A stretch of DNA of 64,000 bases from an uncultured Chloroflexia bacterium (lineage in GTDB: Bacteria; Chloroflexota; Limnocylindria; Limnocylindrales; CSP1-4). The first letter of the stretch is position 1. Every line of letters begins with the position of its first letter. The notes beneath the pieces are model-generated. The model had not been told where the DNA came from, ran no database searches, and saw only the letters and a list, made by a program, of their open reading frames with translations. The stretch lies in assembly GCA_963752475.1 (NCBI GenBank), contig CAVVYR010000008.1, positions 416,001 through 480,000 on the forward strand. Reading direction: 5' to 3'. Positions 1 to 64,000 of the stretch are shown piece after piece. The translations under genes and the position numbers were made by a program.

Positions 1-1225
1 CTGGGCCGGGATGACGCTCGGTGGTGGCACCAACGGCCGCAACAGCGAGGAGCGGGCGGCCATCGAGGCCTTCACCCAGACGTACCGCGACATCGCCGAC
101 CGCTTCATCGGCACGCCCGTGCCGGCCGACGTCCTCGAAGGTGCGCTCGACGGCATGATCGAGGTGCTCGAGGACCCGTACTCGGACTACATGTCACCCG
201 AGGAGTACGACGCGGCCCTCGATGACGCACTTGGCGAGTTCGAGGGCGTCGGCGCGGTCATGGAGACCACCGATGGCGACGGAGAGTCGTGCGAGCTCAT
301 CAGCGATGACTGCGCGCTACGGGTCGTCGAGGTCCTATCCGGCGCGCCCGCCGAAGAGGCCGGACTCCAGGGTGGCGACAGCGTCATCGGCGTCGATGGC
401 GAGTTGCTCGAGGGCAAGACCATCGACGACACCATCTGGCTCATCCGCGGCCCGCGCGGCACCGACGTCACGCTCGGCGTCGATCGCGAGGGCGAGGAGT
501 TGGAGATTAGCATCACGCGCGATACGGTCGTGGCCGACGACGTTCTCAGCACCACGCTCGCCGACGAGCGGATCGGCTACATCTCCATCGTCAACTTCAG
601 TGGCAACGCGGCCGACGACTTCGAGGCCGACCTGCAGGCACACCTAGACGCCGGGCTGGACAAGCTCATCGTCGACGTGCGCGACGATCCGGGTGGGTTC
701 GTCGACGCCACCATCGAGATCAGCAGCCAGTTCATCGAGGACGGCGCGGTCTTCTGGGAGGAGTACGCCGACGGCGAGCAGGTCCCGGTGTATGTCGGCG
801 GCGACGGCATCGCCACCGACGAGGGGACCGAGGTGGTGGTGCTGGTGAACGGCGGCTCGGCCTCCGCCAGCGAGATCTTCGCTGGTGCCGTCCAGGACGC
901 CGGGCGGGCACAGCTGGTGGGTGAGAACACGTTCGGCAAGGGCACGGTCCAGGAGTGGGCCGAGCTTCCCGGCGATAGCGGCGGCTACCGACTGTCGATC
1001 GCCAAGTGGCTCACGCGCGACAAGCGCTGGGTCGACGGGGAGGGCCTCACACCCGACGTGGCCGTGGAGCTCGATGGTGAGCGCTTCGTGGCCGGGGTCG
1101 ATGGCGCCGACCCGAGCCGCGACAGCCAGGTCCAGGCGGCCGTCGAACTGCTCATCGGCGAGCCCCTGCCGACGTCGATCCCGAGCCCGACGCCCTCGGC
1201 CGAAGCCTCGCGGGACGCGTCGTAG
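1..1225 (+). CDS. C-terminal processing protease (S41 family, PDZ domain), probably 5'-truncated by the window edge
   Basis: PDZ-like segment (GVGAV...PAEEAGLQGGD), DVRDDPGG, catalytic SASASE and TFGKG motifs. Confidence 0.9.
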   Translation, partial: WAGMTLGGGTNGRNSEERAAIEAFTQTYRDIADRFIGTPVPADVLEGALDGMIEVLEDPYSDYMSPEEYDAALDDALGEFEGVGAVMETTDGDGESCELISDDCALRVVEVLSGAPAEEAGLQGGDSVIGVDGELLEGKTIDDTIWLIRGPRGTDVTLGVDREGEELEISITRDTVVADDVLSTTLADERIGYISIVNFSGNAADDFEADLQAHLDAGLDKLIVDVRDDPGGFVDATIEISSQFIEDGAVFWEEYADGEQVPVYVGGDGIATDEGTEVVVLVNGGSASASEIFAGAVQDAGRAQLVGENTFGKGTVQEWAELPGDSGGYRLSIAKWLTRDKRWVDGEGLTPDVAVELDGERFVAGVDGADPSRDSQVQAAVELLIGEPLPTSIPSPTPSAEASRDAS

Positions 1226-1306
1226 CGGCCCGGGATCGACGCAATCGCCCGATGTGCACTTGACACATCGGGTACCGTTCCCTCGAACGAAAGGAGGTGG
1301 TGTCTA

Positions 1307-1354
1307 ATGCATAGTCGTTTAAGTAGCAGCACCGCCTCGGAGGTTCGGCGCTAA
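1307..1354 (+). CDS. Putative 15-aa small/leader peptide MHSRLSSSTASEVRR
   Basis: Near-perfect Shine-Dalgarno AAGGAGGTG at 1291-1299, ATG 1307, TAA 1352-1354, followed by a GC hairpin. Confidence 0.45.
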   Translation: MHSRLSSSTASEVRR

Positions 1355-1384
1355 GTCGACCCTGCGAGTGGTGCTAGCCGCCAG

Positions 1385-1411
1385 GACGCCGGCCCGTCTG
1401 GGCCGGCGTTC
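1385..1411 (+). terminator. Hairpin between the small ORF and smpB
   Basis: gacgccggccc-gtct-gggccggcgtt inverted repeat with only a weak U tail. Confidence 0.5.
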
Positions 1412-1473
1412 GTATGTCTGTGCGACCCTTAGGGGCCGCCATCAACGCCAGAGCGACTCCAAGGAGCCCACAG

Positions 1474-1935
1474 ATGGGCAAGACCATCGCCACCAACCGC
1501 AAGGCACGCCACGACTACAAGGTCGAGGACACCGTCGAGGCCGGCATCGCTCTCACCGGTACGGAGATCAAGTCCGTGCGCGAGAGCCAAGTCAACCTGC
1601 AGGACTCGTACGCCCGCATCGAGAAGGGCGAGGCCTGGCTGATCGGCGCCCGGATCGCTCCCTGGGCCGGTGGCAACCGCTGGAACCACGAGCCCATGCG
1701 TGATCGCAAGCTGTTGCTGCACCGCGCGCAGATCGACCACCTCGTGGGCAAGACGAAGTCCAAGGGCCTCACGCTGGTGCCGCTCTCGATGTACTTCAAC
1801 GATCGCGGCAAGGCCAAGGTCCAGATCGGGCTGGTCAAGGGCAAGAAGCAGTACGACCGCCGCCGCGACATCGCTGAGCGCCAATCACGCCGCGACACCG
1901 AGCGCGAGATCGCCGACGCCATGCGCGGCCGCTAG
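1474..1935 (+). CDS. smpB: SsrA-binding protein SmpB
   Basis: IATNRKARHDY, EAGIALTGTEIKSVR, RKLLLH, KGKKQYDRR motifs; AAGGAG RBS before ATG 1474; tmRNA downstream. Confidence 0.98.
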   Translation: MGKTIATNRKARHDYKVEDTVEAGIALTGTEIKSVRESQVNLQDSYARIEKGEAWLIGARIAPWAGGNRWNHEPMRDRKLLLHRAQIDHLVGKTKSKGLTLVPLSMYFNDRGKAKVQIGLVKGKKQYDRRRDIAERQSRRDTEREIADAMRGR

Positions 1936-2420
1936 CGAGACGACTGGTTCACTACCCAGACGACAGGTCCTAGGGAAGAGGCGGTGGCTGCGTGACGCTG
2001 GCAGCCGGGCGAGCGGCCATCGAGATCCCGTCTCAGGCATCCGTGAGATCGGGTAGCTACTTGCGGTCTCGGTCTAGGCGCTCCCTGGCCGAGCGACACG
2101 CGTCGCGGGTGCACGACTCAGTCAGCGGGCGGTCGCCGACACCTCCAGGGGACGCAGGGCTCTTGCGTCTGGCTGTTGCCGCTCAGCGGGCGAGTTCGAC
2201 GCGCGGAGGCAGGATCGTGCCGATCCTGACCGTTGTGTGGCGAGTACTGGCGCTCCGGCCCGCCCAGCGGGAGGAAGGCGCTCCTGGGCGCCAGGATGGT
2301 CGGGCTCGCCCGTTCAGCGGCAAGCAGTGGCCGAGCGTGGTGCCTGACGGTCGAGAGGAACATCGGGGCGAACGGACAGCTTCGGCATGGAGGCGACTGG
2401 CGTAGTTCGCAACAGGGGTC

Positions 2421-2426
2421 TACAAT
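2421..2426 (+). promoter_or_regulatory. -10 element of the tmRNA promoter
   Basis: TACAAT 11 nt upstream of the mature tmRNA 5' end. Confidence 0.6.
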
Positions 2427-2437
2427 CTGTCGTCCGT

Positions 2438-2813
2438 GGGGATGCGTGGTCTCGACAGGGCCCGAACCCCGAAGAACGCGAGTCGAGGTTGCCATCGGGC
2501 CTCGTTAATCAGGTGGCAAAACGAAGTAACTGGCAACAACCGCCAGCCTGCTCTCGCCCTCGCGGCCTAAGGCCGTAAGGTGAGTGTGGAAGCAGCCTCC
2601 TCCCCGTGGGCTGTGGAAGCATCATTCAGCGGGGATGCGCTCCGGGTCAGCGTCACGTAGCCCGGAGTCAAGCCCGCAAGGGGACGTGACTGGACCTGAC
2701 GCCACGGTGCCGATGCCGGGACGGCAGGTCGACGACAAACCATCGGCTACGCTCGTAGTGGTCTTCGGCAGAAGGTTCTGGACGGGGAGTTCGACTCTCC
2801 CCCATCTCCACCA
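2438..2813 (+). ncRNA. ssrA: tmRNA; tag peptide (A)GNNRQPALALAA encoded at 2532-2570
   Basis: 5' GGGGATG pairs with 3' CATCTCC-ACCA including G3.U; T-arm GGGGAGTTCGACTCTCC; short tag ORF after TAACT ending ALAA-TAA; next to smpB. Confidence 0.96.
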
Positions 2814-2828
2814 ACACGCAGTCACAGC

Positions 2829-2857
2829 ACGACCCCGTCAAGCACTGACGGGGTCGT
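2829..2857. terminator. Likely bidirectional terminator between ssrA and jag
   Basis: Perfect 12-bp stem acgaccccgtca/tgacggggtcgt with a 5-nt loop, between convergent genes. Confidence 0.75.
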
Positions 2858-2892
2858 CGTCTATCTGTGGGCGCTACGCGCCCGGTGCCGGC

Positions 2893-3834
2893 CTAGGCCT
2901 TGAGCACGACCACCCGGCGCATCGGCTCCTCGCCGATCGACTGCGTGGTGATGCCCTCACGGCCACGCAAGGCGAGGTGCACCCAGCGGCGCTCGAGAGC
3001 CGACATCGGCTCCAGTTGCAGCATCTGGCCGGTCTCGTCGACGCGGTCTGCAGCACGCGTGGCCACCTCCACGAGCTGGCGCTCTCGGCGGCCGCGATAG
3101 TCCTCGACATCGACGAGCACACGGGTCCAGGTGCCCATCTTCCGGCTGAGCATGAGATTGACGAGGTGCTGCAGGGCCGAGAGACGCTCGCCCTTGCGGC
3201 CGATGAGCGCGCCCAGGGCTTCCTTCTCTTCCTCGTCGGCGCCGTAGACGGTGATCTTGGCGGTGGCGCCAGTGGAGACCTCCACGTTGGCGTCGTAGCC
3301 CATCATCTCGACGAGCTGCTCGAGGATCTCCTTGCCGGCCTCGAGCGCCTCCGGCGAGGCCTCGTCGTCGTTAGCGCTGGCCTTGGCGCTGCTCCCGGCG
3401 GCGACGGCGGCTTCCACCTCTGTGGCCGCAGCCTCGCTGACCTTGGAAGCCTCGCGGGAGCGACTGTCACCACGGCTGCGGCGGCGCTCGGCGCCATCAC
3501 CGTCGCGGCCGCGATCGCTGCGGCGACGCGGCTTGGAGTCAGGCGATTGGCGGGGTTCGCGGGGTTCGCGGGGACCGTCGTCGGGGCGCGGGGCCGGCTC
3601 GACGGACGGGGCCGTGGCCTCTGCAGCCTCCTTCTTGGGCGCGGTGCCACCAAGCGCCGAGCGTGGTGCGGCGATGATGCGAGCGGGCTCGGCACCCATG
3701 CCCAGCACGCCTCGGCTGCCCTGGGTCAGGATCTCGAAGTCGAGATCGGAGAGCCCGGACACGCCGAACTCCTCACGCGCGTTCTTCAGGGCCTCCTCGA
3801 CGGTCTTGCCTGTGAACTCCTGGTATTCGCTCAT
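2893..3834 (-). CDS. jag: Jag/KhpB (EloR) RNA-binding protein (Jag-N, KH, R3H)
   Basis: FTGKTVEEAL N-terminus, LIGRKGERL KH motif, ERRWVH R3H motif; downstream of yidC. Confidence 0.95.
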   Translation of the reverse strand: MSEYQEFTGKTVEEALKNAREEFGVSGLSDLDFEILTQGSRGVLGMGAEPARIIAAPRSALGGTAPKKEAAEATAPSVEPAPRPDDGPREPREPRQSPDSKPRRRSDRGRDGDGAERRRSRGDSRSREASKVSEAAATEVEAAVAAGSSAKASANDDEASPEALEAGKEILEQLVEMMGYDANVEVSTGATAKITVYGADEEEKEALGALIGRKGERLSALQHLVNLMLSRKMGTWTRVLVDVEDYRGRRERQLVEVATRAADRVDETGQMLQLEPMSALERRWVHLALRGREGITTQSIGEEPMRRVVVLKA

Positions 3835-5240
3835 CGTCGTCTCCCTCGGCGGCGGCTACGGCGCCGTGCCGGTCTGATGGTGCCCGCAGCGCTCTCCTTG
3901 GTGGAGCGCTTCTTGGTCGTCTTGGGTTCTCCGTCCTTGTCCGGATCTGGGGCCTTGGGTTCCGGCATGGTCACCGGGAACGGCGCCTGGAAGTCCTTGG
4001 CGATGCCTGGCGTCCAGCCGAACAGCGGGAAGAGCCCGCCGAAGCCGTTGATCAGGAACTGCTGGACGACGCTGAAGACGGAGGTGGTGATCCAGTAGAT
4101 GAAGAGGCCGGCAGGCAGGATCGCGCCGTACACGATCGAGAACAGCGGCAGCAGCAGCATCATGCGGTTGGTGGTGGCGGCGGTGGTGTCGCCCGGGGCC
4201 ACGTTGCGGTTCATCATCATCCGCGACTGGATGAGCTGGAAGAACGCTGAGAACAGTGCCAGCATCGAGAGACCCAGGCCCAACCCGCCGAAGACCATAA
4301 GGAAGATCTCCGGCTCGTTCGAGGGCAGGCCGCCGGGATAGCCGGGGAGCTGCAGTCCGCCGTCGATCTTGGGCAGCCAGGCCAACCAGGGGATGTTGGG
4401 GTTGATGCACGGCTCGTACGGATCGGTCGAGAAGCACTGGACATTGACGACCTCCACCTCGGTGTCGGTGAAGGGGATCTTGATGCTGGTCATGGCGCTG
4501 ATGTCAGGCGCGTTGAGGCCGCGCATGAAGACCTGGTACATGGGCAGCAGCAGGAACAGCTGCACCACCGCCGGCAGGCAGCCCGAGGCCGGGTTCACAC
4601 CGCGATCGCGATAGAGCTTCATCTGCTCTTCGGAGATCTTCTGGCGGTCGCCCTTGTACTTGTTCTGAATGGCACGGAGCTCGGGCTGGAGCATCTGCAT
4701 GCGTCGCTGCGACACGATCTGCGCTCGGAAGACCGGGATGAGCAGGATGCGGATGGCGATCGTCAGCAGGATGATGGCGATGCCGATATCACCGGTGATG
4801 TTGTAGAGGAAGGCGAGACCGATGAAGATCGCCTGGAAGACCGGCGTGAAGAGCCAGGCCAGCAGGTCCAGCGGGTTGCTGCTGGGCTTTGCCGGACACA
4901 GGTTCTCCGGCGGCGCATCGGTGGCGTCCGGATCGGGTGAAGCGTCGGGGTCCTGGGTCGGACGCGGTTCGCATGGGCCGACCTCGGCCTCGTCGGCGGC
5001 GTCAGCTGACGCTTCGGGGTCGAGCGAGGCGATCGGCACCTCGGTGCCCTCTGGGTCCGGGGTCGCTTCGGACCCAGGCGTGGCCTCCGCTGCGGCGGTC
5101 GGTTCGGCCGAGGGGCTGGCGTCCTGACCCACGACCGGGCCGATGATGAGGCTGAACGCGATGAGCGCGATCGCAACTGCGGCCAGAAGGTCGATGAAGG
5201 AGAGGCGGAGGGGCGCGGTCAGCGCGGAGCGGATGTTCAC
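3831..5240 (-). CDS. yidC: Membrane protein insertase YidC
   Basis: GIAIILLTIAIRILLIP, LQPEL..IQ.KYK, GVNPASGCLP, LPAGLFIYW motifs; synteny. Confidence 0.95.
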   Translation of the reverse strand: MNIRSALTAPLRLSFIDLLAAVAIALIAFSLIIGPVVGQDASPSAEPTAAAEATPGSEATPDPEGTEVPIASLDPEASADAADEAEVGPCEPRPTQDPDASPDPDATDAPPENLCPAKPSSNPLDLLAWLFTPVFQAIFIGLAFLYNITGDIGIAIILLTIAIRILLIPVFRAQIVSQRRMQMLQPELRAIQNKYKGDRQKISEEQMKLYRDRGVNPASGCLPAVVQLFLLLPMYQVFMRGLNAPDISAMTSIKIPFTDTEVEVVNVQCFSTDPYEPCINPNIPWLAWLPKIDGGLQLPGYPGGLPSNEPEIFLMVFGGLGLGLSMLALFSAFFQLIQSRMMMNRNVAPGDTTAATTNRMMLLLPLFSIVYGAILPAGLFIYWITTSVFSVVQQFLINGFGGLFPLFGWTPGIAKDFQAPFPVTMPEPKAPDPDKDGEPKTTKKRSTKESAAGTIRPARRRSRRRGRRR

Positions 5241-5470
5241 TATTTCACCGGGTCATAGCCGCCGGGACGCCATGGACCGCAGCTGGCGATGCGCTTGGCA
5301 CCCATCCAGCCGCCCTTCAGCAGCCCGTACTTGTTGATGGCCTGCTCGGTGTACATCGAGCAGGAAGGTTCGTATCGACAGGAACCCGCGAAGAGCGGAG
5401 AGAGCACTTTGCGGTAGCCGTGGATGAATGCGATGCCGACGCGTCTGGGAATGGTCGCGATGCTGCTCAC
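5240..5470 (-). CDS. yidD: Membrane protein insertion efficiency factor YidD
   Basis: CRYEPSCS and GGYDPV motifs; between rnpA and yidC. Confidence 0.95.
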   Translation of the reverse strand: MSSIATIPRRVGIAFIHGYRKVLSPLFAGSCRYEPSCSMYTEQAINKYGLLKGGWMGAKRIASCGPWRPGGYDPVK

Positions 5471-5799
5471 GCCTTCACCGAGTCCCGGACGAGGCCGAGA
5501 AGCCGCTCGAGCGCGGTGCGAAGCTCGTCATACGAGGCGCCGACGGCCGGCGGGCGGGCGACGATGAGGACGTCCCAGCCGTGACCGCTGTGGTTGGGGT
5601 GGCGACGCAGGACCTCACGGAGGCGTCGGCGCACGCGGTTACGCTGGACGGCGCTTCCGAGGCGTCGTCCAGTCGAGATACCGAAGCGGTCGTGATCACG
5701 GCCATTGGGTACGAAGCGGACGACCATGAGTCGGTCCGAGCGAGAGCGGCCCTTCGAGCTGATGCGCTCGAAGTCCTCTCGGGCACGGAGTGTCGGCAC
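5467..5799 (-). CDS. rnpA: RNase P protein component
   Basis: RFGIS and AVQRNRVRRRLRE (RNR) motifs; GTG start at 5799 with AGAAGGGGG RBS. Confidence 0.95.
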   Translation of the reverse strand: MPTLRAREDFERISSKGRSRSDRLMVVRFVPNGRDHDRFGISTGRRLGSAVQRNRVRRRLREVLRRHPNHSGHGWDVLIVARPPAVGASYDELRTALERLLGLVRDSVKA

Positions 5800-5824
5800 G
5801 GCCCCCTTCTGGGTCAGCCGGCGA

Positions 5825-5962
5825 TCAGTAGCTGAGCTTCTTGCGGCCACGCGCCCGCCGGGCGGCGAGCACCCTGCGGCCACTTCTGGTCTTCATGCGC
5901 TTACGGAAGCCGTGCTCCTTGGCGCGATGGCGCTTCTTGGGCTGGTACGTTTGCTTCGTCAC
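5825..5962 (-). CDS. rpmH: 50S ribosomal protein L34
   Basis: [21 protein letters not shown]...RRARGRKKL; GTG start at 5962 with GAAGGAG RBS. Confidence 0.97.
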
Positions 5963-6101
5963 TGGGGTCTGGGCTCCTTCGGGCAGGCGGTCAGGACCAT
6001 TCTCGTGGACCGGCCTGCCGATGCGGATGTAAGCGATGCGTCCCCTGGTGCGGTAGTCCACTTGTGGACGTTCCGGCGCCTCTGCGCATCGATGTCGAGC
6101 G

Positions 6102-6107
6102 ATTATA
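6102..6107 (-). promoter_or_regulatory. -10 element (TATAAT) of the rpmH operon
   Basis: ATTATA on the + strand upstream of rpmH; DnaA-box-like GTCCAC/TGTGGAC at 6054-6071. Confidence 0.6.
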
Positions 6108-6140
6108 CGCGAGCCTCCCCGATAACCGAAGGAAATCGAC

Positions 6141-6521
6141 ATGCCCACCGACGGACCACCCAACGAGCCGCACTTCCTGGAGCCGGGCAGCGCCACCATC
6201 GAGGACTTCGACCGGCTCGATCTGCGCGTCGGCCGGATCGTCTCGGCCGCTCCGCTCGAGGGCGCCCGTCGGCCGGCCTATCGGCTCGAGCTCGACTTCG
6301 GCCACGGTGGACGGCGGCAGTCCTCGGCGCAGCTGACGACAAGTTATCCGGATCCCTCGGTGCTGGTCGGCAGGCTGGTGGTGGCGGTGGTCAACTTCCC
6401 GCCCCGACGCGTGGCCGGCCTCCGCAGCGAGGTCCTCGTCCTCGGAGCCCTCGCGCCCGACGGGCGGATCCCGCTGCTCAGAGTCGATCAGGGCGCTGAG
6501 CCCGGCCAGCGGATCGGCTAG
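6141..6521 (+). CDS. csaA: CsaA/Trbp111-like tRNA-binding OB-fold protein
   Basis: [32 protein letters not shown] motifs. Confidence 0.85.
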
Positions 6522-6925
6522 TGCGGGGTCGTCCGGTGCGGTCCAGGAGGGACTCGGACGGACCGATCGCACACCTGGTGGTGCGTTCGGCCACCACCGT
6601 TCCGATGACCGCGGGCTCAGGAGCCGGCCATCCCGAACCGTTCCTGACGCTCGAGCCGGAGCGCAGGCGCGCACGAGGCTGGATACTCCCGGGGAGTATG
6701 TCGGCCCGACGTTGCGTGGTCCCGAAAACCGGTGCTAAGGTTTGTCGCCCCGGCGCCCGAGAGCGGGAGTCGGGAACCCAAGCTGGAGCCACCGTCGTGA
6801 CGGCCCGAGGGGGGTCGGCCCGGTTCCTCCGATGGGATGTCGATCGCGCCTCTGCCCTGGGTGTCGGGACGTCACTCCGAGAGGGACGCGCTGAGTTGTG
6901 AGTAGTACGGGTCACGTTGCCATCG

Positions 6926-8305
6926 ATGGACGCGAAGCAGGTCTGGAGAGCCGCCCTTGGTGAGCTTCAGGTGTCGCTGTCCCCGGCCAACTACGAGACC
7001 TGGCTGAAGGACACGCAACTCGTCGATGTCGACGGAGACCGCTTCCGCGTCGCTGCCCCCAACGGCTTCGCCAAGGACTGGCTCGAGAATCGATATCGCT
7101 CGCTGATCGCCCAGACCCTGGCTCGCGTCGTCGGCTACAGCGTGAACGTGGAGTTCGAGGTTCGAGAACTCGACCCGGAGGCACCGGTCGAGGTGGAGTC
7201 GCAGGAGGAGGCGGCTCGGCCGGAGAGTCCCAGGGTTCGCCTGGAGCCGGGTCGCGTCGGCGCCACCGAGGGTGGTGGCGTGAACCTCAACTCTCGTTAC
7301 ACCTTCCGCACCTTCATCGTGGGCAGCGCCAACCGTCTGGCCCACGCCGCCAGCCTGTCGGTAGCGGAGCGACCCGGTGAGGCCTACAACCCGCTCTTCC
7401 TGTACGGCGGCGTGGGCCTGGGCAAGACCCACCTGATGCACGCGGTGGGCAATGCCGTGGTCCAGCGCTTCCCGCGCAAGAAGGTCGTCTACGCCACCAG
7501 CGAGAAGTTCACCAACGAGTTCATCACCTCGATCCAGCAGGGCCGCATCGACGATTTCCGCGCCCGCTACCGCCAGATCGACCTGCTGTTGATCGATGAC
7601 ATCCAGTTCATCGCTGACAAGGAGCGCACGCAGGAGGAGTTCTTCCACACCTTCAATGCGATCCACGAGGCAGGCAAGCAGATCGTCCTCTCGAGCGACC
7701 GGCCGCCGAAGCAGATCACCACGCTCGAGGAGCGCCTGCGCAGCCGCTTCGAGTGGGGCCTCATCGCCGACCTCACCGCGCCCGATCTCGAAACCCGCAT
7801 CGCCATCCTGCGCACCAAGTCGGAGGAGCAGGGAGTACGCGTCGACCCGGAGGCGCTGGAGTTCATCGCACGCAAGGTCGTCTCCAACATCCGCGAGCTG
7901 GAGGGCGCCCTCAACCGGATCGTGGCCTACGCCTCGATGCAGGGCATGCCCATCAACATGGATCTGGCCCAGGCTGTGCTCAGCAACGTGCTCTACAGCC
8001 CGCGCAAGCGCGCGGTCACGCCCGAGCGCATCGCCATGGCCGTGTCCGACTACTACGACGTGGAGCTCGAGCAGTTGCGCGGCAAGAAGCGCGATCGGGC
8101 CGTGGTCGTGCCCCGGCAGATCGCGATGTACCTGATGCGCGAGGAGACGGACGTGTCGCTGCTGCGTATCGGTGCCGAGCTGGGCGGCCGCGACCATTCG
8201 ACCGTACTCCACGCCTGCAAGAAGATCGACAAGGAGGTCTCGCGCAACGAGGAGCTTCGCCGTGAGCTGGCGGCCGTGCGCGAAACCATCTACTCGGACT
8301 CCTAG
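6926..8305 (+). CDS. dnaA: Chromosomal replication initiator DnaA
   Basis: [17 protein letters not shown] Walker [26 protein letters not shown] domain IV. Confidence 0.99.
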
Positions 8306-8573
8306 GCCCCGCGACGCCATGGCTGCTTCGCCGGGGCGCGAGCGCAAGACGCAGTAGAGCTGGCCACCGAGCGCATCGAGCCTTGGAACGTGGCGTGGTC
8401 CGATCCGACCGGGGGATGGTCGGATCCACGGGATCGGGCTGTCGGGCGTGCCGCAGTGACCGCGGGGATCTCCGGCAGGGTCAGGCCTGCGCGTCCGCCC
8501 TCAGGCACGTCGAGATGGCCCAGGAAGTGCTCCGCGGGCTCCCGGTTCCGGGGCCGCAAGCCGTAGGAAAGCG

Positions 8574-8820
8574 TGTGGAGAACGACGCACCCCGAGTCGG
8601 TCGCGGCCGGATCGGATGTGGTCTCGAGAGTGGGCTGCCGGGGGTGGTTGGTGGGTATCCACGAGGGTCTTCCACAGTCGGTCGCGGTCCGTGCACATCG
8701 CCCGCGCTGGTAGTCCACAGCTCGCAGCGACCGGCGTAAGCGTGGGTGCAACGCGCGGATGGCTGGTCATCAACACGACCAACACCATGAAGATGATGAT
8801 GAGATGAGAAGATTAGAAAG
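8574..8820. other. Replication origin (oriC) candidate: DnaA boxes plus DnaA-trio array and AT-rich tract
   Basis: dnaA-dnaN spacer with TGTGGAGAA (8574), GTATCCACG (8655), TCTTCCACA (8668), TAGTCCACA (8711), and 12 consecutive NAN triplets at 8768-8803. Confidence 0.8.
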
Positions 8821-8854
8821 ACCCATGTACATCTCATAGGGAGCTCGATCGCTC

Positions 8855-9976
8855 GTGAAGCTGTCCTTGATGCAGGAGAACCTGGCCCGGGGCCTGTCCC
8901 TTGTCAGTCGCGCCGTCAGCAGTCGTGCGACGCTGCCGGTTCTCGCCAACGTCCTGCTGAAGACCCAGGATGGTGGGCTCCGCCTGACCGCCACCAACCT
9001 CGAGATCGGGATCTCGGTCTGGGTACCTGGCAAGATCGAGACCGACGGCACCATGACCGTGCCCGCGCGGCTCATCACCGACGTCGTCGGTGGCCTGCCC
9101 GCCGGCGAACGCGTCGATCTCGAGATGGAGAGCGACGATACGCTGCTCATCCACGCCGGCAGTTACAAGACCCACCTGCGCGGCATCGACGCCGAGGAGT
9201 TCCCGGTCATTCCCGGTGCCGGCGACCAGCCCACCACCCAGGTCAGCCAGAAGGCTCTCAAGCGGGCGCTCTCCGAGGTGACCTTCGCGGCCGCGGCCGA
9301 TGAGACCCGACCGATCCTCACCGGCGTACTCACGAAGTTCAGCGGTGAGACCCTCACGCTGGCGGCCGCGGACAACTACCGCATCGCGGTCAAGACGCTT
9401 GACCTGATGGTCTCGGTCGAGGAGACCAGCGTGGTCATCCCGGCGCGTTCCTACACTGAACTCATGCGCGTCCTCGGCGATACCGATGACCCGGTCGATA
9501 TCATCCTGGCCCAGGCCAAGAGCCAGGTCATCTTCAAGGTCGACACCACCGAGGTCGTCAGCCGGCTCATCGACGGGCAGTTCCCCAACTACCAATCGGT
9601 CCTGCCGACCTCGCACAGCACCCGCGCCTTGGTCGATCGTGACGAATTGCTCAAGGCTGTGCGCCTGACCGCCCTCATCGCCTCTTCCTCGGCCAACGTC
9701 GTGCGACTCGGTTTCGGCGAGGAGGATCACCCCACGGCCATCGCCGTCAACGCCAAGGCCGATGTCGGCGACGCGGAAGGCCAGGTCGAGGCGGAGCTCG
9801 AGGGCGACCCGGTGACGATCGCTTTCAACGCGCGCTACATGGTCGAGGCGCTGCAGAACATGGAGGCCGAGCAGCTCGCGGTCGAACTCAGTGGTCCGCT
9901 GGCCCCCGGCGTGCTCAAGCCCGTGGACGACCCCGCCTACGTGCACGTGATCATGCCGGTGCGCACGCCCTCCTGA
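8855..9976 (+). CDS. dnaN: DNA polymerase III beta clamp
   Basis: LPVLANVLL, ATNLE, SRLIDGQFPNY, IAFNARY, VIMPVR motifs; after dnaA. Confidence 0.98.
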   Translation: MKLSLMQENLARGLSLVSRAVSSRATLPVLANVLLKTQDGGLRLTATNLEIGISVWVPGKIETDGTMTVPARLITDVVGGLPAGERVDLEMESDDTLLIHAGSYKTHLRGIDAEEFPVIPGAGDQPTTQVSQKALKRALSEVTFAAAADETRPILTGVLTKFSGETLTLAAADNYRIAVKTLDLMVSVEETSVVIPARSYTELMRVLGDTDDPVDIILAQAKSQVIFKVDTTEVVSRLIDGQFPNYQSVLPTSHSTRALVDRDELLKAVRLTALIASSSANVVRLGFGEEDHPTAIAVNAKADVGDAEGQVEAELEGDPVTIAFNARYMVEALQNMEAEQLAVELSGPLAPGVLKPVDDPAYVHVIMPVRTPS

Positions 9977-10005
9977 CCGCGTTGCGCGGCTAGGGCTGCC
10001 CCATA

Positions 10006-11130
10006 ATGCCCGTCCGCACGCTCACGCTCGATGGCTTCCGTAGCTACGAGCACCTCGAGATCGACTTCAGCGACGGTCCCCATGTGGTCGTCGGGCGCAA
10101 CGCTGTTGGCAAGACCAACCTGGTCGAAGCCCTGTTCGTGCTGTCTACCGGTCGCTCGCATCGCAGCAGCGCCGACCCTGAGATGGTCCGCTGGGGCGCG
10201 GACTTCGCGCGCAGCTCGGCGACCGTCGAAGGCGATGGTCGGACCGAGGAGCTGGAGGTCGTGGTCCACGCCAAGAGTGCCGGCAGCGGTGCCCGCAAGC
10301 GCATTCGCGTCAACGGTGTGAACCGCCGGGCGACGGCCCTCCGACAGGTGTTGCGGACGGTCCTCTTCGCGCCCGAAGACATGCTCCTCATCGTGGGCTC
10401 TCCCTCGCTGCGCCGGAACCTGCTCGACGCGCTCGTGGCGCAGCGCGAGCCCACGGCAGCCGCTGTCATGTCCACGTACCAGCGCACGCTCACCCAGCGC
10501 AACTCGCTGTTGCGGCGCATCCGCGAGGACGAGGCCGACCGCGCGGAGCTGCCGTACTGGACGCAGGTCATCCTGGAGAACGGGACTCGCATCCTCGACT
10601 GGCGCCACGAGACCCTCGCGGCCATGGCTGAGCCCCTGGCCGAGGCCCATCGCGAGATCGCGCCCGAGGAGACCGAGCTGCGCCTGCGCTACAGCTCCAA
10701 TGTCGAGCCCCGGGCAGGGGAGTCGAACGAAGGGGCGCTGCGACGCCGGCTGATCGAGACGGCCGAGAAGGAGATCTGGAACGGCGCCACGCTCGTGGGC
10801 CCGCACCGAGACGACTTCGCCTTCGTCTCCGACGGGCGCGAGCTGACCGAGTTCGCCTCACGCGGTCAGCAGCGCACGGCCATCCTGGCCCTCAAGCTGG
10901 CCGAGCTCGATGTGCTCAGCGCGCTTGACGGACGCCCGCCGCTTCTCCTGCTCGACGATGTCTTCAGCGAACTCGATCCTGAGCGCCGCGCGCACCTTGT
11001 ACGCCGCATCGGGGAGCTGCCCCAGACCGTCGTGACCACGACGACGCCGGGCGATCTCGATCCCGCGCTGGTGGCCGCCTCCACGCTCTGGCGGGTCGAG
11101 CCGGGCAGCATCACGCGCGGCAGCGGATGA
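10006..11130 (+). CDS. recF: DNA replication/repair protein RecF
   Basis: GRNAVGKTN Walker A, GPHRDD, SRGQQR, LLLDDVFSELD. Confidence 0.97.
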   Translation: MPVRTLTLDGFRSYEHLEIDFSDGPHVVVGRNAVGKTNLVEALFVLSTGRSHRSSADPEMVRWGADFARSSATVEGDGRTEELEVVVHAKSAGSGARKRIRVNGVNRRATALRQVLRTVLFAPEDMLLIVGSPSLRRNLLDALVAQREPTAAAVMSTYQRTLTQRNSLLRRIREDEADRAELPYWTQVILENGTRILDWRHETLAAMAEPLAEAHREIAPEETELRLRYSSNVEPRAGESNEGALRRRLIETAEKEIWNGATLVGPHRDDFAFVSDGRELTEFASRGQQRTAILALKLAELDVLSALDGRPPLLLLDDVFSELDPERRAHLVRRIGELPQTVVTTTTPGDLDPALVAASTLWRVEPGSITRGSG

Positions 11131-11471
11131 ACACGCGCAAACGGCCCGTCCACCGCCTCGCGGACCTGTTGCCCGGCCTGGCCAGTCAGCTGGGGCTCGG
11201 TGAGGAGCTCGACGCAGCCCGCGCCGTGGCTTCATGGACGCGCATCGTGGAGGAGCTGGTGCCAGCGGCCGCCGGCGCCTCCAGACTGTTGGAGACGCGG
11301 CCCCCGAAGCTCATCGTCTCGGCCGACGACGCAGCCACCGGCCAGGAGCTGCGCTTGCGCTCGTCAGAACTGCTCGAGGCCTTCGCCTCGGCTCCCGGCG
11401 GGCTGCGGCTGCTGGAGCTGCAGGTGGTGGTCCGGAGGCCGTCGAGCGGGGAATCGGCGGAGCCGCGCTAG
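11127..11471 (+). CDS. DciA/DUF721 family protein
   Basis: Overlaps the recF stop codon; W..IV and QELRL...LL pattern; size and position typical of dciA. Confidence 0.7.
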   Translation: MNTRKRPVHRLADLLPGLASQLGLGEELDAARAVASWTRIVEELVPAAAGASRLLETRPPKLIVSADDAATGQELRLRSSELLEAFASAPGGLRLLELQVVVRRPSSGESAEPR

Positions 11472-11483
11472 ACTAGGCCGCCC

Positions 11484-13622
11484 ATGGCTACCCGACTCGA
11501 GATCCAGCATGGTCTGATCAGCGAGCGGGACCGGCTATCGACCTCAGCCGACACCGTCAGCGTCACTCGGCCGTCGACAGGGTCGAAGACACGCTCCAAG
11601 GGCGTGCTCTTCGTCGTCGTCGGCTCGGCCATCCCCGGGCCCAGAGCCCGGGAGGCCACCAAGCTCGTGGCCGAGACCATCCGCCACGAGTACTACTACG
11701 ACGAGTCGGCCGGCGTGCCGGTCTGTCTGGAGAAGGCCGTCAAGGCCGCTGATCGCAGGCTGCGCAGCAGTCGCGAGGGCGCCGGCCTGCCTCCGGGATC
11801 GCTCGGTGTGGCTGCTGCCGTGATTCGCAACAACGAGCTCTACCTCGCCACGCTCGGAGAGGCGGAGGCATATCTCGTGCGCTCGGCACGGTTGCTCATG
11901 CCCGACCGCAGCGCTCCCGTCGGCCTGCCCGGGAGCGATGAGCTCACCGTCGACGTCTGGCGCGGCGAGCTGAGCGTCGGTGACGGTCTGCTCCTGGTGG
12001 CTCGCAACATGACCGAGACCGTGGGCACCGAGGAGCTCAAGAGCGCCGTGCTCACGCTCCATCCACAGGCTGCCGTGGAACACCTCCACCACCTCTTCGT
12101 GGCCACCGGCGGTGCCGGCTCCGACGGCCTCATCGTGGTCGAGGCCAAGGAACAGACATCACGCGTGCAGGCGCGCGCCACCGCGCCCGTTGGCGACGCC
12201 TATGGCGACCTCCCCGGCGTCATGCCCGAGCCTGTCGGCGGGGCCGTCGGGTCGGCCATGCTCGGGGTGCGCGACGGCCTCGACGGCATCCGTGACCGCT
12301 TCTGGAACCTCATGCCCCGTCGCCGCACCAAGGCTCATGAGGTCAACGCCGTACACTCGCGCGCCGAGACCCGCCGCCGCGCGGCCATGGGGCTGCTGGC
12401 GCTGGTCGCGGTCGTCTTCGTGGTCGGTGTCGTATTGGCCCTCGTGCCTCGCGGAGCCGATGTCCGTGATGTGGGCCAGATCGCCGGCAGCGATAGCGCC
12501 CTGGGTACGGCCCTCGATGCTGCCAACCGAGCCGACAACCTGCTCCAGACCGAGCCGGGCACCGCCCTCGAGTACTACCGCGAGGCGTGGGCGGAGATCG
12601 AGCGAGCCCGGGCCACTGGCCTCAGCGCCGCTGCGCTCGATGAGCTCGAGGGCCGCGTGAGCTCCGGCCTCGACGGGATCTACAACGCCAAACCGGTCAA
12701 GGTCACCCGTCTGGCCAAGCTGCCCAACGGGCTCGACCCGGCCTATCTCGTGAGCGACGACCGTGGTGGCGCGGTCTACCTCGACCAGGCCGACGGTTCG
12801 GTCTACCGAGCGAACCTCAAGAACGGCAAGTCGGCCAACATCGTGAAAGCCGGGGACAAGGCCAGCGGCGGCAAGACCATCGGCACGCCCACGCAACTGG
12901 CGGTCGCCGACTACGTGATCGTCGTCGACGACAAGGGCCGACCCTTCCGCTGGAGCCCCTCGAACTCCGCTGGTGCCGGCACCCTCGCCAAGATCAACAT
13001 CCGTGGCCGCGCCGGCTTCGAGGCCGACCACGGCGACATCGAGGCCTACAAGCCGCCGGTTGGCAACTACCGCATGTACGTTGCCGAGCCTTCGCTCAAC
13101 CAGATCATGAAGTACAGCCAGGACTTCGACGGCAGTTCCTTCGCCGCGCCGGCTCCATGGCTTTCGTCGGCCAGCTCGGAGGTGGCCAACATCGACCAGC
13201 TCTACATCGACTTCGACATGTACACCCTGTTCGACGACACACTTCGGCGCTACGTGGCGGGCAAGTGGGACGGCAGCTTCAGCCTCGCCGAGCTGCCCGA
13301 TGATGGTGACCTGCGGCCCGGCCACGACTACCGCATGATCGACGGTTCCGGCTCGGACAGCTCCATGGGGCGTGCCTACCTCTACGACGCCAAGCACGCT
13401 CGCATCGTCGGCTTCGACAAGATCGACGGCAGCTACCTTGGGCAGTGGTACCCCAAGGATGACGGCACACAGATGGATGACGTCCGTGGCATGTACGTCA
13501 TCTCCGGCGGCCTCAACGCCAAGAAGACCAAGCGCAAGCCGGACCAGCTCGTGTGGCTCACGTCCGACGGCATCTTCCGCACCACGCTCGCGGTCGGCAC
13601 CACCGAGGATGCTTCCGCCTGA
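11484..13622 (+). CDS. Bitopic membrane protein: PP2C-like N-domain (degenerate), TM helix, extracellular beta-rich domain
   Basis: LFVVVG, ELYLATLGEAEAYLVR and GDGLLLV PP2C-like fold; hydrophobic helix after RRR; propeller-like YVAEP/YLYD segments. Confidence 0.65.
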   Translation: MATRLEIQHGLISERDRLSTSADTVSVTRPSTGSKTRSKGVLFVVVGSAIPGPRAREATKLVAETIRHEYYYDESAGVPVCLEKAVKAADRRLRSSREGAGLPPGSLGVAAAVIRNNELYLATLGEAEAYLVRSARLLMPDRSAPVGLPGSDELTVDVWRGELSVGDGLLLVARNMTETVGTEELKSAVLTLHPQAAVEHLHHLFVATGGAGSDGLIVVEAKEQTSRVQARATAPVGDAYGDLPGVMPEPVGGAVGSAMLGVRDGLDGIRDRFWNLMPRRRTKAHEVNAVHSRAETRRRAAMGLLALVAVVFVVGVVLALVPRGADVRDVGQIAGSDSALGTALDAANRADNLLQTEPGTALEYYREAWAEIERARATGLSAAALDELEGRVSSGLDGIYNAKPVKVTRLAKLPNGLDPAYLVSDDRGGAVYLDQADGSVYRANLKNGKSANIVKAGDKASGGKTIGTPTQLAVADYVIVVDDKGRPFRWSPSNSAGAGTLAKINIRGRAGFEADHGDIEAYKPPVGNYRMYVAEPSLNQIMKYSQDFDGSSFAAPAPWLSSASSEVANIDQLYIDFDMYTLFDDTLRRYVAGKWDGSFSLAELPDDGDLRPGHDYRMIDGSGSDSSMGRAYLYDAKHARIVGFDKIDGSYLGQWYPKDDGTQMDDVRGMYVISGGLNAKKTKRKPDQLVWLTSDGIFRTTLAVGTTEDASA

Positions 13623-13653
13623 TCGTCGTCGTCGGCGCGGCTAGAATCGGCTC

Positions 13654-14244
13654 ATGACCGAGGCAACACGAGAGATGGTGGTCGAGAGCGTGCGCGTGCA
13701 CATGCTCTCTTCGCAGCACGTGGTCATCCTGCGTGAGGCCGATGCCGAGCGCTACCTGCCCATCTGGATCGGCTCGTGGGAGGCGCAGTCGATCGCGATG
13801 CGCCTGCAGGGCGTGGAGGCCGAACGCCCGCTGACGCACGACCTGCTCACGACGATGCTCACCGAGCTCGGCGCGACGGTCCGCAGCATCGTCGTCTCCG
13901 ACCTCGCCGACGAGACCTTCCGGGCCCGGATCGTGCTCGTATCGGGTGGCGATGACTTCGAGATCGACGCCCGACCGAGTGACGCCATCGCGCTCGCGGT
14001 GCGCACGTCCGCCCCCATCTTCGCCACCGACGCCGTGCTCGACCGGGCCGGCGTCATGCCCGAGGCCGATGAAGATGAGAAGCTCAGCGTCTTCCGCGAG
14101 TTCGTGAACTCGCTGGAGGGCGAGACGCCGCCAGGGAGGGGCACGTTACCGTCCGACGATGCCGACGTGCTCGGTCCGCCCGATGATGAGGACGACCGTC
14201 CGCTCGACGATCGCCTGGGCGATGGACCCGAGGGCCGTCGCTAG
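13654..14244 (+). CDS. Bifunctional nuclease family protein (DUF151)
   Basis: LPIWIG..EA, RPLTHDL, IDARPSDAIALA motifs. Confidence 0.92.
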   Translation: MTEATREMVVESVRVHMLSSQHVVILREADAERYLPIWIGSWEAQSIAMRLQGVEAERPLTHDLLTTMLTELGATVRSIVVSDLADETFRARIVLVSGGDDFEIDARPSDAIALAVRTSAPIFATDAVLDRAGVMPEADEDEKLSVFREFVNSLEGETPPGRGTLPSDDADVLGPPDDEDDRPLDDRLGDGPEGRR

Positions 14245-15044
14245 GTCCCGCTCGGGCCTTCGAGGACGGGCTCACCGCGCCCCAGGGTGCCTTCCCTGCC
14301 GGCCCATAGTCGCAGCCGCAGGGACCAGAAGTCGCGGACCGCGCGGAGTACCACACGTGGATCGGCCCCGGAGGCCTCCCCGGCCGTGCGTGGGTAGTGC
14401 GGCACGCCCTGCTCCACGATGACACCGCCCCGCTCGCCGATCTTGATCAGCAGTTCAGCCGAGAGGAAGGCGCCACCCGACTCGACGCTCACGCCCTCGA
14501 GCGCCTCGCGGCGGAAGAGCTTGCATGCGCAGTCGGGGTCCTGCACGCGGAGCCCGAAGAAGACCCGCAAAGCGGCTCGGTAGATGCGGGCATAGGCGAG
14601 GCGGATGGCGGGGTCGGCACGCTCGATGCGATAGCCCGCCACCACGTCAGGCACTCGACCGTCGGCGTCTGCCGCATCGAGTCGCGCCGTCAGGCGGCCA
14701 AGATCGGCGACCCTGAACTGGCGATCGCCATCGGTGAAGCAGACCAGCGCGTAGCGGGCGGCGGCGAGGCCGGAACGTACCGCGGCACCGTAGCCACGGT
14801 TGTGGGGATGATGGACGGCACGCACGACGCCGGGATGGGCCGCCGCGAGGCGATCAGCGATCTCACCGGTGCCGTCGCTGCTTCCGTCGTCCACCGCGAT
14901 GATCTCGAAGCGATCGGCGATCTCACCGAGGTCGGCCAGCGCCTCTTCGACGAGCGCCTCGATGTTCTCAGCCTCGTTGTGGGCCGGGAAGAAATAGCTC
15001 AGAGCCTCGACCTTGGCGGGCGTGGTTTCGGGGGCGGCGGTCAT
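14241..15044 (-). CDS. GT2 glycosyltransferase, polyprenol-phosphate sugar synthase-like
   Basis: PAHNE, VDDGSSDGT, NRGYGAA, DGDRQ, DPDCACKLFRR motifs. Confidence 0.9.
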   Translation of the reverse strand: MTAAPETTPAKVEALSYFFPAHNEAENIEALVEEALADLGEIADRFEIIAVDDGSSDGTGEIADRLAAAHPGVVRAVHHPHNRGYGAAVRSGLAAARYALVCFTDGDRQFRVADLGRLTARLDAADADGRVPDVVAGYRIERADPAIRLAYARIYRAALRVFFGLRVQDPDCACKLFRREALEGVSVESGGAFLSAELLIKIGERGGVIVEQGVPHYPRTAGEASGADPRVVLRAVRDFWSLRLRLWAGREGTLGRGEPVLEGPSGT

Positions 15045-15080
15045 GCGGTCAGGATCTCGCGTCGCGGAGTGCACTGGACA

Positions 15081-16625
15081 TCATCGAACCGTACCTTCGG
15101 ATAGCACCCGGAACATCTCCATGGGTACATCCGCTACCGGCACGAGCAGATAGTCCCGCTCCAGGGTCTCGAGGTCGCGATCGCGACGGATCACGTAGAC
15201 GGGCCGCTCACCGAGGTGGGCCTCGACCGCACCGACCGTGCTCCCGTAGCCCTCGTCGAGGACAACGCGATCGTCGATGACGGTCACGTCAGGTCGGCGT
15301 CCCTCGACGTGTTGGCCGTACCACAGCGGCGTGGAGTACGACCACCAGGAGATGATCACGGCGTCGGGTTCGACCACCTCGAACGTGGACTCGACGATGA
15401 GTCGGCCGCGCGTGTCGTGGCTGAGATCCAGGAGCGCGTAGCGACCGAACGCGGGTGCGATGGCCAACAGCAGCAGGCCCAGCACGAGCGCGCCGGCGCC
15501 CAGGCGGTAGGCCAGGGCCTGGCCGCTCCGCTCGAGCAGGTCGCGCAACGCGTCCCAGATGGCATCGGCCGCCAGGCCGAGCGTCAGCGCGGCCACCAGC
15601 AGCGGCACCAGGTAGTAGCGCTCGATGGCGGCGTTGGGGTAACCGAACGCGAAGATCCAGGTGCACACGAACCAGACCAGCCCGAGCGTCGTGAGACGGG
15701 GATGTCTGAGCAGGCCCAACGGCAGTCCCACGAGGGCCAGGATGGCCAGCACGCCGAAGTTGCGCACGAGCTCGCTCCAGATGCCGTCGATCAGCTCCCC
15801 CAGCGGCGGCAGGGTTCCGAACGAGCCCTGGAACTGCTCGCCCAGCACGACGTACCAGAAGCCGTCCCAGGTGCTCGGATCCGCGTACATCAGGGCTGGG
15901 TCCATGGCCGCGCGGATCGGCAGGTAGAGGTAGACCACGAGCGCGGTCAGGGCCAGCACGGCTGTGCAGATCAGCACCAGCCGGGTCTGCTGCCACAGGA
16001 TCGGCGGGGCGACCAGGAGCACGAAGAGCGCGATGCCCGGCGCCAACAGCATGGTCAAGGCGTGGTTGCCGAGGGAGAAGCCGTAGACCGCCCCGGCCGC
16101 CACCAGCCATCGCGCGCCCGCACCTGGTCGGACCTGCTCGAGCTGCTGCCAGCGACCCAGCAGCACCAGCAACGTGGCCGCGAGGAAGACGTGGAGGGCA
16201 TGGGGGTCGGCCCGCAGGCCCCAGCGCCAGGCCACGGGCGTGAGCACGAAGATGAGTCCGACCGCGAGGCCCAGCGGCCAGCGGCGCGTGGCCATGACGG
16301 TGCGCACCGCCAGCAGCGCACCGGCGCCGGCCATGAGCAGTGCTGCCAGCAGGTCCGCCCGGTAGGCCTCGTTGCCGAAGGGTTGCAGCACCACCGAAGC
16401 CAGCCACAGCAGGAGCGTGTAGCTGGGATAGCCCGTCGGGTGCGCTGTGCCCAGCACGGGCCCCAGCGCCTGGAACTCGGCGGTGTCCCAGATGCCCACG
16501 TCGGGCAGCAACGTGGCCAGGTACAGCCCCAGTGCGACCACGAAGACGGGCACCGCCGCGAGGGCGTAGCGGGACGCCCGTGATCCCGCCGGTACCGTCG
16601 CTACCACCCCAACGTGACGCCCCAA
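15081..16625 (-). CDS. DUF2723/TMEM260-like GT-C glycosyltransferase (start uncertain)
   Basis: WDTAEFQ and AHPTGYPSY motifs, GNH, many TM helices. Confidence 0.8.
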   Translation of the reverse strand: MGRHVGVVATVPAGSRASRYALAAVPVFVVALGLYLATLLPDVGIWDTAEFQALGPVLGTAHPTGYPSYTLLLWLASVVLQPFGNEAYRADLLAALLMAGAGALLAVRTVMATRRWPLGLAVGLIFVLTPVAWRWGLRADPHALHVFLAATLLVLLGRWQQLEQVRPGAGARWLVAAGAVYGFSLGNHALTMLLAPGIALFVLLVAPPILWQQTRLVLICTAVLALTALVVYLYLPIRAAMDPALMYADPSTWDGFWYVVLGEQFQGSFGTLPPLGELIDGIWSELVRNFGVLAILALVGLPLGLLRHPRLTTLGLVWFVCTWIFAFGYPNAAIERYYLVPLLVAALTLGLAADAIWDALRDLLERSGQALAYRLGAGALVLGLLLLAIAPAFGRYALLDLSHDTRGRLIVESTFEVVEPDAVIISWWSYSTPLWYGQHVEGRRPDVTVIDDRVVLDEGYGSTVGAVEAHLGERPVYVIRRDRDLETLERDYLLVPVADVPMEMFRVLSEGTVR

Positions 16626-17977
16626 TAGACGCCCCAGGCGTTGATGGCGATCGACAGCGCGACCAGTGCGATCGAGAGCCAGCCCGAGCGCAGGCGCGCG
16701 ATGCCGAGGGCCACGAGCACGATGGCGAAGGGCGCGAAGTCGTTGCTGAAGCGATAGCCGAACTGGACCCAGCCCTGGCTGAAGTGCATGAGGTCAGCGG
16801 TCGCCACTGCCAGTACCGCCAGCGCCGCACCGGCCACGATTCGTCGGCGCCAGTCGTAGAGCAGGGCCGGCAGGGCCAGCAGATAGGCCGGGCTGGTGAG
16901 TAGCAGGCTCATGCCCAGCGCGTCAGGGCGCAGGACCGGGCACTCTCGATCCCACAGCGAGCCCAGGGTGATGGGCTCCAGCGCACATCGCGGATCGTCG
17001 AAGAGCGGCATCTGCGGCAGCTGGCCCAGCATGATGGCCAGGTTCTGGGGGATGTAGCGGAGATCCTCCGCGGCCCAGTCGGTGTTGACCGTCGCGCCCG
17101 GCGGTCGGTACTCGTTCTCGTACAGGTAGTCGTAGGCGGGGTGGAAGAGCTCGCCCGTGGTGGCGACGTTGTAGCCCAGCAGGAGCAACACCGGGATGAG
17201 CGCACCGACCCCGGCGGCCACAGCCCGATCGAGCCAGCCGCGGCCGCCGCCGACGAAGACGAAGAAGGGCGCGGCCATGACCGTCGTGAGCCGGGTGGTG
17301 ACGGCAAGGCCGAAGGCGAGCCCGGCCGCGAACTGGCGCCTGACGGTCCGCGAATGACGAGCGGCCTTGATGCGCACGGCGGCGGTGTCCGCCCGAACCG
17401 CCAGGGTGATGGCGATGAAGAGGAAGGTCGAGGCCAGGACGTGGGCCAGGAACCAGGTCGTGCCCAGCATGGCCGCGTACCAGGCGACCGAGCCGAAGGC
17501 ATAGAAGAGCGTGGCCAGCAGCGCCGCCGAGCGCCTGGGTGTGACGTGCAGCAGCATCGTCCAGCAGAGCACGACGTTGATCGCGCCGAGCACCGCGGCG
17601 ACCGCGGCCCCGTTGGTGCCCAGACCCCACGCGGCCACGAACGGCAGGAGCACGATCGCCGGGAGCGGCGGGAAGGGGATCTGCCCGCGGTCCGAGGAGA
17701 CGGGCAGGACATCCTGGAAGTGGCCGTTGCGATAGGGCCCCTCGGTGACCGGGTACTCGATCTCGGTCCGACCCTCGAGGAAGGCCTGTGCCTGCCACAC
17801 GAAGTGGTCGTAGTGATCGGGGCGAGCAGGGTTCGAGGCGAGGTAGACGACGAGCCCGAGGAAGAACAGCCCGACCGCGATCCACAGTGGGTCGAGGCGC
17901 CAGAGCCAGGTCTCGATGTGGGCGCCGGGACCGGACTCGAGGGGCGGCGCGTCGGGAGCGGCGGCGTCGGTCGGCAT
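16601..17977 (-). CDS. GT-C-type integral membrane protein, putative glycosyltransferase
   Basis: First loop with QAQAFLEGR...PFPPLPA, about 10 TM helices, QFGYRF near the C-terminus. Confidence 0.65.
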   Translation of the reverse strand: MPTDAAAPDAPPLESGPGAHIETWLWRLDPLWIAVGLFFLGLVVYLASNPARPDHYDHFVWQAQAFLEGRTEIEYPVTEGPYRNGHFQDVLPVSSDRGQIPFPPLPAIVLLPFVAAWGLGTNGAAVAAVLGAINVVLCWTMLLHVTPRRSAALLATLFYAFGSVAWYAAMLGTTWFLAHVLASTFLFIAITLAVRADTAAVRIKAARHSRTVRRQFAAGLAFGLAVTTRLTTVMAAPFFVFVGGGRGWLDRAVAAGVGALIPVLLLLGYNVATTGELFHPAYDYLYENEYRPPGATVNTDWAAEDLRYIPQNLAIMLGQLPQMPLFDDPRCALEPITLGSLWDRECPVLRPDALGMSLLLTSPAYLLALPALLYDWRRRIVAGAALAVLAVATADLMHFSQGWVQFGYRFSNDFAPFAIVLVALGIARLRSGWLSIALVALSIAINAWGVYWGVTLGW

Positions 17978-18029
17978 GCTCGAGCCAAACTACCGCACCC
18001 TCCGCTCGGGGGTCGTGCCGGGGTCCCGT

Positions 18030-18038
18030 TGCTATACT
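18030..18038 (+). promoter_or_regulatory. Extended -10 promoter TGcTATACT
   Basis: Upstream of the CAGGAGG RBS and GTG 18081. Confidence 0.55.
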
Positions 18039-18080
18039 CGCGCCACTCTCAACGCTTTCCCAGGAGGCAGGACGTCGTCG

Positions 18081-21000
18081 GTGACTTCTACCCCGGTGGG
18101 TGGGGTCGGCCGTAGCCCCGGAGAGCCGGTCCGCCGCCTGTCCACGCTCGCTCTGAGCCCCGCCATCCTCGTCCTGCTGCTCGCAGGCCTGCTCTTGCGT
18201 CTGCTGGTGGCGTACGTCCTCTTCCCCGGCTCCGGCTTCGAGTCCGACCTGGCCTCCTACGCCTCCTGGGCCGACTCGATGGCCGAGTTCGGGCCGTGGG
18301 GCTTCTACGACAACGCCGGCTTCGCCGACTATCCCCCGGCGTACCTCTATGTCCTCTGGCTGGTGGGCTCGTTGTCGAGCGCGGCGGTCGGCGCCGCCGA
18401 TCTCATCAAGCTGCCGCCGATGCTGCTCGATGTCGCGGTGGCCTACGTCATCTTCCGGCTCGTGCGCGGCTGGACCTGGCCGGCCGCGCGCAGCGAGGCG
18501 CAAGCGCTGGCTGCGGCCGCGCTCTACCTCTTCAACCCCGTGGCCTTCTACGACTCGGCGCTGTGGGGCCAGACGGACGCCGCCGGCGCCCTGGTGGTAC
18601 TGCTCGGTCTCGCCGCGCTCATCCGCGGCAACAGCGAGGGTGCCGCCGCGCTGGCCGCGCTGGCCGCGCTGGTCAAACCGCAGTTCGGCGTCGTGCTCAT
18701 CCCCATCGTGGCTGCGGTGCTGCTCAAGCGGCACCTCTTGCGCAGCGGTTCGGGACCGCGTCACCGGCCGTGGGCGCCGGCGGGGCTGGCGCGGTGGCTC
18801 GGATCTCACCAGGGGCCCGTACGCCTGCTGACCTCTCTGCTGTTGGCCCTCGGCGCCTTCTACCTGGTAGTCCTGCCCTTCGGCTTCGGCCTCGACCATG
18901 AGCCGGCGGCAGACCCGCTCCTGGTGTCGATCGTCGAGGCCTTCGAGGGGCTCCCCCAGGCGTTCTCAGTGTGGCCGCTGGCGGTGATCGAGTACCTCGA
19001 GCGCATGTTCGGCACGGCAGGTGGCTACGGCTACCTCACCGTCAACGCGTTCAACGCCTGGGCCCTGGTGGGTGTCGATGGCGGGCCCTCGCTGGCCGAG
19101 GCCCTGCGCTGGAGCGACGACTCCATCAGGCTCGTCGGGCCTATCCCGGGCGTGATCATCGGTGCCGTCCTGCTCGTGGCCGGCTTCCTCTGGGGCGTCG
19201 GGCGCGCGGCCATCCGCGACGACCGCTGGACGCTCATCGTGGCCGTGACGTTCCTGGCCATCGCCTTCTTCATCCTGCCCACGCGCGTCCACGAGCGCTA
19301 CATCTTCCCGGCCGTCGCGCTGATGCCCCTGCTGGCCGTGGTCAGCGGCCGCTGGGCGTTGGCCCTGTTGCTCCTGAGCGCGGGTGCCTTCATCAACATG
19401 CACGGCATCCTGACGCTGCCGCTCTACGGCACCGCCAACATCGAGACGCTGCCGCTCGGTGAGTGGTTCCGCACGTCGCCGCTGATCACCCTTTCCGCGG
19501 TACTGCAGACGGGTGTCGGCCTGTGGGTCGCGGCGCAACTGCGACCGAGCCTGCACACCAGCCCCGACGCCTTCGAGCGAGGCGCTCGAGCTTCGCTGTC
19601 GCCACCGCTCGAGACCGCTTCCGCGCCGACCGGCTTCGCCCCACCGCCTCCGGCCGGTGCCTCTGACGACGCTACGTCCGGCGGGACTATCCGGCCGAGC
19701 CTGCTCGACCACCTCGTTGCCAGGCTCTCGTGGGGTTCGCTGCGGCGCGACCGCAGTGCCTTGCTGCGCAGGGAGCCCGGTGGGCGCATCGATCGCGTGG
19801 ACCTGCTCGTGCTCGTCGTGCTCGTCGTGCTCACGCTCACGCTGCGTGGCTACCGCCTGGACCAGCCCGTGCGCATGTACTTCGACGAGGTCTACCACGC
19901 GCGCACCGCCACCGAGTTCCTGCAGCACTGGGAGTACGGCGAGCCGCACGACATCTACGAGTTCACGCACCCGCACCTGGCCAAGTACGCCATGGCCTGG
20001 GGCATCCGCGTCGCTGGTGGCAACGAACTCACCGGCACCGCCGACCTGGACATGACCGCGAAGGACGCGGCCATCGAGCGGCGCTGGGCCCCCGAGGGCG
20101 ACCCCGACCGTCGCCATGGTGACCGCCTCTACGTGGCGGGTGGGGATCAGCTCGGCGTCTACGACCTGGCCACGCGTGAGTTGGTCGCCAGGATCCCGCT
20201 CGCGGCAGAGGCTGTGGCGGTCGACGAGCAAGCTCACCAGTTGTACCTGGCCGATCCTGCCGGCCGCCTCTCTCGCATCGACACGACCTGGCTCGATGCG
20301 CTGCGCGACGGGGCTGAGACCGCCCCATCGGCCATCGCCGACGCAGCGACCGCGTTCTCCTTCGGGCCGGGGGCGCCGGTCCAGCAGTTGCTGGTCACCG
20401 ACAACTCGCTGGTGGCCGTGACGCTGGGCTCGATCACCACCTTCGAACGCGAGAGCGGGGAGCTGCTCTCCGAGCGCTTCGCGGTCGGCATCGAGGACGT
20501 GATCGAGCTGCCCTGGACCGAGCGGCTCATCCTCGACACGCGCCAGATCGACGATCGCGAGGGCACGGCCTCTGTCCTGGCCGAGGCCTTGGCCCAGGAT
20601 GCAGACGACATCGAGGAGGTGCTCTCCCGCGACGGCTACGTGACGCTCGCAGCGTGGCTCGAAGGCGAAACGACCGAGACCATCAGCGGCTACATCGAGA
20701 CCGGCGTCTTGACGGGCGCCGAGTTCGAATCGGCGCCGCTTCTGGCGGTGGCCGATACCGCCGGCATAGACGTGCTCGACGCCTGGGGCCTCGACTTGCT
20801 CGATCACATCCCCACCGACGAGCCCGCCACGTCGCTGGCGCTGGCCAACCCCGACGATTCCGAGCCCACGCTCTACGCCACGGCCGGCGAGAGCATCGAG
20901 ACCGTGCGCGTCAGCGACGACGGCCTGGCCATCCCCGACACGGTGTGGATGCCGGGTGCTGTGCGCGACCTGGCCTGGAATGAGCCCGCGGAGCTGATGC

Positions 21001-23252
21001 ACGTGCTGGGCGACGCGCCCGACGGCGGCCCCACCGTCTACGTCGTGGAGCCCAAGGGGCGTTCGGTCTTCATCGATGTGCCGCTGCCCTTCGAGCCCCG
21101 CGACCTGCTCGCCGATACCCATGCTGGACGCCCGGATCTCGACCGCACGGAGTTGCTGGCCGTCGCTGGCGACGGCCGTGTCGCCGGCGTCGAGATCGGC
21201 GGCAATGCCTTCGGCTGGCGCATCGTGGGCGTGCTCTTCGGAGCGCTCACCGCGGCCCTGGCTTACCTCTTCGCGCGGGTGCTGTTCGCGAGGCGAAGCA
21301 TCGCGGTCATCGCCGGGGTGCTGGTACTTGCCGAAGGCATGTTCTTCGCCAACACGCGCATCGCCATGAACGACGTCTACGTCACGGCCTTCGTGCTGCT
21401 GGCCGCGCTGCTCCTGGCCCCGCTCTACCTGGCGCCACGGCGACCGTGGACCGCAGCCGGACTCGTACTGGGAGCGGGCCTGGCGCTTGGCCTGGCGCTG
21501 GCCTCGAAGTGGGTCGCGCTCTACGCCGTCGGCGGCCTCGGCCTGTTGGTCCTCTTCCGTTCGGCGCTCGGGCGAGCCATCGCGCTGCTGGCGATGATCG
21601 GCATGACCACGGCCCTGGGCACGATGGCCGTGCAGCCCGATGCCGGACCTGACGTCACCCGCAACTGGGCCTTCCTGCTGCTGATGCTGGTGCTCACCGG
21701 CCTGCTGGCGGCAGCGATGATCCGGCGACCGATGCCATGGACGAGGGCAGAGGTGGTCCTGGCGGTGGTCATGCCGATGGTCGCGGGCGTGGCCCTGTTC
21801 CTGCTCCGTCAGCCGACCTACGGTGGGCTGGCCATGATCTTCGGCGTGGTCATCGCCATCATCGCCTTGATCGCGACCATGACCGGACATGGCCCCTGGG
21901 CCTCGGCCCGTCCCGTGGAGCCGGGTACCAGCGCCTGGCTGCGGCCGGGCCCGGTGCACGTGCTGCCCTGGCTGCTCACCCTGGCTGCGCTGACGGTCGC
22001 GCCGGTGATCGTGTACCTCATCTCCTACTCCCCCTGGGTGGAGCTGGGCAACGATTGGGGCTTGCCGCTGCTGGGCAGTCTCCCGTTCCTGGCCGAGAGC
22101 ACCGACGGCGGGCGAACGATGGCCTCACTCACCGAGTCCATGTACCAGTACCACGACAACCTGCGGGCGGAACACGCGGCTTCGTCGCCGTGGTGGGCCT
22201 GGCCGCTGGATCTCAAGCCGGTCTGGTTCTTCCAGGAGCGCTACGACGACGACACCACCGGCCTCATCTACGACAGCGGCAACCTCGTCATCTTCTGGCT
22301 CGGGCTCGCCGGCATGGCCTTCAGCGCCCTCATGGCCTGGCGCCGCCGCAGCCTCGCCCTGACCGTGGTCGTGGTCATGTGGGCCGCGATGTGGATGCCC
22401 TGGGCGCGCGTCGATCGCGCGGCCTTCCAGTACCACGTCTACGCCAGCTTGCCCTTCATGCTCACCGCTCTGGCCTACTTCCTGGGCGAGCTCTGGCACG
22501 GACCCAGCTGGCGCGTCTGGTTCCTGGCTCGGGCGACCGCGGCCGTCGCCATCGTGGCTATCCCGCTGATGTGGCTCCTGCGCACGCCGCTGTGCATCAT
22601 CGCCGGTACGGCCGTGGCCAACCCCGATGGCGTGGCCTGTGCCCATGAGGTGACGCGCACGGCCCAGCTGAGCGAGGCCGGCGTGACCGCGCTGTTCGTG
22701 ACCGGCGCCGGCGCGGCCATGGCCGCGGCCATCGGCTGGCGCGCATCACGCCGCGACACCGACCGCGGCCAGGCTCTGTGGGCGGCCGTGCTGGCAGCAG
22801 TGGCACTGGCGACCGCCGTGGGGGTCATCGCGGCGCTGGCCTTCCTCGACTCCGGCTCGACGACCGGCCTGACCGTGTCCTCGGACGTGCTCGCGCTCAT
22901 CGGACTGATGGTGCTGGCCTTCCCGGCGGCCATCGCGCTGCGCGCCCGTGACCCGCGCCGGTTCGTGCTGGGTGTGCTCGTGGCTGCCGGTCTCTGGCTC
23001 CTGCTGTGGTACCCGAACATCTCCGGCCTGCCCTTGCCCTCGGACTTCGCCCACCTCTATCAGGGCCTGCTGCCCACCTGGAACTACGACTTCCAGTTCG
23101 CGGTCAACACCGATCCTGCCAGCGACAGCGGGGTCATCCAGCCCGGCCTGTTCATCATCGGCGGTATCACGCTCGTGTTCGTCAGCGCGGTCGCTGCTGT
23201 CGCTCGCCGCTGGGGTGAGGGCGGTGGCACCGGGCCCGGTCCGTTGGCCTAG
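18081..23252 (+). CDS. Giant lipid-carrier-dependent glycosyltransferase: N-terminal GT-C fused to a protein O-mannosyltransferase (PMT/GT39)-like domain
   Basis: N-domain DYPP, WGQTD, KPQ, HERY; PMT-like YFDEVYH, HPHLAK, FGWR, RIAMND, ASKW, SSPWWAWPL, FQYH. Confidence 0.85.
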   Translation: MTSTPVGGVGRSPGEPVRRLSTLALSPAILVLLLAGLLLRLLVAYVLFPGSGFESDLASYASWADSMAEFGPWGFYDNAGFADYPPAYLYVLWLVGSLSSAAVGAADLIKLPPMLLDVAVAYVIFRLVRGWTWPAARSEAQALAAAALYLFNPVAFYDSALWGQTDAAGALVVLLGLAALIRGNSEGAAALAALAALVKPQFGVVLIPIVAAVLLKRHLLRSGSGPRHRPWAPAGLARWLGSHQGPVRLLTSLLLALGAFYLVVLPFGFGLDHEPAADPLLVSIVEAFEGLPQAFSVWPLAVIEYLERMFGTAGGYGYLTVNAFNAWALVGVDGGPSLAEALRWSDDSIRLVGPIPGVIIGAVLLVAGFLWGVGRAAIRDDRWTLIVAVTFLAIAFFILPTRVHERYIFPAVALMPLLAVVSGRWALALLLLSAGAFINMHGILTLPLYGTANIETLPLGEWFRTSPLITLSAVLQTGVGLWVAAQLRPSLHTSPDAFERGARASLSPPLETASAPTGFAPPPPAGASDDATSGGTIRPSLLDHLVARLSWGSLRRDRSALLRREPGGRIDRVDLLVLVVLVVLTLTLRGYRLDQPVRMYFDEVYHARTATEFLQHWEYGEPHDIYEFTHPHLAKYAMAWGIRVAGGNELTGTADLDMTAKDAAIERRWAPEGDPDRRHGDRLYVAGGDQLGVYDLATRELVARIPLAAEAVAVDEQAHQLYLADPAGRLSRIDTTWLDALRDGAETAPSAIADAATAFSFGPGAPVQQLLVTDNSLVAVTLGSITTFERESGELLSERFAVGIEDVIELPWTERLILDTRQIDDREGTASVLAEALAQDADDIEEVLSRDGYVTLAAWLEGETTETISGYIETGVLTGAEFESAPLLAVADTAGIDVLDAWGLDLLDHIPTDEPATSLALANPDDSEPTLYATAGESIETVRVSDDGLAIPDTVWMPGAVRDLAWNEPAELMHVLGDAPDGGPTVYVVEPKGRSVFIDVPLPFEPRDLLADTHAGRPDLDRTELLAVAGDGRVAGVEIGGNAFGWRIVGVLFGALTAALAYLFARVLFARRSIAVIAGVLVLAEGMFFANTRIAMNDVYVTAFVLLAALLLAPLYLAPRRPWTAAGLVLGAGLALGLALASKWVALYAVGGLGLLVLFRSALGRAIALLAMIGMTTALGTMAVQPDAGPDVTRNWAFLLLMLVLTGLLAAAMIRRPMPWTRAEVVLAVVMPMVAGVALFLLRQPTYGGLAMIFGVVIAIIALIATMTGHGPWASARPVEPGTSAWLRPGPVHVLPWLLTLAALTVAPVIVYLISYSPWVELGNDWGLPLLGSLPFLAESTDGGRTMASLTESMYQYHDNLRAEHAASSPWWAWPLDLKPVWFFQERYDDDTTGLIYDSGNLVIFWLGLAGMAFSALMAWRRRSLALTVVVVMWAAMWMPWARVDRAAFQYHVYASLPFMLTALAYFLGELWHGPSWRVWFLARATAAVAIVAIPLMWLLRTPLCIIAGTAVANPDGVACAHEVTRTAQLSEAGVTALFVTGAGAAMAAAIGWRASRRDTDRGQALWAAVLAAVALATAVGVIAALAFLDSGSTTGLTVSSDVLALIGLMVLAFPAAIALRARDPRRFVLGVLVAAGLWLLLWYPNISGLPLPSDFAHLYQGLLPTWNYDFQFAVNTDPASDSGVIQPGLFIIGGITLVFVSAVAAVARRWGEGGGTGPGPLA

Positions 23253-24523
23253 ACCTCCGAGGACACCTCGGGCTCGTTGCCTGCGGCCGCCGCCTCGGCC
23301 GCGGCCTTGAGCTCGGCCTGGCGCAGGGCCTGCGTCTTGCTCCAGAGGCCGGGGGCGCGGTTCGGTGCCTCGGGGATCCCGGCGGAGAAACCCGAAGGGA
23401 GCGCATCCCGCGCCGCCAGTCGTCGGATGACGAAGCCGTAGTAGTCCTCGACCTTGGCCGTGATGTTCTCCCAGCCGTACTGGACCGCCCGTTCCCGGCC
23501 GAACTCGCCCATGCGTTCGCGCTGTGCCGGATCGCGCAGCAGCGTGCCCAGCGCGGCCGCCAGGCCCTCCACGTCGCGAGGCGGCACGAGCACCGCCTGC
23601 TCGTTGCGGCGGACGACGCCCTTGTAGCCGTGGATGTCGCTGCACACGATGGGCGTGCCTGAGGCCATGGCTTCGAGCAACACGATGCCGAACAATTCCT
23701 GCCCGGTGGCGGGGCCGGCATAGATGTCAGCGGTGGCGAAGGCACGGGCCTTGTCGTGATCGGACAGTCGTCCCAGCATCTCTACGCCACCCAGGCGCCG
23801 GGACTGGATGTAGCGCCGAGCCTCACCGGCCTGCGGTCCGTTGCCCACGACGAGCAGCCGGCAGCCGAGCCCTTCGAGCCGTAGCTGGTAGTAGGCGCGC
23901 AGCAGGTACATCAAGCCCTTGCGCTGTTCGAAGCGGCCGACGAAGAGGATGTTGGGCACACCGTCGTTCCAGCGCGCGAACGGCGGCACGTCGTCGAACT
24001 GCGAGAGGTCGACGCCGTTGGGGATGACCTTGTAGTCACCTGGGAAGTAGCGCTTGATGAAGTGCATGGCAGCGGCGCTGACCGCGATGCGGCCGTGCAG
24101 CCGCCGCGCCGGCGTGCGCATGAAGCGCTTGCCGAACTCGTACGAGGGGCTGAAGCCCGAGTAGGCGTGGAAGGTGGCGATGTTGACGGCCTTCGAGTAG
24201 CGCAGGAGGACCAGCGAGAGGAAGGGCACGAACGGCTCGTGAAAGTGGATGACGTCGAAGTCCTCGCGCTCGAGCATGTCCTGCACCAGGCCGGGATAGC
24301 GGTGCGAGACCGTGAGCGTGCCGACCGAGCCGTTGGTCGGCACCGACCAGCCGTAGCCGAGACGGATGATGTCGCCCTCGCTGGAGCGCTGCGGCCCGTG
24401 GGTAGCGCTGATGATGCGTACGTCGTGACCGCGTTTGACGAGGTTCTCGTACAGATAGCCGACGTGGGCGTTGACGCCACCCGGCAGCGGGAAGATGTAG
24501 GGCGTGACGAGGCCGATCTTCAT
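23249..24523 (-). CDS. pimA: GT4 phosphatidylinositol alpha-mannosyltransferase (PimA-like)
   Basis: MKIGLVTPY...PGGV..HV, HEP, RKG, ELFGIVLLEAMA; in an operon with pgsA and acyltransferases. Confidence 0.8.
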   Translation of the reverse strand: MKIGLVTPYIFPLPGGVNAHVGYLYENLVKRGHDVRIISATHGPQRSSEGDIIRLGYGWSVPTNGSVGTLTVSHRYPGLVQDMLEREDFDVIHFHEPFVPFLSLVLLRYSKAVNIATFHAYSGFSPSYEFGKRFMRTPARRLHGRIAVSAAAMHFIKRYFPGDYKVIPNGVDLSQFDDVPPFARWNDGVPNILFVGRFEQRKGLMYLLRAYYQLRLEGLGCRLLVVGNGPQAGEARRYIQSRRLGGVEMLGRLSDHDKARAFATADIYAGPATGQELFGIVLLEAMASGTPIVCSDIHGYKGVVRRNEQAVLVPPRDVEGLAAALGTLLRDPAQRERMGEFGRERAVQYGWENITAKVEDYYGFVIRRLAARDALPSGFSAGIPEAPNRAPGLWSKTQALRQAELKAAAEAAAAGNEPEVSSEV

Positions 24524-25392
24524 GCCCCGTCCTCCTCGGGCAGCCCGGCCGCCTCGCGATCGAAGGCCACGGGCCGTGCCTTCCCGCCGGGGTAGCCCAG
24601 GTCACGCCCGGTGCCGTCGCGGCGGATCTTGCCGCGGATCTCCACGCCCAGCGCGGCCACGTTCTTGCGCGTCTGCTGAGCGAACATGCCGACCTGGCTG
24701 CGCCAGGCGTACTCGCTGCCCTGCCAGCGGGTGTCTCGTTCGGCCAACGCCCGCCGCAAGCTCTCCTCGACCGTGCCGGTGCATCGGATGAGCGTCTGGG
24801 TCGTGCCCACGTTCTCGCGCTTGTGGGCATCGGAACCACCGGTCGCGGCGATGCCCAGCTCCTCGGCCAGAGCCGGCGCCCGTCGGCTCCAGTGACGCAA
24901 GGCCTTCCCGGCGGTGGTGGGGTTGAAGCCTTCCATGCCGTCAGGGTGGAAGATCGGGTCGGCCTCGTCCATGAGCCTGCGGATGGTGCGCTCGCTGGCA
25001 CACAGCGGGTACGGCGGCAACGGGTGGGCGATGACGGCCAGCCCGCCCTGCTCATGGATGCGTGCGATCGTGTCCTTGAGCGAGTACCAGGGTCGGATGC
25101 GCTCGGTCATGAAGAGCCCCAGCAGATGCCCGCCGCGGGTGGAGACCTCCTCGCCCACGATGACCTCGATGGGCCAGCCGCGGTACTCGGCCATGGCCTT
25201 GCCTGCGACCGCGGCGTCCATGCGCTCGTGGTCCGTGATGGCGACCGCGTCAAGGCCGGCGTCGAGCGCTGCCTGGATCATCGCCTCCACGCCATGGACG
25301 CCGTCCGAGGCGAGCGTGTGCGTATGCGGGTCGATGCGCAGGAAGGCATCGCCGGCATCTGCCGCGGGCTGCTCTCGGGCCTCGTCATTCAC
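24520..25392 (-). CDS. PHP-domain metal-dependent phosphoesterase
   Basis: DPHTH..SDG, AITDH, GEEV, GHLL, AHP, GGSDAH all intact. Confidence 0.9.
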   Translation of the reverse strand: MNDEAREQPAADAGDAFLRIDPHTHTLASDGVHGVEAMIQAALDAGLDAVAITDHERMDAAVAGKAMAEYRGWPIEVIVGEEVSTRGGHLLGLFMTERIRPWYSLKDTIARIHEQGGLAVIAHPLPPYPLCASERTIRRLMDEADPIFHPDGMEGFNPTTAGKALRHWSRRAPALAEELGIAATGGSDAHKRENVGTTQTLIRCTGTVEESLRRALAERDTRWQGSEYAWRSQVGMFAQQTRKNVAALGVEIRGKIRRDGTGRDLGYPGGKARPVAFDREAAGLPEEDGA

Positions 25393-26414
25393 GCTTGCTC
25401 GTCGTCCTCCCAGATGGGGAAGAACAGTGTGGTCCATTGTTCCGGAGCGCGTGCGATGACCCGCTCCATCGCTCGCACCTCCTGCTCGATGATCTGGCGC
25501 ATGGCCTCACGACGCTTGGCACCCGGCTGGGGCCGAAGCGGGACGGTGTGGCCCAGCCAGCAGCCGTCGTCGCTACGCTCGATGGCCTCCAGATAGAGCG
25601 GCGCTCCCGTCTGGATCGAGAGCATGGCCGGCCCGATGGGCAAGCGCATGGGGCCACCGAAGAGCTCGACGAGGGTGCCGCGACCGACGATGTTGCGGTC
25701 GGCCACGATGCCCACGGCCTCGCCGCGTTCGAGGGCGACCGTGAGTGCTTCGGCCGCGTTCTCCAGCGGCACGATGGTGACGTCGAGGTCGTTGCGCACG
25801 CGCTCGAAGTAGGCTCGAGCCAGGGGCGCCTCCACGAACTCCATGGGTCCGGTCAGCGGCAGAGGACCGACACGCGCTCCATAGATGGCCGAGAGGTCGA
25901 CCGAGCCGAAGTGCATGGCCATGTGGATGGGTCCGGGCTCGCCCGGCTCCGGTACCGAGAGCGCCTCTGCCGAGACCTCCGGGTCGACCGGCTTGAACCG
26001 ACGGTCCAACTCCTCACCGCTATAGCGCGGGCCGATAGCGGCCTCGAGGTAGGTCACCACCCAGTGCCCGAAGCAATCGCGCACCAGACGGTCCAGCGAG
26101 CGCTCGTCGGCTGCCGCACGACGGACGCGAGGCGTGGCCATGTCGTTCTCCACGAGCCAGTCGACCACACGTCGCAGGTTCGACTTCACCAGCCGGCGCC
26201 GTTCGGGCAACAGCAGGTAGATGCCCGCGCCGATGGTGAAGGCCGAGCGATACAGCGGCCGGTCGGGCAGCCGGCGGCCCAGCCAGAGGACGAACATCAG
26301 GATCCTGAAGATGACACGCTGGAGGTGGTTGAGCGACGGACCCGGTGGGGGTATGGGCTCGGTGATCGACTCGGGTGGGGTCTTGATGAACGGCTCGTGG
26401 ATCCTCTCAGGCAT
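25389..26414 (-). CDS. Lipid A lauroyl/PatA-family acyltransferase (copy 2)
   Basis: HFGSVD (Hx4D), ADR, VELFG..LPIGPA, PEQW. Confidence 0.85.
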   Translation of the reverse strand: MPERIHEPFIKTPPESITEPIPPPGPSLNHLQRVIFRILMFVLWLGRRLPDRPLYRSAFTIGAGIYLLLPERRRLVKSNLRRVVDWLVENDMATPRVRRAAADERSLDRLVRDCFGHWVVTYLEAAIGPRYSGEELDRRFKPVDPEVSAEALSVPEPGEPGPIHMAMHFGSVDLSAIYGARVGPLPLTGPMEFVEAPLARAYFERVRNDLDVTIVPLENAAEALTVALERGEAVGIVADRNIVGRGTLVELFGGPMRLPIGPAMLSIQTGAPLYLEAIERSDDGCWLGHTVPLRPQPGAKRREAMRQIIEQEVRAMERVIARAPEQWTTLFFPIWEDDEQA

Positions 26415-27414
26415 CGGGCACCTCGGCTTCGATCGCGCGGCGCTCGAGCTCGGTGGCCTCGGCCTCGGTCGCCGGCCACATGGGCTTGAACGTATACCAC
26501 TGGTCGGGGGCCTCGGCGACCATGTCCTCAAGCGCATCGGCGATGCCCTGGGTCGCGGCAGCGAGCGTGGCGGCCGAGGTGTCGGCGACCTCGATAGGTT
26601 CGTACATCACGGGCCTGAAGTGCCCGTCCTCGGTCCGTCGCGCCACCACCGGCACGATCAGCGCGTTGGTGCGAGCAGCGAGCGTGGCCGGTCCGGCCGG
26701 TAGCGTGGTCCAGGCGCCGAACAGCCTCACCGGCAGGCCATCGGAGCGATAGCCCCAGTCCACGACCATGCCCAGGATGGCCGGCTTGCGCATGACGCGG
26801 AAGATGTCGCGCAGCTTTTTCCAGGGGATGATGGTCACGCCCCAGCGAGCACGCGAGGCGTTGAGCGACTCGAAGAGCTCCGGGAAGGCGGAGTCGTCGG
26901 CGAGGCCGTAGGTCGGCAGCCCCTCGTTGGCATAGGCCCCGGCGAAGACCTCGATGCTGCCGATGTGGCCGGAGACCGCGATGATGCCGCGGCCCTCGTC
27001 CCGGCACCGACGGCAGAGGGCGAGGAAGCGCTCGTGTTGCTCCCCTTCCTTGAGCATGAGCCGCTCGGGCTCGTCCGCGGGCAGGCCCGGCAGCCGCATG
27101 ACCTCGATGGCGAAGCGCGAGTAGGTGCCGTACACGCGGCGCGCCAGGCCGGCCACGTCCTTGTGCGAGACGGGCAGGCCCAGCACGTGGGCAGCGTTGC
27201 GCTTGATGATGTGCCGCTTGGACGGCCACAGGTAGTAGCCGGCGAGGAAGCCGAACTTCGCGATCGGCTCACTGATGCGCAACGGTACGCGCACCAGCAG
27301 GAAGGACACGGCGCGGAAGGCCACCACCACCATCCGTTCCCAGGCTCGGGAGACGACTCTCTCGAGCCGTCCCCGGTCAGTGCGGCGGTGTGGTGCGTAT
27401 TCGACGCCGGACAC
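26407..27414 (-). CDS. Lipid A lauroyl/PatA-family acyltransferase (copy 1)
   Basis: HIGSIE (Hx4E), VRLFG..LPAGPA, PDQW. Confidence 0.85.
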   Translation of the reverse strand: MSGVEYAPHRRTDRGRLERVVSRAWERMVVVAFRAVSFLLVRVPLRISEPIAKFGFLAGYYLWPSKRHIIKRNAAHVLGLPVSHKDVAGLARRVYGTYSRFAIEVMRLPGLPADEPERLMLKEGEQHERFLALCRRCRDEGRGIIAVSGHIGSIEVFAGAYANEGLPTYGLADDSAFPELFESLNASRARWGVTIIPWKKLRDIFRVMRKPAILGMVVDWGYRSDGLPVRLFGAWTTLPAGPATLAARTNALIVPVVARRTEDGHFRPVMYEPIEVADTSAATLAAATQGIADALEDMVAEAPDQWYTFKPMWPATEAEATELERRAIEAEVPDA

Positions 27415-27424
27415 GTCCCTCCGT

Positions 27425-28594
27425 TCAGGCGATGGTGACCGCCTCCTGCTCCGACACGGCCGCCAGGACCGCCTCGGCCTCTTCGACCGCGTCCGACTCG
27501 ACACCGGTCAGGGTCGCGTTGTCCTCACCCGAGATGAAGGCCTCGACGCGCTCGCGGGCGATGTCGTCATGCAGCTGCTCGGGCGGGCTCTTCATGAAGT
27601 ATGCCGAGGGAGCCACGAGCGTGCCTGCCAGACCACGATCGAGACCGATCTTGGCGCAGCGGATGGCGTCGGTGATGACGCCGGCGCTGTTGGGGCTGTC
27701 CCATACCTCGAGCTTGAGCTCGGCCAGCAGCGGCACGTCACCGAAGGTCGTGCCCTCGATGCGGATGTTGCAGAACTTGCGGTCCTCCAGCCACGGCACG
27801 TGGTCCGAGGGGCCGACGTGGACCGCGCCTTCGGGGAGCTCGTAGTCGAGCTGCGAGGTGACGGCGTTGGTCTTGCTGATCTTCTTGGACTCGAGACGGT
27901 CGCGCTCGAGCATGTTCTGGAAGTCGGTGTTGCCCCCGAAGTTCAGCTGGTAGGTCCGGTCGACCTGCACGCCGCGGTCATCGAAGAGGCGGGTCAGCAC
28001 GCGGTGGGTGATGGTGGCACCGACCTGGCTCTTGATGTCGTCACCGATGACCGGCAGACCGGCTTCCGCGAACTTGGCCTGCCACTCGGGCTCACGGCCG
28101 ATGAAGACGGGGATGGCGTTGACGAAGGCCACGCCGGCCTCGATGGCCTGCTCGGCGTACCAGCGGGTGGCATCCTCGCTGCCGACCGGCAGGTAGGAGA
28201 CGAGCACGTCCACATCAGCGGCCTTGAGCGCAGCCACGACGTCGACCGGCTGGGCCTCGGACTCGGGCACCACATCGGCCACGTAGCGGCCGATGCCGTC
28301 CATCGTCGGGCCACGCTGCACGGTCACGCCGATCTGGGGCACGTCCATGAACTTGATGGTGTTGTTGGGCTTGGCGTAGATGGCCTCGCCCAGGTCCAGC
28401 CCGACCTTGTTGGCGTTGACGTCGAACGCGGCCACGAAGTCGATGTCGCGGACGTGGTAGTCGCCGAGCTTGACGTGCATCAGGCCGGGGACGAACTGGT
28501 CCTCAGCGGCGTTCTCGTAGTAGTAGCGGCCCTGGATGAGGCTGCTGGCGCAGTTGCCGACGCCGACGATAGCGACGCGAACCTTGTTGCTCAT
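27425..28594 (-). CDS. ino1: Inositol-3-phosphate synthase
   Basis: [49 protein letters not shown]. Confidence 0.97.
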
Positions 28595-28616
28595 TGGGGG
28601 AGTTCTCCTGCCTGTG

Positions 28617-29288
28617 TCAGTCGTTGTTCGGGTTGGGGTCTTGCGAGGTAACGAAGCGGATGCGCTGGATGACCGTGATCGACGCCAGCACCGCGATGAG
28701 GCCGAGGCCGATCGCGAGGATGAGGCTGCCGGTGTCGGACACTTCGGGGGTAACGTCGAAGATGCCGGCGACCACGACAGCGATGCCGAGGATGACCGTG
28801 CGGACTTCGCGTGGGGCGAAGCCGATGGCGGCCATGCCTGTGCCACTCGAGAAGCCGAGCGACTCGCTCTTGGCGCGGGTGTAGCTGACCATGAAGGCCG
28901 ACACCAACGCCGCGGTCGCCAGCCAGGCCCCGAGGTCGAAGCCTGCTCGCGTGGAACCGATGACGATGCCCAGATAGACGACCCCTTCGCCCCAGCGGTC
29001 GAAGGTGCTGTCCATGAAGGCACCGAGCTTGCTCACCTGCCCGGTAGCGCGCGCGACCGCACCATCGAACATGTCGAAACCCGCGCCGACCGTGGCCACG
29101 ATGCCGGCGAGGAGCCATAGTTCGAAGGCGGCCAGCACACCGCCGAGCGAGGCGATGCCGAAGCCGATGAGTGTGAGCATGTTGGGCGTGAGCCCTGCTC
29201 GATGCATGGCCAGGGCGATGGGCTCGACCCTGGCGCGGATACCGGAGCGCTGCTCCGGGCTGATGAACGATCCCTTGCCCACGATCAC
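28617..29288 (-). CDS. pgsA: CDP-alcohol phosphatidyltransferase, phosphatidylinositol-phosphate synthase-like
   Basis: [13 protein letters not shown]...[10 protein letters not shown] signature, SYTRAK; adjacent to ino1. Confidence 0.88.
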
Positions 29289-29554
29289 TCCTCCTCCTCG
29301 AGCCCCAGGAGCAGCAGCTCCTGAGCGTGGAACCGCAGCAGGGCCTCCCGGCCCAGGCTGCAGATGGTTTCGCGGCCTTGCCGGCGGGTCTCGACGAGAC
29401 CCGCGGCCCTGAGGCGGCGCAGGTGCCACGAGACGAGCGGTTGGCTCAGGTCGACGTGGCGCATGAGGTCGGTGACGGTGCCGTCGCCCGCCGCCAGTCG
29501 CTGGAGCATGCGCAGGCGCGTCGGGTCGGCGAGGGCCTTGTGCACCAAGGCCAT
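29285..29554 (-). CDS. ArsR/SmtB family transcriptional regulator (start uncertain)
   Basis: KALADPTRLRML, LSQPLVSWHLRRL..GLV..RRQGR. Confidence 0.9.
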   Translation of the reverse strand: MALVHKALADPTRLRMLQRLAAGDGTVTDLMRHVDLSQPLVSWHLRRLRAAGLVETRRQGRETICSLGREALLRFHAQELLLLGLEEEE

Positions 29555-29664
29555 GGTCTTGAGATCCGCGGGCGGATCGGTGACGGCGGCGATGGTGGAA
29601 CGGATTCGTGCCGGAGTCGGCAAGCGGCCCTCCGCTGGGAAGCTACAACACAACAATATGTATT

Positions 29665-29711
29665 TATATAAGCGGAAGTTGATGCTAGAGCGCCCGGGGA
29701 TGTCTTGTCAA
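29665..29711 (-). promoter_or_regulatory. Sigma70-like promoter of the arsR-pgsA-ino1 operon with an overlapping AT-rich putative operator
   Basis: TTGACA (29706-29711) - 18 nt - TAGCAT (29682-29687) on the minus strand; AT-rich tract at 29655-29684. Confidence 0.6.
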
Positions 29712-29821
29712 CCCATCGCCCGTGCGCGTACGCCGGGCGTCGCGCATCATTCCGCCATGCACTCGCCCGGCGCGGGCCTCAGGGAAGAGGTCGCGAGCTC
29801 CCTTCGTACTCGGGTCCCAGC

Positions 29822-31405
29822 GTGAGCCGCGCCTCCCGGGCAGTGATGATGGCAGCTCTCTGTCTGGGCGTGCTGCTCGTCGGCATCGAGCTCTTCATCA
29901 CGGCGGTCGCCCTGCCGGAGATCTTCTTCGACCTCTCCGGTTGGGCCGAGCTGCGGCGCGCGTCCTGGATCATCACCGCCTATCTCGTGGCCTACATCGC
30001 GGCCATGCCGCTCGCGGGGCGGGCCTCGGACCGATTCGGACTGCCGGGGCTGATGATCGGGGCGCTCATCCTTTTCGCCATCGGCTCCGTCATCTGTGGT
30101 GCCTCCGGCACGCTCGAGATGCTCGTCTTCGGGCGCGTCGTCCAGGGTGCCGGTGCCGGCGCCATCCTGCCCGTGGCTACGGCCGGCGCCAGCCACCTCT
30201 ACGAGGGCCACACTCGCTCGCGCGCCCTGGGGCTCATCGGTGCGGCCACGTTCCTGGGGATGGCCGTCGGGCCGGTGCTGGGCGCGCTCATCCTGGAGCA
30301 CCTGCAGTTGCGTGACGCGCTGGCTTCGGCCGGTGTCTGGGGCGGCACGCTCGTCGACCTCCTCACCCCAGCCTGGCGTTGGGTCTTCTACATCACCGCA
30401 CCCCTGGCCATCCTCGCGGCCATCTATGTCTGGGCCGCCGAGCCCGGCTGGGACGTAGCGCCCGGGAGCTCACGCCTCGACGGCTTGGGAGCCGCGCTCT
30501 TCAGCGTCGCGCTCACGGCGGGCCTCCTGGCCATCACGCTCATCGGTGATGAGCCCGGCGATCTGCCGGTCATCCCCATCGCCGCGGTCATCGCCGTCGT
30601 CGCCGGCGTGCTCGCGGTGTGGCACATGCTGCGCACGCCGGAGCCGTTCCTCGATCTGCGGCTCTTCGCCGACCGCGTCTTCAGCGGCGCGGTGCTGGTA
30701 TCGCTCCTTACGGGCTACGCCCTGGCCACGGCCATCGTGGGCATGGCCGCCTTCATCGATCGAGTCCGCTTCGCCGGGCCCGAGGAGCAGGGTCTGGTGC
30801 TGGGGCCGATGGCGCTGTTCATGGCCATCGGCGCCTTCCTCTCCGGCTTCCTCATGCGCCGGTTCGATGGCACGGCCGTGACGCTCGTGGGCTTGGCGGC
30901 CTCGGTCGGCGGCCTGCTCTGGCTGTCGACCACGCGCATCGACACCGAGCTCTGGATCCCGGTGGCTTCGCTCTCGCTCTTCGGGCTGGGCTTCGGGCTG
31001 ACGGTCACACCACGCTCCATGGCCGCGGTCGAATCGGCCGGCCGGGATGCGTTCGGCGCCGCCAGCGCCGCGGTCACCGTCGCACGCATGGCCGGCATGG
31101 CCATCGGCATGGCCGTGCTCACGGCCTTCGGCACGACCCGCATCGACCAGACCACCAAGGCCCTCGACGACCAGGAGTATCGCGATGCCATCCTGCCCGC
31201 CGACCTGGTGGGCCAGCCGCTGGGCGACCCGCTGGTGCTCGACGCCATCGAGCGCTGGGCCTCGGCCGAGGCCGCGGAAGTGCTGGGCCAGCTGTTCGTG
31301 GTGGCCGCCATCGTCCTGGTCGTCACCGCCGTCCCGGCCTGGCTCATGCGCGAGCGCGACGGCGCTCATGAAGCCGAAGAGGAAGAGGAAGTCGTTGCCT
31401 TCTAG
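29822..31405 (+). CDS. MFS transporter (DHA2/EmrB-like)
   Basis: WIITAY, GRASDRFG, GRVVQG, WRWVFYI, PFLDLRLF; about 14 TM helices. Confidence 0.9.
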   Translation: MSRASRAVMMAALCLGVLLVGIELFITAVALPEIFFDLSGWAELRRASWIITAYLVAYIAAMPLAGRASDRFGLPGLMIGALILFAIGSVICGASGTLEMLVFGRVVQGAGAGAILPVATAGASHLYEGHTRSRALGLIGAATFLGMAVGPVLGALILEHLQLRDALASAGVWGGTLVDLLTPAWRWVFYITAPLAILAAIYVWAAEPGWDVAPGSSRLDGLGAALFSVALTAGLLAITLIGDEPGDLPVIPIAAVIAVVAGVLAVWHMLRTPEPFLDLRLFADRVFSGAVLVSLLTGYALATAIVGMAAFIDRVRFAGPEEQGLVLGPMALFMAIGAFLSGFLMRRFDGTAVTLVGLAASVGGLLWLSTTRIDTELWIPVASLSLFGLGFGLTVTPRSMAAVESAGRDAFGAASAAVTVARMAGMAIGMAVLTAFGTTRIDQTTKALDDQEYRDAILPADLVGQPLGDPLVLDAIERWASAEAAEVLGQLFVVAAIVLVVTAVPAWLMRERDGAHEAEEEEEVVAF

Positions 31406-32267
31406 CGACCAACTCAGCGCGGACGACCTCGACTTCGCCTCCGCCGCCGACGCGCTGGAGCTCGTGCGGTCGTCGACCGATGGCCGGCTGCTGCTTGCCT
31501 GCGACTTCGACGGGACGATCTCGCATCTGAGCCTGGACATGTGGCGCTCGACCGTCATCCCCGCGGCCCAGCGTGCGCTGCGCAGCCTCGCCGCCGCCGA
31601 TGACACCCACGTCGCCTTCATCTCCGGACGCACCGTGGCCGACCTCGCCGGGCGGATCGGCGTCGGCAGCGCGACCTACCACGGTGACCATGGGGCCGAA
31701 TGGGCCAGCGCCGGGCGCGGCTTCCGGCCTGACCGACTGCGCATCGAGCACGAGCCCGTGGCCGTCGACGTACAAGCCATGGCTGACCGACTCAAGGTCG
31801 AGGTGCCGCCGATGGTCGCTCAGGAGTGGCTGGCGCTCGAGGACAAGGGCTCGGCGCTCTCATTCCACTTCCGCAGGGCGCCCGATGTCGACGCCGCTCG
31901 GGCGAAGGTACGGGCGGCCGTCGATGCAGTCGACCGCGAGGGGCTGCTCGACCAGCCGGGTGGCGTCCACATGTGGGAGCTGCGCCCGCCCGAGGCGACC
32001 ACGAAGCGCCAGGCGCTCGAACGGCTCATCGATGAGCGACGGCCCGACCTGGTCGTGATGCTCGGTGACGACCGCAATGATGTGGCTGCCTTCGGGGCGA
32101 TCCATGATGCGCGCGCGTCCGATGGCGTGGACGGGCTCGCGGCAGGCGTCCTCAGCCGGGCCTCCGACCCTGCGCAGCTGGCGCAGGCCTCTGACGTGGT
32201 CTTCGCCGGCGCACACGTGAGCGCTCGCTTCCTGACCCTGCTGGCGCGCGAGCGCAGCCGCCGCTGA
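31368..32267 (+). CDS. otsB: Trehalose-6-phosphate phosphatase-like HAD enzyme
   Basis: DFDGT, ISGR, GDHGAE, EDKG..HFR, GDDRND motifs; start may be TTG 31395. Confidence 0.8.
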   Translation: MKPKRKRKSLPSSDQLSADDLDFASAADALELVRSSTDGRLLLACDFDGTISHLSLDMWRSTVIPAAQRALRSLAAADDTHVAFISGRTVADLAGRIGVGSATYHGDHGAEWASAGRGFRPDRLRIEHEPVAVDVQAMADRLKVEVPPMVAQEWLALEDKGSALSFHFRRAPDVDAARAKVRAAVDAVDREGLLDQPGGVHMWELRPPEATTKRQALERLIDERRPDLVVMLGDDRNDVAAFGAIHDARASDGVDGLAAGVLSRASDPAQLAQASDVVFAGAHVSARFLTLLARERSRR

Positions 32268-32404
32268 GGATCCCGCTTGCCGGGTTCCCGTGACCGCACC
32301 GTCGAGCTCAGCGCATCCGTTCGAGCGATGAGCCCGATCGCTCCGCCCGGCGCAAGGCTCTGCGCAAGGTGCGAGCCGCGACGAGCCCGTCGAGGGCTAG
32401 GCGC

Positions 32405-33934
32405 CTAGAACTCGATCAGTGCCACGAGGCCCTGGGCAGCAGCCTCGGTCCACTCCAGGATGGCGGCGGTGACCGGCGGCACGAGGCCGATGACGATGAC
32501 CGCCACGGCGGCCACGATGAGCCCGGCTCGCGTGACCGTGCCGATGCTGACCTCCGGCGCGTCCTCGGCCGGCTTGCGCATGTACATGTAGACCACCACG
32601 CGCAGGTAGTAGAACGCGGCCATGGCGGCGTTGAGCATCATCAACACCGCCAGCAGGGTCACGGGGCCGCCGACCTCAAGGGCCGAGAGCACGACCGTCA
32701 TCTTGGCGAAGAAGCCGGCCAGCGGCGGGATGCCCACCAGCGACAGCAGGAAGACCGTCATCAGCAGCGCCAGCACCGGCGCGCGGTAGCCCAGGCCGGT
32801 GAAGGTGGCGATCTGGCTGGTGATGCCCGGCCGTCGCTGCAGCGCGGCCACGACGGCGAAGGCGCCGAGGTTCATGAAGGCGTAGGCGATCGCGTAGAAG
32901 AGCACGCCCTGCACGCCGGACGCGGCGACCGCCGGGTCCTCGGCGGTGGCGAAGACCACCAGGCCGACCATCATGTAGCCGGTATGGGCGATCGACGAGT
33001 AGGCCAGCATGCGCTTGATGTTGTCCTGGCCCAGTGCGGCCAGGTTGCCCACGGTCATGGTCAGCGCCGCGAGCACGCCCACGACCAGCGCCCACTCACC
33101 GCGCAGCGGCCCGAGGGCTTCCACGAAGATGCGCAGGATCAATGCGAAGGCGGCGATCTTGGGACCCACCGAGAGGTAGCCCGTGACCGGCGTCGGTGAG
33201 CCCTGGTAGGCGTCGGGTGTCCAGTAGTGGAAGGGCACCGCGGCGATCTTGAAGAGCACGCCCACCGCCAGCATCGCCAGGCCCATGGCCAGCGCCAGCG
33301 GTAGCGCCTGGTCGCCGCTCAGCACGCCCTCGAGCTCGGTGGCGATGCCAGCCAGCTGCGTATTGCCGGTGAAGCCCAGCACGAAGGCCAGGCCGAACAG
33401 CAGGATCGCGCTGGAGAACGAGCCCAGCAGGAAGTACTTGATCGCGCCCTCGGTCGAGAGCCCGTCGCGCTTGGCGAAGCCTGCCAGCAGATAGCCTGGC
33501 AGCACCAGCAACTCCAGGCCGATGAAGAGGATCAGCAGGTCCTGACCGCCGGCGATGAGCATGCCGCCCGAGACGGCGAACAGCAGCGTGGCCGTGAACT
33601 CGGGCAGGGGCAGCTTGCGCGGCGTCAGGTAGTCAGGTGCGAAGAGCAGCGTGAGGATGGCGATCGAGATGAGCACCAGGTCAAGCAGCGCCGTCAGCAT
33701 GTCGCGGGTGTAGAGCGCGGGATCGCCGAAGGACGCGGCCTCGGCGAGGGCGCCGATATCCCAGGGCATGGGCCCGATGAGCAACGTCGCGACCAGGGCC
33801 ACCACGAGTCCGCCCAGGCCGAGGCCGAGGATGACGTCGTCGCGCCTGGGCAGGAATAGGTCGACGAGGATGACGAGCAGGGCCAGGGCTACCACCAGCG
33901 CGAAGGGGAGCAGGGTCAGCATCTCGTCACTCAT
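32405..33934 (-). CDS. nuoN: Complex I subunit N
   Basis: EGAIKYFLLG, FKIAAVPFHYWTPDAYQGSPT, KRMLAYSSIAH. Confidence 0.96.
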   Translation of the reverse strand: MSDEMLTLLPFALVVALALLVILVDLFLPRRDDVILGLGLGGLVVALVATLLIGPMPWDIGALAEAASFGDPALYTRDMLTALLDLVLISIAILTLLFAPDYLTPRKLPLPEFTATLLFAVSGGMLIAGGQDLLILFIGLELLVLPGYLLAGFAKRDGLSTEGAIKYFLLGSFSSAILLFGLAFVLGFTGNTQLAGIATELEGVLSGDQALPLALAMGLAMLAVGVLFKIAAVPFHYWTPDAYQGSPTPVTGYLSVGPKIAAFALILRIFVEALGPLRGEWALVVGVLAALTMTVGNLAALGQDNIKRMLAYSSIAHTGYMMVGLVVFATAEDPAVAASGVQGVLFYAIAYAFMNLGAFAVVAALQRRPGITSQIATFTGLGYRAPVLALLMTVFLLSLVGIPPLAGFFAKMTVVLSALEVGGPVTLLAVLMMLNAAMAAFYYLRVVVYMYMRKPAEDAPEVSIGTVTRAGLIVAAVAVIVIGLVPPVTAAILEWTEAAAQGLVALIEF

Positions 33935-35484
33935 CGCAGCAGCCTCGCGGTCGCCTCGGAGACCTCGTCAGCCGCGCTCTCGACGATGGCCAGCACGTCC
34001 TCGACCGGTGCCTGCGTCAGGTCCAGCACCAGCGCCGGGAAGAGGCCCAGCGCCACCGCCAGCAGCACCAGTGGCGCCAGCGTGGCAGCTTCGATGCGGT
34101 CGACGTCGGTGAGCTTGTCACCGAGTGACTTCAGGAAGTCGGTGACGTCGCCCATGATGATGTTCTGGACCATGTACAGCAGATAGACGGCCGCGAAGAT
34201 GATGGTGAAGGCGGCCACGTAGCCGACCCACGGCTCCCAGGTGACGGCGCCGAGGATGACCAGGAACTCGCCCACGAAGCCGGCCAGGCCGGGCAGTCCG
34301 GCTGAGGCCAGGCTGAAGAAGACCATCAGGGTCGCGAACACCGGGACCCGCTGCCCCAGGCCGCCCATCTTGGCGATGGTGCGGTCGTGGGTGCGCTCGT
34401 AGATCACACCCACGAGCAGGAAGAGGGCGCCGGTGATCACACCATGGCCGACCATCTGGAAGATGGCGCCCTGCACGCCCTGCTCGTTGAGCACGAAGAT
34501 GCCCAGGGTCACGAAGCCCATGTGGCTGACCGAGGAGTAGGCGATGAGGCGCTTGAGGTCCGTCTGACGGATGGCCACGATGGCGCCGTAGAGCATGCCC
34601 ACGATCGAGAGCGCGATGATGAAGGGCGCCAGGTCCTGCGTGGCGTCGGGGAAGAGCGGCAGGTTCATGCGGATGAGCCCGTAGCCACCGAGCTTCAGCA
34701 GCACGCCGGCGAGGATGACCGAACCCGCGGTTGGGGCCTCGGTGTGAGCATCGGGCAGCCACGTGTGGACCGGCCACATCGGTACCTTGATGGCGAAGGC
34801 CAGGAAGAAGCCCAGGAAGGCCCAGAACTGGAGCGTGGGATCGAAGCCGGCCTCCACCAGCGTCACGTAGTCGAAGGCACCGGTCCAATCACCGCCGTTC
34901 TGGCCCTGATAGGTGAAGGCCAGCGCGAGGATGGCCACCAGCATCAGCAGCGAGCCGACGAGCGTGTAGATGACGAACTTGATGGTGGCGTAGATGCGGT
35001 TGGCGCCGCCCCAGATGCCGATGATCAGATACATCGGCACGAGCACCACTTCCCAGAAGACGTAGAAGAGGAAGGTGTCGAGCGCGAGGAAGACGCCGAG
35101 CATGCCCACCTCGAGCACGAGGAAGGAGATCATGTACTCCTTCACCCGCGTCTTGATGGGTCCGAACGAGGCCAGGATGCTGATCGAGGTCAGCAGCGTC
35201 GTGAGCAGGATGAGCACCAGGCTGATGCCGTCCACACCGACCTTGTACTGGATGCCGAAGAAGCCGATCCAGTCGACCGCCTGCACCAGCTGGAAGCCTT
35301 CGCGCTCGTTGTCGAAGCTCACCGCCACGAGCAGCGAAAGGGCGAGGGCCACGAGCGAGATAGCGAGAGCACCCCAGCGATGGAGATCCACGCGCTTGTT
35401 GGGCACGAAGAGCAGGATCAGGGCGCCCACCAGCGGCGTGAAGATCAGCAGGGTGAGCCAGTCGAGGCGGTCGAGGAACTCCAT
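33931..35484 (-). CDS. nuoM: Complex I subunit M
   Basis: VDGIS, FYVFWE, HTWLPDAHTEAP, KRLIAYSSVSH, GFVGE. Confidence 0.96.
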   Translation of the reverse strand: MEFLDRLDWLTLLIFTPLVGALILLFVPNKRVDLHRWGALAISLVALALSLLVAVSFDNEREGFQLVQAVDWIGFFGIQYKVGVDGISLVLILLTTLLTSISILASFGPIKTRVKEYMISFLVLEVGMLGVFLALDTFLFYVFWEVVLVPMYLIIGIWGGANRIYATIKFVIYTLVGSLLMLVAILALAFTYQGQNGGDWTGAFDYVTLVEAGFDPTLQFWAFLGFFLAFAIKVPMWPVHTWLPDAHTEAPTAGSVILAGVLLKLGGYGLIRMNLPLFPDATQDLAPFIIALSIVGMLYGAIVAIRQTDLKRLIAYSSVSHMGFVTLGIFVLNEQGVQGAIFQMVGHGVITGALFLLVGVIYERTHDRTIAKMGGLGQRVPVFATLMVFFSLASAGLPGLAGFVGEFLVILGAVTWEPWVGYVAAFTIIFAAVYLLYMVQNIIMGDVTDFLKSLGDKLTDVDRIEAATLAPLVLLAVALGLFPALVLDLTQAPVEDVLAIVESAADEVSEATARLLR

Positions 35485-37541
35485 CAGCGGGCCATCAGGA
35501 TGAAGAGCGTCGCGATGACGACGAGGCCGATGGCGATGCCAAGGGCGTAGTTCTGTACTCGGCCGGTCTGGATCTGCCGTACGTCGTCACCGATACGCTG
35601 GGTGACCGCGCCAACGCCGTTGACCACGCCGTCGATGACCTTCACGTCGAACCACATGACGCCGTTGGCCACGCGTCCACCGATGACGTAGAAGAGGAGG
35701 TGGTTGAGCTCGTCGAAGTACCACTTGTTGAGCGAGCCGGTGTAGAGGAAGCGGCTGACCCGGTTGCGCTCAGCCAGGCTCTCAACGGTCTCGAGGCGGG
35801 CGCGTGTGTTGAAGACGCCGAAGAGCCAGATGGCCGCGCCGATGCCAAGGGCGGCCATGGCCACCGAGATGATCAGCAGCGCGCCGTTCAGGCCGAAGAA
35901 CTCGTACTCCGGGAAGGAGATGCCGAGGATGGCCTCACCGGGGTGGAACACCGGTTCGAGCCACTTCTTGATGGGCGAGGTGCCAAGGAGCGGTCCACCC
36001 GGGTCGAAGGCGACCTTGCCGGCGTCGTTGACGAAGAGCCCGGTGCCGATGATGAGGCCGAGGAAGGTCGTAGGGATGGCCAGCAGCACGAGCGGCCCGA
36101 CCATCGAGGGCGGTGACTCGTGGACCTTGGGCTCGATCTCCGGATCGACCCGACTCTTGCCGTAGAAGGTCAGGCCCATGAGTCGGAACATATAGAAGCC
36201 GGTGAGGGCGGCCACGATGATGCCCACGATGAACACCGGCCACCAGCCAAGGACGAAGGCTTCGTCGAGGATGAGGTCCTTCGAGAAGAAGCCCGCGAAG
36301 AGCGGGATACCGGCGAGCGACAGGGAGCCGAGGAGGAACGTCGCGTGCGTCCACGGGATCCTGCGCCAGAGTCCGCCCATCTTGGTCATGTCCTGCTCTT
36401 CGTGCATCGCGTGGATGACCGAGCCGGAGCCGAGGAAGAGCAGGCCCTTGGTGAAGCCGTGGGCCATGAGGTGGAAGATCGCCGCCAGCCAGGCACCCAC
36501 GCCCAGGGCCATGAACATGTAGCCCAGCTGGCTGAGGGTGGAGTAGGCCAGAACGCGCTTGATGTCCTTCTGGGTCAGCGCGATGGTCGCGGCCAGGACC
36601 GCGGTGAAGGTGCCCAGGAGAGCCACCAGCAGCAGGGCCTCGGGCGCTGAGGCGAAGATGGGCGTGGTGCGGGCGATGAAGTAGACGCCGGCGTTGACCA
36701 TGGTGGCCGCATGGATGAGCGCGGAGACCGGCGTGGGGCCCTCCATCGCATCGGGCAGCCAGACATGGAAGGGGAACTGAGCGCTCTTGCCGGCCGCGCC
36801 GACGAAGAGGAGCACGGCCACGGTGTTGCGAACGAGCGGGTCGGCCGACGCGGTATTCCACGCCCCGAAGGACTCGAAGATGTCCATCGTGCCGGTGATG
36901 AGGAAGACGCCGATGATGCCGACGAGGAAGCCGTGGTCGGCGACGCGGTTGACAAGGAACGCCTTCTTCGAAGCCAGCGCCGGTGCGCGCTTCGTGTACC
37001 AGAAGCCGATCAGCAGGTAGGACGAGAGGCCCACCAGCTCCCACGCGCCGAAGACGACCAGGTAGCTGCTCGCGAGCACCAGCAGGAGCATCGAGAACAT
37101 GAACAGGTTGAGGTAGGCGAAGAAGCGCCACTTCGACGGGTCGTGCTCCATGTAGCCGATGCTGTAGATGTGCACCAGTGCGCCGATCCAGGTGACCACG
37201 ATGAGCATCAGCGCCGAGAGGTTGTCGAGCACGAACCCGAACTCGACCTGCAGATCGCCCACGCCGACCCAGGTGTAGAACATGTGCGCGATGCCGTGCT
37301 CGCCGTAGGCACCGGAGAGTTGCTGGAAGGCGAGGTACGTGGCCACCAGCGTCGCAGCCACGATGGCGCCCACCGAGATGACCCACGGCCGCGAGAGGCG
37401 CCGGCCGACGAGACCCGTGAGCAGGAAGCCGGCCAGCGGCAGGCCCAGCACGAGCAGGATGAGGAACGTCTCGAGCTCGCCTGCGGGCCCGGGCGGGATG
37501 AAGAGCTCGCCGCCCTCCTCCGCGTTGAAGATCAGGTCCAT
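35484..37541 (-). CDS. nuoL: Complex I subunit L
   Basis: GKSAQFP..WLPDAMEGPTPVSALIHAATMV, QTGRVQNY. Confidence 0.96.
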   Translation of the reverse strand: MDLIFNAEEGGELFIPPGPAGELETFLILLVLGLPLAGFLLTGLVGRRLSRPWVISVGAIVAATLVATYLAFQQLSGAYGEHGIAHMFYTWVGVGDLQVEFGFVLDNLSALMLIVVTWIGALVHIYSIGYMEHDPSKWRFFAYLNLFMFSMLLLVLASSYLVVFGAWELVGLSSYLLIGFWYTKRAPALASKKAFLVNRVADHGFLVGIIGVFLITGTMDIFESFGAWNTASADPLVRNTVAVLLFVGAAGKSAQFPFHVWLPDAMEGPTPVSALIHAATMVNAGVYFIARTTPIFASAPEALLLVALLGTFTAVLAATIALTQKDIKRVLAYSTLSQLGYMFMALGVGAWLAAIFHLMAHGFTKGLLFLGSGSVIHAMHEEQDMTKMGGLWRRIPWTHATFLLGSLSLAGIPLFAGFFSKDLILDEAFVLGWWPVFIVGIIVAALTGFYMFRLMGLTFYGKSRVDPEIEPKVHESPPSMVGPLVLLAIPTTFLGLIIGTGLFVNDAGKVAFDPGGPLLGTSPIKKWLEPVFHPGEAILGISFPEYEFFGLNGALLIISVAMAALGIGAAIWLFGVFNTRARLETVESLAERNRVSRFLYTGSLNKWYFDELNHLLFYVIGGRVANGVMWFDVKVIDGVVNGVGAVTQRIGDDVRQIQTGRVQNYALGIAIGLVVIATLFILMAR

Positions 37542-37547
37542 CCCCGC

Positions 37548-37859
37548 CTACTCCTTCATCGACGCGTACTCGTCGACGAGCGGCGTCCTGCGGTTGCGGT
37601 AGATGGCGATGACGATGGCCAGGCCCACGGTGGCCTCGCCGGCGGCGACGGCGATGACGAACAGCGCGATGCTCGAGGCGTGGGCCGCGAAGTCGGGCGT
37701 GAAGGCGCCGAAGGCGATGATGGCCAGGTTGACCGAGTTGAGCATGATCTCGATGGACATGAGCATGGCGATGGCGTTGCGCTTGGCCAGGAAGCCGAAG
37801 GCGCCGATGCCGAAGAGCATGACCGCCAGGATGAGGTAGGCCTCGAGCGACTGGCTCAT
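37548..37859 (-). CDS. nuoK: Complex I subunit K
   Basis: MSIEIMLN, AAGEATVGLA. Confidence 0.95.
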   Translation of the reverse strand: MSQSLEAYLILAVMLFGIGAFGFLAKRNAIAMLMSIEIMLNSVNLAIIAFGAFTPDFAAHASSIALFVIAVAAGEATVGLAIVIAIYRNRRTPLVDEYASMKE

Positions 37860-38437
37860 GCGCTCTCATCCTCATCGGGCACGGGCCTGCCGGGCTGGTT
37901 GGTCTGCGGCATGTCGTCGTCGCGCTTGGCCACGTAGAGCCCGCCGATCACGCCCGCGAGCAGGAGCACGCCCAGTGCCAGGAAGGCGAACATGTACTCC
38001 TCGTAGACCGTCAGCGCGATCTCGCGCGCCTCGGCCACCTGCACCGTGCTGGTCGCGTCCCACTCGGTGAGCATCACCGACGTGATCATCAGGAAGACGA
38101 GCACGATGGCGGCGAGGGCGCCGGCCCACCATTGGCGGTTGAAGACGAGCTTGGCCGGCCCGCGCTTGGAGTGCGTGATCATCACCGCGAAGAGGATGAG
38201 CACGGCCACGGCCCCGACATACGTGAGTACCTGGCTGATGGCCAGGAAGGCGCTGCCGAGCATGCCGTAGATGCCTGCGAGGGCGGCGAAGGACAGGATG
38301 AGCCAGAGCGCCGACCGGATGATGTCCCGGCCGAGCACGACGAGCAGCGCGGAGCCCAGTGTCACGCCGGCGAGCAGCAGGAAGACGAAGTCATCCCAGC
38401 GCCAGTCGAGATACGGGACCGTCCCCGGTAGCTCCAC
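37856..38437 (-). CDS. nuoJ: Complex I subunit J
   Basis: SALWL, QVLTYVGAVAVLILF. Confidence 0.93.
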   Translation of the reverse strand: MELPGTVPYLDWRWDDFVFLLLAGVTLGSALLVVLGRDIIRSALWLILSFAALAGIYGMLGSAFLAISQVLTYVGAVAVLILFAVMITHSKRGPAKLVFNRQWWAGALAAIVLVFLMITSVMLTEWDATSTVQVAEAREIALTVYEEYMFAFLALGVLLLAGVIGGLYVAKRDDDMPQTNQPGRPVPDEDESA

Positions 38438-38460
38438 TCCCTCTCCGAACCCCCTGTCGA

Positions 38461-41070
38461 CTACTTGTGGTGGATGGCGCTGCCACCGCCGGCACCGCCG
38501 GAGGCGTCCCTGGCGCCGTTGGTAGATCCATTCGTCCCGTTCACGCCGTCCCCGGCGAGGCCTTGCGGCAGCATGGGCAGCAGCCGCTCGTGCGGGATGT
38601 CGCGGCCGTCGGCCTGGGCTCGGCTGAGCCAGTCACGCTCGCGTCGGATGTAGCTGATCTCCGAGTCGAACTCCATCGCGGCCATGGCGATGAGGTCGAT
38701 CATCGGTTCTTCTCGCGACTCGTGCGCGAGCTCGAAGTCGGGACCGCAGCGGAGCGCGTCGTAAGGACATGCATCGACACAGATGCCGCACAGGATGCAG
38801 CGGGACTCATCCACCTCGTACTTCTCCAGCACGCGCGGCTTGGGCATGAGCGCGCCCGTCGGGCACGTCTCGGCGCAGCGGCCGCAGGAGACGCATGGCG
38901 TGGTGTTGAGGCTCATGTCCAGCGGCGTCGTCACGAGCGTGTCGAAGCCGGTGCGCATGAAGTCGTAGCAGGCTGCTCCCACGACCTCGCGGCAGACGTT
39001 GGCGCAACGGCCGCAGTCGATGCAGCGCGAGGGCTCGCGCAGGATGAAGGCGTGGCTGTCGTCGCGGATGTAGTCGTGGTTGAGGCCGGTGAAGCGGTTC
39101 TCGCTGACGCTGCGGAAGGAGAGGCCGGTGCGCTTGGGCTCGAGGGTCTGCAGGGTGGTGCCGTACTCGATGCCCTGGCGGCGCAGGTCACAGTACCCGA
39201 TGGCCTCGCAGGTGCACTGCAGGCAGCGGGCCGACTCGGACATGGCCTCTTCCGCCGTGTAGGGGATCTCGTACTCGATGTAGGAGTCGTTGCGCTCCTC
39301 GGGCGCCATCGACTTCAGCCGGATGCGCGGCTCCTTGACCTCGCCGGTGTAGGGCACGATCGACAGGAACTCCGGCTGCGGCTCGGCCAGGACCTGGCGC
39401 GTGCGGATCTCCTCGAGGTCCTGGCCCTGCAGGTAGGCGTCGATGGCGTAGCTCGCCCGGCGACCCTCAGCGATGGCCTCCACGACCGTGGCGGCGCCGG
39501 TGCGCACGTCGCCGGCACCGAAGACGCCCGCCCGCCCGGTGCCGAAGGTGACCGCGTCGGCGTCCAGCCGCCAGCGCTTGGTCTTCTCGATGCCCTCCGC
39601 GCCGGTCTCGAGCCAGTCCAGCTGGGGGCCCTGGCCGATGGCCAACAGCACGCGATCGCAGTCGATGATGAACTCGGTGCCCTCGACCGGCTGCGGGCGT
39701 CGGCGGCCAGAGGCGTCCGGCTCGCCCAGCGCCATGCGCTGGAACTCCACGCCGGTGACCTTGTCGTTCTCGTCGGTCACCACCCGGGTGGGCGAGGCTT
39801 GGAAGATCGCGCGCGCACCCTCCTCCAGCATCTCGTGGACCTCGTCCGCGGCGGGCATGTCCTTCATGTCGCGGCGGTAGACGAGGGTGGTCTCGGTGCA
39901 GCCCTGGCGGACCGAGGTGCGCGAGCAGTCCATGGAGGTGAAGCCGCCGCCGATGACCACGACGCGCTTGCCCTTGTGGTCGGGATAGGGCAGGCCCAGC
40001 GTGGCCACGCGCAGGTACTCCAGGCCGTCGATGACGCCGTCGGCGTCCTCGCCGGGGATACCCAGCTTGTTCGTGTCGTAGCAGCCGATGGCTACGAGCA
40101 CCGCGTCGTAGCCCTGGTTCTGCAGGTCGTCGATGGTGAAGTCCTCGCCCAGGGCCACGCCCGTGACGAGCTTGGCGCCGAGGTCCCACACCGCCTGGTA
40201 CTCGGCTGCCAGGATGCGCTCCTTGGGCAGGCGGTACTCGGGGATGCCGTAGCGCAGCATGCCGCCCGCATCGGGATCGCGTTCGTAGACCGTGACCTCG
40301 TGGCCGCTGAGTGAGAGGTAGTAGGCCGCGGACATGCCCGAAGGGCCGGAGCCGATGACGGCCACGCGCTTGCCGGTGGCGGGCTGCTGGTCGAAGGGCA
40401 GAGGTGCCTTGGCGCCGTCAGCCTGGGCCTTGAGCACCTGGTCGCCGGCGTAGCGGTGGCTGTCGCGGATGGCGATGGCCTCTTCCACCTCGTCGCGGCG
40501 GCAGTGGTCCTCGCATGGAGCCGGACAGACACGCCCGAGCACCGAGGGGAATGGGATCGTGCGCTTGAAGACGCGCGCCGACTCGACGAAGTCGCCCTCG
40601 GTGTTGGCCTTCAGGAAGCCCGGGATGTCGATGTGGCTGGGGCACTTGTTCTGGCACGGCGGCAGGCAGTAGGCGTTGTGGTCGCTGAAGATGAGCTCAA
40701 GGTTCGTCTTGCGGATCTCGCGCAGCCTCGGGGTCTGGGTCTGCACGACCATGCCCTCCTCGGCCTCACGCGAGCAGGAGATCGGCGGCGTGTCCTCGCC
40801 CTCGACCTCGACCACGCACATGCGGCAGGCTCCGAAGCCGGGCAGCTTGGGCTCGTAGCAGAGCGTGGGCACCTCGATGCCGGCATCGCGGCAGACGTCG
40901 AGGATGGTCTGGCCCTCGCGGGCCTGCAACGTGCGGCCGTCGATCTCGAGCTCGAAGGCAGCAGAGGATTGCCTTCGCTGCGGCGACTGGGTCGTGAGCA
41001 GGCGCTCAGCGGCCTCGTCGGGCGACGGGTCGGACGGCTGGTGGATGATCTCGGGGAGCGTGTCGGTCAT
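38461..41070 (-). CDS. Fusion: NuoG-like N-terminal Fe-S region + GltD-like FAD/NAD(P)H oxidoreductase + C-terminal half of NuoI
   Basis: PTLC..GACRMC..SC (2Fe-2S); PPCQNKCP, GRVCPAPCEDHC; GSGPSG, GGGFTSMD, YRR; CIDCGRC..C, CVSCGRC..CP; YEVDESRCILCGICVDACP..GPDFELA. Confidence 0.85.
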   Translation of the reverse strand: MTDTLPEIIHQPSDPSPDEAAERLLTTQSPQRRQSSAAFELEIDGRTLQAREGQTILDVCRDAGIEVPTLCYEPKLPGFGACRMCVVEVEGEDTPPISCSREAEEGMVVQTQTPRLREIRKTNLELIFSDHNAYCLPPCQNKCPSHIDIPGFLKANTEGDFVESARVFKRTIPFPSVLGRVCPAPCEDHCRRDEVEEAIAIRDSHRYAGDQVLKAQADGAKAPLPFDQQPATGKRVAVIGSGPSGMSAAYYLSLSGHEVTVYERDPDAGGMLRYGIPEYRLPKERILAAEYQAVWDLGAKLVTGVALGEDFTIDDLQNQGYDAVLVAIGCYDTNKLGIPGEDADGVIDGLEYLRVATLGLPYPDHKGKRVVVIGGGFTSMDCSRTSVRQGCTETTLVYRRDMKDMPAADEVHEMLEEGARAIFQASPTRVVTDENDKVTGVEFQRMALGEPDASGRRRPQPVEGTEFIIDCDRVLLAIGQGPQLDWLETGAEGIEKTKRWRLDADAVTFGTGRAGVFGAGDVRTGAATVVEAIAEGRRASYAIDAYLQGQDLEEIRTRQVLAEPQPEFLSIVPYTGEVKEPRIRLKSMAPEERNDSYIEYEIPYTAEEAMSESARCLQCTCEAIGYCDLRRQGIEYGTTLQTLEPKRTGLSFRSVSENRFTGLNHDYIRDDSHAFILREPSRCIDCGRCANVCREVVGAACYDFMRTGFDTLVTTPLDMSLNTTPCVSCGRCAETCPTGALMPKPRVLEKYEVDESRCILCGICVDACPYDALRCGPDFELAHESREEPMIDLIAMAAMEFDSEISYIRRERDWLSRAQADGRDIPHERLLPMLPQGLAGDGVNGTNGSTNGARDASGGAGGGSAIHHK

Positions 41071-42389
41071 GAAGCCACGGCACCAACTGTGCGGGAGGGT
41101 TGGCAGACACCGGCGGGACATTCACCGCGCTCGGCGTGGGCATCTAGTTCAGGCGCGAAGTATCGCATCACCGACAGCAGTGGGTTGCCGGCGTCGGCTT
41201 CGAGCCCGGAGAGGGCCGCGGCACGCATGTCGGCCGCGAGCGCGCGCATCAGCTCCTGGTCGCTGGGCCGAGTGTGGCCGCTGCAGAGGGCCGCGCCCAG
41301 TTCCGCGAGGCGGCGGATGCCGATGCGATCGGGGATGGTCTTGCCGCTGGCGTTGTCGCTCAGGAAGCGAGTCATGAGTGTGGCCAGGTCGACGAGACAG
41401 ACCTTGTCATCGAGGGCCATGAGCGTGCTCGAGCCGCCCAGTGCGCCAGCCTCGCGCAGGGCCTCGTAGCGCAGCGGGGTGTGGAGCGCGCCCGGCGGCA
41501 GGAAGCCGCCGGTGGGACCGCCCACGAGCACGGCCTTGAGGTTGCCCTTGGTACCGCCGCCGGGGCCGTCCACGATCTCCTTCAGCGTGGCGCCGAAGGG
41601 GACCTCGGCGATACCCGGCCGCTTCACGGAGCCACCCAGCTGCAGCAGCGTGGTTCCCGGGCTTTCCGCGTCAACCAGCGAGCTGAAGGCGCCGGCGCCG
41701 TTGGCCACGATCCAGGGCACGGCCGCGAGGGTCTTGACGTTGTTGATGACGGTGGGCTTGCCCCACAGGCCCTTGCGCGACGGGAACGGCGGCCGCTGAT
41801 CGGGCTGCGCGCGCTGGCCCTCCAACGCTCGCAGCAGCACGGTCTCCTCGCCGACCATGAAGCTGCCCGTCAGCTCGCGCACCTCGACCTCGAGGCTGGG
41901 CCCGTCGGCAGAGCGGCCGATGTAGCCGGCTGCAACGGCCTCGTCGATGGCCGCGTCGAGGCGCTCGGCCGCGACGGGTGCCGACGATGAGACGGCGATG
42001 GTGGCCTGCTCGGCACCGACGGCCCAGGCTGCGATGGCCACGCCCTCGACGACGAGGTGCGGGTCCCGCTCCATGAGCACGCGGTCAAGCTGGGCACCCG
42101 GGTCGGCCTCGAAGCCGTTGGCCACGACGTAACGCACCGGGTCGGGCTGCGAGACGCAGTCGCGCCACTTGGCGCCTGTCGGATATCCGGCTCCGCCCAG
42201 GCCGCGCAGGCCGGATTCGGTGATGGTGTGGACGACGGCCTCGGGCGAGAGCTGCTCCGTCGCGCGCTTCCAGGCACTCCAGGCTCCGCCGGCCTCGGCC
42301 ATGGCCAGGTCCTCGACCTCTCCGTCGGCGGCTCGCGCGGTCAGTACCTGCGGCCAGTCCTTGGCTCCCTGCAGGATGGGCAGGCTCAT
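41067..42389 (-). CDS. NuoF/HydB-like protein lacking the N3 cluster cysteines
   Basis: SGLRGLGGAGYPTG.KW, EADPG, GEET, GLWGKPTVINNV, GGPTGG; ASGKTIPDR in place of SCGxCxPCR. Confidence 0.88.
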   Translation of the reverse strand: MSLPILQGAKDWPQVLTARAADGEVEDLAMAEAGGAWSAWKRATEQLSPEAVVHTITESGLRGLGGAGYPTGAKWRDCVSQPDPVRYVVANGFEADPGAQLDRVLMERDPHLVVEGVAIAAWAVGAEQATIAVSSSAPVAAERLDAAIDEAVAAGYIGRSADGPSLEVEVRELTGSFMVGEETVLLRALEGQRAQPDQRPPFPSRKGLWGKPTVINNVKTLAAVPWIVANGAGAFSSLVDAESPGTTLLQLGGSVKRPGIAEVPFGATLKEIVDGPGGGTKGNLKAVLVGGPTGGFLPPGALHTPLRYEALREAGALGGSSTLMALDDKVCLVDLATLMTRFLSDNASGKTIPDRIGIRRLAELGAALCSGHTRPSDQELMRALAADMRAAALSGLEADAGNPLLSVMRYFAPELDAHAERGECPAGVCQPSRTVGAVAS

Positions 42390-43225
42390 GCCGCCTCCCC
42401 CTGGGGCACGTTGGCGCGCAGGGCCGCGGCGATCGTGGCCGCGTCATCCGGGCTCGACTTGGGCAGCGGTTCGCCGTCGACCTCCACGTAGGCGCTGTCC
42501 TGGGATGCGCCGCCGCACGAGGTGGTGGCGAGGCGCACGGCACCGTCGGGGCTCACGCCACCGATATCGGTGGCGAGGTGCTCGCGGAAGGCCGCCAGTA
42601 CGCGGCCGCCGCCCAGCAGCGTGCAGTTCGTGCAGCGGCAGACGCGGACCACATGGCCCACGGGCTGCTCGAAGTGGAGGTGCGGGTACGACGTGGCCAT
42701 GCCGTACAGCGAGGCGTAGTCGGCGCCGGTCTGGTGGGCGATGTGCTGCAGCGCGGCCACCGGCAGGTGGCCGTAGGCGCCCTGCACCTGCTCGAGCATC
42801 GGCAGCGCGTTGCTCGGCTTGTAGGCACCGGCGCTGAGGATCTCGTCGACGGGGCCCAGGTCGATGGTCTCGAAGGGGTCGAAGGTGCGATCGGGGACCG
42901 GCCGGCCGGAGCGGCGCAGGGCCGACTCCTCACGGCGCTCGGCGTACTGCTCGGAGGCGCCCCAGTGCACGTGGTACCGGTCGCGCGTGTCCACGCCACC
43001 CATATCGATGCACTCGATGGGACAGGCCTGCGCGCACTGGAAGCAGGTCTCGCACTTGAGCGTGCCGGCCTCGTCGTAGACCAGGATCAGCCGACCGCGG
43101 TGCTTCGGGCTGATGGGGTTCTGCTCTTCGGGGTAGCGCACCGTCAGGTTGGGGCGGAAGACCTGCTTGATGGAGAAGGCCATGCCCTTGATGATGGCCA
43201 GGCCGGGGATGCGGTCGGTCCTCAC
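42386..43225 (-). CDS. Fusion: N-terminal half of NuoI + NuoE-like domain
   Basis: TVRYPEE..HRG, CETCFQCAQACP (one motif only), then L..VQ..YGHLP, ATSY, CRCTNC, CGGAS; GTG overlaps the nuoH stop; AAGGAG RBS. Confidence 0.85.
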   Translation of the reverse strand: MRTDRIPGLAIIKGMAFSIKQVFRPNLTVRYPEEQNPISPKHRGRLILVYDEAGTLKCETCFQCAQACPIECIDMGGVDTRDRYHVHWGASEQYAERREESALRRSGRPVPDRTFDPFETIDLGPVDEILSAGAYKPSNALPMLEQVQGAYGHLPVAALQHIAHQTGADYASLYGMATSYPHLHFEQPVGHVVRVCRCTNCTLLGGGRVLAAFREHLATDIGGVSPDGAVRLATTSCGGASQDSAYVEVDGEPLPKSSPDDAATIAAALRANVPQGEAA

Positions 43226-44619
43226 GACAGGTACTCCTTGACCACGATGATGGCGCCGGCGGTGACCATCAGGTTCAGCAGTGCGGCCGGCATCAGCCAC
43301 TTCCAGGCGAAGTTCATCATCTGGTCGATGCGCACGCGGGGGTAGGTGGCGCGCATGAGCACGAACAGCGCGACCAGCGCGAAGGACTTGCCGAAGAAGA
43401 CGAGGATGCCGAGCAGAGCCTCGAAGCTGAAGAGCGCCCAGGTGGTGATGCCGCCCATGACGATGAGGTTGGCCAGGACGAAGCCGACGACGAGCGACTT
43501 GATCGCGCCCCAGTCGGACTTGAGCATCCAGATGAGGCCGCCCAGCGCCAGCCACAGCACGGCCGGGATAAGGAGCGGGACGGCCAGCAGCCACGGACCG
43601 AGCTGACCCGGATCGACGTCGCTGAGCACGACCGGCGTGGCGACCCCGAAGAACTCGAGGATGGGGTCGATATGGATGCCGTGGTGGTAGCCGCCCAGGA
43701 AGAGCGTGACCGTCAGGGCCGAGAGGATGAAGACGTTGACGTACTCGGCGAAGAAGAAGAAGCCGAAGCGCATGCCGCTGTATTCGGTGGCGAAGCCGGC
43801 CACGAGCTCGGAGTCGGCCTCCGTGTAGTCGAAGGGTGTGCGGCCCGCTTCAGCGGTGGCGGCGATGAAGAAGATGATCAGCGCGAGGGGCTGCTGGAAG
43901 GCGTACCAGTTGACGAACCAGCCGCCCTGGTTCTCGACGATGGTGCCAAGGTTGAGCGTGCCCGCGAGCAGGACCACGCCGAAGGCGCCAAGGATGAGCG
44001 GCAGCTCGTAGCTGACGACCGCGGCTGCGGCTCGGATACCGCCGAGCAGCGAGTACTTGTTGTAGCTCGAGAGGCCGGCCATCATCAGGCCGACCACGCC
44101 GATGCCCGAAGCGGCGAAGAAGTAGAGCAGCCCCAGCTCCATGTAGTAGCCGGCCATGCCCGGCGCGAAGGGGATGACCATCAGCGTCATGACCGACGCG
44201 AGGAAGGTCACCGCTGGTGCGAGCGTGAAGACCGGCACGTCCACGCCGCGCGGGGTGTAGTCCTCCTTCGAGAGCACCTTGAGGCCGGCCATCAGCGAGG
44301 CCAGCGCGCCCCACGGGCCAGTGCGGTCGGGACCGACGCGCAAGTTCATCTGCGCGATGATCTTGAGCTCCATGTAGATGATCACGAAGGCCGCCGGCAC
44401 CGTGAAGAGCAGGACGCCGGTGGCCGCAGCGAAGAAGCGCAGGATCTCGATGTTGGCCTCGCCGGCGTCGACGATCCACTCCACGGCTGAGGGGCCGAGG
44501 CCGGTGACCCAGAGCAGGAAGAAGCCGATCGCGCCTGCCAGCACCAGGGCCAGCAGGGCAAGGACGATCTTGCCCAAGGTGGTCACGCCCGCGGGTGCCG
44601 GGCTGGCGGTGGCGCTCAC
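43222..44619 (-). CDS. nuoH: Complex I subunit H (extended)
   Basis: RVGPD, SYNKYSLLGG.R, SYE, RTPFD..EADSELVAGF.TEYSG, PRVRIDQ. Confidence 0.95.
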   Translation of the reverse strand: MSATASPAPAGVTTLGKIVLALLALVLAGAIGFFLLWVTGLGPSAVEWIVDAGEANIEILRFFAAATGVLLFTVPAAFVIIYMELKIIAQMNLRVGPDRTGPWGALASLMAGLKVLSKEDYTPRGVDVPVFTLAPAVTFLASVMTLMVIPFAPGMAGYYMELGLLYFFAASGIGVVGLMMAGLSSYNKYSLLGGIRAAAAVVSYELPLILGAFGVVLLAGTLNLGTIVENQGGWFVNWYAFQQPLALIIFFIAATAEAGRTPFDYTEADSELVAGFATEYSGMRFGFFFFAEYVNVFILSALTVTLFLGGYHHGIHIDPILEFFGVATPVVLSDVDPGQLGPWLLAVPLLIPAVLWLALGGLIWMLKSDWGAIKSLVVGFVLANLIVMGGITTWALFSFEALLGILVFFGKSFALVALFVLMRATYPRVRIDQMMNFAWKWLMPAALLNLMVTAGAIIVVKEYLS

Positions 44620-45839
44620 TTGTCGATCCCGCCCATGATCGGGTCAAGGCTGGCCATGATGGCCATGATGTCGGCGAGAACGTGACCCTTGGAGAGCGGG
44701 CCCACGGCCTGCAGGTTGAAGAACGAGGGATCGTGGATGCGGAAGCGGAACGGCTGGTCGGAGCCGTCGCTGACCGCGTAGGCGGCATATTGGCCGCGGG
44801 GTGACTCGAGCGCTGCGAAAGCACGGTTCGGCGGGATGCGCAGCAGGCGCGGCAGCTTGGCCATCACCGGCCCGTCGGGCATCTCGTGGAGCACCTGGTC
44901 GATGATGCGGATCGACTGCTTGATCTCGTCGATGTGCAGCAGGTAGCGCGCATAGGAGTCGCCATCGTTGCGCGTGGGGATATCGAACTCGAGCTCGGGA
45001 TAGACGCTGTACGGATGCGCGCGGCGGACGTCGTAGGGCACGCCCGAGGCTCGCAGGGGCGGGCCGGTCATGTTGTAGCGCAGGGCCATCTCGCGGTCGA
45101 CCACGCCGAGCCCCTTCGTGCGGTTCACGAAGATCTCGTTCTCGTTCATGAGCGTGGCCTGATCGTCGATGCGTGCGGCAGCGTGCCCCATCCAGTCGCC
45201 GAGGCGGCTGAGGAACTCGTGGTTGAGATCGCCGTTGACACCACCGATGCGCATGTAGTTGAAGAGCAGCTTCTGGCCGGTCAGCGCCGCCAGCATCTCC
45301 ACGATCTCGTCGCGCTCGGCGAAGCCGTAGAGGATGGGCGTGAGGCCGCCCAGGTCCAGCGCCAGCCAGCCGATGAAGGTGGCGTGGCTGCTGATGCGGT
45401 TGAGCTCCCAGGCGAGCACGCGGATGTACTCGGCGCGCCGCGGCACCTCGAGATCGAGCAGGCGCTCGGCGGACAGCACCGGCAGCGACTCACTGAACAT
45501 CGAAGCGATGTACTCGAGCGGGTCGGTGTTGCTGATGGCGTGGTGCCAGTCACCGTGCTCGCAGATCTTCTCCACGCCGCGGTGGAGGTAGCCCAGCACC
45601 GGGTCGATGTCGACGATCCTCTCGCCGTCGATCTTCATGACCACGCGCAACACGCCGTGGGTGGAGGGGTGCTGAGGGCCCAGGTTCAGGAACATCTCGC
45701 CGTCGTCGAGCTGGTAGAACTCGGCCTCGCGCTCGGTACGCGGGGTCAGCGGCGGGATGGCGTCGTAGATGGTGCCCGGCGTCTGGACCATGATCTCGGG
45801 ATCGTCGAGGCTGCGCATCTGCTCGCGGTCGGTGGTCAT
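44616..45839 (-). CDS. nuoD: Complex I subunit D
   Basis: NLGPQHPSTHGVLR, GYLHRGVEK, ESPRG; no NiFe CxxC motifs. Confidence 0.96.
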   Translation of the reverse strand: MTTDREQMRSLDDPEIMVQTPGTIYDAIPPLTPRTEREAEFYQLDDGEMFLNLGPQHPSTHGVLRVVMKIDGERIVDIDPVLGYLHRGVEKICEHGDWHHAISNTDPLEYIASMFSESLPVLSAERLLDLEVPRRAEYIRVLAWELNRISSHATFIGWLALDLGGLTPILYGFAERDEIVEMLAALTGQKLLFNYMRIGGVNGDLNHEFLSRLGDWMGHAAARIDDQATLMNENEIFVNRTKGLGVVDREMALRYNMTGPPLRASGVPYDVRRAHPYSVYPELEFDIPTRNDGDSYARYLLHIDEIKQSIRIIDQVLHEMPDGPVMAKLPRLLRIPPNRAFAALESPRGQYAAYAVSDGSDQPFRFRIHDPSFFNLQAVGPLSKGHVLADIMAIMASLDPIMGGIDK

Positions 45840-46468
45840 GCCGGCTCCTCGCCGCTCTCGACCGCATCGGTCTCGTCGGCCGAGCCTGCGGCCACGGCCA
45901 GCAGCTTGCCATCCGCGCCCAGCCGCGCGCCGGCACCTGCGCTGGTCCGGATCACGGGGTTCTCGCGGTTCTCGGCCGGGGCCACGGGCGTCTCGATGTG
46001 GCGGATGCCCTCGCCCGGAGCACGCGAGGCGTCGTCAGGCATGGCGAAGTCCTTGCGCAGGGGGAAGGCCAGGTAGTCGGGCGGCATGTAGATCCGGCGC
46101 AGGTCGCGGTTGCCCTCGAACTCGATGCCGAACATGTCATAGGCCTCGCGCTCGCCCCACTCGGCACCAGGCCAGAGCTGGGTGACCGAGGGCAGGCGCG
46201 GATCTTCACGCGAGAGGCCGTCGGCGATGACCCGGACCCAGTCCTCCGAGAGCGGGCTCCAGAGGTGGTACACGACCTGCATGGTCACGCCGGTGTCGAC
46301 GCCGCAGATGTCGGCCATCAGCTCGAAACGCAGATCGCCGTCCTCGCGCAGCGTGCGCATGACGGCCGTGAGGTCCGCGGGACGGACGACCAGCTCGATG
46401 GTGTCGCCCATGACCTCCGCAGGCACGACGGTCCGATCAGCGAGGCGATCGTCGATGAGGGCGAGCAT
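45836..46468 (-). CDS. nuoC: Complex I subunit C (start uncertain)
   Basis: VVYHL, EREAYDMFGIEF, FPLRKDF. Confidence 0.93.
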   Translation of the reverse strand: MLALIDDRLADRTVVPAEVMGDTIELVVRPADLTAVMRTLREDGDLRFELMADICGVDTGVTMQVVYHLWSPLSEDWVRVIADGLSREDPRLPSVTQLWPGAEWGEREAYDMFGIEFEGNRDLRRIYMPPDYLAFPLRKDFAMPDDASRAPGEGIRHIETPVAPAENRENPVIRTSAGAGARLGADGKLLAVAAGSADETDAVESGEEPA

Positions 46469-46491
46469 GCGCGTATCCGTGGCGGGCCTCC

Positions 46492-47166
46492 CTAGACGCC
46501 TTCCGGCACGGTGGGGCCGACCTTGCGGTCCTTCCACTGACCGCGGCGTTCGAGCACGAGTTGCTGCAGCTTGAGCATCCCGTAGATGAGGCCCTCCGGC
46601 CGCGGGGGGCAGCCGGGGACGTAGACGTCGACGGGCATGATGCGATCGATGCCCTCGACGGTGGAGTAGGAACGCTTGTAGCGGCCGCCCGAACAGGTGC
46701 AGTCACCCATGGCCACGCACCACTTGGGCTCGGGCATCTGCTCCCACAGGCGGATGAGCGGGTCGGCCATCTTGGTCGTGAGCGTGCCGGCCACGATGAG
46801 CACGTCCGCCTGCCGTGGCGAGGCACGGAAGGGGAACATGTTGAAGCGGTCCATGTCGTTGACCGGGGTGGCCGAGGACATCATCTCCATGGCGCAGCAG
46901 GCCAGGCCGGAAAGGAGCGGCCAGAGGCTGTTCGCGCGGAGGTAGTCGAACAGCAGGTCCGCGGTCGTGGGCACCACGTCGAGTGCGCCCCAGCGGCCGT
47001 TGTCGCCCTTCTCGCCGAACTCCAGTTCCTTGAGGTGATCGACGTGGGCGGCCTGCCCGCCGCTGTAGGCCTCTGGGTCGGCTGGCTTCCAGGTCGTGTT
47101 GGGCAGGACGATCGCACCGCGCTTGTCAGCGGTCGTGGCCTCCTTGCCGGTCTTCTTCACTTCCAC
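46492..47166 (-). CDS. nuoB: Complex I subunit B
   Basis: GLACCAMEM, ASPRQAD, MGDC, VDVYVPGCPPRPE. Confidence 0.96.
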   Translation of the reverse strand: MEVKKTGKEATTADKRGAIVLPNTTWKPADPEAYSGGQAAHVDHLKELEFGEKGDNGRWGALDVVPTTADLLFDYLRANSLWPLLSGLACCAMEMMSSATPVNDMDRFNMFPFRASPRQADVLIVAGTLTTKMADPLIRLWEQMPEPKWCVAMGDCTCSGGRYKRSYSTVEGIDRIMPVDVYVPGCPPRPEGLIYGMLKLQQLVLERRGQWKDRKVGPTVPEGV

Positions 47167-47516
47167 GTCAGCAGGCCCTTCCTGGCGGCATACAGCACCG
47201 AGATCTCCATGATGCCGATGAACAGGAGCATGCCCATGAAGCCGCCGGTCAGCACGTCATCGAAAACGAGCGCCCACAGCGCGATGAAGAGGACTTCGAC
47301 GTCGAAGGCCACGAACAGCAGGGCGTAGAGGTAGAACGAGAGACCGAAGCGACCGCGGGTGTCGCCATAGGTGTCGATGCCCGACTCGTAGGGCAGACCC
47401 TTGTGCTCATCGCCCTTGTGCCGGTGCGAGATGAACCAGGCCAGTCCGATCGTCAGGAAGACGAAACTGAACCCCGCGATCACGAAGCCGAGCACGTACC
47501 AGAGCGGAGCGGTCAA
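47157..47516 (-). CDS. nuoA: Complex I subunit A
   Basis: PYESG, FYLYALLFVAFDVE, KGLLTW. Confidence 0.94.
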   Translation of the reverse strand: MTAPLWYVLGFVIAGFSFVFLTIGLAWFISHRHKGDEHKGLPYESGIDTYGDTRGRFGLSFYLYALLFVAFDVEVLFIALWALVFDDVLTGGFMGMLLFIGIMEISVLYAARKGLLTWK

Positions 47517-47639
47517 TACGGTTCCTCTTGAGCCGTCGTTACAGACAAGGCTCGCAACCCGAAGTGGCGCTTCGGGGAAGACAGCGAGCGCGGGTGGATG
47601 TTACCGCAGCATCGGGGTTCTTCATGTGACACTGCGGCC

Positions 47640-48248
47640 ATGCAGCAGCACGTGCTCGCCCACATCGGCCTCGGTGCCAACGTGGGCGCGCCCCGCGAAG
47701 CCATGGAACGGGCGGTCTCGGCGCTGACGGTCCTGCCCGGTTGCGCGCTGGCCGGGGTCTCGCGGCTGTATCGCACGCAGCCGGTGGGGCCGGTCGAGCA
47801 GGGCGACTTCCTCAACGCGGTAGTGGCCCTGCGCGTGCCGGCCGGCGCCACACCCGAGGATGGTGCGATGGCCCTGCTGGTGGCGCTGAAGGGCCTGGAG
47901 CGTGCGATGGGGCGGATCCGGCGTGAGCGCTGGGGTCCGCGCGAGATCGATCTCGATCTGCTGCTCTTCGGTGAGGCCGAGATCCACGTGGAGCGTGAGG
48001 CGGCCGCTCGCAGCGTCGATCCCGGGAAGCTCGGGGTGCAGTGGCTGGACGTGCCCCACGTCTCCGCGGCCGAGCGCTCGTTCGTGCTGGCACCGTTGGC
48101 CGACCTGGCGCCCGAGCTGGTGCCGCCCGGCTGGGAGCTGAGCGTGGACGCGGCGCGAGCACGGGCCGCGGCAGCCGAGGGCCAGGATGCGGTCGAGGCC
48201 ATCGCCGAGTGGGACTTCCGCACGAGCCGCTGGCGCGACCTCGGCTAG
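47640..48248 (+). CDS. folK: 6-hydroxymethyl-7,8-dihydropterin pyrophosphokinase
   Basis: IGLGANVG, FLNAV, RWGPREIDLDLL, VPH..ERSFVLAPL. Confidence 0.93.
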   Translation: MQQHVLAHIGLGANVGAPREAMERAVSALTVLPGCALAGVSRLYRTQPVGPVEQGDFLNAVVALRVPAGATPEDGAMALLVALKGLERAMGRIRRERWGPREIDLDLLLFGEAEIHVEREAAARSVDPGKLGVQWLDVPHVSAAERSFVLAPLADLAPELVPPGWELSVDAARARAAAAEGQDAVEAIAEWDFRTSRWRDLG

Positions 48249-48596
48249 CCCTGCGCCGTGCTGGGCGGCCCTTCATGGTCAGGCGTCGTTCACAGCGACG
48301 CTATCGACCGATCCAGCTCGCTCTGGTGGACACTCGTCGCCCGGGCCGACCGTAGGCCCACGATGCCGCTCGGATCGCCGCCACCGGCGTCCTCTATTCC
48401 CTTTGCCGATGCCCACCCACGCTCGGGATCCGTGGCCGATGGCCAGCCAGTGGCCTCGACGGTGGCTACGAGCAGGCCTTGGGTCGAGGGAAGCGACGGG
48501 TGTCCACGAGGGCGGCGCCAGGCGCCTGGCGCCCGGAGCTCCGACAGCCACGATCGCCTCGACAGCTGCCCGACCGGCCGGCGCGTGCAGCCCGGT

Positions 48597-50066
48597 CTAC
48601 GCTTCGGCCCCCGGCTCCGACTGCTTCGAGAACTCAGCCTCGAGATCGGCGGCCAACTGCTTGACGATGCCGGCATGCTCCTCGTCCCTGACCAGGTTGG
48701 TCAACTCCCAGGGGTCTTCGACCGAGTCGTAGAGCTCGCGCTTGCCGTCCTCGTACTCGACGTAGTGCCAGCGCCCCAGCGGGTGCTGTGAAGTGGTGCG
48801 GATGGCCCGCCAGGCGGGCACGTCGGCGTAGGGCTCGCTGCGCTCCTCGCGCACGACCGTGCGCTCCAGATGCTCGGCTTCCCCGTCGAGCAGCGGCAGC
48901 AGTGACAGTCCGTCGGCTGCCTCCGGACCGTCGCGGAAGGGGCCCATCTCGCAGCCTGCCAGCGCACAGATGGTGGGCGCGATGTCGATGTTGCTGACGA
49001 CCTCGTCGATCTCGGTCACGTCCTCACCCCATCGAGCCGGCGAGCTGAAGACGAGCGGGATGGGCGTGGCGTAGGGCACGCCCTTGCGCTGGGGCAGGCG
49101 GTGGATGCCCCAGGCCACGCCGTTGTCAGCGGTGAAGACGTAGATCGTGTCCTCGTGCCGGCCGCGATCCTTCTGGGACCTGACCACGGCTCTGGTCAGT
49201 TCCTCGACCGAGAGCATCTCCTCGCAGTAGGTCCGCATCTTGCCCTGCCACCAGCGCTCGGACACCTTCTTCCGGTCGCGTACGAACTTGGGCTTGCCCT
49301 TGACGCTGGCGTTGAATGACTCGGGCCTCCAGGCCTTGATCTTGCGGCAGGCCTTGGCGTTCTCGTACTTCTGTGGCGGGATGTTCGGATCGTGCAGGTC
49401 GTAGATGCTGGCGAAGGCGAACAGCGGCTCATCATCGGGCGCGTTGCGGATGTGCTCGACGAGCTTGCGCTTGGTCACGAGCGTGCTGTGATCGGCCTTG
49501 CCATCGCCGTACTTCTCCATGCCGCCGTCGGGCGACCACATCGCGTAGTCGTAGTACCGGCCGTTGTCCTCGTAGATGATCTCGAACTCATCCCAGCCCT
49601 TGGCGTGGCGCTTCAGCTGGTGCGGCTTGACCTCTTCACGCAGATTGTTGAGGTACTTGCCCACGAAGACCGTCTGGTAGCCGGCCTCGTCCAGCTCCGT
49701 GGCCACCGTCACGCGCGGGTCGAAGGGCTCGGCTACGTTGCCCGTGACGCCGTGGTCGACCGTGTGCCGACCGGTGAGCATGGATCCGCGGCCGGGGCTG
49801 CACAGCGGGGTCTCGCTGATCGCGTTGGTGAACTGCACGCCGGCCTTGGCGAACATCGAGGAGAGCGTGGGCGTGCGCTTGGCGTTCTTCCATAGGCGCG
49901 CGTCATGTGGGTCGACATCGTCGAGGTAGATGACCACGATGTCCGGCTGACGGGCCGGCTCATCCTGCGCCGTGGCCGACATCGTCAATACCAGCAGGAG
50001 CGACAGCGCCAGCATCAACGACGAAGCGGCGCGGGACGTCAGGGGACGGCTGTGGCTGGGGCTCAC
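48597..50066 (-). CDS. Secreted sulfatase (Cys-type)
   Basis: Signal peptide, IYLDD, LCSPGRGSMLTG (CxPxR), GKYLN, ADNG, ELYD..DPWEL.NL. Confidence 0.9.
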   Translation of the reverse strand: MSPSHSRPLTSRAASSLMLALSLLLVLTMSATAQDEPARQPDIVVIYLDDVDPHDARLWKNAKRTPTLSSMFAKAGVQFTNAISETPLCSPGRGSMLTGRHTVDHGVTGNVAEPFDPRVTVATELDEAGYQTVFVGKYLNNLREEVKPHQLKRHAKGWDEFEIIYEDNGRYYDYAMWSPDGGMEKYGDGKADHSTLVTKRKLVEHIRNAPDDEPLFAFASIYDLHDPNIPPQKYENAKACRKIKAWRPESFNASVKGKPKFVRDRKKVSERWWQGKMRTYCEEMLSVEELTRAVVRSQKDRGRHEDTIYVFTADNGVAWGIHRLPQRKGVPYATPIPLVFSSPARWGEDVTEIDEVVSNIDIAPTICALAGCEMGPFRDGPEAADGLSLLPLLDGEAEHLERTVVREERSEPYADVPAWRAIRTTSQHPLGRWHYVEYEDGKRELYDSVEDPWELTNLVRDEEHAGIVKQLAADLEAEFSKQSEPGAEA

Positions 50067-50114
50067 GGCGGCGAGTATGGCCCAGCACCCATGAATCCGC
50101 TGCCGGGCACCGGG

Positions 50115-51662
50115 CTAGTGGCGGAAGTGTCGGCGCCCCGTGAAGACCATGGCCAGGTGATGGCGATCGGCGATCTCGATAGCCATCTCGTCACGGATGG
50201 AGCCGCCCGGCTGGATGATGGCGGTCACGCCGCGCTCGGCCGCGAGCGCGATGGCATCGCCGAACGGGAAATAGGCATCGGACGCCAGCACCGCGCGGGA
50301 GGACCGGTCGGCCGCCCGGTGCAGCGCGACCTCCGTGGCGGTGAGGCGGCTTGACTGACCCGCACCCACGCCAACCAGCTGCGCGCCCTTGGCCACGACC
50401 ACCGCCAGGCTGGTCACGTGCCGCACCGCGCGCCAGGCGAACATCAGGTCGGTCAGCTCCTCGAGCGTGGGCCGGCGCCGGGTGACCACGTTGAGCTGTG
50501 AGTTGTCGATGTCGAGCGCGTCCTTCGTCTCCACCAGCAGCCCGCCCTCGATGCGGTGGAAATCGAGCTCGGCGATGCCGTAGTCAGGCAGGCCGTCGGT
50601 CGGTGAGGCCGGGACCTTCAGCGCCGCCAGCTCGGGGCGGCTCGCGAGGATGGCCTTGGCGCCTTCGGAGTAGGCCGGCGCCGCCACGCCCTCGTAGGGG
50701 TTGAGCACGAGCTCTCGGGCGATGGCCTCGTCGACCTCGCGGTTGAAGCCCACGACCGCGCCGTAGGCCGTGACCGGATCTCCGGCTAGGGCTCGTCGGT
50801 ACGCCTCGAGGCCGTCGTCATGCGAGGCCAGGCCCACCGGCGTGCGCTGCTTGGCGATGGCGCACGTGGTCGCGGCGAAGTCGCTGACCATGCGATAGGC
50901 CGCGTCGAGGTCGATGAGGTCGTTGAACGTCGGCTCGGGACCTTGCGTCCGCTCGGCGTCGGCCAGCGATCGCGAGCGATGCGTGGTCTCACGGTAGAAG
51001 GCACCGCGCTGCTGCGGGTTCTCGCCATAGGGCAGGTCGCGCTCCTTGCGCAGGACGATGCTCAGCTGCTCGGGGAAGCGGGTGCCGCCGATGTGATCGA
51101 GGTAGGCCGCGACCTCGCCCTGGTAGGTGGCCACGGTGCCGAAGGCCTTGGCCGCGAAACGCCGCCGAGCCTCTGCTGAGACCGCGCCGTGCTCGCGGAT
51201 CTCCTCGACCAGCAGTGGGTAGTCGGTCGGATCGCACACCGCGGCCACACCCCCGAAGTTGCGTGCCGCCGCGCTCAGCAGCGAGAGACCGCCGACGTCG
51301 ATCATCTCGACCGCCTCGTCGATCCCGACGACCCGCCGGCCGACCTGCGGCGAGAACGAGCGCATGCTCACGACCACGATGTCGATGGTGCCGATCTCGT
51401 GCTCGGCGAGGCTCTCGAGGTCCTCGGGCACATGGCGGCGGGCGAGGATGCCGGCGTAGATCGAGGGGTGGTAGGTCTTGATCTGGCTGCCGATGAGCCC
51501 CGGCAGGTCGGTCAACTCCGTGACCGCGGACACATCGACTCCGGCCTCGGACAGCTCGGTCCGCGTGCCGTCGGTGGCATAGACCTCGACCCCCTGGTCA
51601 AGCAGCTCGCGCGCAAGATCGGCGATGCCGGCGCGATCCGCGACCGAGAGCAGGGCTCGCAC
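50115..51662 (-). CDS. purH: PurH-like AICAR transformylase/IMP cyclohydrolase (divergent)
   Basis: RALLSV, KTYHP, IDVGG, YGENP, SDAYFPF, IIQPGGSIRD, TGRRHFRH. Confidence 0.85.
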   Translation of the reverse strand: MRALLSVADRAGIADLARELLDQGVEVYATDGTRTELSEAGVDVSAVTELTDLPGLIGSQIKTYHPSIYAGILARRHVPEDLESLAEHEIGTIDIVVVSMRSFSPQVGRRVVGIDEAVEMIDVGGLSLLSAAARNFGGVAAVCDPTDYPLLVEEIREHGAVSAEARRRFAAKAFGTVATYQGEVAAYLDHIGGTRFPEQLSIVLRKERDLPYGENPQQRGAFYRETTHRSRSLADAERTQGPEPTFNDLIDLDAAYRMVSDFAATTCAIAKQRTPVGLASHDDGLEAYRRALAGDPVTAYGAVVGFNREVDEAIARELVLNPYEGVAAPAYSEGAKAILASRPELAALKVPASPTDGLPDYGIAELDFHRIEGGLLVETKDALDIDNSQLNVVTRRRPTLEELTDLMFAWRAVRHVTSLAVVVAKGAQLVGVGAGQSSRLTATEVALHRAADRSSRAVLASDAYFPFGDAIALAAERGVTAIIQPGGSIRDEMAIEIADRHHLAMVFTGRRHFRH

Positions 51663-51780
51663 TCGGCCTTCTCCTCCCTCGTTGCCGCGCGAGCCGATCG
51701 CTCTGCGCGGGACACCGAGTATATCCACGGCGTGCCGCTCTGCTGTGCGGCCGTCGCGCGGCCTTGCTACTCTCGGGTCC

Positions 51781-52245
51781 GTGAACCAGAGCTTCCTTGA
51801 CTCGCTCTTCCTGGAGGGCGGGTTCAATCCCGACAACTTCCCCGATCTGTTCTACCCGATCACGATCGCGTCGCTGGTCTTCCTCGTGGCCACGGTCGTG
51901 CTCTACAACGTGCAGACTCGGCGCCTCAAGCATCACCCGCCGTTGCTGAACCTCAACGAGTGGTTGTTCTGGACGGGGCTGTCGGTCTTCGGCCTGATGG
52001 TCGTGTACTCGATCTTCCAGTTCTACTTCGTCTTCATGCTGGGAACGCTCATCGTGGGCATCGGCACGATGATCTGGATCCGCTGGTACCGCTTCCCGCC
52101 GCTGATCGTGGCCTACAACGCCATCCTCCGGCGCGAGCAGTACCTGTCCCAGAAGAAGTACGCCTCGGCCGAGTCGACCATCCGAACCAGGTCGAAGGGT
52201 CGCGCCAAGACCAAGACCAAGTCGAAGAAGAAGAAGCGGCGCTGA
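51781..52245 (+). CDS. Small membrane protein with a basic C-terminal tail
   Basis: About 3 hydrophobic helices, GC3-rich codons, extended -10 TGcTACTCT 7 nt before GTG. Confidence 0.75.
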   Translation: MNQSFLDSLFLEGGFNPDNFPDLFYPITIASLVFLVATVVLYNVQTRRLKHHPPLLNLNEWLFWTGLSVFGLMVVYSIFQFYFVFMLGTLIVGIGTMIWIRWYRFPPLIVAYNAILRREQYLSQKKYASAESTIRTRSKGRAKTKTKSKKKKRR

Positions 52246-52262
52246 CCGCCTGACGGGCCGAC

Positions 52263-52718
52263 ATGGAGATCCTTCGGTTCGGACCCGGCTACCGACGCTC
52301 CCGTCCTCTCGAGGGCAGCCACGGCGTGGGCGACCAGACCATCTGGTCCGACCCCCGTGCTCGCATCACCGAGTTGGCCTTCTCCTCTCGCGCGCTGGTC
52401 GCGCCACAGACGAGCCCCGATCTGGGGCTGTTCATCGTGGTCGCTGGCGGCGGCTGGGTGCAGATCGGCGAGGAGCGCACGTCGATCGACCACGGCGAGG
52501 CGGTCGAGTTCCCGCCGGGTGTACCCCACGGTGTCTGGACCGACGGCTCGACGATGCGCGCCATCCTCGTGGAGGTGCCCGATGTCGCGCTTGAGGGTTC
52601 TTCAGCGCGGCTGGCCGACCCGCCGGAGGTGGCCGACCTCACGCCTGCCCGCGGCCGGCTCGCCGAGCGGGACCTGCGACCCGAGGAGCACGACCCGTCC
52701 GAAGGCGAGCCCTGGTAG
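52263..52718 (+). CDS. Cupin-domain protein
   Basis: VVAGGGWV...GEAVEFPPGVPH cupin motifs. Confidence 0.75.
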   Translation: MEILRFGPGYRRSRPLEGSHGVGDQTIWSDPRARITELAFSSRALVAPQTSPDLGLFIVVAGGGWVQIGEERTSIDHGEAVEFPPGVPHGVWTDGSTMRAILVEVPDVALEGSSARLADPPEVADLTPARGRLAERDLRPEEHDPSEGEPW

Positions 52719-52722
52719 GGCG

Positions 52723-53373
52723 TCAGTCGTCGGTGTTCGGGCCGAGCACGGCACCCAGCTGGGCCACCGCCCGCCCGGTCGCACCCCACACGCGATGGCC
52801 CGCGACGGGGTAGCAGCCGTAGCGCAGGAGCCAGCCGTCGCGATCCTCCTCCACGACCTCGACTGGGGCATCGGGCAGGAAGTGACGCACGGGCACCGTC
52901 AGGATATCGGCCGTCTCGATCTCGTCGGGGGTGAAGGTGGGCGTGCGCTCCGCTAGCGCCAGCACCGGCACCATCCAGAAGCCCGACACGCGCACGTCCA
53001 CGGTCTCGAGTACGCCCATGGTGGTCACACCGACCGCGTCCGCATCCAGCCCCACCTCCTCGGCCGCCTCGCGTAGCGCGGTGCCTTCGGGGAACTGGTC
53101 TTCAGGCTCGCGCTTGCCACCGGGCAGTGCCACCTGCCCCGCGTGGATGTGATCGCCCGACGGCCGCACCTGGAGCACGATGTGGGCCTCGCCGGCAGCG
53201 TCGGGGTAGAGCAGCATCAGCGCGGCCGCGTCCCGGATCGGACCGTCGCTGGCTCGCCGCGCACCCGGCGGGATGCGGCCCTGGCGTAGCACGTGCGCCT
53301 CGATCTCGGCGCGTGGTGGAGGCAGCGGGGAGGGCAGGTCGGCCAGCCGCCGCCGGACGGTCTCGATGTGCAC
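52723..53373 (-). CDS. Nudix hydrolase, CoA pyrophosphatase-like
   Basis: HAGQVALPGG, TALREAAEEVG, VWGATG. Confidence 0.9.
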   Translation of the reverse strand: MHIETVRRRLADLPSPLPPPRAEIEAHVLRQGRIPPGARRASDGPIRDAAALMLLYPDAAGEAHIVLQVRPSGDHIHAGQVALPGGKREPEDQFPEGTALREAAEEVGLDADAVGVTTMGVLETVDVRVSGFWMVPVLALAERTPTFTPDEIETADILTVPVRHFLPDAPVEVVEEDRDGWLLRYGCYPVAGHRVWGATGRAVAQLGAVLGPNTDD

Positions 53374-53382
53374 CCGCAGAGC

Positions 53383-54462
53383 CTACGGGTTGTCGCTGAA
53401 ACCCGGGAGCGGGGGCACCGAACCGTCGTCCGCCGGTCGGGCCCACGCGAGCACGCGGAAGCCGCCCAGCTGCCGAGGATCGATCAGGCGGCTCACCGAC
53501 GCGCGGGCCTCCAGGTACGTCTGTGGCTCGACGCCGGGCCGCCGCCCGAGCTCGGCGAGCATGTCGCCAAGGCCCAGGCGTGCAAGGAAGGGACCCTGTG
53601 TCGTCGAGCCGATGAGCACCAGCCCTGCGTCGGCCCCGGCACGCTCGAGGGCGGTGACGTCGACGTGAGCGGTGAGGTCGGTGTGGCCGACCGCGTCGAA
53701 TGGGTCGTCGCCGACCTCGTGGCCGCGGTAGGTCAACAGCGTTCCGGCCAGGCGTCGAGGACCGTAGAGTTCAGCGGCGTCGTGGCCGTAGTCGATGACG
53801 AGGACGACGCCACCGGGCACGAGCCTGGCCGCGACCGTGCTCAGCCAGCGGGGTGCGGCGAGGCAGATCTCGGCCCGCTGGCCGTCGTGCAACTCCACCT
53901 CGTCGGACGCCAGATGGGCCGCCAGCTCCGGGGTCGATGGCTCGCCACGGACCTCGCTGAACCAGCCGTCGACCCAGCCGACGTAGGCCTCTCGCAGACC
54001 CTCGTGCTGGACGACGCGGTGCACGGGCAGGGCGTCGAGGTATTCGTTGGCGATGACGAGGTCCGCCCGCGCGCCGTCATCGTCGCTGCGGTCGGGCAGG
54101 TCCGCGCGCGTCCAGGTCGCGTGGAAGCCGAGGCCGTCGGTAGCGTCGGTGCGGAGCGTGCCGCGGCCAGCGCCGAACTCGAGCACGCGGAAGGGTGACG
54201 AAGCCGAGGCTTCCCAGGCGGCGTTGACGATCCGCCCCAGGCAGCGCCCGAAATACGGATGCAGCTCGGGTGCGGTGAGGAAGTCGCCGGCACGCGTGGG
54301 GCGCAGCTCCGAGGTGGCGTAGTAGCCCAGCCCGGGTTCGGTCAGGGCGCGTTCCATGAAGCGCGCGAAGGTGATGCGGCCCGCCGGGCTCGCGAGGATC
54401 TCGTCGCGGATGGCTTCGACCAGGCGCGGCTCGCTGCCGGCCCAGCGAGGATCCTCAGCCAC
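53383..54462 (-). CDS. MidA/NDUFAF7-family SAM-dependent methyltransferase
   Basis: ITFARFM..AL..GYY, GDFLTAPE, EFGAGRG, ANEYLDALP, IDYG, DLTAHVD. Confidence 0.9.
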   Translation of the reverse strand: MAEDPRWAGSEPRLVEAIRDEILASPAGRITFARFMERALTEPGLGYYATSELRPTRAGDFLTAPELHPYFGRCLGRIVNAAWEASASSPFRVLEFGAGRGTLRTDATDGLGFHATWTRADLPDRSDDDGARADLVIANEYLDALPVHRVVQHEGLREAYVGWVDGWFSEVRGEPSTPELAAHLASDEVELHDGQRAEICLAAPRWLSTVAARLVPGGVVLVIDYGHDAAELYGPRRLAGTLLTYRGHEVGDDPFDAVGHTDLTAHVDVTALERAGADAGLVLIGSTTQGPFLARLGLGDMLAELGRRPGVEPQTYLEARASVSRLIDPRQLGGFRVLAWARPADDGSVPPLPGFSDNP

Positions 54463-55075
54463 GCGGCGAACGCCGTCGGCGGCGCAGCGCCGAGAGCGGC
54501 CCGCGCGGTGTGCCGTGGCCCAGCAGCAGCTTGAAGCCGAGCACCGACGGCAGCCAGGCGTAGCCCGAGGGTGGCGGGGCCACGATCGACGTTCCAGCCA
54601 ACCAGAGGGTGTAGAGGCCGTAGGCCACCGAGCGCCTCTTCTCGCTCGACGCGAGCTCCAGCATCGCCGCGCTGGCCACGAGCGTGGAGTACGAGACGGC
54701 GGCGCTACGCCACTGCCTGCGGCCGCTCATCGCTTCCGCAAGGAAGGGGTACAGGTGCAGCGCGGCGAAGGCCACGCGATCCCGCCTGCGCGTGCCGACG
54801 CGGTGATACCAGCGCTTGCACGAGGGGGTCTCGTTGCACCACGCGCCGCCACCAAGGTCCAGGCCCACCGCGGATGCTGCCGCCAGCTCGACGGGGCTGG
54901 CATCCGGCCGCTGGCGCTTGACCAGCGCAGGCGCGGCCACGGCGCCGGCAGCGGCGAAGCCGAGCGTGCCCGCGTTCTCCCAGCGAGACGCACCCGGGCC
55001 GACGAACTTGTCCCACTCGCCGATGAGTCCCTCACGTGGTGGAGGGATGGTGCCCTTGTCCTTCGGTTTCGCCAT
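54455..55075 (-). CDS. Hypothetical membrane protein
   Basis: WDKFVGPG..., WYH, HLYP, hydrophobic segments; co-oriented between clpB and the methyltransferase. Confidence 0.65.
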   Translation of the reverse strand: MAKPKDKGTIPPPREGLIGEWDKFVGPGASRWENAGTLGFAAAGAVAAPALVKRQRPDASPVELAAASAVGLDLGGGAWCNETPSCKRWYHRVGTRRRDRVAFAALHLYPFLAEAMSGRRQWRSAAVSYSTLVASAAMLELASSEKRRSVAYGLYTLWLAGTSIVAPPPSGYAWLPSVLGFKLLLGHGTPRGPLSALRRRRRSPRG

Positions 55076-55103
55076 CGGGTCAACCCCCTTGTGGGGCAGC
55101 GCC

Positions 55104-57845
<2,742 letters not shown>

Positions 57846-57871
57846 GGGGGAATCGGGTTCGTCCTTGGCGT

Positions 57872-58939
57872 TCAGCGAGTTCCGGTGGCGGGCTCGGCCC
57901 GCGGGTCGGTCTGTTCGATGTGATCGATGAAAGCCTTGGCCTTGGCCCGGCCCTCGTCGTCGAGGAACGTGGGCAGCACCACCTTGGTGCGCACGCGCAG
58001 GTCGCCGGGGGCCTCGGCGCCGAAGCGCGGCAGACCCTGGCCGGCGAGCCGGAAGACCCGCCCGTTCTGGGTGCCGGCCGGGATGGTCAGTGCCAGGCGC
58101 TTGCCCGAGAGCGTGTCGATGTGCACCTCCGCGCCCAGCAGGGCCTCGCCCAGCGTCAGCGAAAGGTCCATCGAGAGGTCGGCGTTGTCGCGCGCGAACA
58201 CCGGATGCTTGGCCACGCGCGCGGTGATGTAGACGTTGCCGCCGCCCTCGGCCTTGCCGGTGAGGCGGATCTTCTGGCCGTCGCGCACACCCGGCGGGAT
58301 CCTGACCTCGAGCGTCTTGCCGCCGATCTGGAGGTGGCGTTCGGTGCCACGCATGACCTCCTCGAGGCTGATGGTGGCGTCGGCCGTGACGTCCGCCGGC
58401 CGGCGCGGCCCTGGCCGGCGGCCTCGAGCGGAGCCCGTGCCGAAGCCCGATGAGGCGTAGCCGGCGCCGCTATCGCCGCCCAGGCCGCCGAAGAGGGGAT
58501 CGATGTTGACGTTGGTGGGGCCGGCGGCACCGGCATCGCCGCTGGTGAAGAAGGTTCGGAAGAAGTCGCTGAAGCCGGAGAGGTCCTCCGCATTGCCGCG
58601 GTATTCGAAGCGCATGCCGCCAGGGAAGCCACCGGCGCCACCGGCGCCACCGGCGCCGGCCCCGCCGAAGCCCGCGAAGGGGTTGCCGCCGCTGTTGCCG
58701 CCGGCCTGCTGGTACGCCTGCCAGTTGGCGCCGAGTTGGTCGTAGGCCTTGCGCTTCTCGGGGTCGGACAGGACCTCGTTGGCCTCGCTGACCTCCTTGA
58801 AGCGCTTCTCGGCCGAGGCCTCACCCGTGTTGACGTCCGGATGGTTCTCGCGGGCAAGGCGACGGAAGGCCTTCTTGATGTCGGCCTGACTGGCGTCCTT
58901 GCTTACGCCGAGGGTGGCGTAGTAGTCGCGATACTCCAT
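57872..58939 (-). CDS. Class B J-domain protein (DnaJ/CbpA-like, no Zn finger)
   Basis: RDYY, HPD, G/F-rich linker, FSDFF, C-terminal DnaJ domain; no CxxCxGxG. Confidence 0.92.
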
Positions 58940-58955
58940 CCGGTACGTCTTCGGG

Positions 58956-61454
<2,499 letters not shown>

Positions 61455-61913
61455 TCAGATCTCCTTGGCGGTCTGGTCGGGGTTCGGGGTGGCGGACTCG
61501 TCAGTCGACTCCTCGTCGACCTCATCCGCTCGCTGGCCATCAGGCTTGCCGAGGCCATCGGGATCGCTATACAGCTTCTCGAGGACGCGCGTCCCAAGAC
61601 GCTCTTCGAGCTCGAAGAGGACGCGGACCCCGGCCAGGTTCACGCCCAGGTTCTGGGTCAGATGCCGGATCCAGAGGACCCGGCGCAGATCGTTCTCCGA
61701 GAAGAGCCGGATGTTCGTTGGCGTGCGGGCCGGGCGGACCAGGCCCTCGCTTTCGTAGATGCGCAGCGTTCGCGGATGAACGCTCACCAGCTCCGCGGCC
61801 ACACTGATGATGTAGACCGGGCTGCTGGCGTCGGCACCACTCGGGCGCCGACGCGCTCCAGCTCTATCTCGCACCGGGTCAGGCCTGCCGACCCGCGTCC
61901 GCGTCCGTCCCAT
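61455..61913 (-). CDS. hspR: HspR (MerR-family) heat-shock repressor
   Basis: PVYIISVAAEL..VHPRTLRIYE..GL, GVNLAGV; inside a chaperone operon. Confidence 0.88.
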   Translation of the reverse strand: MGRTRTRVGRPDPVRDRAGARRRPSGADASSPVYIISVAAELVSVHPRTLRIYESEGLVRPARTPTNIRLFSENDLRRVLWIRHLTQNLGVNLAGVRVLFELEERLGTRVLEKLYSDPDGLGKPDGQRADEVDEESTDESATPNPDQTAKEI

Positions 61914-62400
61914 CCTCGGTGCCCTGGGTTTCAGCGGCGACCTGCTTGGCCGCGTGCGTCGCCTGGTTCACCTGGATCTGGCGGGGCTTGGCTGCCTCAG
62001 CTCGCGGGATGTACAGCCGCAGCATGCCGTTGTCGAAGTCGGCGCTGGCACGCTCGGTGTCCATGCCGCTCGGGAGGGTCAGCGTGCGGGTCCCGCTGCT
62101 CCGGCGCAGCTCACGATAGACGCGTTCGCCGTCGGCGCGCTCCTCCTCGGCCTGCTCCTTGACGGCGATGGTCAGGTTGTCCTGGTGGACGGTGATCTCC
62201 ACGTCCTCGGGATCGACGCCAGGCAGCGCGGCTTCGATCAGGACTGCGTCCTCGGACGAGGTGACGTCCAGTGGTAGACGCGCCTCTACCGGGCCAGCCC
62301 ATGCGAGCGGCCGGAAGGCGGCATCGTCGAAGAGCCGATCGAATGCGCGCGTGACGCGCATCAGGTCGGTAGTCGGTCGAGCCTTGCGGATGACGGTCAT
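61879..62400 (-). CDS. Small heat shock protein (Hsp20)
   Basis: AALPGV, ADFDNGMLRLYIP alpha-crystallin motifs, C-terminal IQV. Confidence 0.93.
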   Translation of the reverse strand: MTVIRKARPTTDLMRVTRAFDRLFDDAAFRPLAWAGPVEARLPLDVTSSEDAVLIEAALPGVDPEDVEITVHQDNLTIAVKEQAEEERADGERVYRELRRSSGTRTLTLPSGMDTERASADFDNGMLRLYIPRAEAAKPRQIQVNQATHAAKQVAAETQGTEDGTDADAGRQA

Positions 62401-62486
62401 CGTCGGGTCCTCCGTATCTGGATCGGGTAGGTCAATTCTGTCGTTGGGTCGTCGGGGCGGTCGCGACTTCGCCCTTACACGTCCGC

Positions 62487-62517
62487 ATACTAGAACCTTG
62501 ACAATGACATTGTCAAG
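62487..62517 (-). promoter_or_regulatory. Heat-shock operon promoter with an overlapping HAIR-like inverted repeat
   Basis: TTGACA (62511-62516) - 18 nt - TAGTAT (62487-62492); perfect palindrome CTTGACAATG-A-CATTGTCAAG at 62497-62517. Confidence 0.8.
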
Positions 62518-62960
62518 TCTTGTGTCACAGAACTGTCAACTATCCTGTCATCGATCAGGCACGAAGGATGCCATCAGCCCATCAGGGTCCGTGAGTGTCC
62601 CATGGATAGGGTTGTGCCGCAAGCACCATCGCTTCGACGAGCACGTGTGCCGGTCACGCACGTATCCTGCGCTCGACCGGGCCCAGCTCACCTCGCGTGC
62701 GTCACGGGCACCGCATGGGGACCGTTGCTGGACGCGCTAGTGGCACGCAGGCGTCGAGCCGCAAGGGGCCAGGTGCGTACGTGGCGTCCCTGGCAGGCCA
62801 CGCCCTCAGGGCACCGGCGCCGCTTCCTGGAGCGGAGGTGGCCACCCCGAGCTCCGCGCATCACCTGAACCGCGAGCGGCCGGAGCGGGCGAGTCGGACA
62901 TGACCGCGCGGCGGCAGGAAACGGAGATGTCGGCGCGGCAGGAAACCAGACGTCGGGGCG

Positions 62961-63647
62961 TTAGGACTCGACCGAGGCGATCTCGGGCACGTGCCCGATG
63001 AGCTGCATACGCAGGTCGTTCTCGCACTCGGTGCGGGAGATGGCGATGACCTTGTCGCCCTCCTGGAAGATCGTCTCGGTGGTGACCGCCTGAGCCCGGT
63101 CGTCACGGATGACCACGAAGAGCGTACAGCCCTCCGGCAGCGCGATGTCCGCCGGACGACGGCCGAGGGCAGGGGAGTCCTCGGCGATCTGTGCCTCCAG
63201 CAGTTCCAGCTCGCCGCCCTCGAGGTTGGCCAGGTGCAGCAGCTCGTGGACCGGGATGTCCTGCTCGATGGCGGCCAGCACCATACGCGTGGGGCTGATG
63301 ATCTCGTCCACGCCGAGGTTGCGGAAGAGGATCTCGTTGCGGGGGTTGTTGACGCGGGCGATGGTGCGCGGCACATCGAAGTGGTGCTTTGCCATCTGGC
63401 ACACGACGAGGTTGTCGGCGTCGTCGCCGGTCACGGCGGCCACGATGGTGGCCCGGTTGGCGCCGGCTTCCGCGAGATGCGTGCCCTCGCAGCCGTCACG
63501 GTTGACCACGACCGCACCAAGCTCGTCACGGATGCGCTCGGCCGCGCGCGGGTCCTTCTCCATGAGCACGATCTCGTGGCCTTCGGCGAGAAGTTCCTTG
63601 GTCAGATAGAAGCCGATGCGGCCTCCACCCACGACGATCACGAACAC
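62961..63647 (-). CDS. TrkA/KtrA-type RCK protein (TrkA-N + TrkA-C)
   Basis: VGGGRIG, AVTGDD..N, IARVNNP, IISP, C-terminal GDKV. Confidence 0.92.
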   Translation of the reverse strand: MFVIVVGGGRIGFYLTKELLAEGHEIVLMEKDPRAAERIRDELGAVVVNRDGCEGTHLAEAGANRATIVAAVTGDDADNLVVCQMAKHHFDVPRTIARVNNPRNEILFRNLGVDEIISPTRMVLAAIEQDIPVHELLHLANLEGGELELLEAQIAEDSPALGRRPADIALPEGCTLFVVIRDDRAQAVTTETIFQEGDKVIAISRTECENDLRMQLIGHVPEIASVES

Positions 63648-63648
63648 G

Positions 63649-64000
63649 TCAGCGGTCTCCAGTCCTGGGGGCGGGCATCGGCTCGCCGGCGGCAGCGGGT
63701 GCCTGGGCCTCGGGTGTCGGCGGGGGAGCGACGGCGACGGTGACACCGGACGCACCCGGCACGCCGGGCTTGCCCATGTAGCGGCTGATGCCGTCGATCA
63801 TCATCTCAGTGCGGTTGATGGTGTCGATGCCCAGTGTCGAGTAGGCCTTGGAGCGCACCGGATCGTTGATCTTGCACAGCACGTGCGGGATGCGGAACTC
63901 CTGCTTGGCCAGCTGTGCGGCGAGGATGTTGCGGTTGTCGCCGTTGGTCAGCGCGAAGAACCACTCGCACTCGCTCGCACCTGCACGCTCGAGCACGCTG
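63649..64000 (-). CDS. TrkA-N protein, 5'-truncated by the window edge
   Basis: LERAG, ALTNGDNRNILAAQLAK, KINDP. Confidence 0.85.
   Translation of the reverse strand, partial: SVLERAGASECEWFFALTNGDNRNILAAQLAKQEFRIPHVLCKINDPVRSKAYSTLGIDTINRTEMMIDGISRYMGKPGVPGASGVTVAVAPPPTPEAQAPAAAGEPMPAPRTGDR

Follow-up and report, generated by a model that had tools for sequence, protein, structure and literature searches.

The prevailing view of complex I is of an enzyme put together from modules, in which NuoI counts as an indivisible core subunit. In the 11-subunit relatives of the enzyme (cyanobacterial NDH-1, Fpo with FpoF, and Campylobacter-type Nuo) the NADH module is exchanged and the Q and P modules are kept. 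To our knowledge, few natural intermediates or alternative N-modules of complex I have been found, and we know of no 11-subunit relative with a split NuoI or a Stn-type module. An Mbx/Mrp-type complex is described, in the available part of the account, as having NuoI substituted by a GltD-type NAD(P)H flavoprotein, and reduction of NAD(P)+ is the role proposed for this complex. Among the soluble Stn/NfnABC (Bfu) transhydrogenases, Stn is described in the available text as feeding electrons from NADPH-FAD in its GltD domain into a linear Fe-S path, with the GltD-FAD and the FMN joined by one Fe-S chain and with extra cluster domains in StnB (PMC10482914). The accessible sections of two other reports describe the HxxxCxxxCxxxCP and CxxCxC motifs of Stn (PMC7483475) and state that the bifurcation site of Bfu requires a [4Fe-4S] and a [2Fe-2S] cluster in addition to FMN (PMC12018979).

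The window, the 64,000-nucleotide stretch of DNA analysed here, comes from an uncultured member of the Chloroflexota class Limnocylindria and carries a nuo operon. As in canonical complex I (Thermus thermophilus Nqo1-14, PDB 4hea/2fug), subunits A, B, C, D, H, J, K, L, M and N are encoded in one operon, and NuoI-, NuoE-, NuoF- and NuoG-type sequence is present. The locus departs from the canonical enzyme in that NuoI is divided between two chains, a GltD flavoprotein domain is inserted into the NuoG-like chain, which has no molybdopterin-like domain, the window species has lost the N3 ligands of NuoF, and E, F and G are found between H and J rather than between D and H. With the 11-subunit relatives the locus shares an exchanged NADH module and retained Q and P modules. 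Compared with the Mbx/Mrp-type complex by the available part of its description, it likewise joins a NAD(P)H flavoprotein of the GltD type to the NuoI site of a complex-I-like Q-module, but NuoI is split and not substituted, and NuoE/NuoF-like genes, for which that description gives no counterpart, are present. Three subunits in the same gene order are shared with Stn/NfnABC, as is a StnC-type chain with a 2Fe-2S domain, a GltD insertion flanked by HxxxCxxxCxxxCP/CxxCxC, and a 2x[4Fe-4S] domain. In contrast to Stn/NfnABC, the A subunit bears the NuoI N-half, the B subunit amounts to a NuoF core with neither extra cluster domains nor, in the window species, N3, the C-half of NuoI stands in place of the FdhF-like C-terminal domain of StnC, and the genes sit in a nuo operon. 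A literature search for the split-NuoI architecture found no description of it.

Operon layout and the two halves of NuoI

The order on the minus strand is nuoA-B-C-D-H, a NuoI N-half fused to a NuoE-like domain (P0001), a NuoF-like gene (P0002), a fusion of a 2Fe-2S domain, a GltD-like flavoprotein, a 2x4Fe-4S domain and the NuoI C-half (P0003), and nuoJ-K-L-M-N. All ten genes outside the module match NCBIfam models, and the curated cut-offs are exceeded by B, D, K, L, M and N. Ahead of the module lie nuoA (47157-47516; NCBIfam NuoA models, E 5e-20), nuoB, the carrier of cluster N2 (46492-47166; TIGR01957, 209.8 bits on residues 64-204, above cut-off, preceded by an extra ~60 N-terminal residues), nuoC (45836-46537; TIGR01961, 109 bits), nuoD (44616-45839; NF004739, 414.9 bits, above cut-off) and nuoH (43222-44619; NuoH models, E 1e-89 in two matching stretches), whose 465-aa product exceeds the model length. 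Behind it follow nuoJ (37856-38437; NuoJ models, E 4e-27), nuoK (37548-37859; NF004320, 102 bits), nuoL (35484-37541; NF005141, 689.6 bits), nuoM (33931-35484; TIGR01972, 614 bits) and nuoN (32405-33934; TIGR01770, 413 bits), the last four above cut-off. A search of the window genome found no second nuoD; read by eye against general motif definitions, the N- and C-terminal motifs of NuoD look NuoD-type and NuoB has a CC...C...CP pattern. The module genes run in transcription order from 43225 to 42386 (P0001), 42389 to 41067 (P0002) and 41070 to 38461 (P0003); nuoH ends at 43222, and its junction with P0001 and the two junctions within the module are 4-base start/stop overlaps, in line with the reading frames and stop/start coupling given in an earlier note on this DNA.

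The NuoI model TIGR01971 (121 positions) is tiled by two chains. Residues 14-80 of P0001 (42986-43186) correspond to positions 1-66 with 50.4 bits and contain the first CxxCxxCxxxCP motif (C58, C61, C64, C68), while residues 746-792 of P0003 (38695-38835) correspond to positions 71-117 with 52.6 bits and contain the second (C758, C761, C764, C768). An intact NuoI carries both motifs on one chain and scores above the cut-off of 113.05 bits; no single chain does so, the best scores, on separate chains, being 50.4-53.2 bits for the N-half and 46-52.6 bits for the C-half. The four N-half cysteines are kept in 86/86 sequences and those of the C-half in 62/63. The earlier note had placed the split of nuoI between its two Cys motifs and taken the halves to be complementary, with a NuoI-like start followed by NuoE-like sequence in ORF 42386-43225 and the second half at the C-terminus of ORF 38461-41070, before nuoJ, which starts at 38437. 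The alignments to TIGR01971 and PF01257 and the conserved cysteines agree with each of these points.

The same note had considered that the C-terminal motif might fit generic ferredoxins better than NuoI. For the last 130 residues of P0003 alone the opposite was found: NuoI models top the NCBIfam matches (E 2e-12 vs 6.9e-6 for the plain ferredoxin model), and among PDB chains the strongest matches over one stretch come from NuoI/TYKY (49-54 bits), which polyferredoxins outrank solely through the summing of 8 weak repeats. An intact NuoI, whose absence had also been claimed, was not found above cut-off in the window genome, a metagenome-assembled genome of 88.8% completeness and 5.8% contamination in which a copy in unassembled DNA would escape the search (10 TIGR01971 matches, the best with 51.6 and 46 bits), nor in four relatives of the same class with 91-97% completeness. 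In four genomes of other classes the same search does recover intact NuoI (133-158 bits). The two chains very probably make up a functional NuoI. In NuoI the clusters N6a and N6b bridge NuoG to NuoB. In 2x[4Fe-4S] ferredoxin folds the cluster ligands are drawn from both motifs, and from this general geometry we infer that N6a and N6b would be ligated across P0001 and P0003.

The three-gene module and its soluble relatives

The GTG start of P0001 (279 aa; 42386-43225) at 43225 is supported by conserved N-terminal residues in an alignment of 46 sequences, in which the linker between the NuoI N-half and the NuoE-like domain (residues 81-126; 42848-42985) is highly conserved as well, with many near-invariant columns. 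The NuoE-like, thioredoxin-type 2Fe-2S domain (residues 127-269; 42419-42847) scores above the cut-off of PF01257 (82.9 bits, E 2.6e-23), reaches 60.5 bits with TIGR01958 (cut-off 142.4), and has StnA (8oh5_A) as its best PDB match. NuoE as modelled by TIGR01958 has a thioredoxin-like fold with Cx4C...Cx3C ligands of the 2Fe-2S cluster. The set found here (C196, C198, C201, C237) is non-canonical: it consists of three canonical cysteines and the extra, conserved C198, and the position of the canonical fourth ligand is Ser here and Ser or variable across sequences. In several lineages the domain is truncated, with its Fe-S half missing.

PDB chain matches and domain models identify P0003 (869 aa; 38461-41070) as StnC/NfnA-like. 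Residues 32-769 match 9bov_A, 9n5u_A (NfnA) and 8oh5_C (StnC) with E 2e-166 to 5e-145 (9bov_A over residues 41-767, E 2.3e-166), and identity to these chain types is 37-46% over ~730 residues. The NuoG/HydA-type 2Fe-2S domain (residues 38-113; 40732-40959; PF13510, E 9e-21) has C71, C82, C85 and C99 in 63/63 sequences. It is followed by the GltD-type domain (residues 135-550; 39421-40668; TIGR01318, PF14691, PF07992) with two 4Fe-4S sites, an FAD site, an NAD(P)H site and an invariant YRR motif (Y398, R399, R400), and by the NuoG/HydA-type 2x[4Fe-4S] domain (residues 676-741; 38848-39045; PF22117 and alignment to the same domain of 9bov_A), whose 8 Cys are kept in 63/63 sequences. Both the HxxxCxxxCxxxCP and the CxxCxC motif are present. 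All Fe-S Cys/His of P0003 outside the NuoI C-half are kept in 63/63 sequences, and the Fe-S ligands of the NuoI halves and of P0003 are also conserved in 4/4 genomes of other classes. With 73-95% identity across families f1/f2, P0003 is the best conserved of the three chains. A stand-alone GltD was considered for P0003 and rejected; the scores are 551 bits vs a cut-off of 916 (NF009454) and 317 bits, on residues 137-547, vs 483 (TIGR01318), the domain lies inside a NuoG-like chain, and the operon gave no sign of a gltB context. The full GltD-type FAD/NAD(P)H domain of P0003 and the replaced N3 ligands of P0002 had both been missed in the earlier note.

P0002 (440 aa; 41067-42389) is a NuoF/StnB-like FMN subunit that consists of the core only. 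It reaches 327.4 bits with TIGR01959, under the cut-off of 558.65, and in alignments to 9bov_B and 7q4w_B covers the core region alone of the 584-602-aa Stn/Nfn B chains. NuoF is characterized by an FMN/NADH site and four N3 cysteines; P0002 has the FMN loops, and all four ligands of the N3 [4Fe-4S] cluster are replaced (S348, T351, D354, S394). Among 78 NuoF-like sequences the N3 pattern is CTCC in 58, CCCC in 11, CSCC in 4, CACC in 2, STDS in 2 and another in 1. STDS occurs in the window and in one further locus (L021), with the operon otherwise intact in both, and 4/4 genomes of other classes have CCCC. The FMN-loop and GEET motifs are well conserved in the 78 sequences; at 46-86% identity across families f1/f2, P0002 is the least conserved module chain. 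As it is without cluster N3, P0002 is unlikely to be the electron entry in the window species, where, judging from its ligand positions, it probably no longer feeds electrons and has a structural or nucleotide-binding role instead. Relatives mostly keep three or four N3 Cys, and for them NADH may serve as an additional input; because of these cysteines and the conserved FMN-loop/GEET motifs, the NuoF route may even have been the ancestral input of the family, or be its main one. Flavin-based electron bifurcation with ferredoxin appears unlikely in the window species, since the FMN has lost its neighbouring [4Fe-4S] cluster and the Bfu site, according to the accessible part of that report, requires such a cluster (PMC12018979).

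By homology of each chain (P0003 to the A/C-type chains, P0002 to the B chains, the E-domain of P0001 to 8oh5_A), the inserted module has its homologues in the soluble Stn/NfnABC (Bfu) transhydrogenases (PDB 8oh5, 9n5u, 9bov) and is not a canonical NuoEFG. The hallmarks of a StnC/NfnA-type chain (2Fe-2S domain, GltD insertion, two Cys-rich junction motifs, 2x[4Fe-4S] domain) are all found, the motifs in 63/63 sequences; the FdhF-like end of StnC, extra Fe-S/zinc domains in the B subunit and a soluble complex are not. An Fdh-alpha match is absent from P0003 and present in 7 of the 10 short representative matches scanned. Of the E-F-G-like module proposed in the earlier note, the three genes between the NuoI halves therefore stand, but they are not a plain E-F-G set.

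Distribution in the Chloroflexota

Split nuoI was found in 45/45 sampled Limnocylindria genomes, 43 of them with the P0001 fusion at E<=1e-30 and the other 2 with both halves shown. Gene order is identical in 79/80 loci, as far as each contig reaches, and every locus reaching that far has the three-gene module between the NuoI halves. The split is hence not peculiar to the window genome. Chance or misassembly, the latter allowed for in the earlier note, is excluded by identical junctions in 80 independent assemblies, including a 2.4-Mb chromosome record and isolate genomes. In family f2, with streamlined genomes of ~1.1 Mb, the fusion is kept in 16/16 genomes of one sample and 4/4 of another. 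According to the available parts of published genome studies, Limnocylindria occur in soil and sediment and reach high abundance in freshwater.

In other Chloroflexota classes, 36/355 sampled genomes carry the split set as a second, dispersed set beside canonical complex I, among them the cultured Ktedonobacteria Thermogemmatispora, Ktedonobacter, Dictyobacter and Tengunoibacter, a class in which the canonical enzyme is retained. There, the fused genes belong to a cluster that begins with nuoB and is separate from nuoH and nuoJ. Insertion into nuoI, as first proposed, thus describes the gene order of Limnocylindria but not that of the other classes. The chains are currently annotated as 'NADH:ubiquinone oxidoreductase subunit E', 'FAD-dependent oxidoreductase' and 'formate dehydrogenase major subunit'; such annotation hides the architecture, and automated surveys would count the carrier genomes as lacking NuoI.

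Electron input and alternative readings

In the explanation we favour, a module derived from a soluble NAD(P)H enzyme of the Stn/NfnABC (Bfu) family would have taken the place of the canonical NuoEFG. The module would be joined to the quinone module via NuoI, the first half being the N-terminus of the NuoE-like chain and the second the C-terminus of the StnC-like chain, and the halves would assemble into one 2x[4Fe-4S] domain with N6a and N6b each held by Cys of both chains. NAD(P)H, most likely NADPH, would reduce the FAD of the GltD-type domain of P0003, electrons would pass through the Fe-S clusters of P0003 to N6a/N6b, to N2 in NuoB and to quinone in NuoD/NuoH, and protons would be pumped by NuoL, NuoM and NuoN. 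That the Stn-derived module is the electron input is likely. The explanation as a whole, in which the operon encodes a respiratory complex I of a distinct Chloroflexota type, the only one found in the organism, with a Stn-derived input module and a two-chain NuoI, is held with reasonable confidence. Whether NADPH rather than NADH is the main donor in the window species is evenly balanced; the specificity is suggested by the YRR motif common to Stn/Nfn chains.

NADH entering via the NuoF-like FMN could instead be the physiological input, with the GltD-type domain as an accessory NADPH side door or transhydrogenase exit. The conserved FMN-binding loops of 78 sequences, an N3 pattern of CCCC in 11 of them and in 4/4 genomes of other classes, and the Fe-S chain shared by GltD-FAD and FMN in the available description of Stn (PMC10482914) would fit this arrangement. 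It is nevertheless unlikely: the window and L021 have four non-Cys N3 ligands in an otherwise intact operon, Thr occupies the second ligand position in 58/78 sequences, P0002 is the least conserved chain, and several lineages lack the Fe-S half of the NuoE-like domain. Less probable still is a complex working mainly in reverse, with proton-motive force driving quinol electrons to NADP+ via the GltD-type domain and supplying NADPH for biosynthesis. Complex I is reversible in principle, the YRR motif is of NADP(H) type, and the canonical complex I of Ktedonobacteria beside the split set would permit a division of labour; a forward respiratory role is simpler, however, because no other complex I was found in the Limnocylindria searched (one NuoD, no other NuoI).

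A non-functional split, whether from misassembly, from operon decay, or from a lack of pairing between the halves while another ferredoxin-like protein serves as NuoI, could draw on the incompleteness of the window genome and on its other 2x[4Fe-4S] domains, weak TIGR01971 matches inside 546-1293-aa frames. Against it stand the recurrence of the junctions across the 80 assemblies, open reading frames, conserved cluster ligands in both halves, and retention in 1.1-Mb genomes; conservation largely refutes this reading, which we regard as highly improbable.

New here are the Stn/NfnABC-like module, the class-wide split in Limnocylindria, the second set in other classes, and the loss of N3. Tentatively, and with slightly less than even confidence, the gene content suggests that Chloroflexota may hold a second complex I type with a Stn-derived arm and a two-polypeptide N6a/N6b domain, a proton-pumping NADPH (or dual NADH/NADPH):quinone oxidoreductase that is the sole complex I in Limnocylindria and head-only in other classes. 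As part of this reading, the head in Ktedonobacteria and other classes (nuoB-I'E-F-GI' plus nuoA-C-D-H), without its own nuoJ-N, would either have its pump module in common with the canonical enzyme or be a non-pumping quinone reductase. With cultured Ktedonobacteria as carriers, biochemistry and cryo-EM are feasible now. If the favoured explanation is true, a core Fe-S subunit can function as two chains, a soluble enzyme of the bifurcation family has been recruited as an input arm of complex I, and NADPH may feed the proton-pumping respiratory chain directly.

Division of NuoI between two chains

The nuo operon lies on the minus strand of the window, in a region of ~68% G+C. NCBIfam models identify nuoA (47157-47516), nuoB (46492-47166), nuoC (45836-46537), nuoD (44616-45839), nuoH (43222-44619), nuoJ (37856-38437), nuoK (37548-37859), nuoL (35484-37541), nuoM (33931-35484) and nuoN (32405-33934). 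Between nuoH and nuoJ, on the same strand, lie three ORFs: P0001 (I'E, 42386-43225, 279 aa), P0002 (F, 41067-42389, 440 aa) and P0003 (GI', 38461-41070, 869 aa), each sharing a four-base start/stop overlap with the preceding gene.

In agreement with the split of NuoI proposed in the earlier note, residues 14-80 of P0001 match positions 1-66 of the 121-position model TIGR01971 and residues 746-792 of P0003 match positions 71-117; the two halves therefore tile the model with zero overlap. A NuoE-type 2Fe-2S domain follows in P0001 (profile match, residues 127-269). The C-terminal motif of P0003 fits NuoI better than a generic ferredoxin: when its last 130 residues were scanned alone, NuoI models ranked top with an E value of 2e-12, against 6.9e-6 for the plain ferredoxin model, and among PDB chains the best single stretches for this C-terminal region come from NuoI/TYKY chains. 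An intact nuoI elsewhere, which might have served this complex, was not found above the TIGR01971 cut-off in the genome (G000, a 4.25 Mb MAG, 88.8% complete), whose two best matches are the halves in P0001 and P0003. The genome contains only one NuoD copy.

Several subunits carry parts without a model match. In NuoH (43222-44619, 465 aa) the model matches fall into two parts, and an insert after residue ~320 is left unmatched; NuoB (46492-47166) has an N-terminal extension of ~60 residues, and NuoC (45836-46537) a tail of ~65 residues. In P0003 the NuoI half is followed by a tail (residues 793-869, 38464-38694), in which the last ~45 residues are rich in Gly/Asn and show little conservation among relatives.

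The assembly was compared with Logan contigs of sequencing runs, where the matching pieces are short contigs of relatives, 88-99% alike, none of them crossing the whole stretch. Such contigs from other studies bridge three module junctions, namely F/GI' (DNA run X3, record 21, 40979-41180, with 2 differences), H/I'E (RNA-library run X19, record 16, 43152-43302) and GI'/J (RNA-library run X17, record 1, 38300-38739). As RNA libraries may contain DNA, the latter two are not read as transcription.

Relationship of the inserted module to soluble transhydrogenases

Residues 41-767 of P0003 align with the corresponding chains of the Stn/NfnABC (Bfu) transhydrogenases, with E values of 2.3e-166 for 9bov_A, 1.2e-146 for 9n5u_A (NfnA) and 4.7e-145 for 8oh5_C (StnC). 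The best alignments of P0002 are with the B chains of 9bov, 9n5u and 8oh5 and also with HydB, and that of the E domain of P0001 is with 8oh5_A. P0003 comprises a NuoG/HydA-type 2Fe-2S domain, a His/Cys motif, a complete domain of the GltD type (two 4Fe-4S sites, one FAD site and one NAD(P)H site), a CxxCxC motif and a 2x[4Fe-4S] domain; the NuoI C-half comes last, at the position where StnC instead has its FdhF-like C-terminal domain. Published work on Stn describes the same layout, with GltD integrated into NuoG, a linear Fe-S path from the NADPH-FAD site to the FMN subunit, and a dead end at the clusters of the FdhF-like branch (PMC7483475, PMC10482914). In a library of 1.84 billion proteins, the match to the nearest non-orthologous relatives of P0003, mostly 1000-1260 aa long, ends at residue ~770. 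The earlier interpretation, an E-F-G-like module inserted into nuoI, was largely right but incomplete, for example in that the module is Stn/NfnABC-like and includes a GltD-type domain.

The genome encodes three further NuoF paralogs besides P0002. A soluble-looking gene pair on contig C4 (~244.3-248.2 kb; L121, 332-1021 and 901-4173) encodes a NuoE-like 2Fe-2S protein of 229 aa and a 1090-aa protein in which a NuoF-type FMN/4Fe-4S unit is fused to a GltD-type flavoprotein, an alternative joining of NuoF-type and GltD-type nucleotide modules.

Occurrence of the split in Chloroflexota

A scan with one genome per species gave 466 loci encoding a P0001 relative, of which 80 were kept, titled Candidatus Limnocylindrales/Limnocylindria, CSP1-4 or uncultured Chloroflexia/Chloroflexota, with two Acidobacteriota-type titles. 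The split, for which the earlier note proposed a search of related genomes, is present there: 79/80 loci show the gene order of the window for the genes within reach of their contigs. L068, a 5.5-kb contig of a Candidatus Limnocylindrales MAG, reads nuoA-nuoC-nuoH-I'E-F-GI', with nuoB and nuoD missing between nuoA/C and nuoH. In several assemblies (L023, L024, L083, L088, L089 and genomes G015 and G022) the module genes are in 2-3 frame-shifted pieces, which may reflect long-read assembly errors or real breaks.

A P0001 search (E<=1e-30) of 400 other Chloroflexota genomes found relatives in 43/45 genomes of the same class and 0/355 others. The first reading, that the split is confined to Limnocylindria, was a sensitivity artefact and was dropped because a P0142 query and family searches revealed it in family f4 and four more families. 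The two missed class genomes, both f4, encode both NuoI halves ~4 kb apart; family f4 shows a dispersed form (B-D-I'E-F-GI') with nuoH elsewhere and a single NuoD and NuoH. That the f4 and Ktedonobacteria clusters encode soluble NiFe-hydrogenase-like enzymes was considered and, for f4, rejected, as by eye the end motifs of its NuoD-like protein are NuoD-type, not NiFe-type, and a single NuoH is encoded elsewhere in every f4 genome. P0142, a distant P0003 relative of 816 aa with 43% identity, ends in a NuoI C-half. As a query it gave matches through the NuoI C-half motif in 36/355 genomes from outside the class (families f9, f19, f24 and f28); five more matches there are either partial or to ordinary proteins of the StnC-like kind. 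The members of f24 are Ktedonobacteria; the G151 protein has an identical entry from Thermogemmatispora carboxidivorans, and entries named Ktedonobacter, Dictyobacter and Tengunoibacter are closely related to it. A genome of a Ktedonobacteria family (G070, contig C38, 36565-41391) carries the StnC::NuoI-C gene twice, side by side.

Three genomes (G151, G082 and G106; loci L130-L132, L134, L136 and L137) have nuoB-[I'N::truncated E]-F-[G::I'C] among unrelated flanking genes, a separate nuoA-C-D-H cluster, and also a canonical operon of 14 genes, in which NuoI is intact (133-158 bits). In G250 the second set forms one row, A-B-C-D-H-I'E-F-GI', adjoining canonical nuoABCD. No nuoJ-N was found beside the second sets of these four genomes, which may share the pump module of the canonical enzyme or form a non-pumping enzyme. 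The window subunits are nearer to the second set of G151 than to its canonical set, with identities of 54% vs 42% for B, 43% vs 36% for D, 41% vs 32% for A and 40% vs 37% for H. In an unrooted NuoD tree of 17 rows, with one canonical NuoD on a long branch and the short L133 fragment left out, f4 rows cluster with those second sets that come from other classes (support 95/92); no order of events is read from it.

Putative electron entry and a proposed composite NuoI domain

The NuoI-N cysteines are kept in 86/86 sequences and those of NuoI-C in 62/63, while the remaining Fe-S Cys/His residues of P0003 are all kept in 63/63; its YRR motif and FAD-site glycines are invariant (46 sequences). In P0002 all four ligands of N3, the [4Fe-4S] cluster of NuoF, are replaced (S, T, D, S), a pattern found in 2 of 78 NuoF-like sequences, that of the window and that of L021, the relative nearest to it. 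The others show CTCC (58), CCCC (11, f4 and CSP1-4 among them), CSCC (4), CACC (2) or, in one likely broken gene, another pattern; the FMN loops remain conserved. In the NuoE-like domain, C196, C198 and C201 are present in 81/86 sequences and C237 in 75/86, the fourth canonical ligand position is variable, and the Fe-S half is absent in three f1 genera and f4. In the second sets of G151, G082, G106 and G250 (4/4), N3 is CCCC and the P0003-type ligands are all retained. Of the three proteins, P0003 shows the highest conservation, which, together with the ligand decay in the E and F parts, indicates the GltD-type site as the putative constant electron entry. Electron bifurcation in the window species is unlikely, as the Bfu bifurcation site, according to PMC12018979, requires FMN, a [4Fe-4S] and a [2Fe-2S] cluster.

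By homology to StnC and HydA, Cys motifs one and two in the C-terminal region of P0003 would pair mutually, leaving one unpaired motif each in P0003 and P0001, namely those of NuoI. Each cluster of a 2x[4Fe-4S] fold is bound by three Cys of one motif and one of the other and, as the unpaired motifs are on different chains, we infer that the NuoI domain is built from both P0001 and P0003. It is less likely that the second and third P0003 motifs pair as one ferredoxin domain: a Pfam Fer4_7 match (residues 726-772) spans both, but PF22117 matches motifs one and two, which also align with the 2x[4Fe-4S] domain of 9bov_A. Co-folding of P0003 670-835 (alignment A2) and P0001 1-125 (alignment A1) with four 4Fe-4S clusters gave scores of 0.22 and 0.18 (mark 0.32, without controls), which speak neither for nor against binding. 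In P0001, the linker that follows the first motif of NuoI (residues 71-112) shows almost no variation, which suggests a possible interface. With a two-chain NuoI domain, electrons would pass from NAD(P)H via FAD and the P0003 Fe-S clusters to N6a/N6b, N2 and quinone.

Neither a split NuoI nor a Stn-type module in complex I was found described in the abstracts and main texts searched. The closest statement, in PMC4758237, concerns Thermotoga Mbx-like operons with a GltD-related flavoprotein in NuoI's stead. The window operon is a new complex I variant that occurs widely across the Chloroflexota and can be tested in strains already in culture.

Follow-up and report, generated by a model that had tools for sequence, protein, structure and literature searches.

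The window, a 64,000-nucleotide stretch of DNA from a metagenome bin (88.8% complete, 5.8% contaminated), carries thirteen genes of a nuo operon in the order A B C D H [I'E] F [G'I''] J K L M N, in which the brackets enclose two fused genes:

47157-47516, minus strand: nuoA
46492-47166, minus strand: nuoB
45836-46537, minus strand: nuoC
44616-45839, minus strand: nuoD
43222-44619, minus strand: nuoH
42386..43225, minus strand: I'E, N-terminal half of NuoI plus a NuoE-like protein, 279 aa (TIGR01971, Pfam, PDB matches)
41067..42389, minus strand: NuoF-like gene, 440 aa, most similar to the core part of the B subunits of Nfn/Hyd (Complex1_51K, SLBB, NADH_4Fe-4S; 9bov_B)
38461..41070, minus strand: G'I'', the target, a StnC/NfnA-like Fe-S flavoprotein plus the C-terminal half of NuoI, 869 aa
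37856-38437, minus strand: nuoJ
37548-37859, minus strand: nuoK
35484-37541, minus strand: nuoL
33931-35484, minus strand: nuoM
32405-33934, minus strand: nuoN

The proteins of the first block (43222..47516, nuoA, B, C, D and H, with starts taken from the longest open reading frames) each belong to one Pfam family, and Pfam also identifies those of the nuoJ-N block (32405..38437). Start and stop codons overlap at the H/I'E, I'E/F and F/G' junctions: I'E begins with a GTG at 43225 that overlaps the nuoH stop (GTGA), and the target with an ATG at 41070 that overlaps the TGA of the NuoF-like gene (ATGA), its own stop lying at 38461-38463. The target gene is translationally coupled within this operon, the only one of nuo type that the genome has, and one NuoD, and with it a single complex I, is found, where "only" and "single" refer to the assembled sequence.

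A longer reading frame of the target, from 41121, gives a protein of 886 aa (P0001) with 17 additional residues; residue numbers below are those of the 869-aa protein, while Pfam coordinates are those of P0001, from which 17 is to be subtracted. The parts of the target, with their conservation in an alignment of 36 orthologues (A2), are the following:

40732..40959, minus strand: 2Fe-2S domain, residues 38-113, ligands C71 C82 C85 C99 (Fer2_4; invariant in A2)
40666..40680, minus strand: first half of the His-type 4Fe-4S motif, H131...C135 (NADH-G_4Fe-4S_3, paralogue comparison; invariant in A2)
39211..40665, minus strand: inserted GltD/NfnL-like unit, residues 136-620, with two 4Fe-4S sites (C139 C143 C182 C186 C190 C616 C619, plus H205), the FAD fold (G240-G245) and the putative NADPH fold (G374-G376 with Y398 R399 R400) (Fer4_20, Pyr_redox_2, NF009454, 9bov_A alignment, invariant columns of A2, GltD paralogues)
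39190..39210, minus strand: second half of the His-type motif, C621-x5-C627 (paralogue comparison; invariant in A2)
38848..39045, minus strand: ferredoxin-like domain with two 4Fe-4S motifs, C683 C686 C689 C693 and C726 C729 C732 C736 (Fer4_Nqo3, Fer4_7; invariant)
38695..38835, minus strand: C-terminal half of NuoI, residues 746-792, C758 C761 C764 C768, then GPDFE (TIGR01971 positions 71-117 of 121; invariant)
38464..38694, minus strand: C-terminal tail, residues 793-869, variable and partly low-complexity (poorly conserved in A2; no family matched in the Pfam search)

Along the chain there are found the 2Fe-2S motifs LCYEPKLPGFGACRMCV (70-86) and ISCS (97-100), then SDHNAYCLPPCQNKCP (129-144), VCPAPCEDHC (181-190), VIGSGPSG (238-245), VIGGGFTS (372-379), VYRR (397-400), RCLQCTCEAIGYC (615-627), RCIDCGRCANVC (682-693), PCVSCGRCAETCP (725-737), and finally, at 757-769, the third motif RCILCGICVDACP, which matches positions 71-117 of the 121 of the NuoI profile TIGR01971. 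The motif strings quoted in an earlier note on this DNA, and the order that it gave them (2Fe-2S, SDHNAYC, GltD-like unit, CEAIGYC), are all present in the target. The four Pfam families that it had named for domain parsing are likewise all matched: Fer2_4 at 55-130 (E 9e-21), NADH-G_4Fe-4S_3 at 137-153 (only profile positions 1-17 of 40), Fer4_20 at 152-231 (E 4e-18, profile 27-110 only) and Pyr_redox_2 at 252-553 (E 1e-29); Fer4_Nqo3 (693-758) and Fer4 (768-791) follow. A molybdopterin-type domain, which the note had reported as missing, does not appear among the best 25 of the 27 Pfam families.

The GltD-like FAD/NADPH unit is inserted inside the His-type cluster motif, at the N5 position, as had been claimed: in the target 485 residues (136-620) separate SDHNAYC from CEAIGYC, the same motif being uninterrupted (SDHPLDCLTCSANGDC) in a formate-dehydrogenase-like paralogue of the same genome. 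The unit follows the layout of the GltD/NfnB family, a two-cluster domain and then the FAD and NAD(P)H Rossmann folds (the Fer4_20 and Pyr_redox_2 matches). The protein as a whole scores 551.2 bits against NCBIfam NF009454, the family of the StnC/NfnA large subunits, below the cut-off of 916. The earlier note had also held that the cysteine pair of ARCLQC was moved from the beginning of the unit to its end, and this claim stands because the GltD paralogues that this genome encodes as separate proteins carry the pair at the N-terminus, as RCLxC-x4-C-x3-CP; judged by this comparison, the unit is circularly permuted, with its first cysteine pair relocated to its end.

The chain had been read as NuoG-like. 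Its last 4Fe-4S motif is the C-terminal half of NuoI, which was overlooked together with the splitting of that subunit. The other half lies in the N-terminal part of I'E, two genes upstream (A1 being an alignment of 30 I'E orthologues):

42986..43186, minus strand: N-terminal half of NuoI, I'E residues 14-80, C58 C61 C64 C68 (TIGR01971 positions 1-66 of 121; invariant in A1)
42419..42847, minus strand: NuoE/StnA-like thioredoxin-type domain, I'E residues 127-269, with three of the four 2Fe-2S cysteines (2Fe-2S_thioredx E 6e-23, ligand table, 8oh5_A)

Each half scores below the TIGR01971 cut-off of 113 bits, and jointly they cover 113 of its 121 positions. An intact NuoI, a single chain of some 160-180 aa with two CxxCxxCxxxCP motifs, is not found in the assembly of this genome, and one above the family cut-off occurs in just 3 of the 121 genomes of the class. 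As the NuoI halves lie on I'E and G'I'', what stands between them is therefore an E-F-G' cassette of Nfn/Stn ancestry inside a split nuoI.

The remaining genes are those of a respiratory complex I: NuoA, B, C, D, H, J, K, L, M and N are encoded together, the translations of NuoB contain the N2 cysteines (CC...C...CP), and those of NuoD the quinone-site motifs HPSTHG and YLHRG. With the canonical enzyme (NuoE, F, G, I; Thermus thermophilus 2fug/4hea) this operon shares the 2Fe-2S domain, His-type motif and ferredoxin-like domain of NuoG, the NuoF core, both NuoI cluster motifs, and all the membrane and Q-module subunits in one operon. It differs in that the canonical NuoG has no flavoprotein in its N5-position motif, NuoI is one polypeptide there and two here, and E, F and G lie between nuoD and nuoH there but between the NuoI halves here; moreover, the N1a site is incomplete here and N3 is absent in this genome. 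The target as a true NuoG was discarded (TIGR01973, 92.7 bits against a cut-off of 470, the best stretch covering profile positions 1-99 of 606, and no C-terminal molybdopterin-fold domain).

The closest solved relatives lie elsewhere, in the large subunits of the Stn/Nfn-Bfu enzymes, which are soluble transhydrogenases: StnC of Sporomusa ovata (8oh5/8oh9), NfnA of Caldicellulosiruptor saccharolyticus (9bov/9bp5) and an archaeal NfnA (9n5u). Over some 700 residues these have the same order of parts as the target, a 2Fe-2S domain, a His-type motif split by a GltD/NfnL-like unit with two 4Fe-4S clusters, and a two-cluster ferredoxin-like domain, and the matches to 9bov_A, 9n5u_A and 8oh5_C have E values of 2.4e-166 (9bov_A) and, for the other two, 1.5e-146 and 4.7e-145, that to 9bov_A spanning P0001 residues 58-784 and being too strong for the architecture to be due to chance. 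By this likeness the nested architecture of the large subunit is already known (PDB 8oh5, 9bov, 9n5u). The E part of I'E finds its best PDB matches in 8oh5_A and 9bov_C, and in all three cassette proteins the best match is to a subunit, each to a different one, of this one set of enzymes of known structure. The differences are found at the ends and at one ligand: StnC/NfnA continue into a formate-dehydrogenase-like C-terminal domain, which holds a last cluster and serves the tetramer, whereas the target has the C-terminal half of NuoI there and ends about 100 residues past the ferredoxin-like domain (869 residues, against 963-1178 in the PDB chains); and at the FAD-proximal cluster StnC has a lysine ligand, K170, strictly conserved in StnC (PMC10482914), where the target has H205, invariant in 36 sequences.

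With somewhat more confidence than doubt, we read the target as the large Fe-S flavoprotein of a respiratory complex I that departs from the canonical form, and which would work as a proton-pumping, reversible NADPH:menaquinone oxidoreductase. The only complex I of the genome has an NADPH-type flavoprotein in place of NuoG, fused into a split NuoI, and from this it follows that NADPH, rather than NADH, is probably linked to the quinone pool. The steps would be: (i) the transfer of a hydride from NADPH to the FAD; (ii) the passage of single electrons, by way of the GltD-type pair of clusters, to the His-type cluster at the N5 position; (iii) from there to the two NuoI clusters, for which both polypeptides would have to supply cysteines, by a direct step like that of ordinary complex I or via the two ferredoxin-like clusters, a route that in NfnA is a dead-end branch; (iv) from the NuoI clusters to N2 in NuoB and on to the quinone, probably menaquinone; (v) and finally, proton pumping by NuoH, A, J, K, L, M and N, predicted from the presence of these subunits. 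The reaction would be expected to be reversible, which would allow NADP+ reduction driven by the proton-motive force. The AlphaFold2 model of the target has pLDDT values below 50 over residues 618-813, the stretch that leads from the His-type and ferredoxin-like motifs to NuoI.

That the flavoprotein is the real electron entry, as the earlier note had proposed, is favored by the Fe-S ligands, both glycine folds and the YRR, which are kept in 42 of 42 orthologues, and by the state of the NuoE-like and NuoF-like proteins. The NuoE-like 2Fe-2S site is complete in none of 39 I'E orthologues and is incomplete in the window copy as well, and in the NuoF-like protein the loss is greater:

41208..41348, minus strand: N3 site of the NuoF-like protein, ligand positions S348 T351 D354 S394, no cysteine at any of the four

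N3 being lost in this genome, the FMN/NADH route is disconnected here, and the NuoF-like protein is probably retained mainly as a structural part. The cysteine-less N3 codons are also covered by contigs from two further studies, which show 2 and 8 differences; the return of D354 and S394 alone to cysteine would take 3 changes.

The strongest alternative, although we regard it as doubtful, is a complex I with two doors, in which NADH would enter at the NuoF-like FMN and NADPH at the GltD-like FAD, one Fe-S chain leading to the quinone and a membrane-bound transhydrogenase activity appearing as a side reaction. The same clusters do connect FAD to FMN in the Stn/Nfn relatives, where the cryo-EM path of NfnABC/StnABC runs from FAD through two clusters, the His-position cluster, the next cluster, the 2Fe-2S cluster and B1 to FMN (PMC11829005; PMC10482914). 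The window protein keeps an FMN loop (GLRGLGGAG), the form GLRGRGGAG is widely retained, and the loop and the GEET motif are present in nearly all NuoF-like orthologues; among the 41 sampled, three of the four N3 cysteines are found in 29 and all four in 12, at least three being present in all the other relatives examined (41/41, 9/9 and 78/78 aligned, in overlapping sets) and all four at the five loci from other classes. Against this reading, the window ligands S, T, D and S would cut the FMN off from the chain, and the second N3 cysteine is replaced by T, S or A at 73 of 78 aligned loci. The NuoF-like gene is under purifying selection (dN/dS 0.26-0.38), but it is the least conserved and fastest-changing of the 13, with identities of 79.5, 69.3 and 68.8% to three same-genus genomes, to which G' is 91.4, 89.8 and 87.0% identical (dN/dS 0.11-0.15); and the canonical complex I that stands beside the G'I''-type one in several genomes of other classes suggests a different job for the latter. 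The counts of 29 and 12 in 41 confine the argument for the flavoprotein as sole entry to this genome, and since the relatives have at least three N3 cysteines, an FMN loop and dN/dS below 1, NADH entry via the NuoF-like protein may persist in most of the family, to which the window genome may be an exception.

A quite unlikely alternative is that the GltD-like unit uses NADH, the complex being then an ordinary NADH:quinone oxidoreductase with a swapped dehydrogenase head. The nucleotide preference of this fold can change by a few substitutions, and an aerobic heterotroph in which this is the sole complex I found must re-oxidise NADH. However, Y398, R399 and R400 are invariant in 42 orthologues, and the target's LVYRRDMKDMPA aligns with lyrrtreempa of NfnA; NfnA (PMC11829005) and StnC (PMC10482914) both oxidise NADPH, and we infer the same substrate here from the YRR motif and the likeness to these proteins. 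The genome, moreover, encodes PntB, a membrane transhydrogenase subunit, which can connect the NADH and NADPH pools.

We consider it very unlikely that the locus encodes a Bfu-type bifurcating or confurcating complex with ferredoxin as third partner, in the manner of Nuo-Bfu, or a soluble Stn-like transhydrogenase merely lodged in the nuo operon, even though the best solved relatives of the three cassette proteins are bifurcating Nfn/Stn/Hyd enzymes and membrane-bound Bfu complexes have been predicted (Schut et al., 2022, PMC9304861). The Stn/Nfn B subunit has N- and C-terminal cluster domains, of which the NuoF-like protein, with three Pfam domains only and no added ferredoxin or thioredoxin-like domain, has neither: it is aligned to residues 120-525 of the 584-residue 9bov_B (NfnB), which it matches with 350 bits against 254 for Nqo1. 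Homologues that lack these N- and C-terminal sites do not bifurcate (PMC11829005). The Stn/Nfn C subunit, likewise, has a 2Fe-2S site that is incomplete in the NuoE-like counterpart, and a Bfu-type bifurcating core (BfuB/BfuC) was rejected on the same grounds, the N-terminal and two-cluster C-terminal domains and the complete set of 2Fe-2S cysteines being absent. Finally, Stn/Nfn is a soluble three-gene unit and the target is encoded within the nuo operon, with both halves of its only NuoI covalently fused to cassette proteins (I'E and G'), and so the cassette is not independent of complex I. Scarcely credible is a decaying, non-functional complex I, to which the lost N3 ligands, the incomplete NuoE-like site and the quality of the bin could point, given 13 genes with neither frameshift nor internal stop and with dN/dS of 0.06-0.38 against three relatives, N2 ligands and quinone-site motifs in place, and an architecture conserved across five families.

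Returning to the NADPH-linked complex I, it would have arisen when a three-gene Nfn/Stn-type cassette entered the nuoI gene in an operon of 11 genes (A B C D H I J K L M N), after which the domains specific to bifurcation would have been lost. An orthologue of the target is present in 40 of 40 relatives and in 117 of the 121 that represent the class. A genome from another family has the genes in two places, B, D, I', F and G'I'' in the first and A, C, H, J, K, L, M and N in the second, with no overlap in gene content and the full set complete; in one of a further class, A C D H form one locus and B I' F G'I'' a separate one. The earlier note's observation is thus confirmed and its interpretation partly supported.

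Among the known systems, Nuo-Bfu and Mbh-Bfu (Schut et al., 2022, PMC9304861) share the idea of a Bfu-type ABC input module amid a complex-I-like cluster, the former in Deferribacteres, Proteobacteria, Planctomycetes and Nitrospirae and the latter in Dehalococcoides; but they have a full bifurcating BfuB with a C-terminal ferredoxin domain, by which that family was collected, Nuo-Bfu has no GltD unit, and the portions of that paper drawn on here describe no split NuoI. A literature search found no description of a complex I with such a flavoprotein and a split NuoI. A second complex I gene set without nuoG has been reported, nuoF being distant from it in Chloroflexus aurantiacus, and so have many Chloroflexi genomes with 13 of the 14 nuo genes, "missing only NuoG" (Tang et al., 2011, PMC3150298; Spero et al., 2015, PMC4453560). 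This set resembles the B-I'-F-G'I'' cluster that stands apart from the A-C-D-H cluster in other Chloroflexota classes, and those two papers do not identify a GltD-containing protein as the substitute for NuoG; that the G'I''-type clusters may be this set is no more than a lead.

A wider reading, which we hold to be evenly poised, is that this is a second kind of respiratory complex I across Chloroflexota, and the sole one in nearly all sampled Limnocylindria, in which a bifurcating Nfn/Stn cassette domesticated in nuoI would couple NADPH/NADP+, instead of NADH, to menaquinone and the proton-motive force, may run backwards, and would hold the missing "NuoG". If so, the "dead-end" Fe-S branch of Nfn/Stn would have been turned into a live wire to NuoI; in those relatives that have a canonical complex I as well, the reverse reaction may make NADPH from quinol; and proteins of the target type would be the "NuoG" that has so long been missing from the second complex I of Chloroflexi.

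The mbx-like operons of Thermotoga and proteobacteria (Degli Esposti, 2015, PMC4758237) also have, as here, a GltD-related NAD(P)H flavoprotein on a complex-I-related membrane complex. There the flavoprotein is said to replace NuoI in a partial nuo/Mrp-type cluster, in which electrons from ferredoxin reduce NAD(P)+, whereas the present operon retains NuoI in two pieces, has its flavoprotein inside a chain of NuoG type, and lacks none of the 11 core Nuo genes. The mbx-like operons often terminate with rubrerythrin (PMC4758237), and a related Chloroflexota locus (L086) ends with rubrerythrin.

The target gene encodes a flavoprotein whose domains, in the numbering of the longer open frame P0001, are listed here together with the protein encoded two genes upstream.

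Features of the flavoprotein gene and of its partner
38461-41070, minus strand: target gene (G'I''), 869 aa, its ATG at 41070 overlapping the upstream TGA (ATGA), stop at 38461-38463
From 41121, minus strand: P0001 open frame, 886 aa, 17 residues more than the 869-aa form
P0001 55-130: Fer2_4 (Pfam)
P0001 137-153: NADH-G_4Fe-4S_3 (Pfam), first 17 of the 40 profile positions
P0001 152-231: Fer4_20 (Pfam), from profile position 27 onward
P0001 252-553: Pyr_redox_2 (Pfam)
P0001 693-758: Fer4_Nqo3 (Pfam)
P0001 768-791: Fer4 (Pfam)
GTG at 43225, overlapping the nuoH stop (GTGA), minus strand: I'E gene, 279 aa

An earlier note had described here a GltD-like FAD/NADPH unit nested in a NuoG-like Fe-S chain, and this description was right in all the details checked, every motif it quoted being present. 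The His-type motif, which is uninterrupted in the formate-dehydrogenase-like paralogue of the same genome (SDHPLDCLTCSANGDC), is opened in the target after SDHNAYC and resumes as CEAIGYC 485 residues later; the ARCLQC pair closes the inserted unit, whereas the corresponding RCLxC-x4-C-x3-CP is N-terminal in the standalone GltD paralogues of this genome; and no molybdopterin-type family is among the 25 best of the 27 Pfam families found. An AlphaFold2 model built from 36 sequences has a mean pLDDT of 62.6, near 90 in the GltD part and below 50 in residues 618-813, which comprise all the C-terminal Fe-S parts, a value too low for cluster distances.

What the note overlooked is that NuoI itself is split across two proteins: of the 121 positions of its profile (TIGR01971), 71-117 match the C-terminus of the target and 1-66 the N-terminus of I'E. 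After its NuoI half, I'E has, according to Pfam, a thioredoxin-type domain like that of NuoE, the best solved relatives of which are StnA, HydC and NfnC. Between the two lies a NuoF-like gene of 440 aa, which matches NfnB best among solved structures (9bov_B, 350 bits, only residues 120-525 of 584 aligned) and Nqo1 of Thermus complex I with 254 bits. All genes of the operon lie on the minus strand, in the order nuoA B C D H [I'E] F [G'I''] J K L M N, with start/stop overlaps at the H/I'E, I'E/F and F/G' junctions; the genes outside the cassette are arranged as in 11-gene nuo operons, those inside it like the Stn/Nfn genes. We infer that a three-gene cassette of the Nfn/Stn type was inserted into nuoI, after which A would have lost its formate-dehydrogenase-like domain, B its extra cluster domains and C its cluster. 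A complex prediction that joined I'E residues 1-112, target residues 655-805 and four 4Fe-4S clusters scored 0.31, the mark being 0.32.

Other genes of the operon also show peculiarities. The nuoH product (43222-44619, 465 aa) has about 90 extra residues (roughly 312-403) relative to the Pfam profile and to the orthologue from f4, one of the five families (f1-f5) sampled in the class; these residues do align in the orthologue from f2. The nuoB frame (46492-47166) has an N-terminal extension of roughly 60-90 residues, its Oxidored_q6 match beginning at residue 90, and overlaps the nuoC frame (45836-46537), which is extended C-terminally past residue 168.

The nested architecture itself is already known: the transhydrogenases NfnABC and StnABC have it in their large subunits. 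The best solved match of P0001 is 9bov_A (E 2.4e-166, residues 58-784 against 6-698 of 1178), with 9n5u_A (NfnA) and 8oh5_C as further best relatives; the best NCBIfam model for the target, NF009454, gives 551 bits, below its cut-off of 916. Passages in the papers on these enzymes describe the large subunit as a chain of the NuoG kind that contains an NADPH unit resembling GltD/NfnL; in it electrons go from FAD through two clusters to a 4Fe-4S cluster (A3/C5), to the next 4Fe-4S and to a 2Fe-2S, and end at B1 and the FMN of the B subunit, while a dead-end branch of two further clusters runs into the formate-dehydrogenase-like C-terminal domain (PMC10482914, PMC11829005). We take A3/C5 to be the cluster at the His-type motif. 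For the FAD-proximal cluster, the description of StnC gives a strictly conserved lysine ligand, K170 (PMC10482914), in place of which the target has H205 in the 9bov_A alignment. The window genome also has what looks like a soluble Nfn/Stn-like system of different domain order, with a NuoF-like part fused to a GltD-like part in a 1113-aa frame open from stop to stop (contig C4, 244851-248906); the protein of 238 aa that follows gives matches to the target's 2Fe-2S and ferredoxin-like parts.

Gene content suggests that the cassette is part of complex I, and of the sole one in the bin that represents this genome (4.25 Mb, 88.8% complete, 5.8% contamination). The bin has one NuoD gene and, by profile search, no intact NuoI, the two halves being the best matches; its three other NuoF-like genes stand in non-nuo contexts. 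The strongest argument for membership is the complementarity of split gene sets: in one f3 genome nuoB, D, I', F and G'I'' occupy one locus surrounded by unrelated genes, nuoA, C, H, J, K, L, M and N occupy another, and the search of that genome found one NuoH and no intact NuoI.

Two neighbouring genes may be recorded here. In an f3 genome (locus L039, 6389-7507) a Methyltransf_28 gene, of the family to which part of one source assigns the complex I assembly factor NDUFAF7 (10.1101/2021.02.01.429150), lies two genes downstream of the B-D-I'-F-G'I'' cluster; in family f4 the operon is interrupted by a Fic/DOC-family gene on the opposite strand, between G'I'' and nuoJ (locus L040, 10889-12049).

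In the enzyme thus proposed, FAD would be reduced by NADPH and electrons would reach the His-type cluster, in the place of N5, by way of the two GltD-type clusters, and go on to the two NuoI clusters, each built with cysteines of both polypeptides, and finally to N2 in NuoB and to quinone at NuoD/NuoH. NuoB has the four N2 cysteines, and NuoD has HPSTHG and YLHRG. NuoI could be reached either by the canonical N5-to-N6a step or via the two ferredoxin-like clusters, the second of which lies 17 residues ahead of the NuoI half in the target and, according to a passage on NfnA, is there the start of the dead-end branch (PMC11829005). The preference of the flavoprotein for NADPH is predicted from the invariant YRR and the alignment to NfnA; NADH could still reach such an enzyme by way of NADPH, because the genome encodes PntB, of the membrane proton-translocating transhydrogenase (contig C4, 41562-42974, 570 bits). 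The genome also gives a two-cluster ferredoxin match, with identical scores, in three ORFs of 685 aa (C8:226716-226952, C23:23685-23921 and C24:28349-28585), which could reflect either repetition of a gene or redundancy among the contigs of the bin.

As to where electrons enter, 42 loci from the five families were compared. All 42 flavoproteins keep every ligand of the 2Fe-2S, His-type, GltD-type (both) and ferredoxin-like (both) sites and of the NuoI half, along with both glycine folds and YRR, and these same ligands and motifs are invariant columns in the 36-sequence alignment; the NuoI-half cysteines of I'E are invariant as well. The NuoE-type 2Fe-2S site has its four cysteines in none of 39 I'E orthologues and is incomplete in the window copy too, the domain being truncated in several genera and a remnant in f3 and in other classes. 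N3 of the NuoF-like protein has four cysteines in 12 of 41 orthologues (f3, f5 and two f1 genera) and three in 29, with T or S at the second position in 20 (f1, f2) and A in 9 (f4). Nine further same-genus loci, from genomes partly shared with the other set, all have three, and 80 one-genome-per-species loci, a set overlapping the other N3 sets, divide into CTCC (61), CSCC (10), CCCC (5), CACC (2) and two unaligned.

The window copy has no N3 cysteine (S348, T351, D354, S394). In contigs from two other studies that span these codons, 2 of 193 and 8 of 251 bases differ, and cysteines at D354 (GAT) and S394 (TCC) alone would need three changes. Compared with three same-genus genomes, the NuoF-like gene is the fastest-changing of the 13 (79.5, 69.3 and 68.8% identity, dN/dS 0.26-0.38); the flavoprotein stands at 91.4, 89.8 and 87.0%, with dN/dS 0.11-0.15. 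The former NADH door of the cassette seems to be decaying, to a degree that varies by lineage. Since the FMN site of the window genome would hardly pass electrons to the chain, and the rest of its nuo operon is under purifying selection, the flavoprotein would here be the working electron entry.

The NADPH-linked complex I of the earlier note, with the flavoprotein as its real entry, is supported in part, and extended by the NuoI split; sole entry through the flavoprotein is argued only for the window genome, where N3 is lost. For the family at large, an enzyme with two doors, accepting both NADH and NADPH, is a serious rival, because nearly all relatives retain the FMN loop and at least three of the four N3 cysteines. 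Three further readings were rejected: that the operon merely encodes a soluble enzyme, that the complex bifurcates with ferredoxin, and that the operon is pseudogenised. In the FMN loop (residues 61-76 of the NuoF-like protein, window 41070-42389), 36 of the 39 orthologues that cover it have RGRGG, mostly GLRGRGG, and the window has GLRGLGGAG, another lineage-specific change in this protein.

Complex I is commonly regarded as an NADH enzyme, its known alternative input modules using F420H2 or ferredoxin. If the reading of an NADPH-type flavoprotein on a proton-pumping enzyme is true, the anabolic reductant pool would be tied directly to respiration, or, alternatively, NADPH would be supplied at the expense of the pmf. 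The evolutionary route is also visible: it appears that the cassette of a soluble bifurcating transhydrogenase was put into the gene of a core subunit and then trimmed. In the literature searched we found no published description of a split NuoI, or of such a flavoprotein as a Nuo subunit. The nearest precedents are the Nuo-Bfu and Mbh-Bfu complexes, predicted in a passage of Schut et al. (2022; PMC9304861), which differ in having full bifurcating B subunits and in belonging to other phyla, and a gltD-related flavoprotein that, in part of Degli Esposti (2015; PMC4758237), replaces NuoI in mbx-like operons often ending with rubrerythrin. For Chloroflexi, passages of Tang et al. (2011; PMC3150298) and Spero et al. 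(2015; PMC4453560) report nuo sets in which nuoG alone is absent, the nuoF of Chloroflexus aurantiacus reportedly standing 800 genes from the second set; the protein described here is a candidate for this 'missing NuoG'.

A full-length orthologue is present in all 24 same-genus genomes and in all 16 of a second family. The C-terminal 247 residues of the target find a match in 117 of 121 class genomes (f1 35/35, f2 5/5, f3 35/39, f4 40/40, f5 1/1), tallies that take in six genomes flagged unpublished, none of whose sequences was used; an intact NuoI above the family cut-off is present in 3 of 121 (f1 0/44, f2 0/5, f3 2/21, f4 1/49, f5 0/1). Outside the class such a protein was found in 31 genomes (301 phylum genomes sampled). 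Four of these have a four-gene cluster B-I'-F-G'I'', one of them with an A-C-D-H cluster elsewhere and three with a canonical NuoH and an intact NuoI as well; one further genome has a canonical set plus an A B C D H I' F G' cluster. In another Chloroflexota class (locus L086, 6427-6987) a rubrerythrin gene lies directly 3' of the G'-like gene of an A B C D H I' F G' cluster, the next 5.6 kb containing no nuoJ-N genes and a second nuoA-nuoB pair lying beyond; this recalls the rubrerythrin-ended mbx-like operons mentioned in part of PMC4758237.

In environmental data the family reaches 559 loci in one-genome-per-species contigs, counting close relatives only, and thousands of metagenome proteins. 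The nearest loci come from MAGs of Chloroflexota, including many of Candidatus Limnocylindrales or Limnocylindria, and among the best 150 representatives the third motif, that of the NuoI half, appears outside the window's own group only in P0135 (816 aa). The label the family now bears is 'FAD-dependent oxidoreductase' or 'formate dehydrogenase major subunit', so that metabolic reconstructions of the bacteria that carry it probably misread the respiratory chain. Contigs from one RNA-library run lie on the target at 39575-39725, 39920-40090 and 40396-40546 with 0-1 differences; stretches that the contigs leave bare carry no information, and the matches are a weak hint of transcription, given that such libraries can contain DNA.
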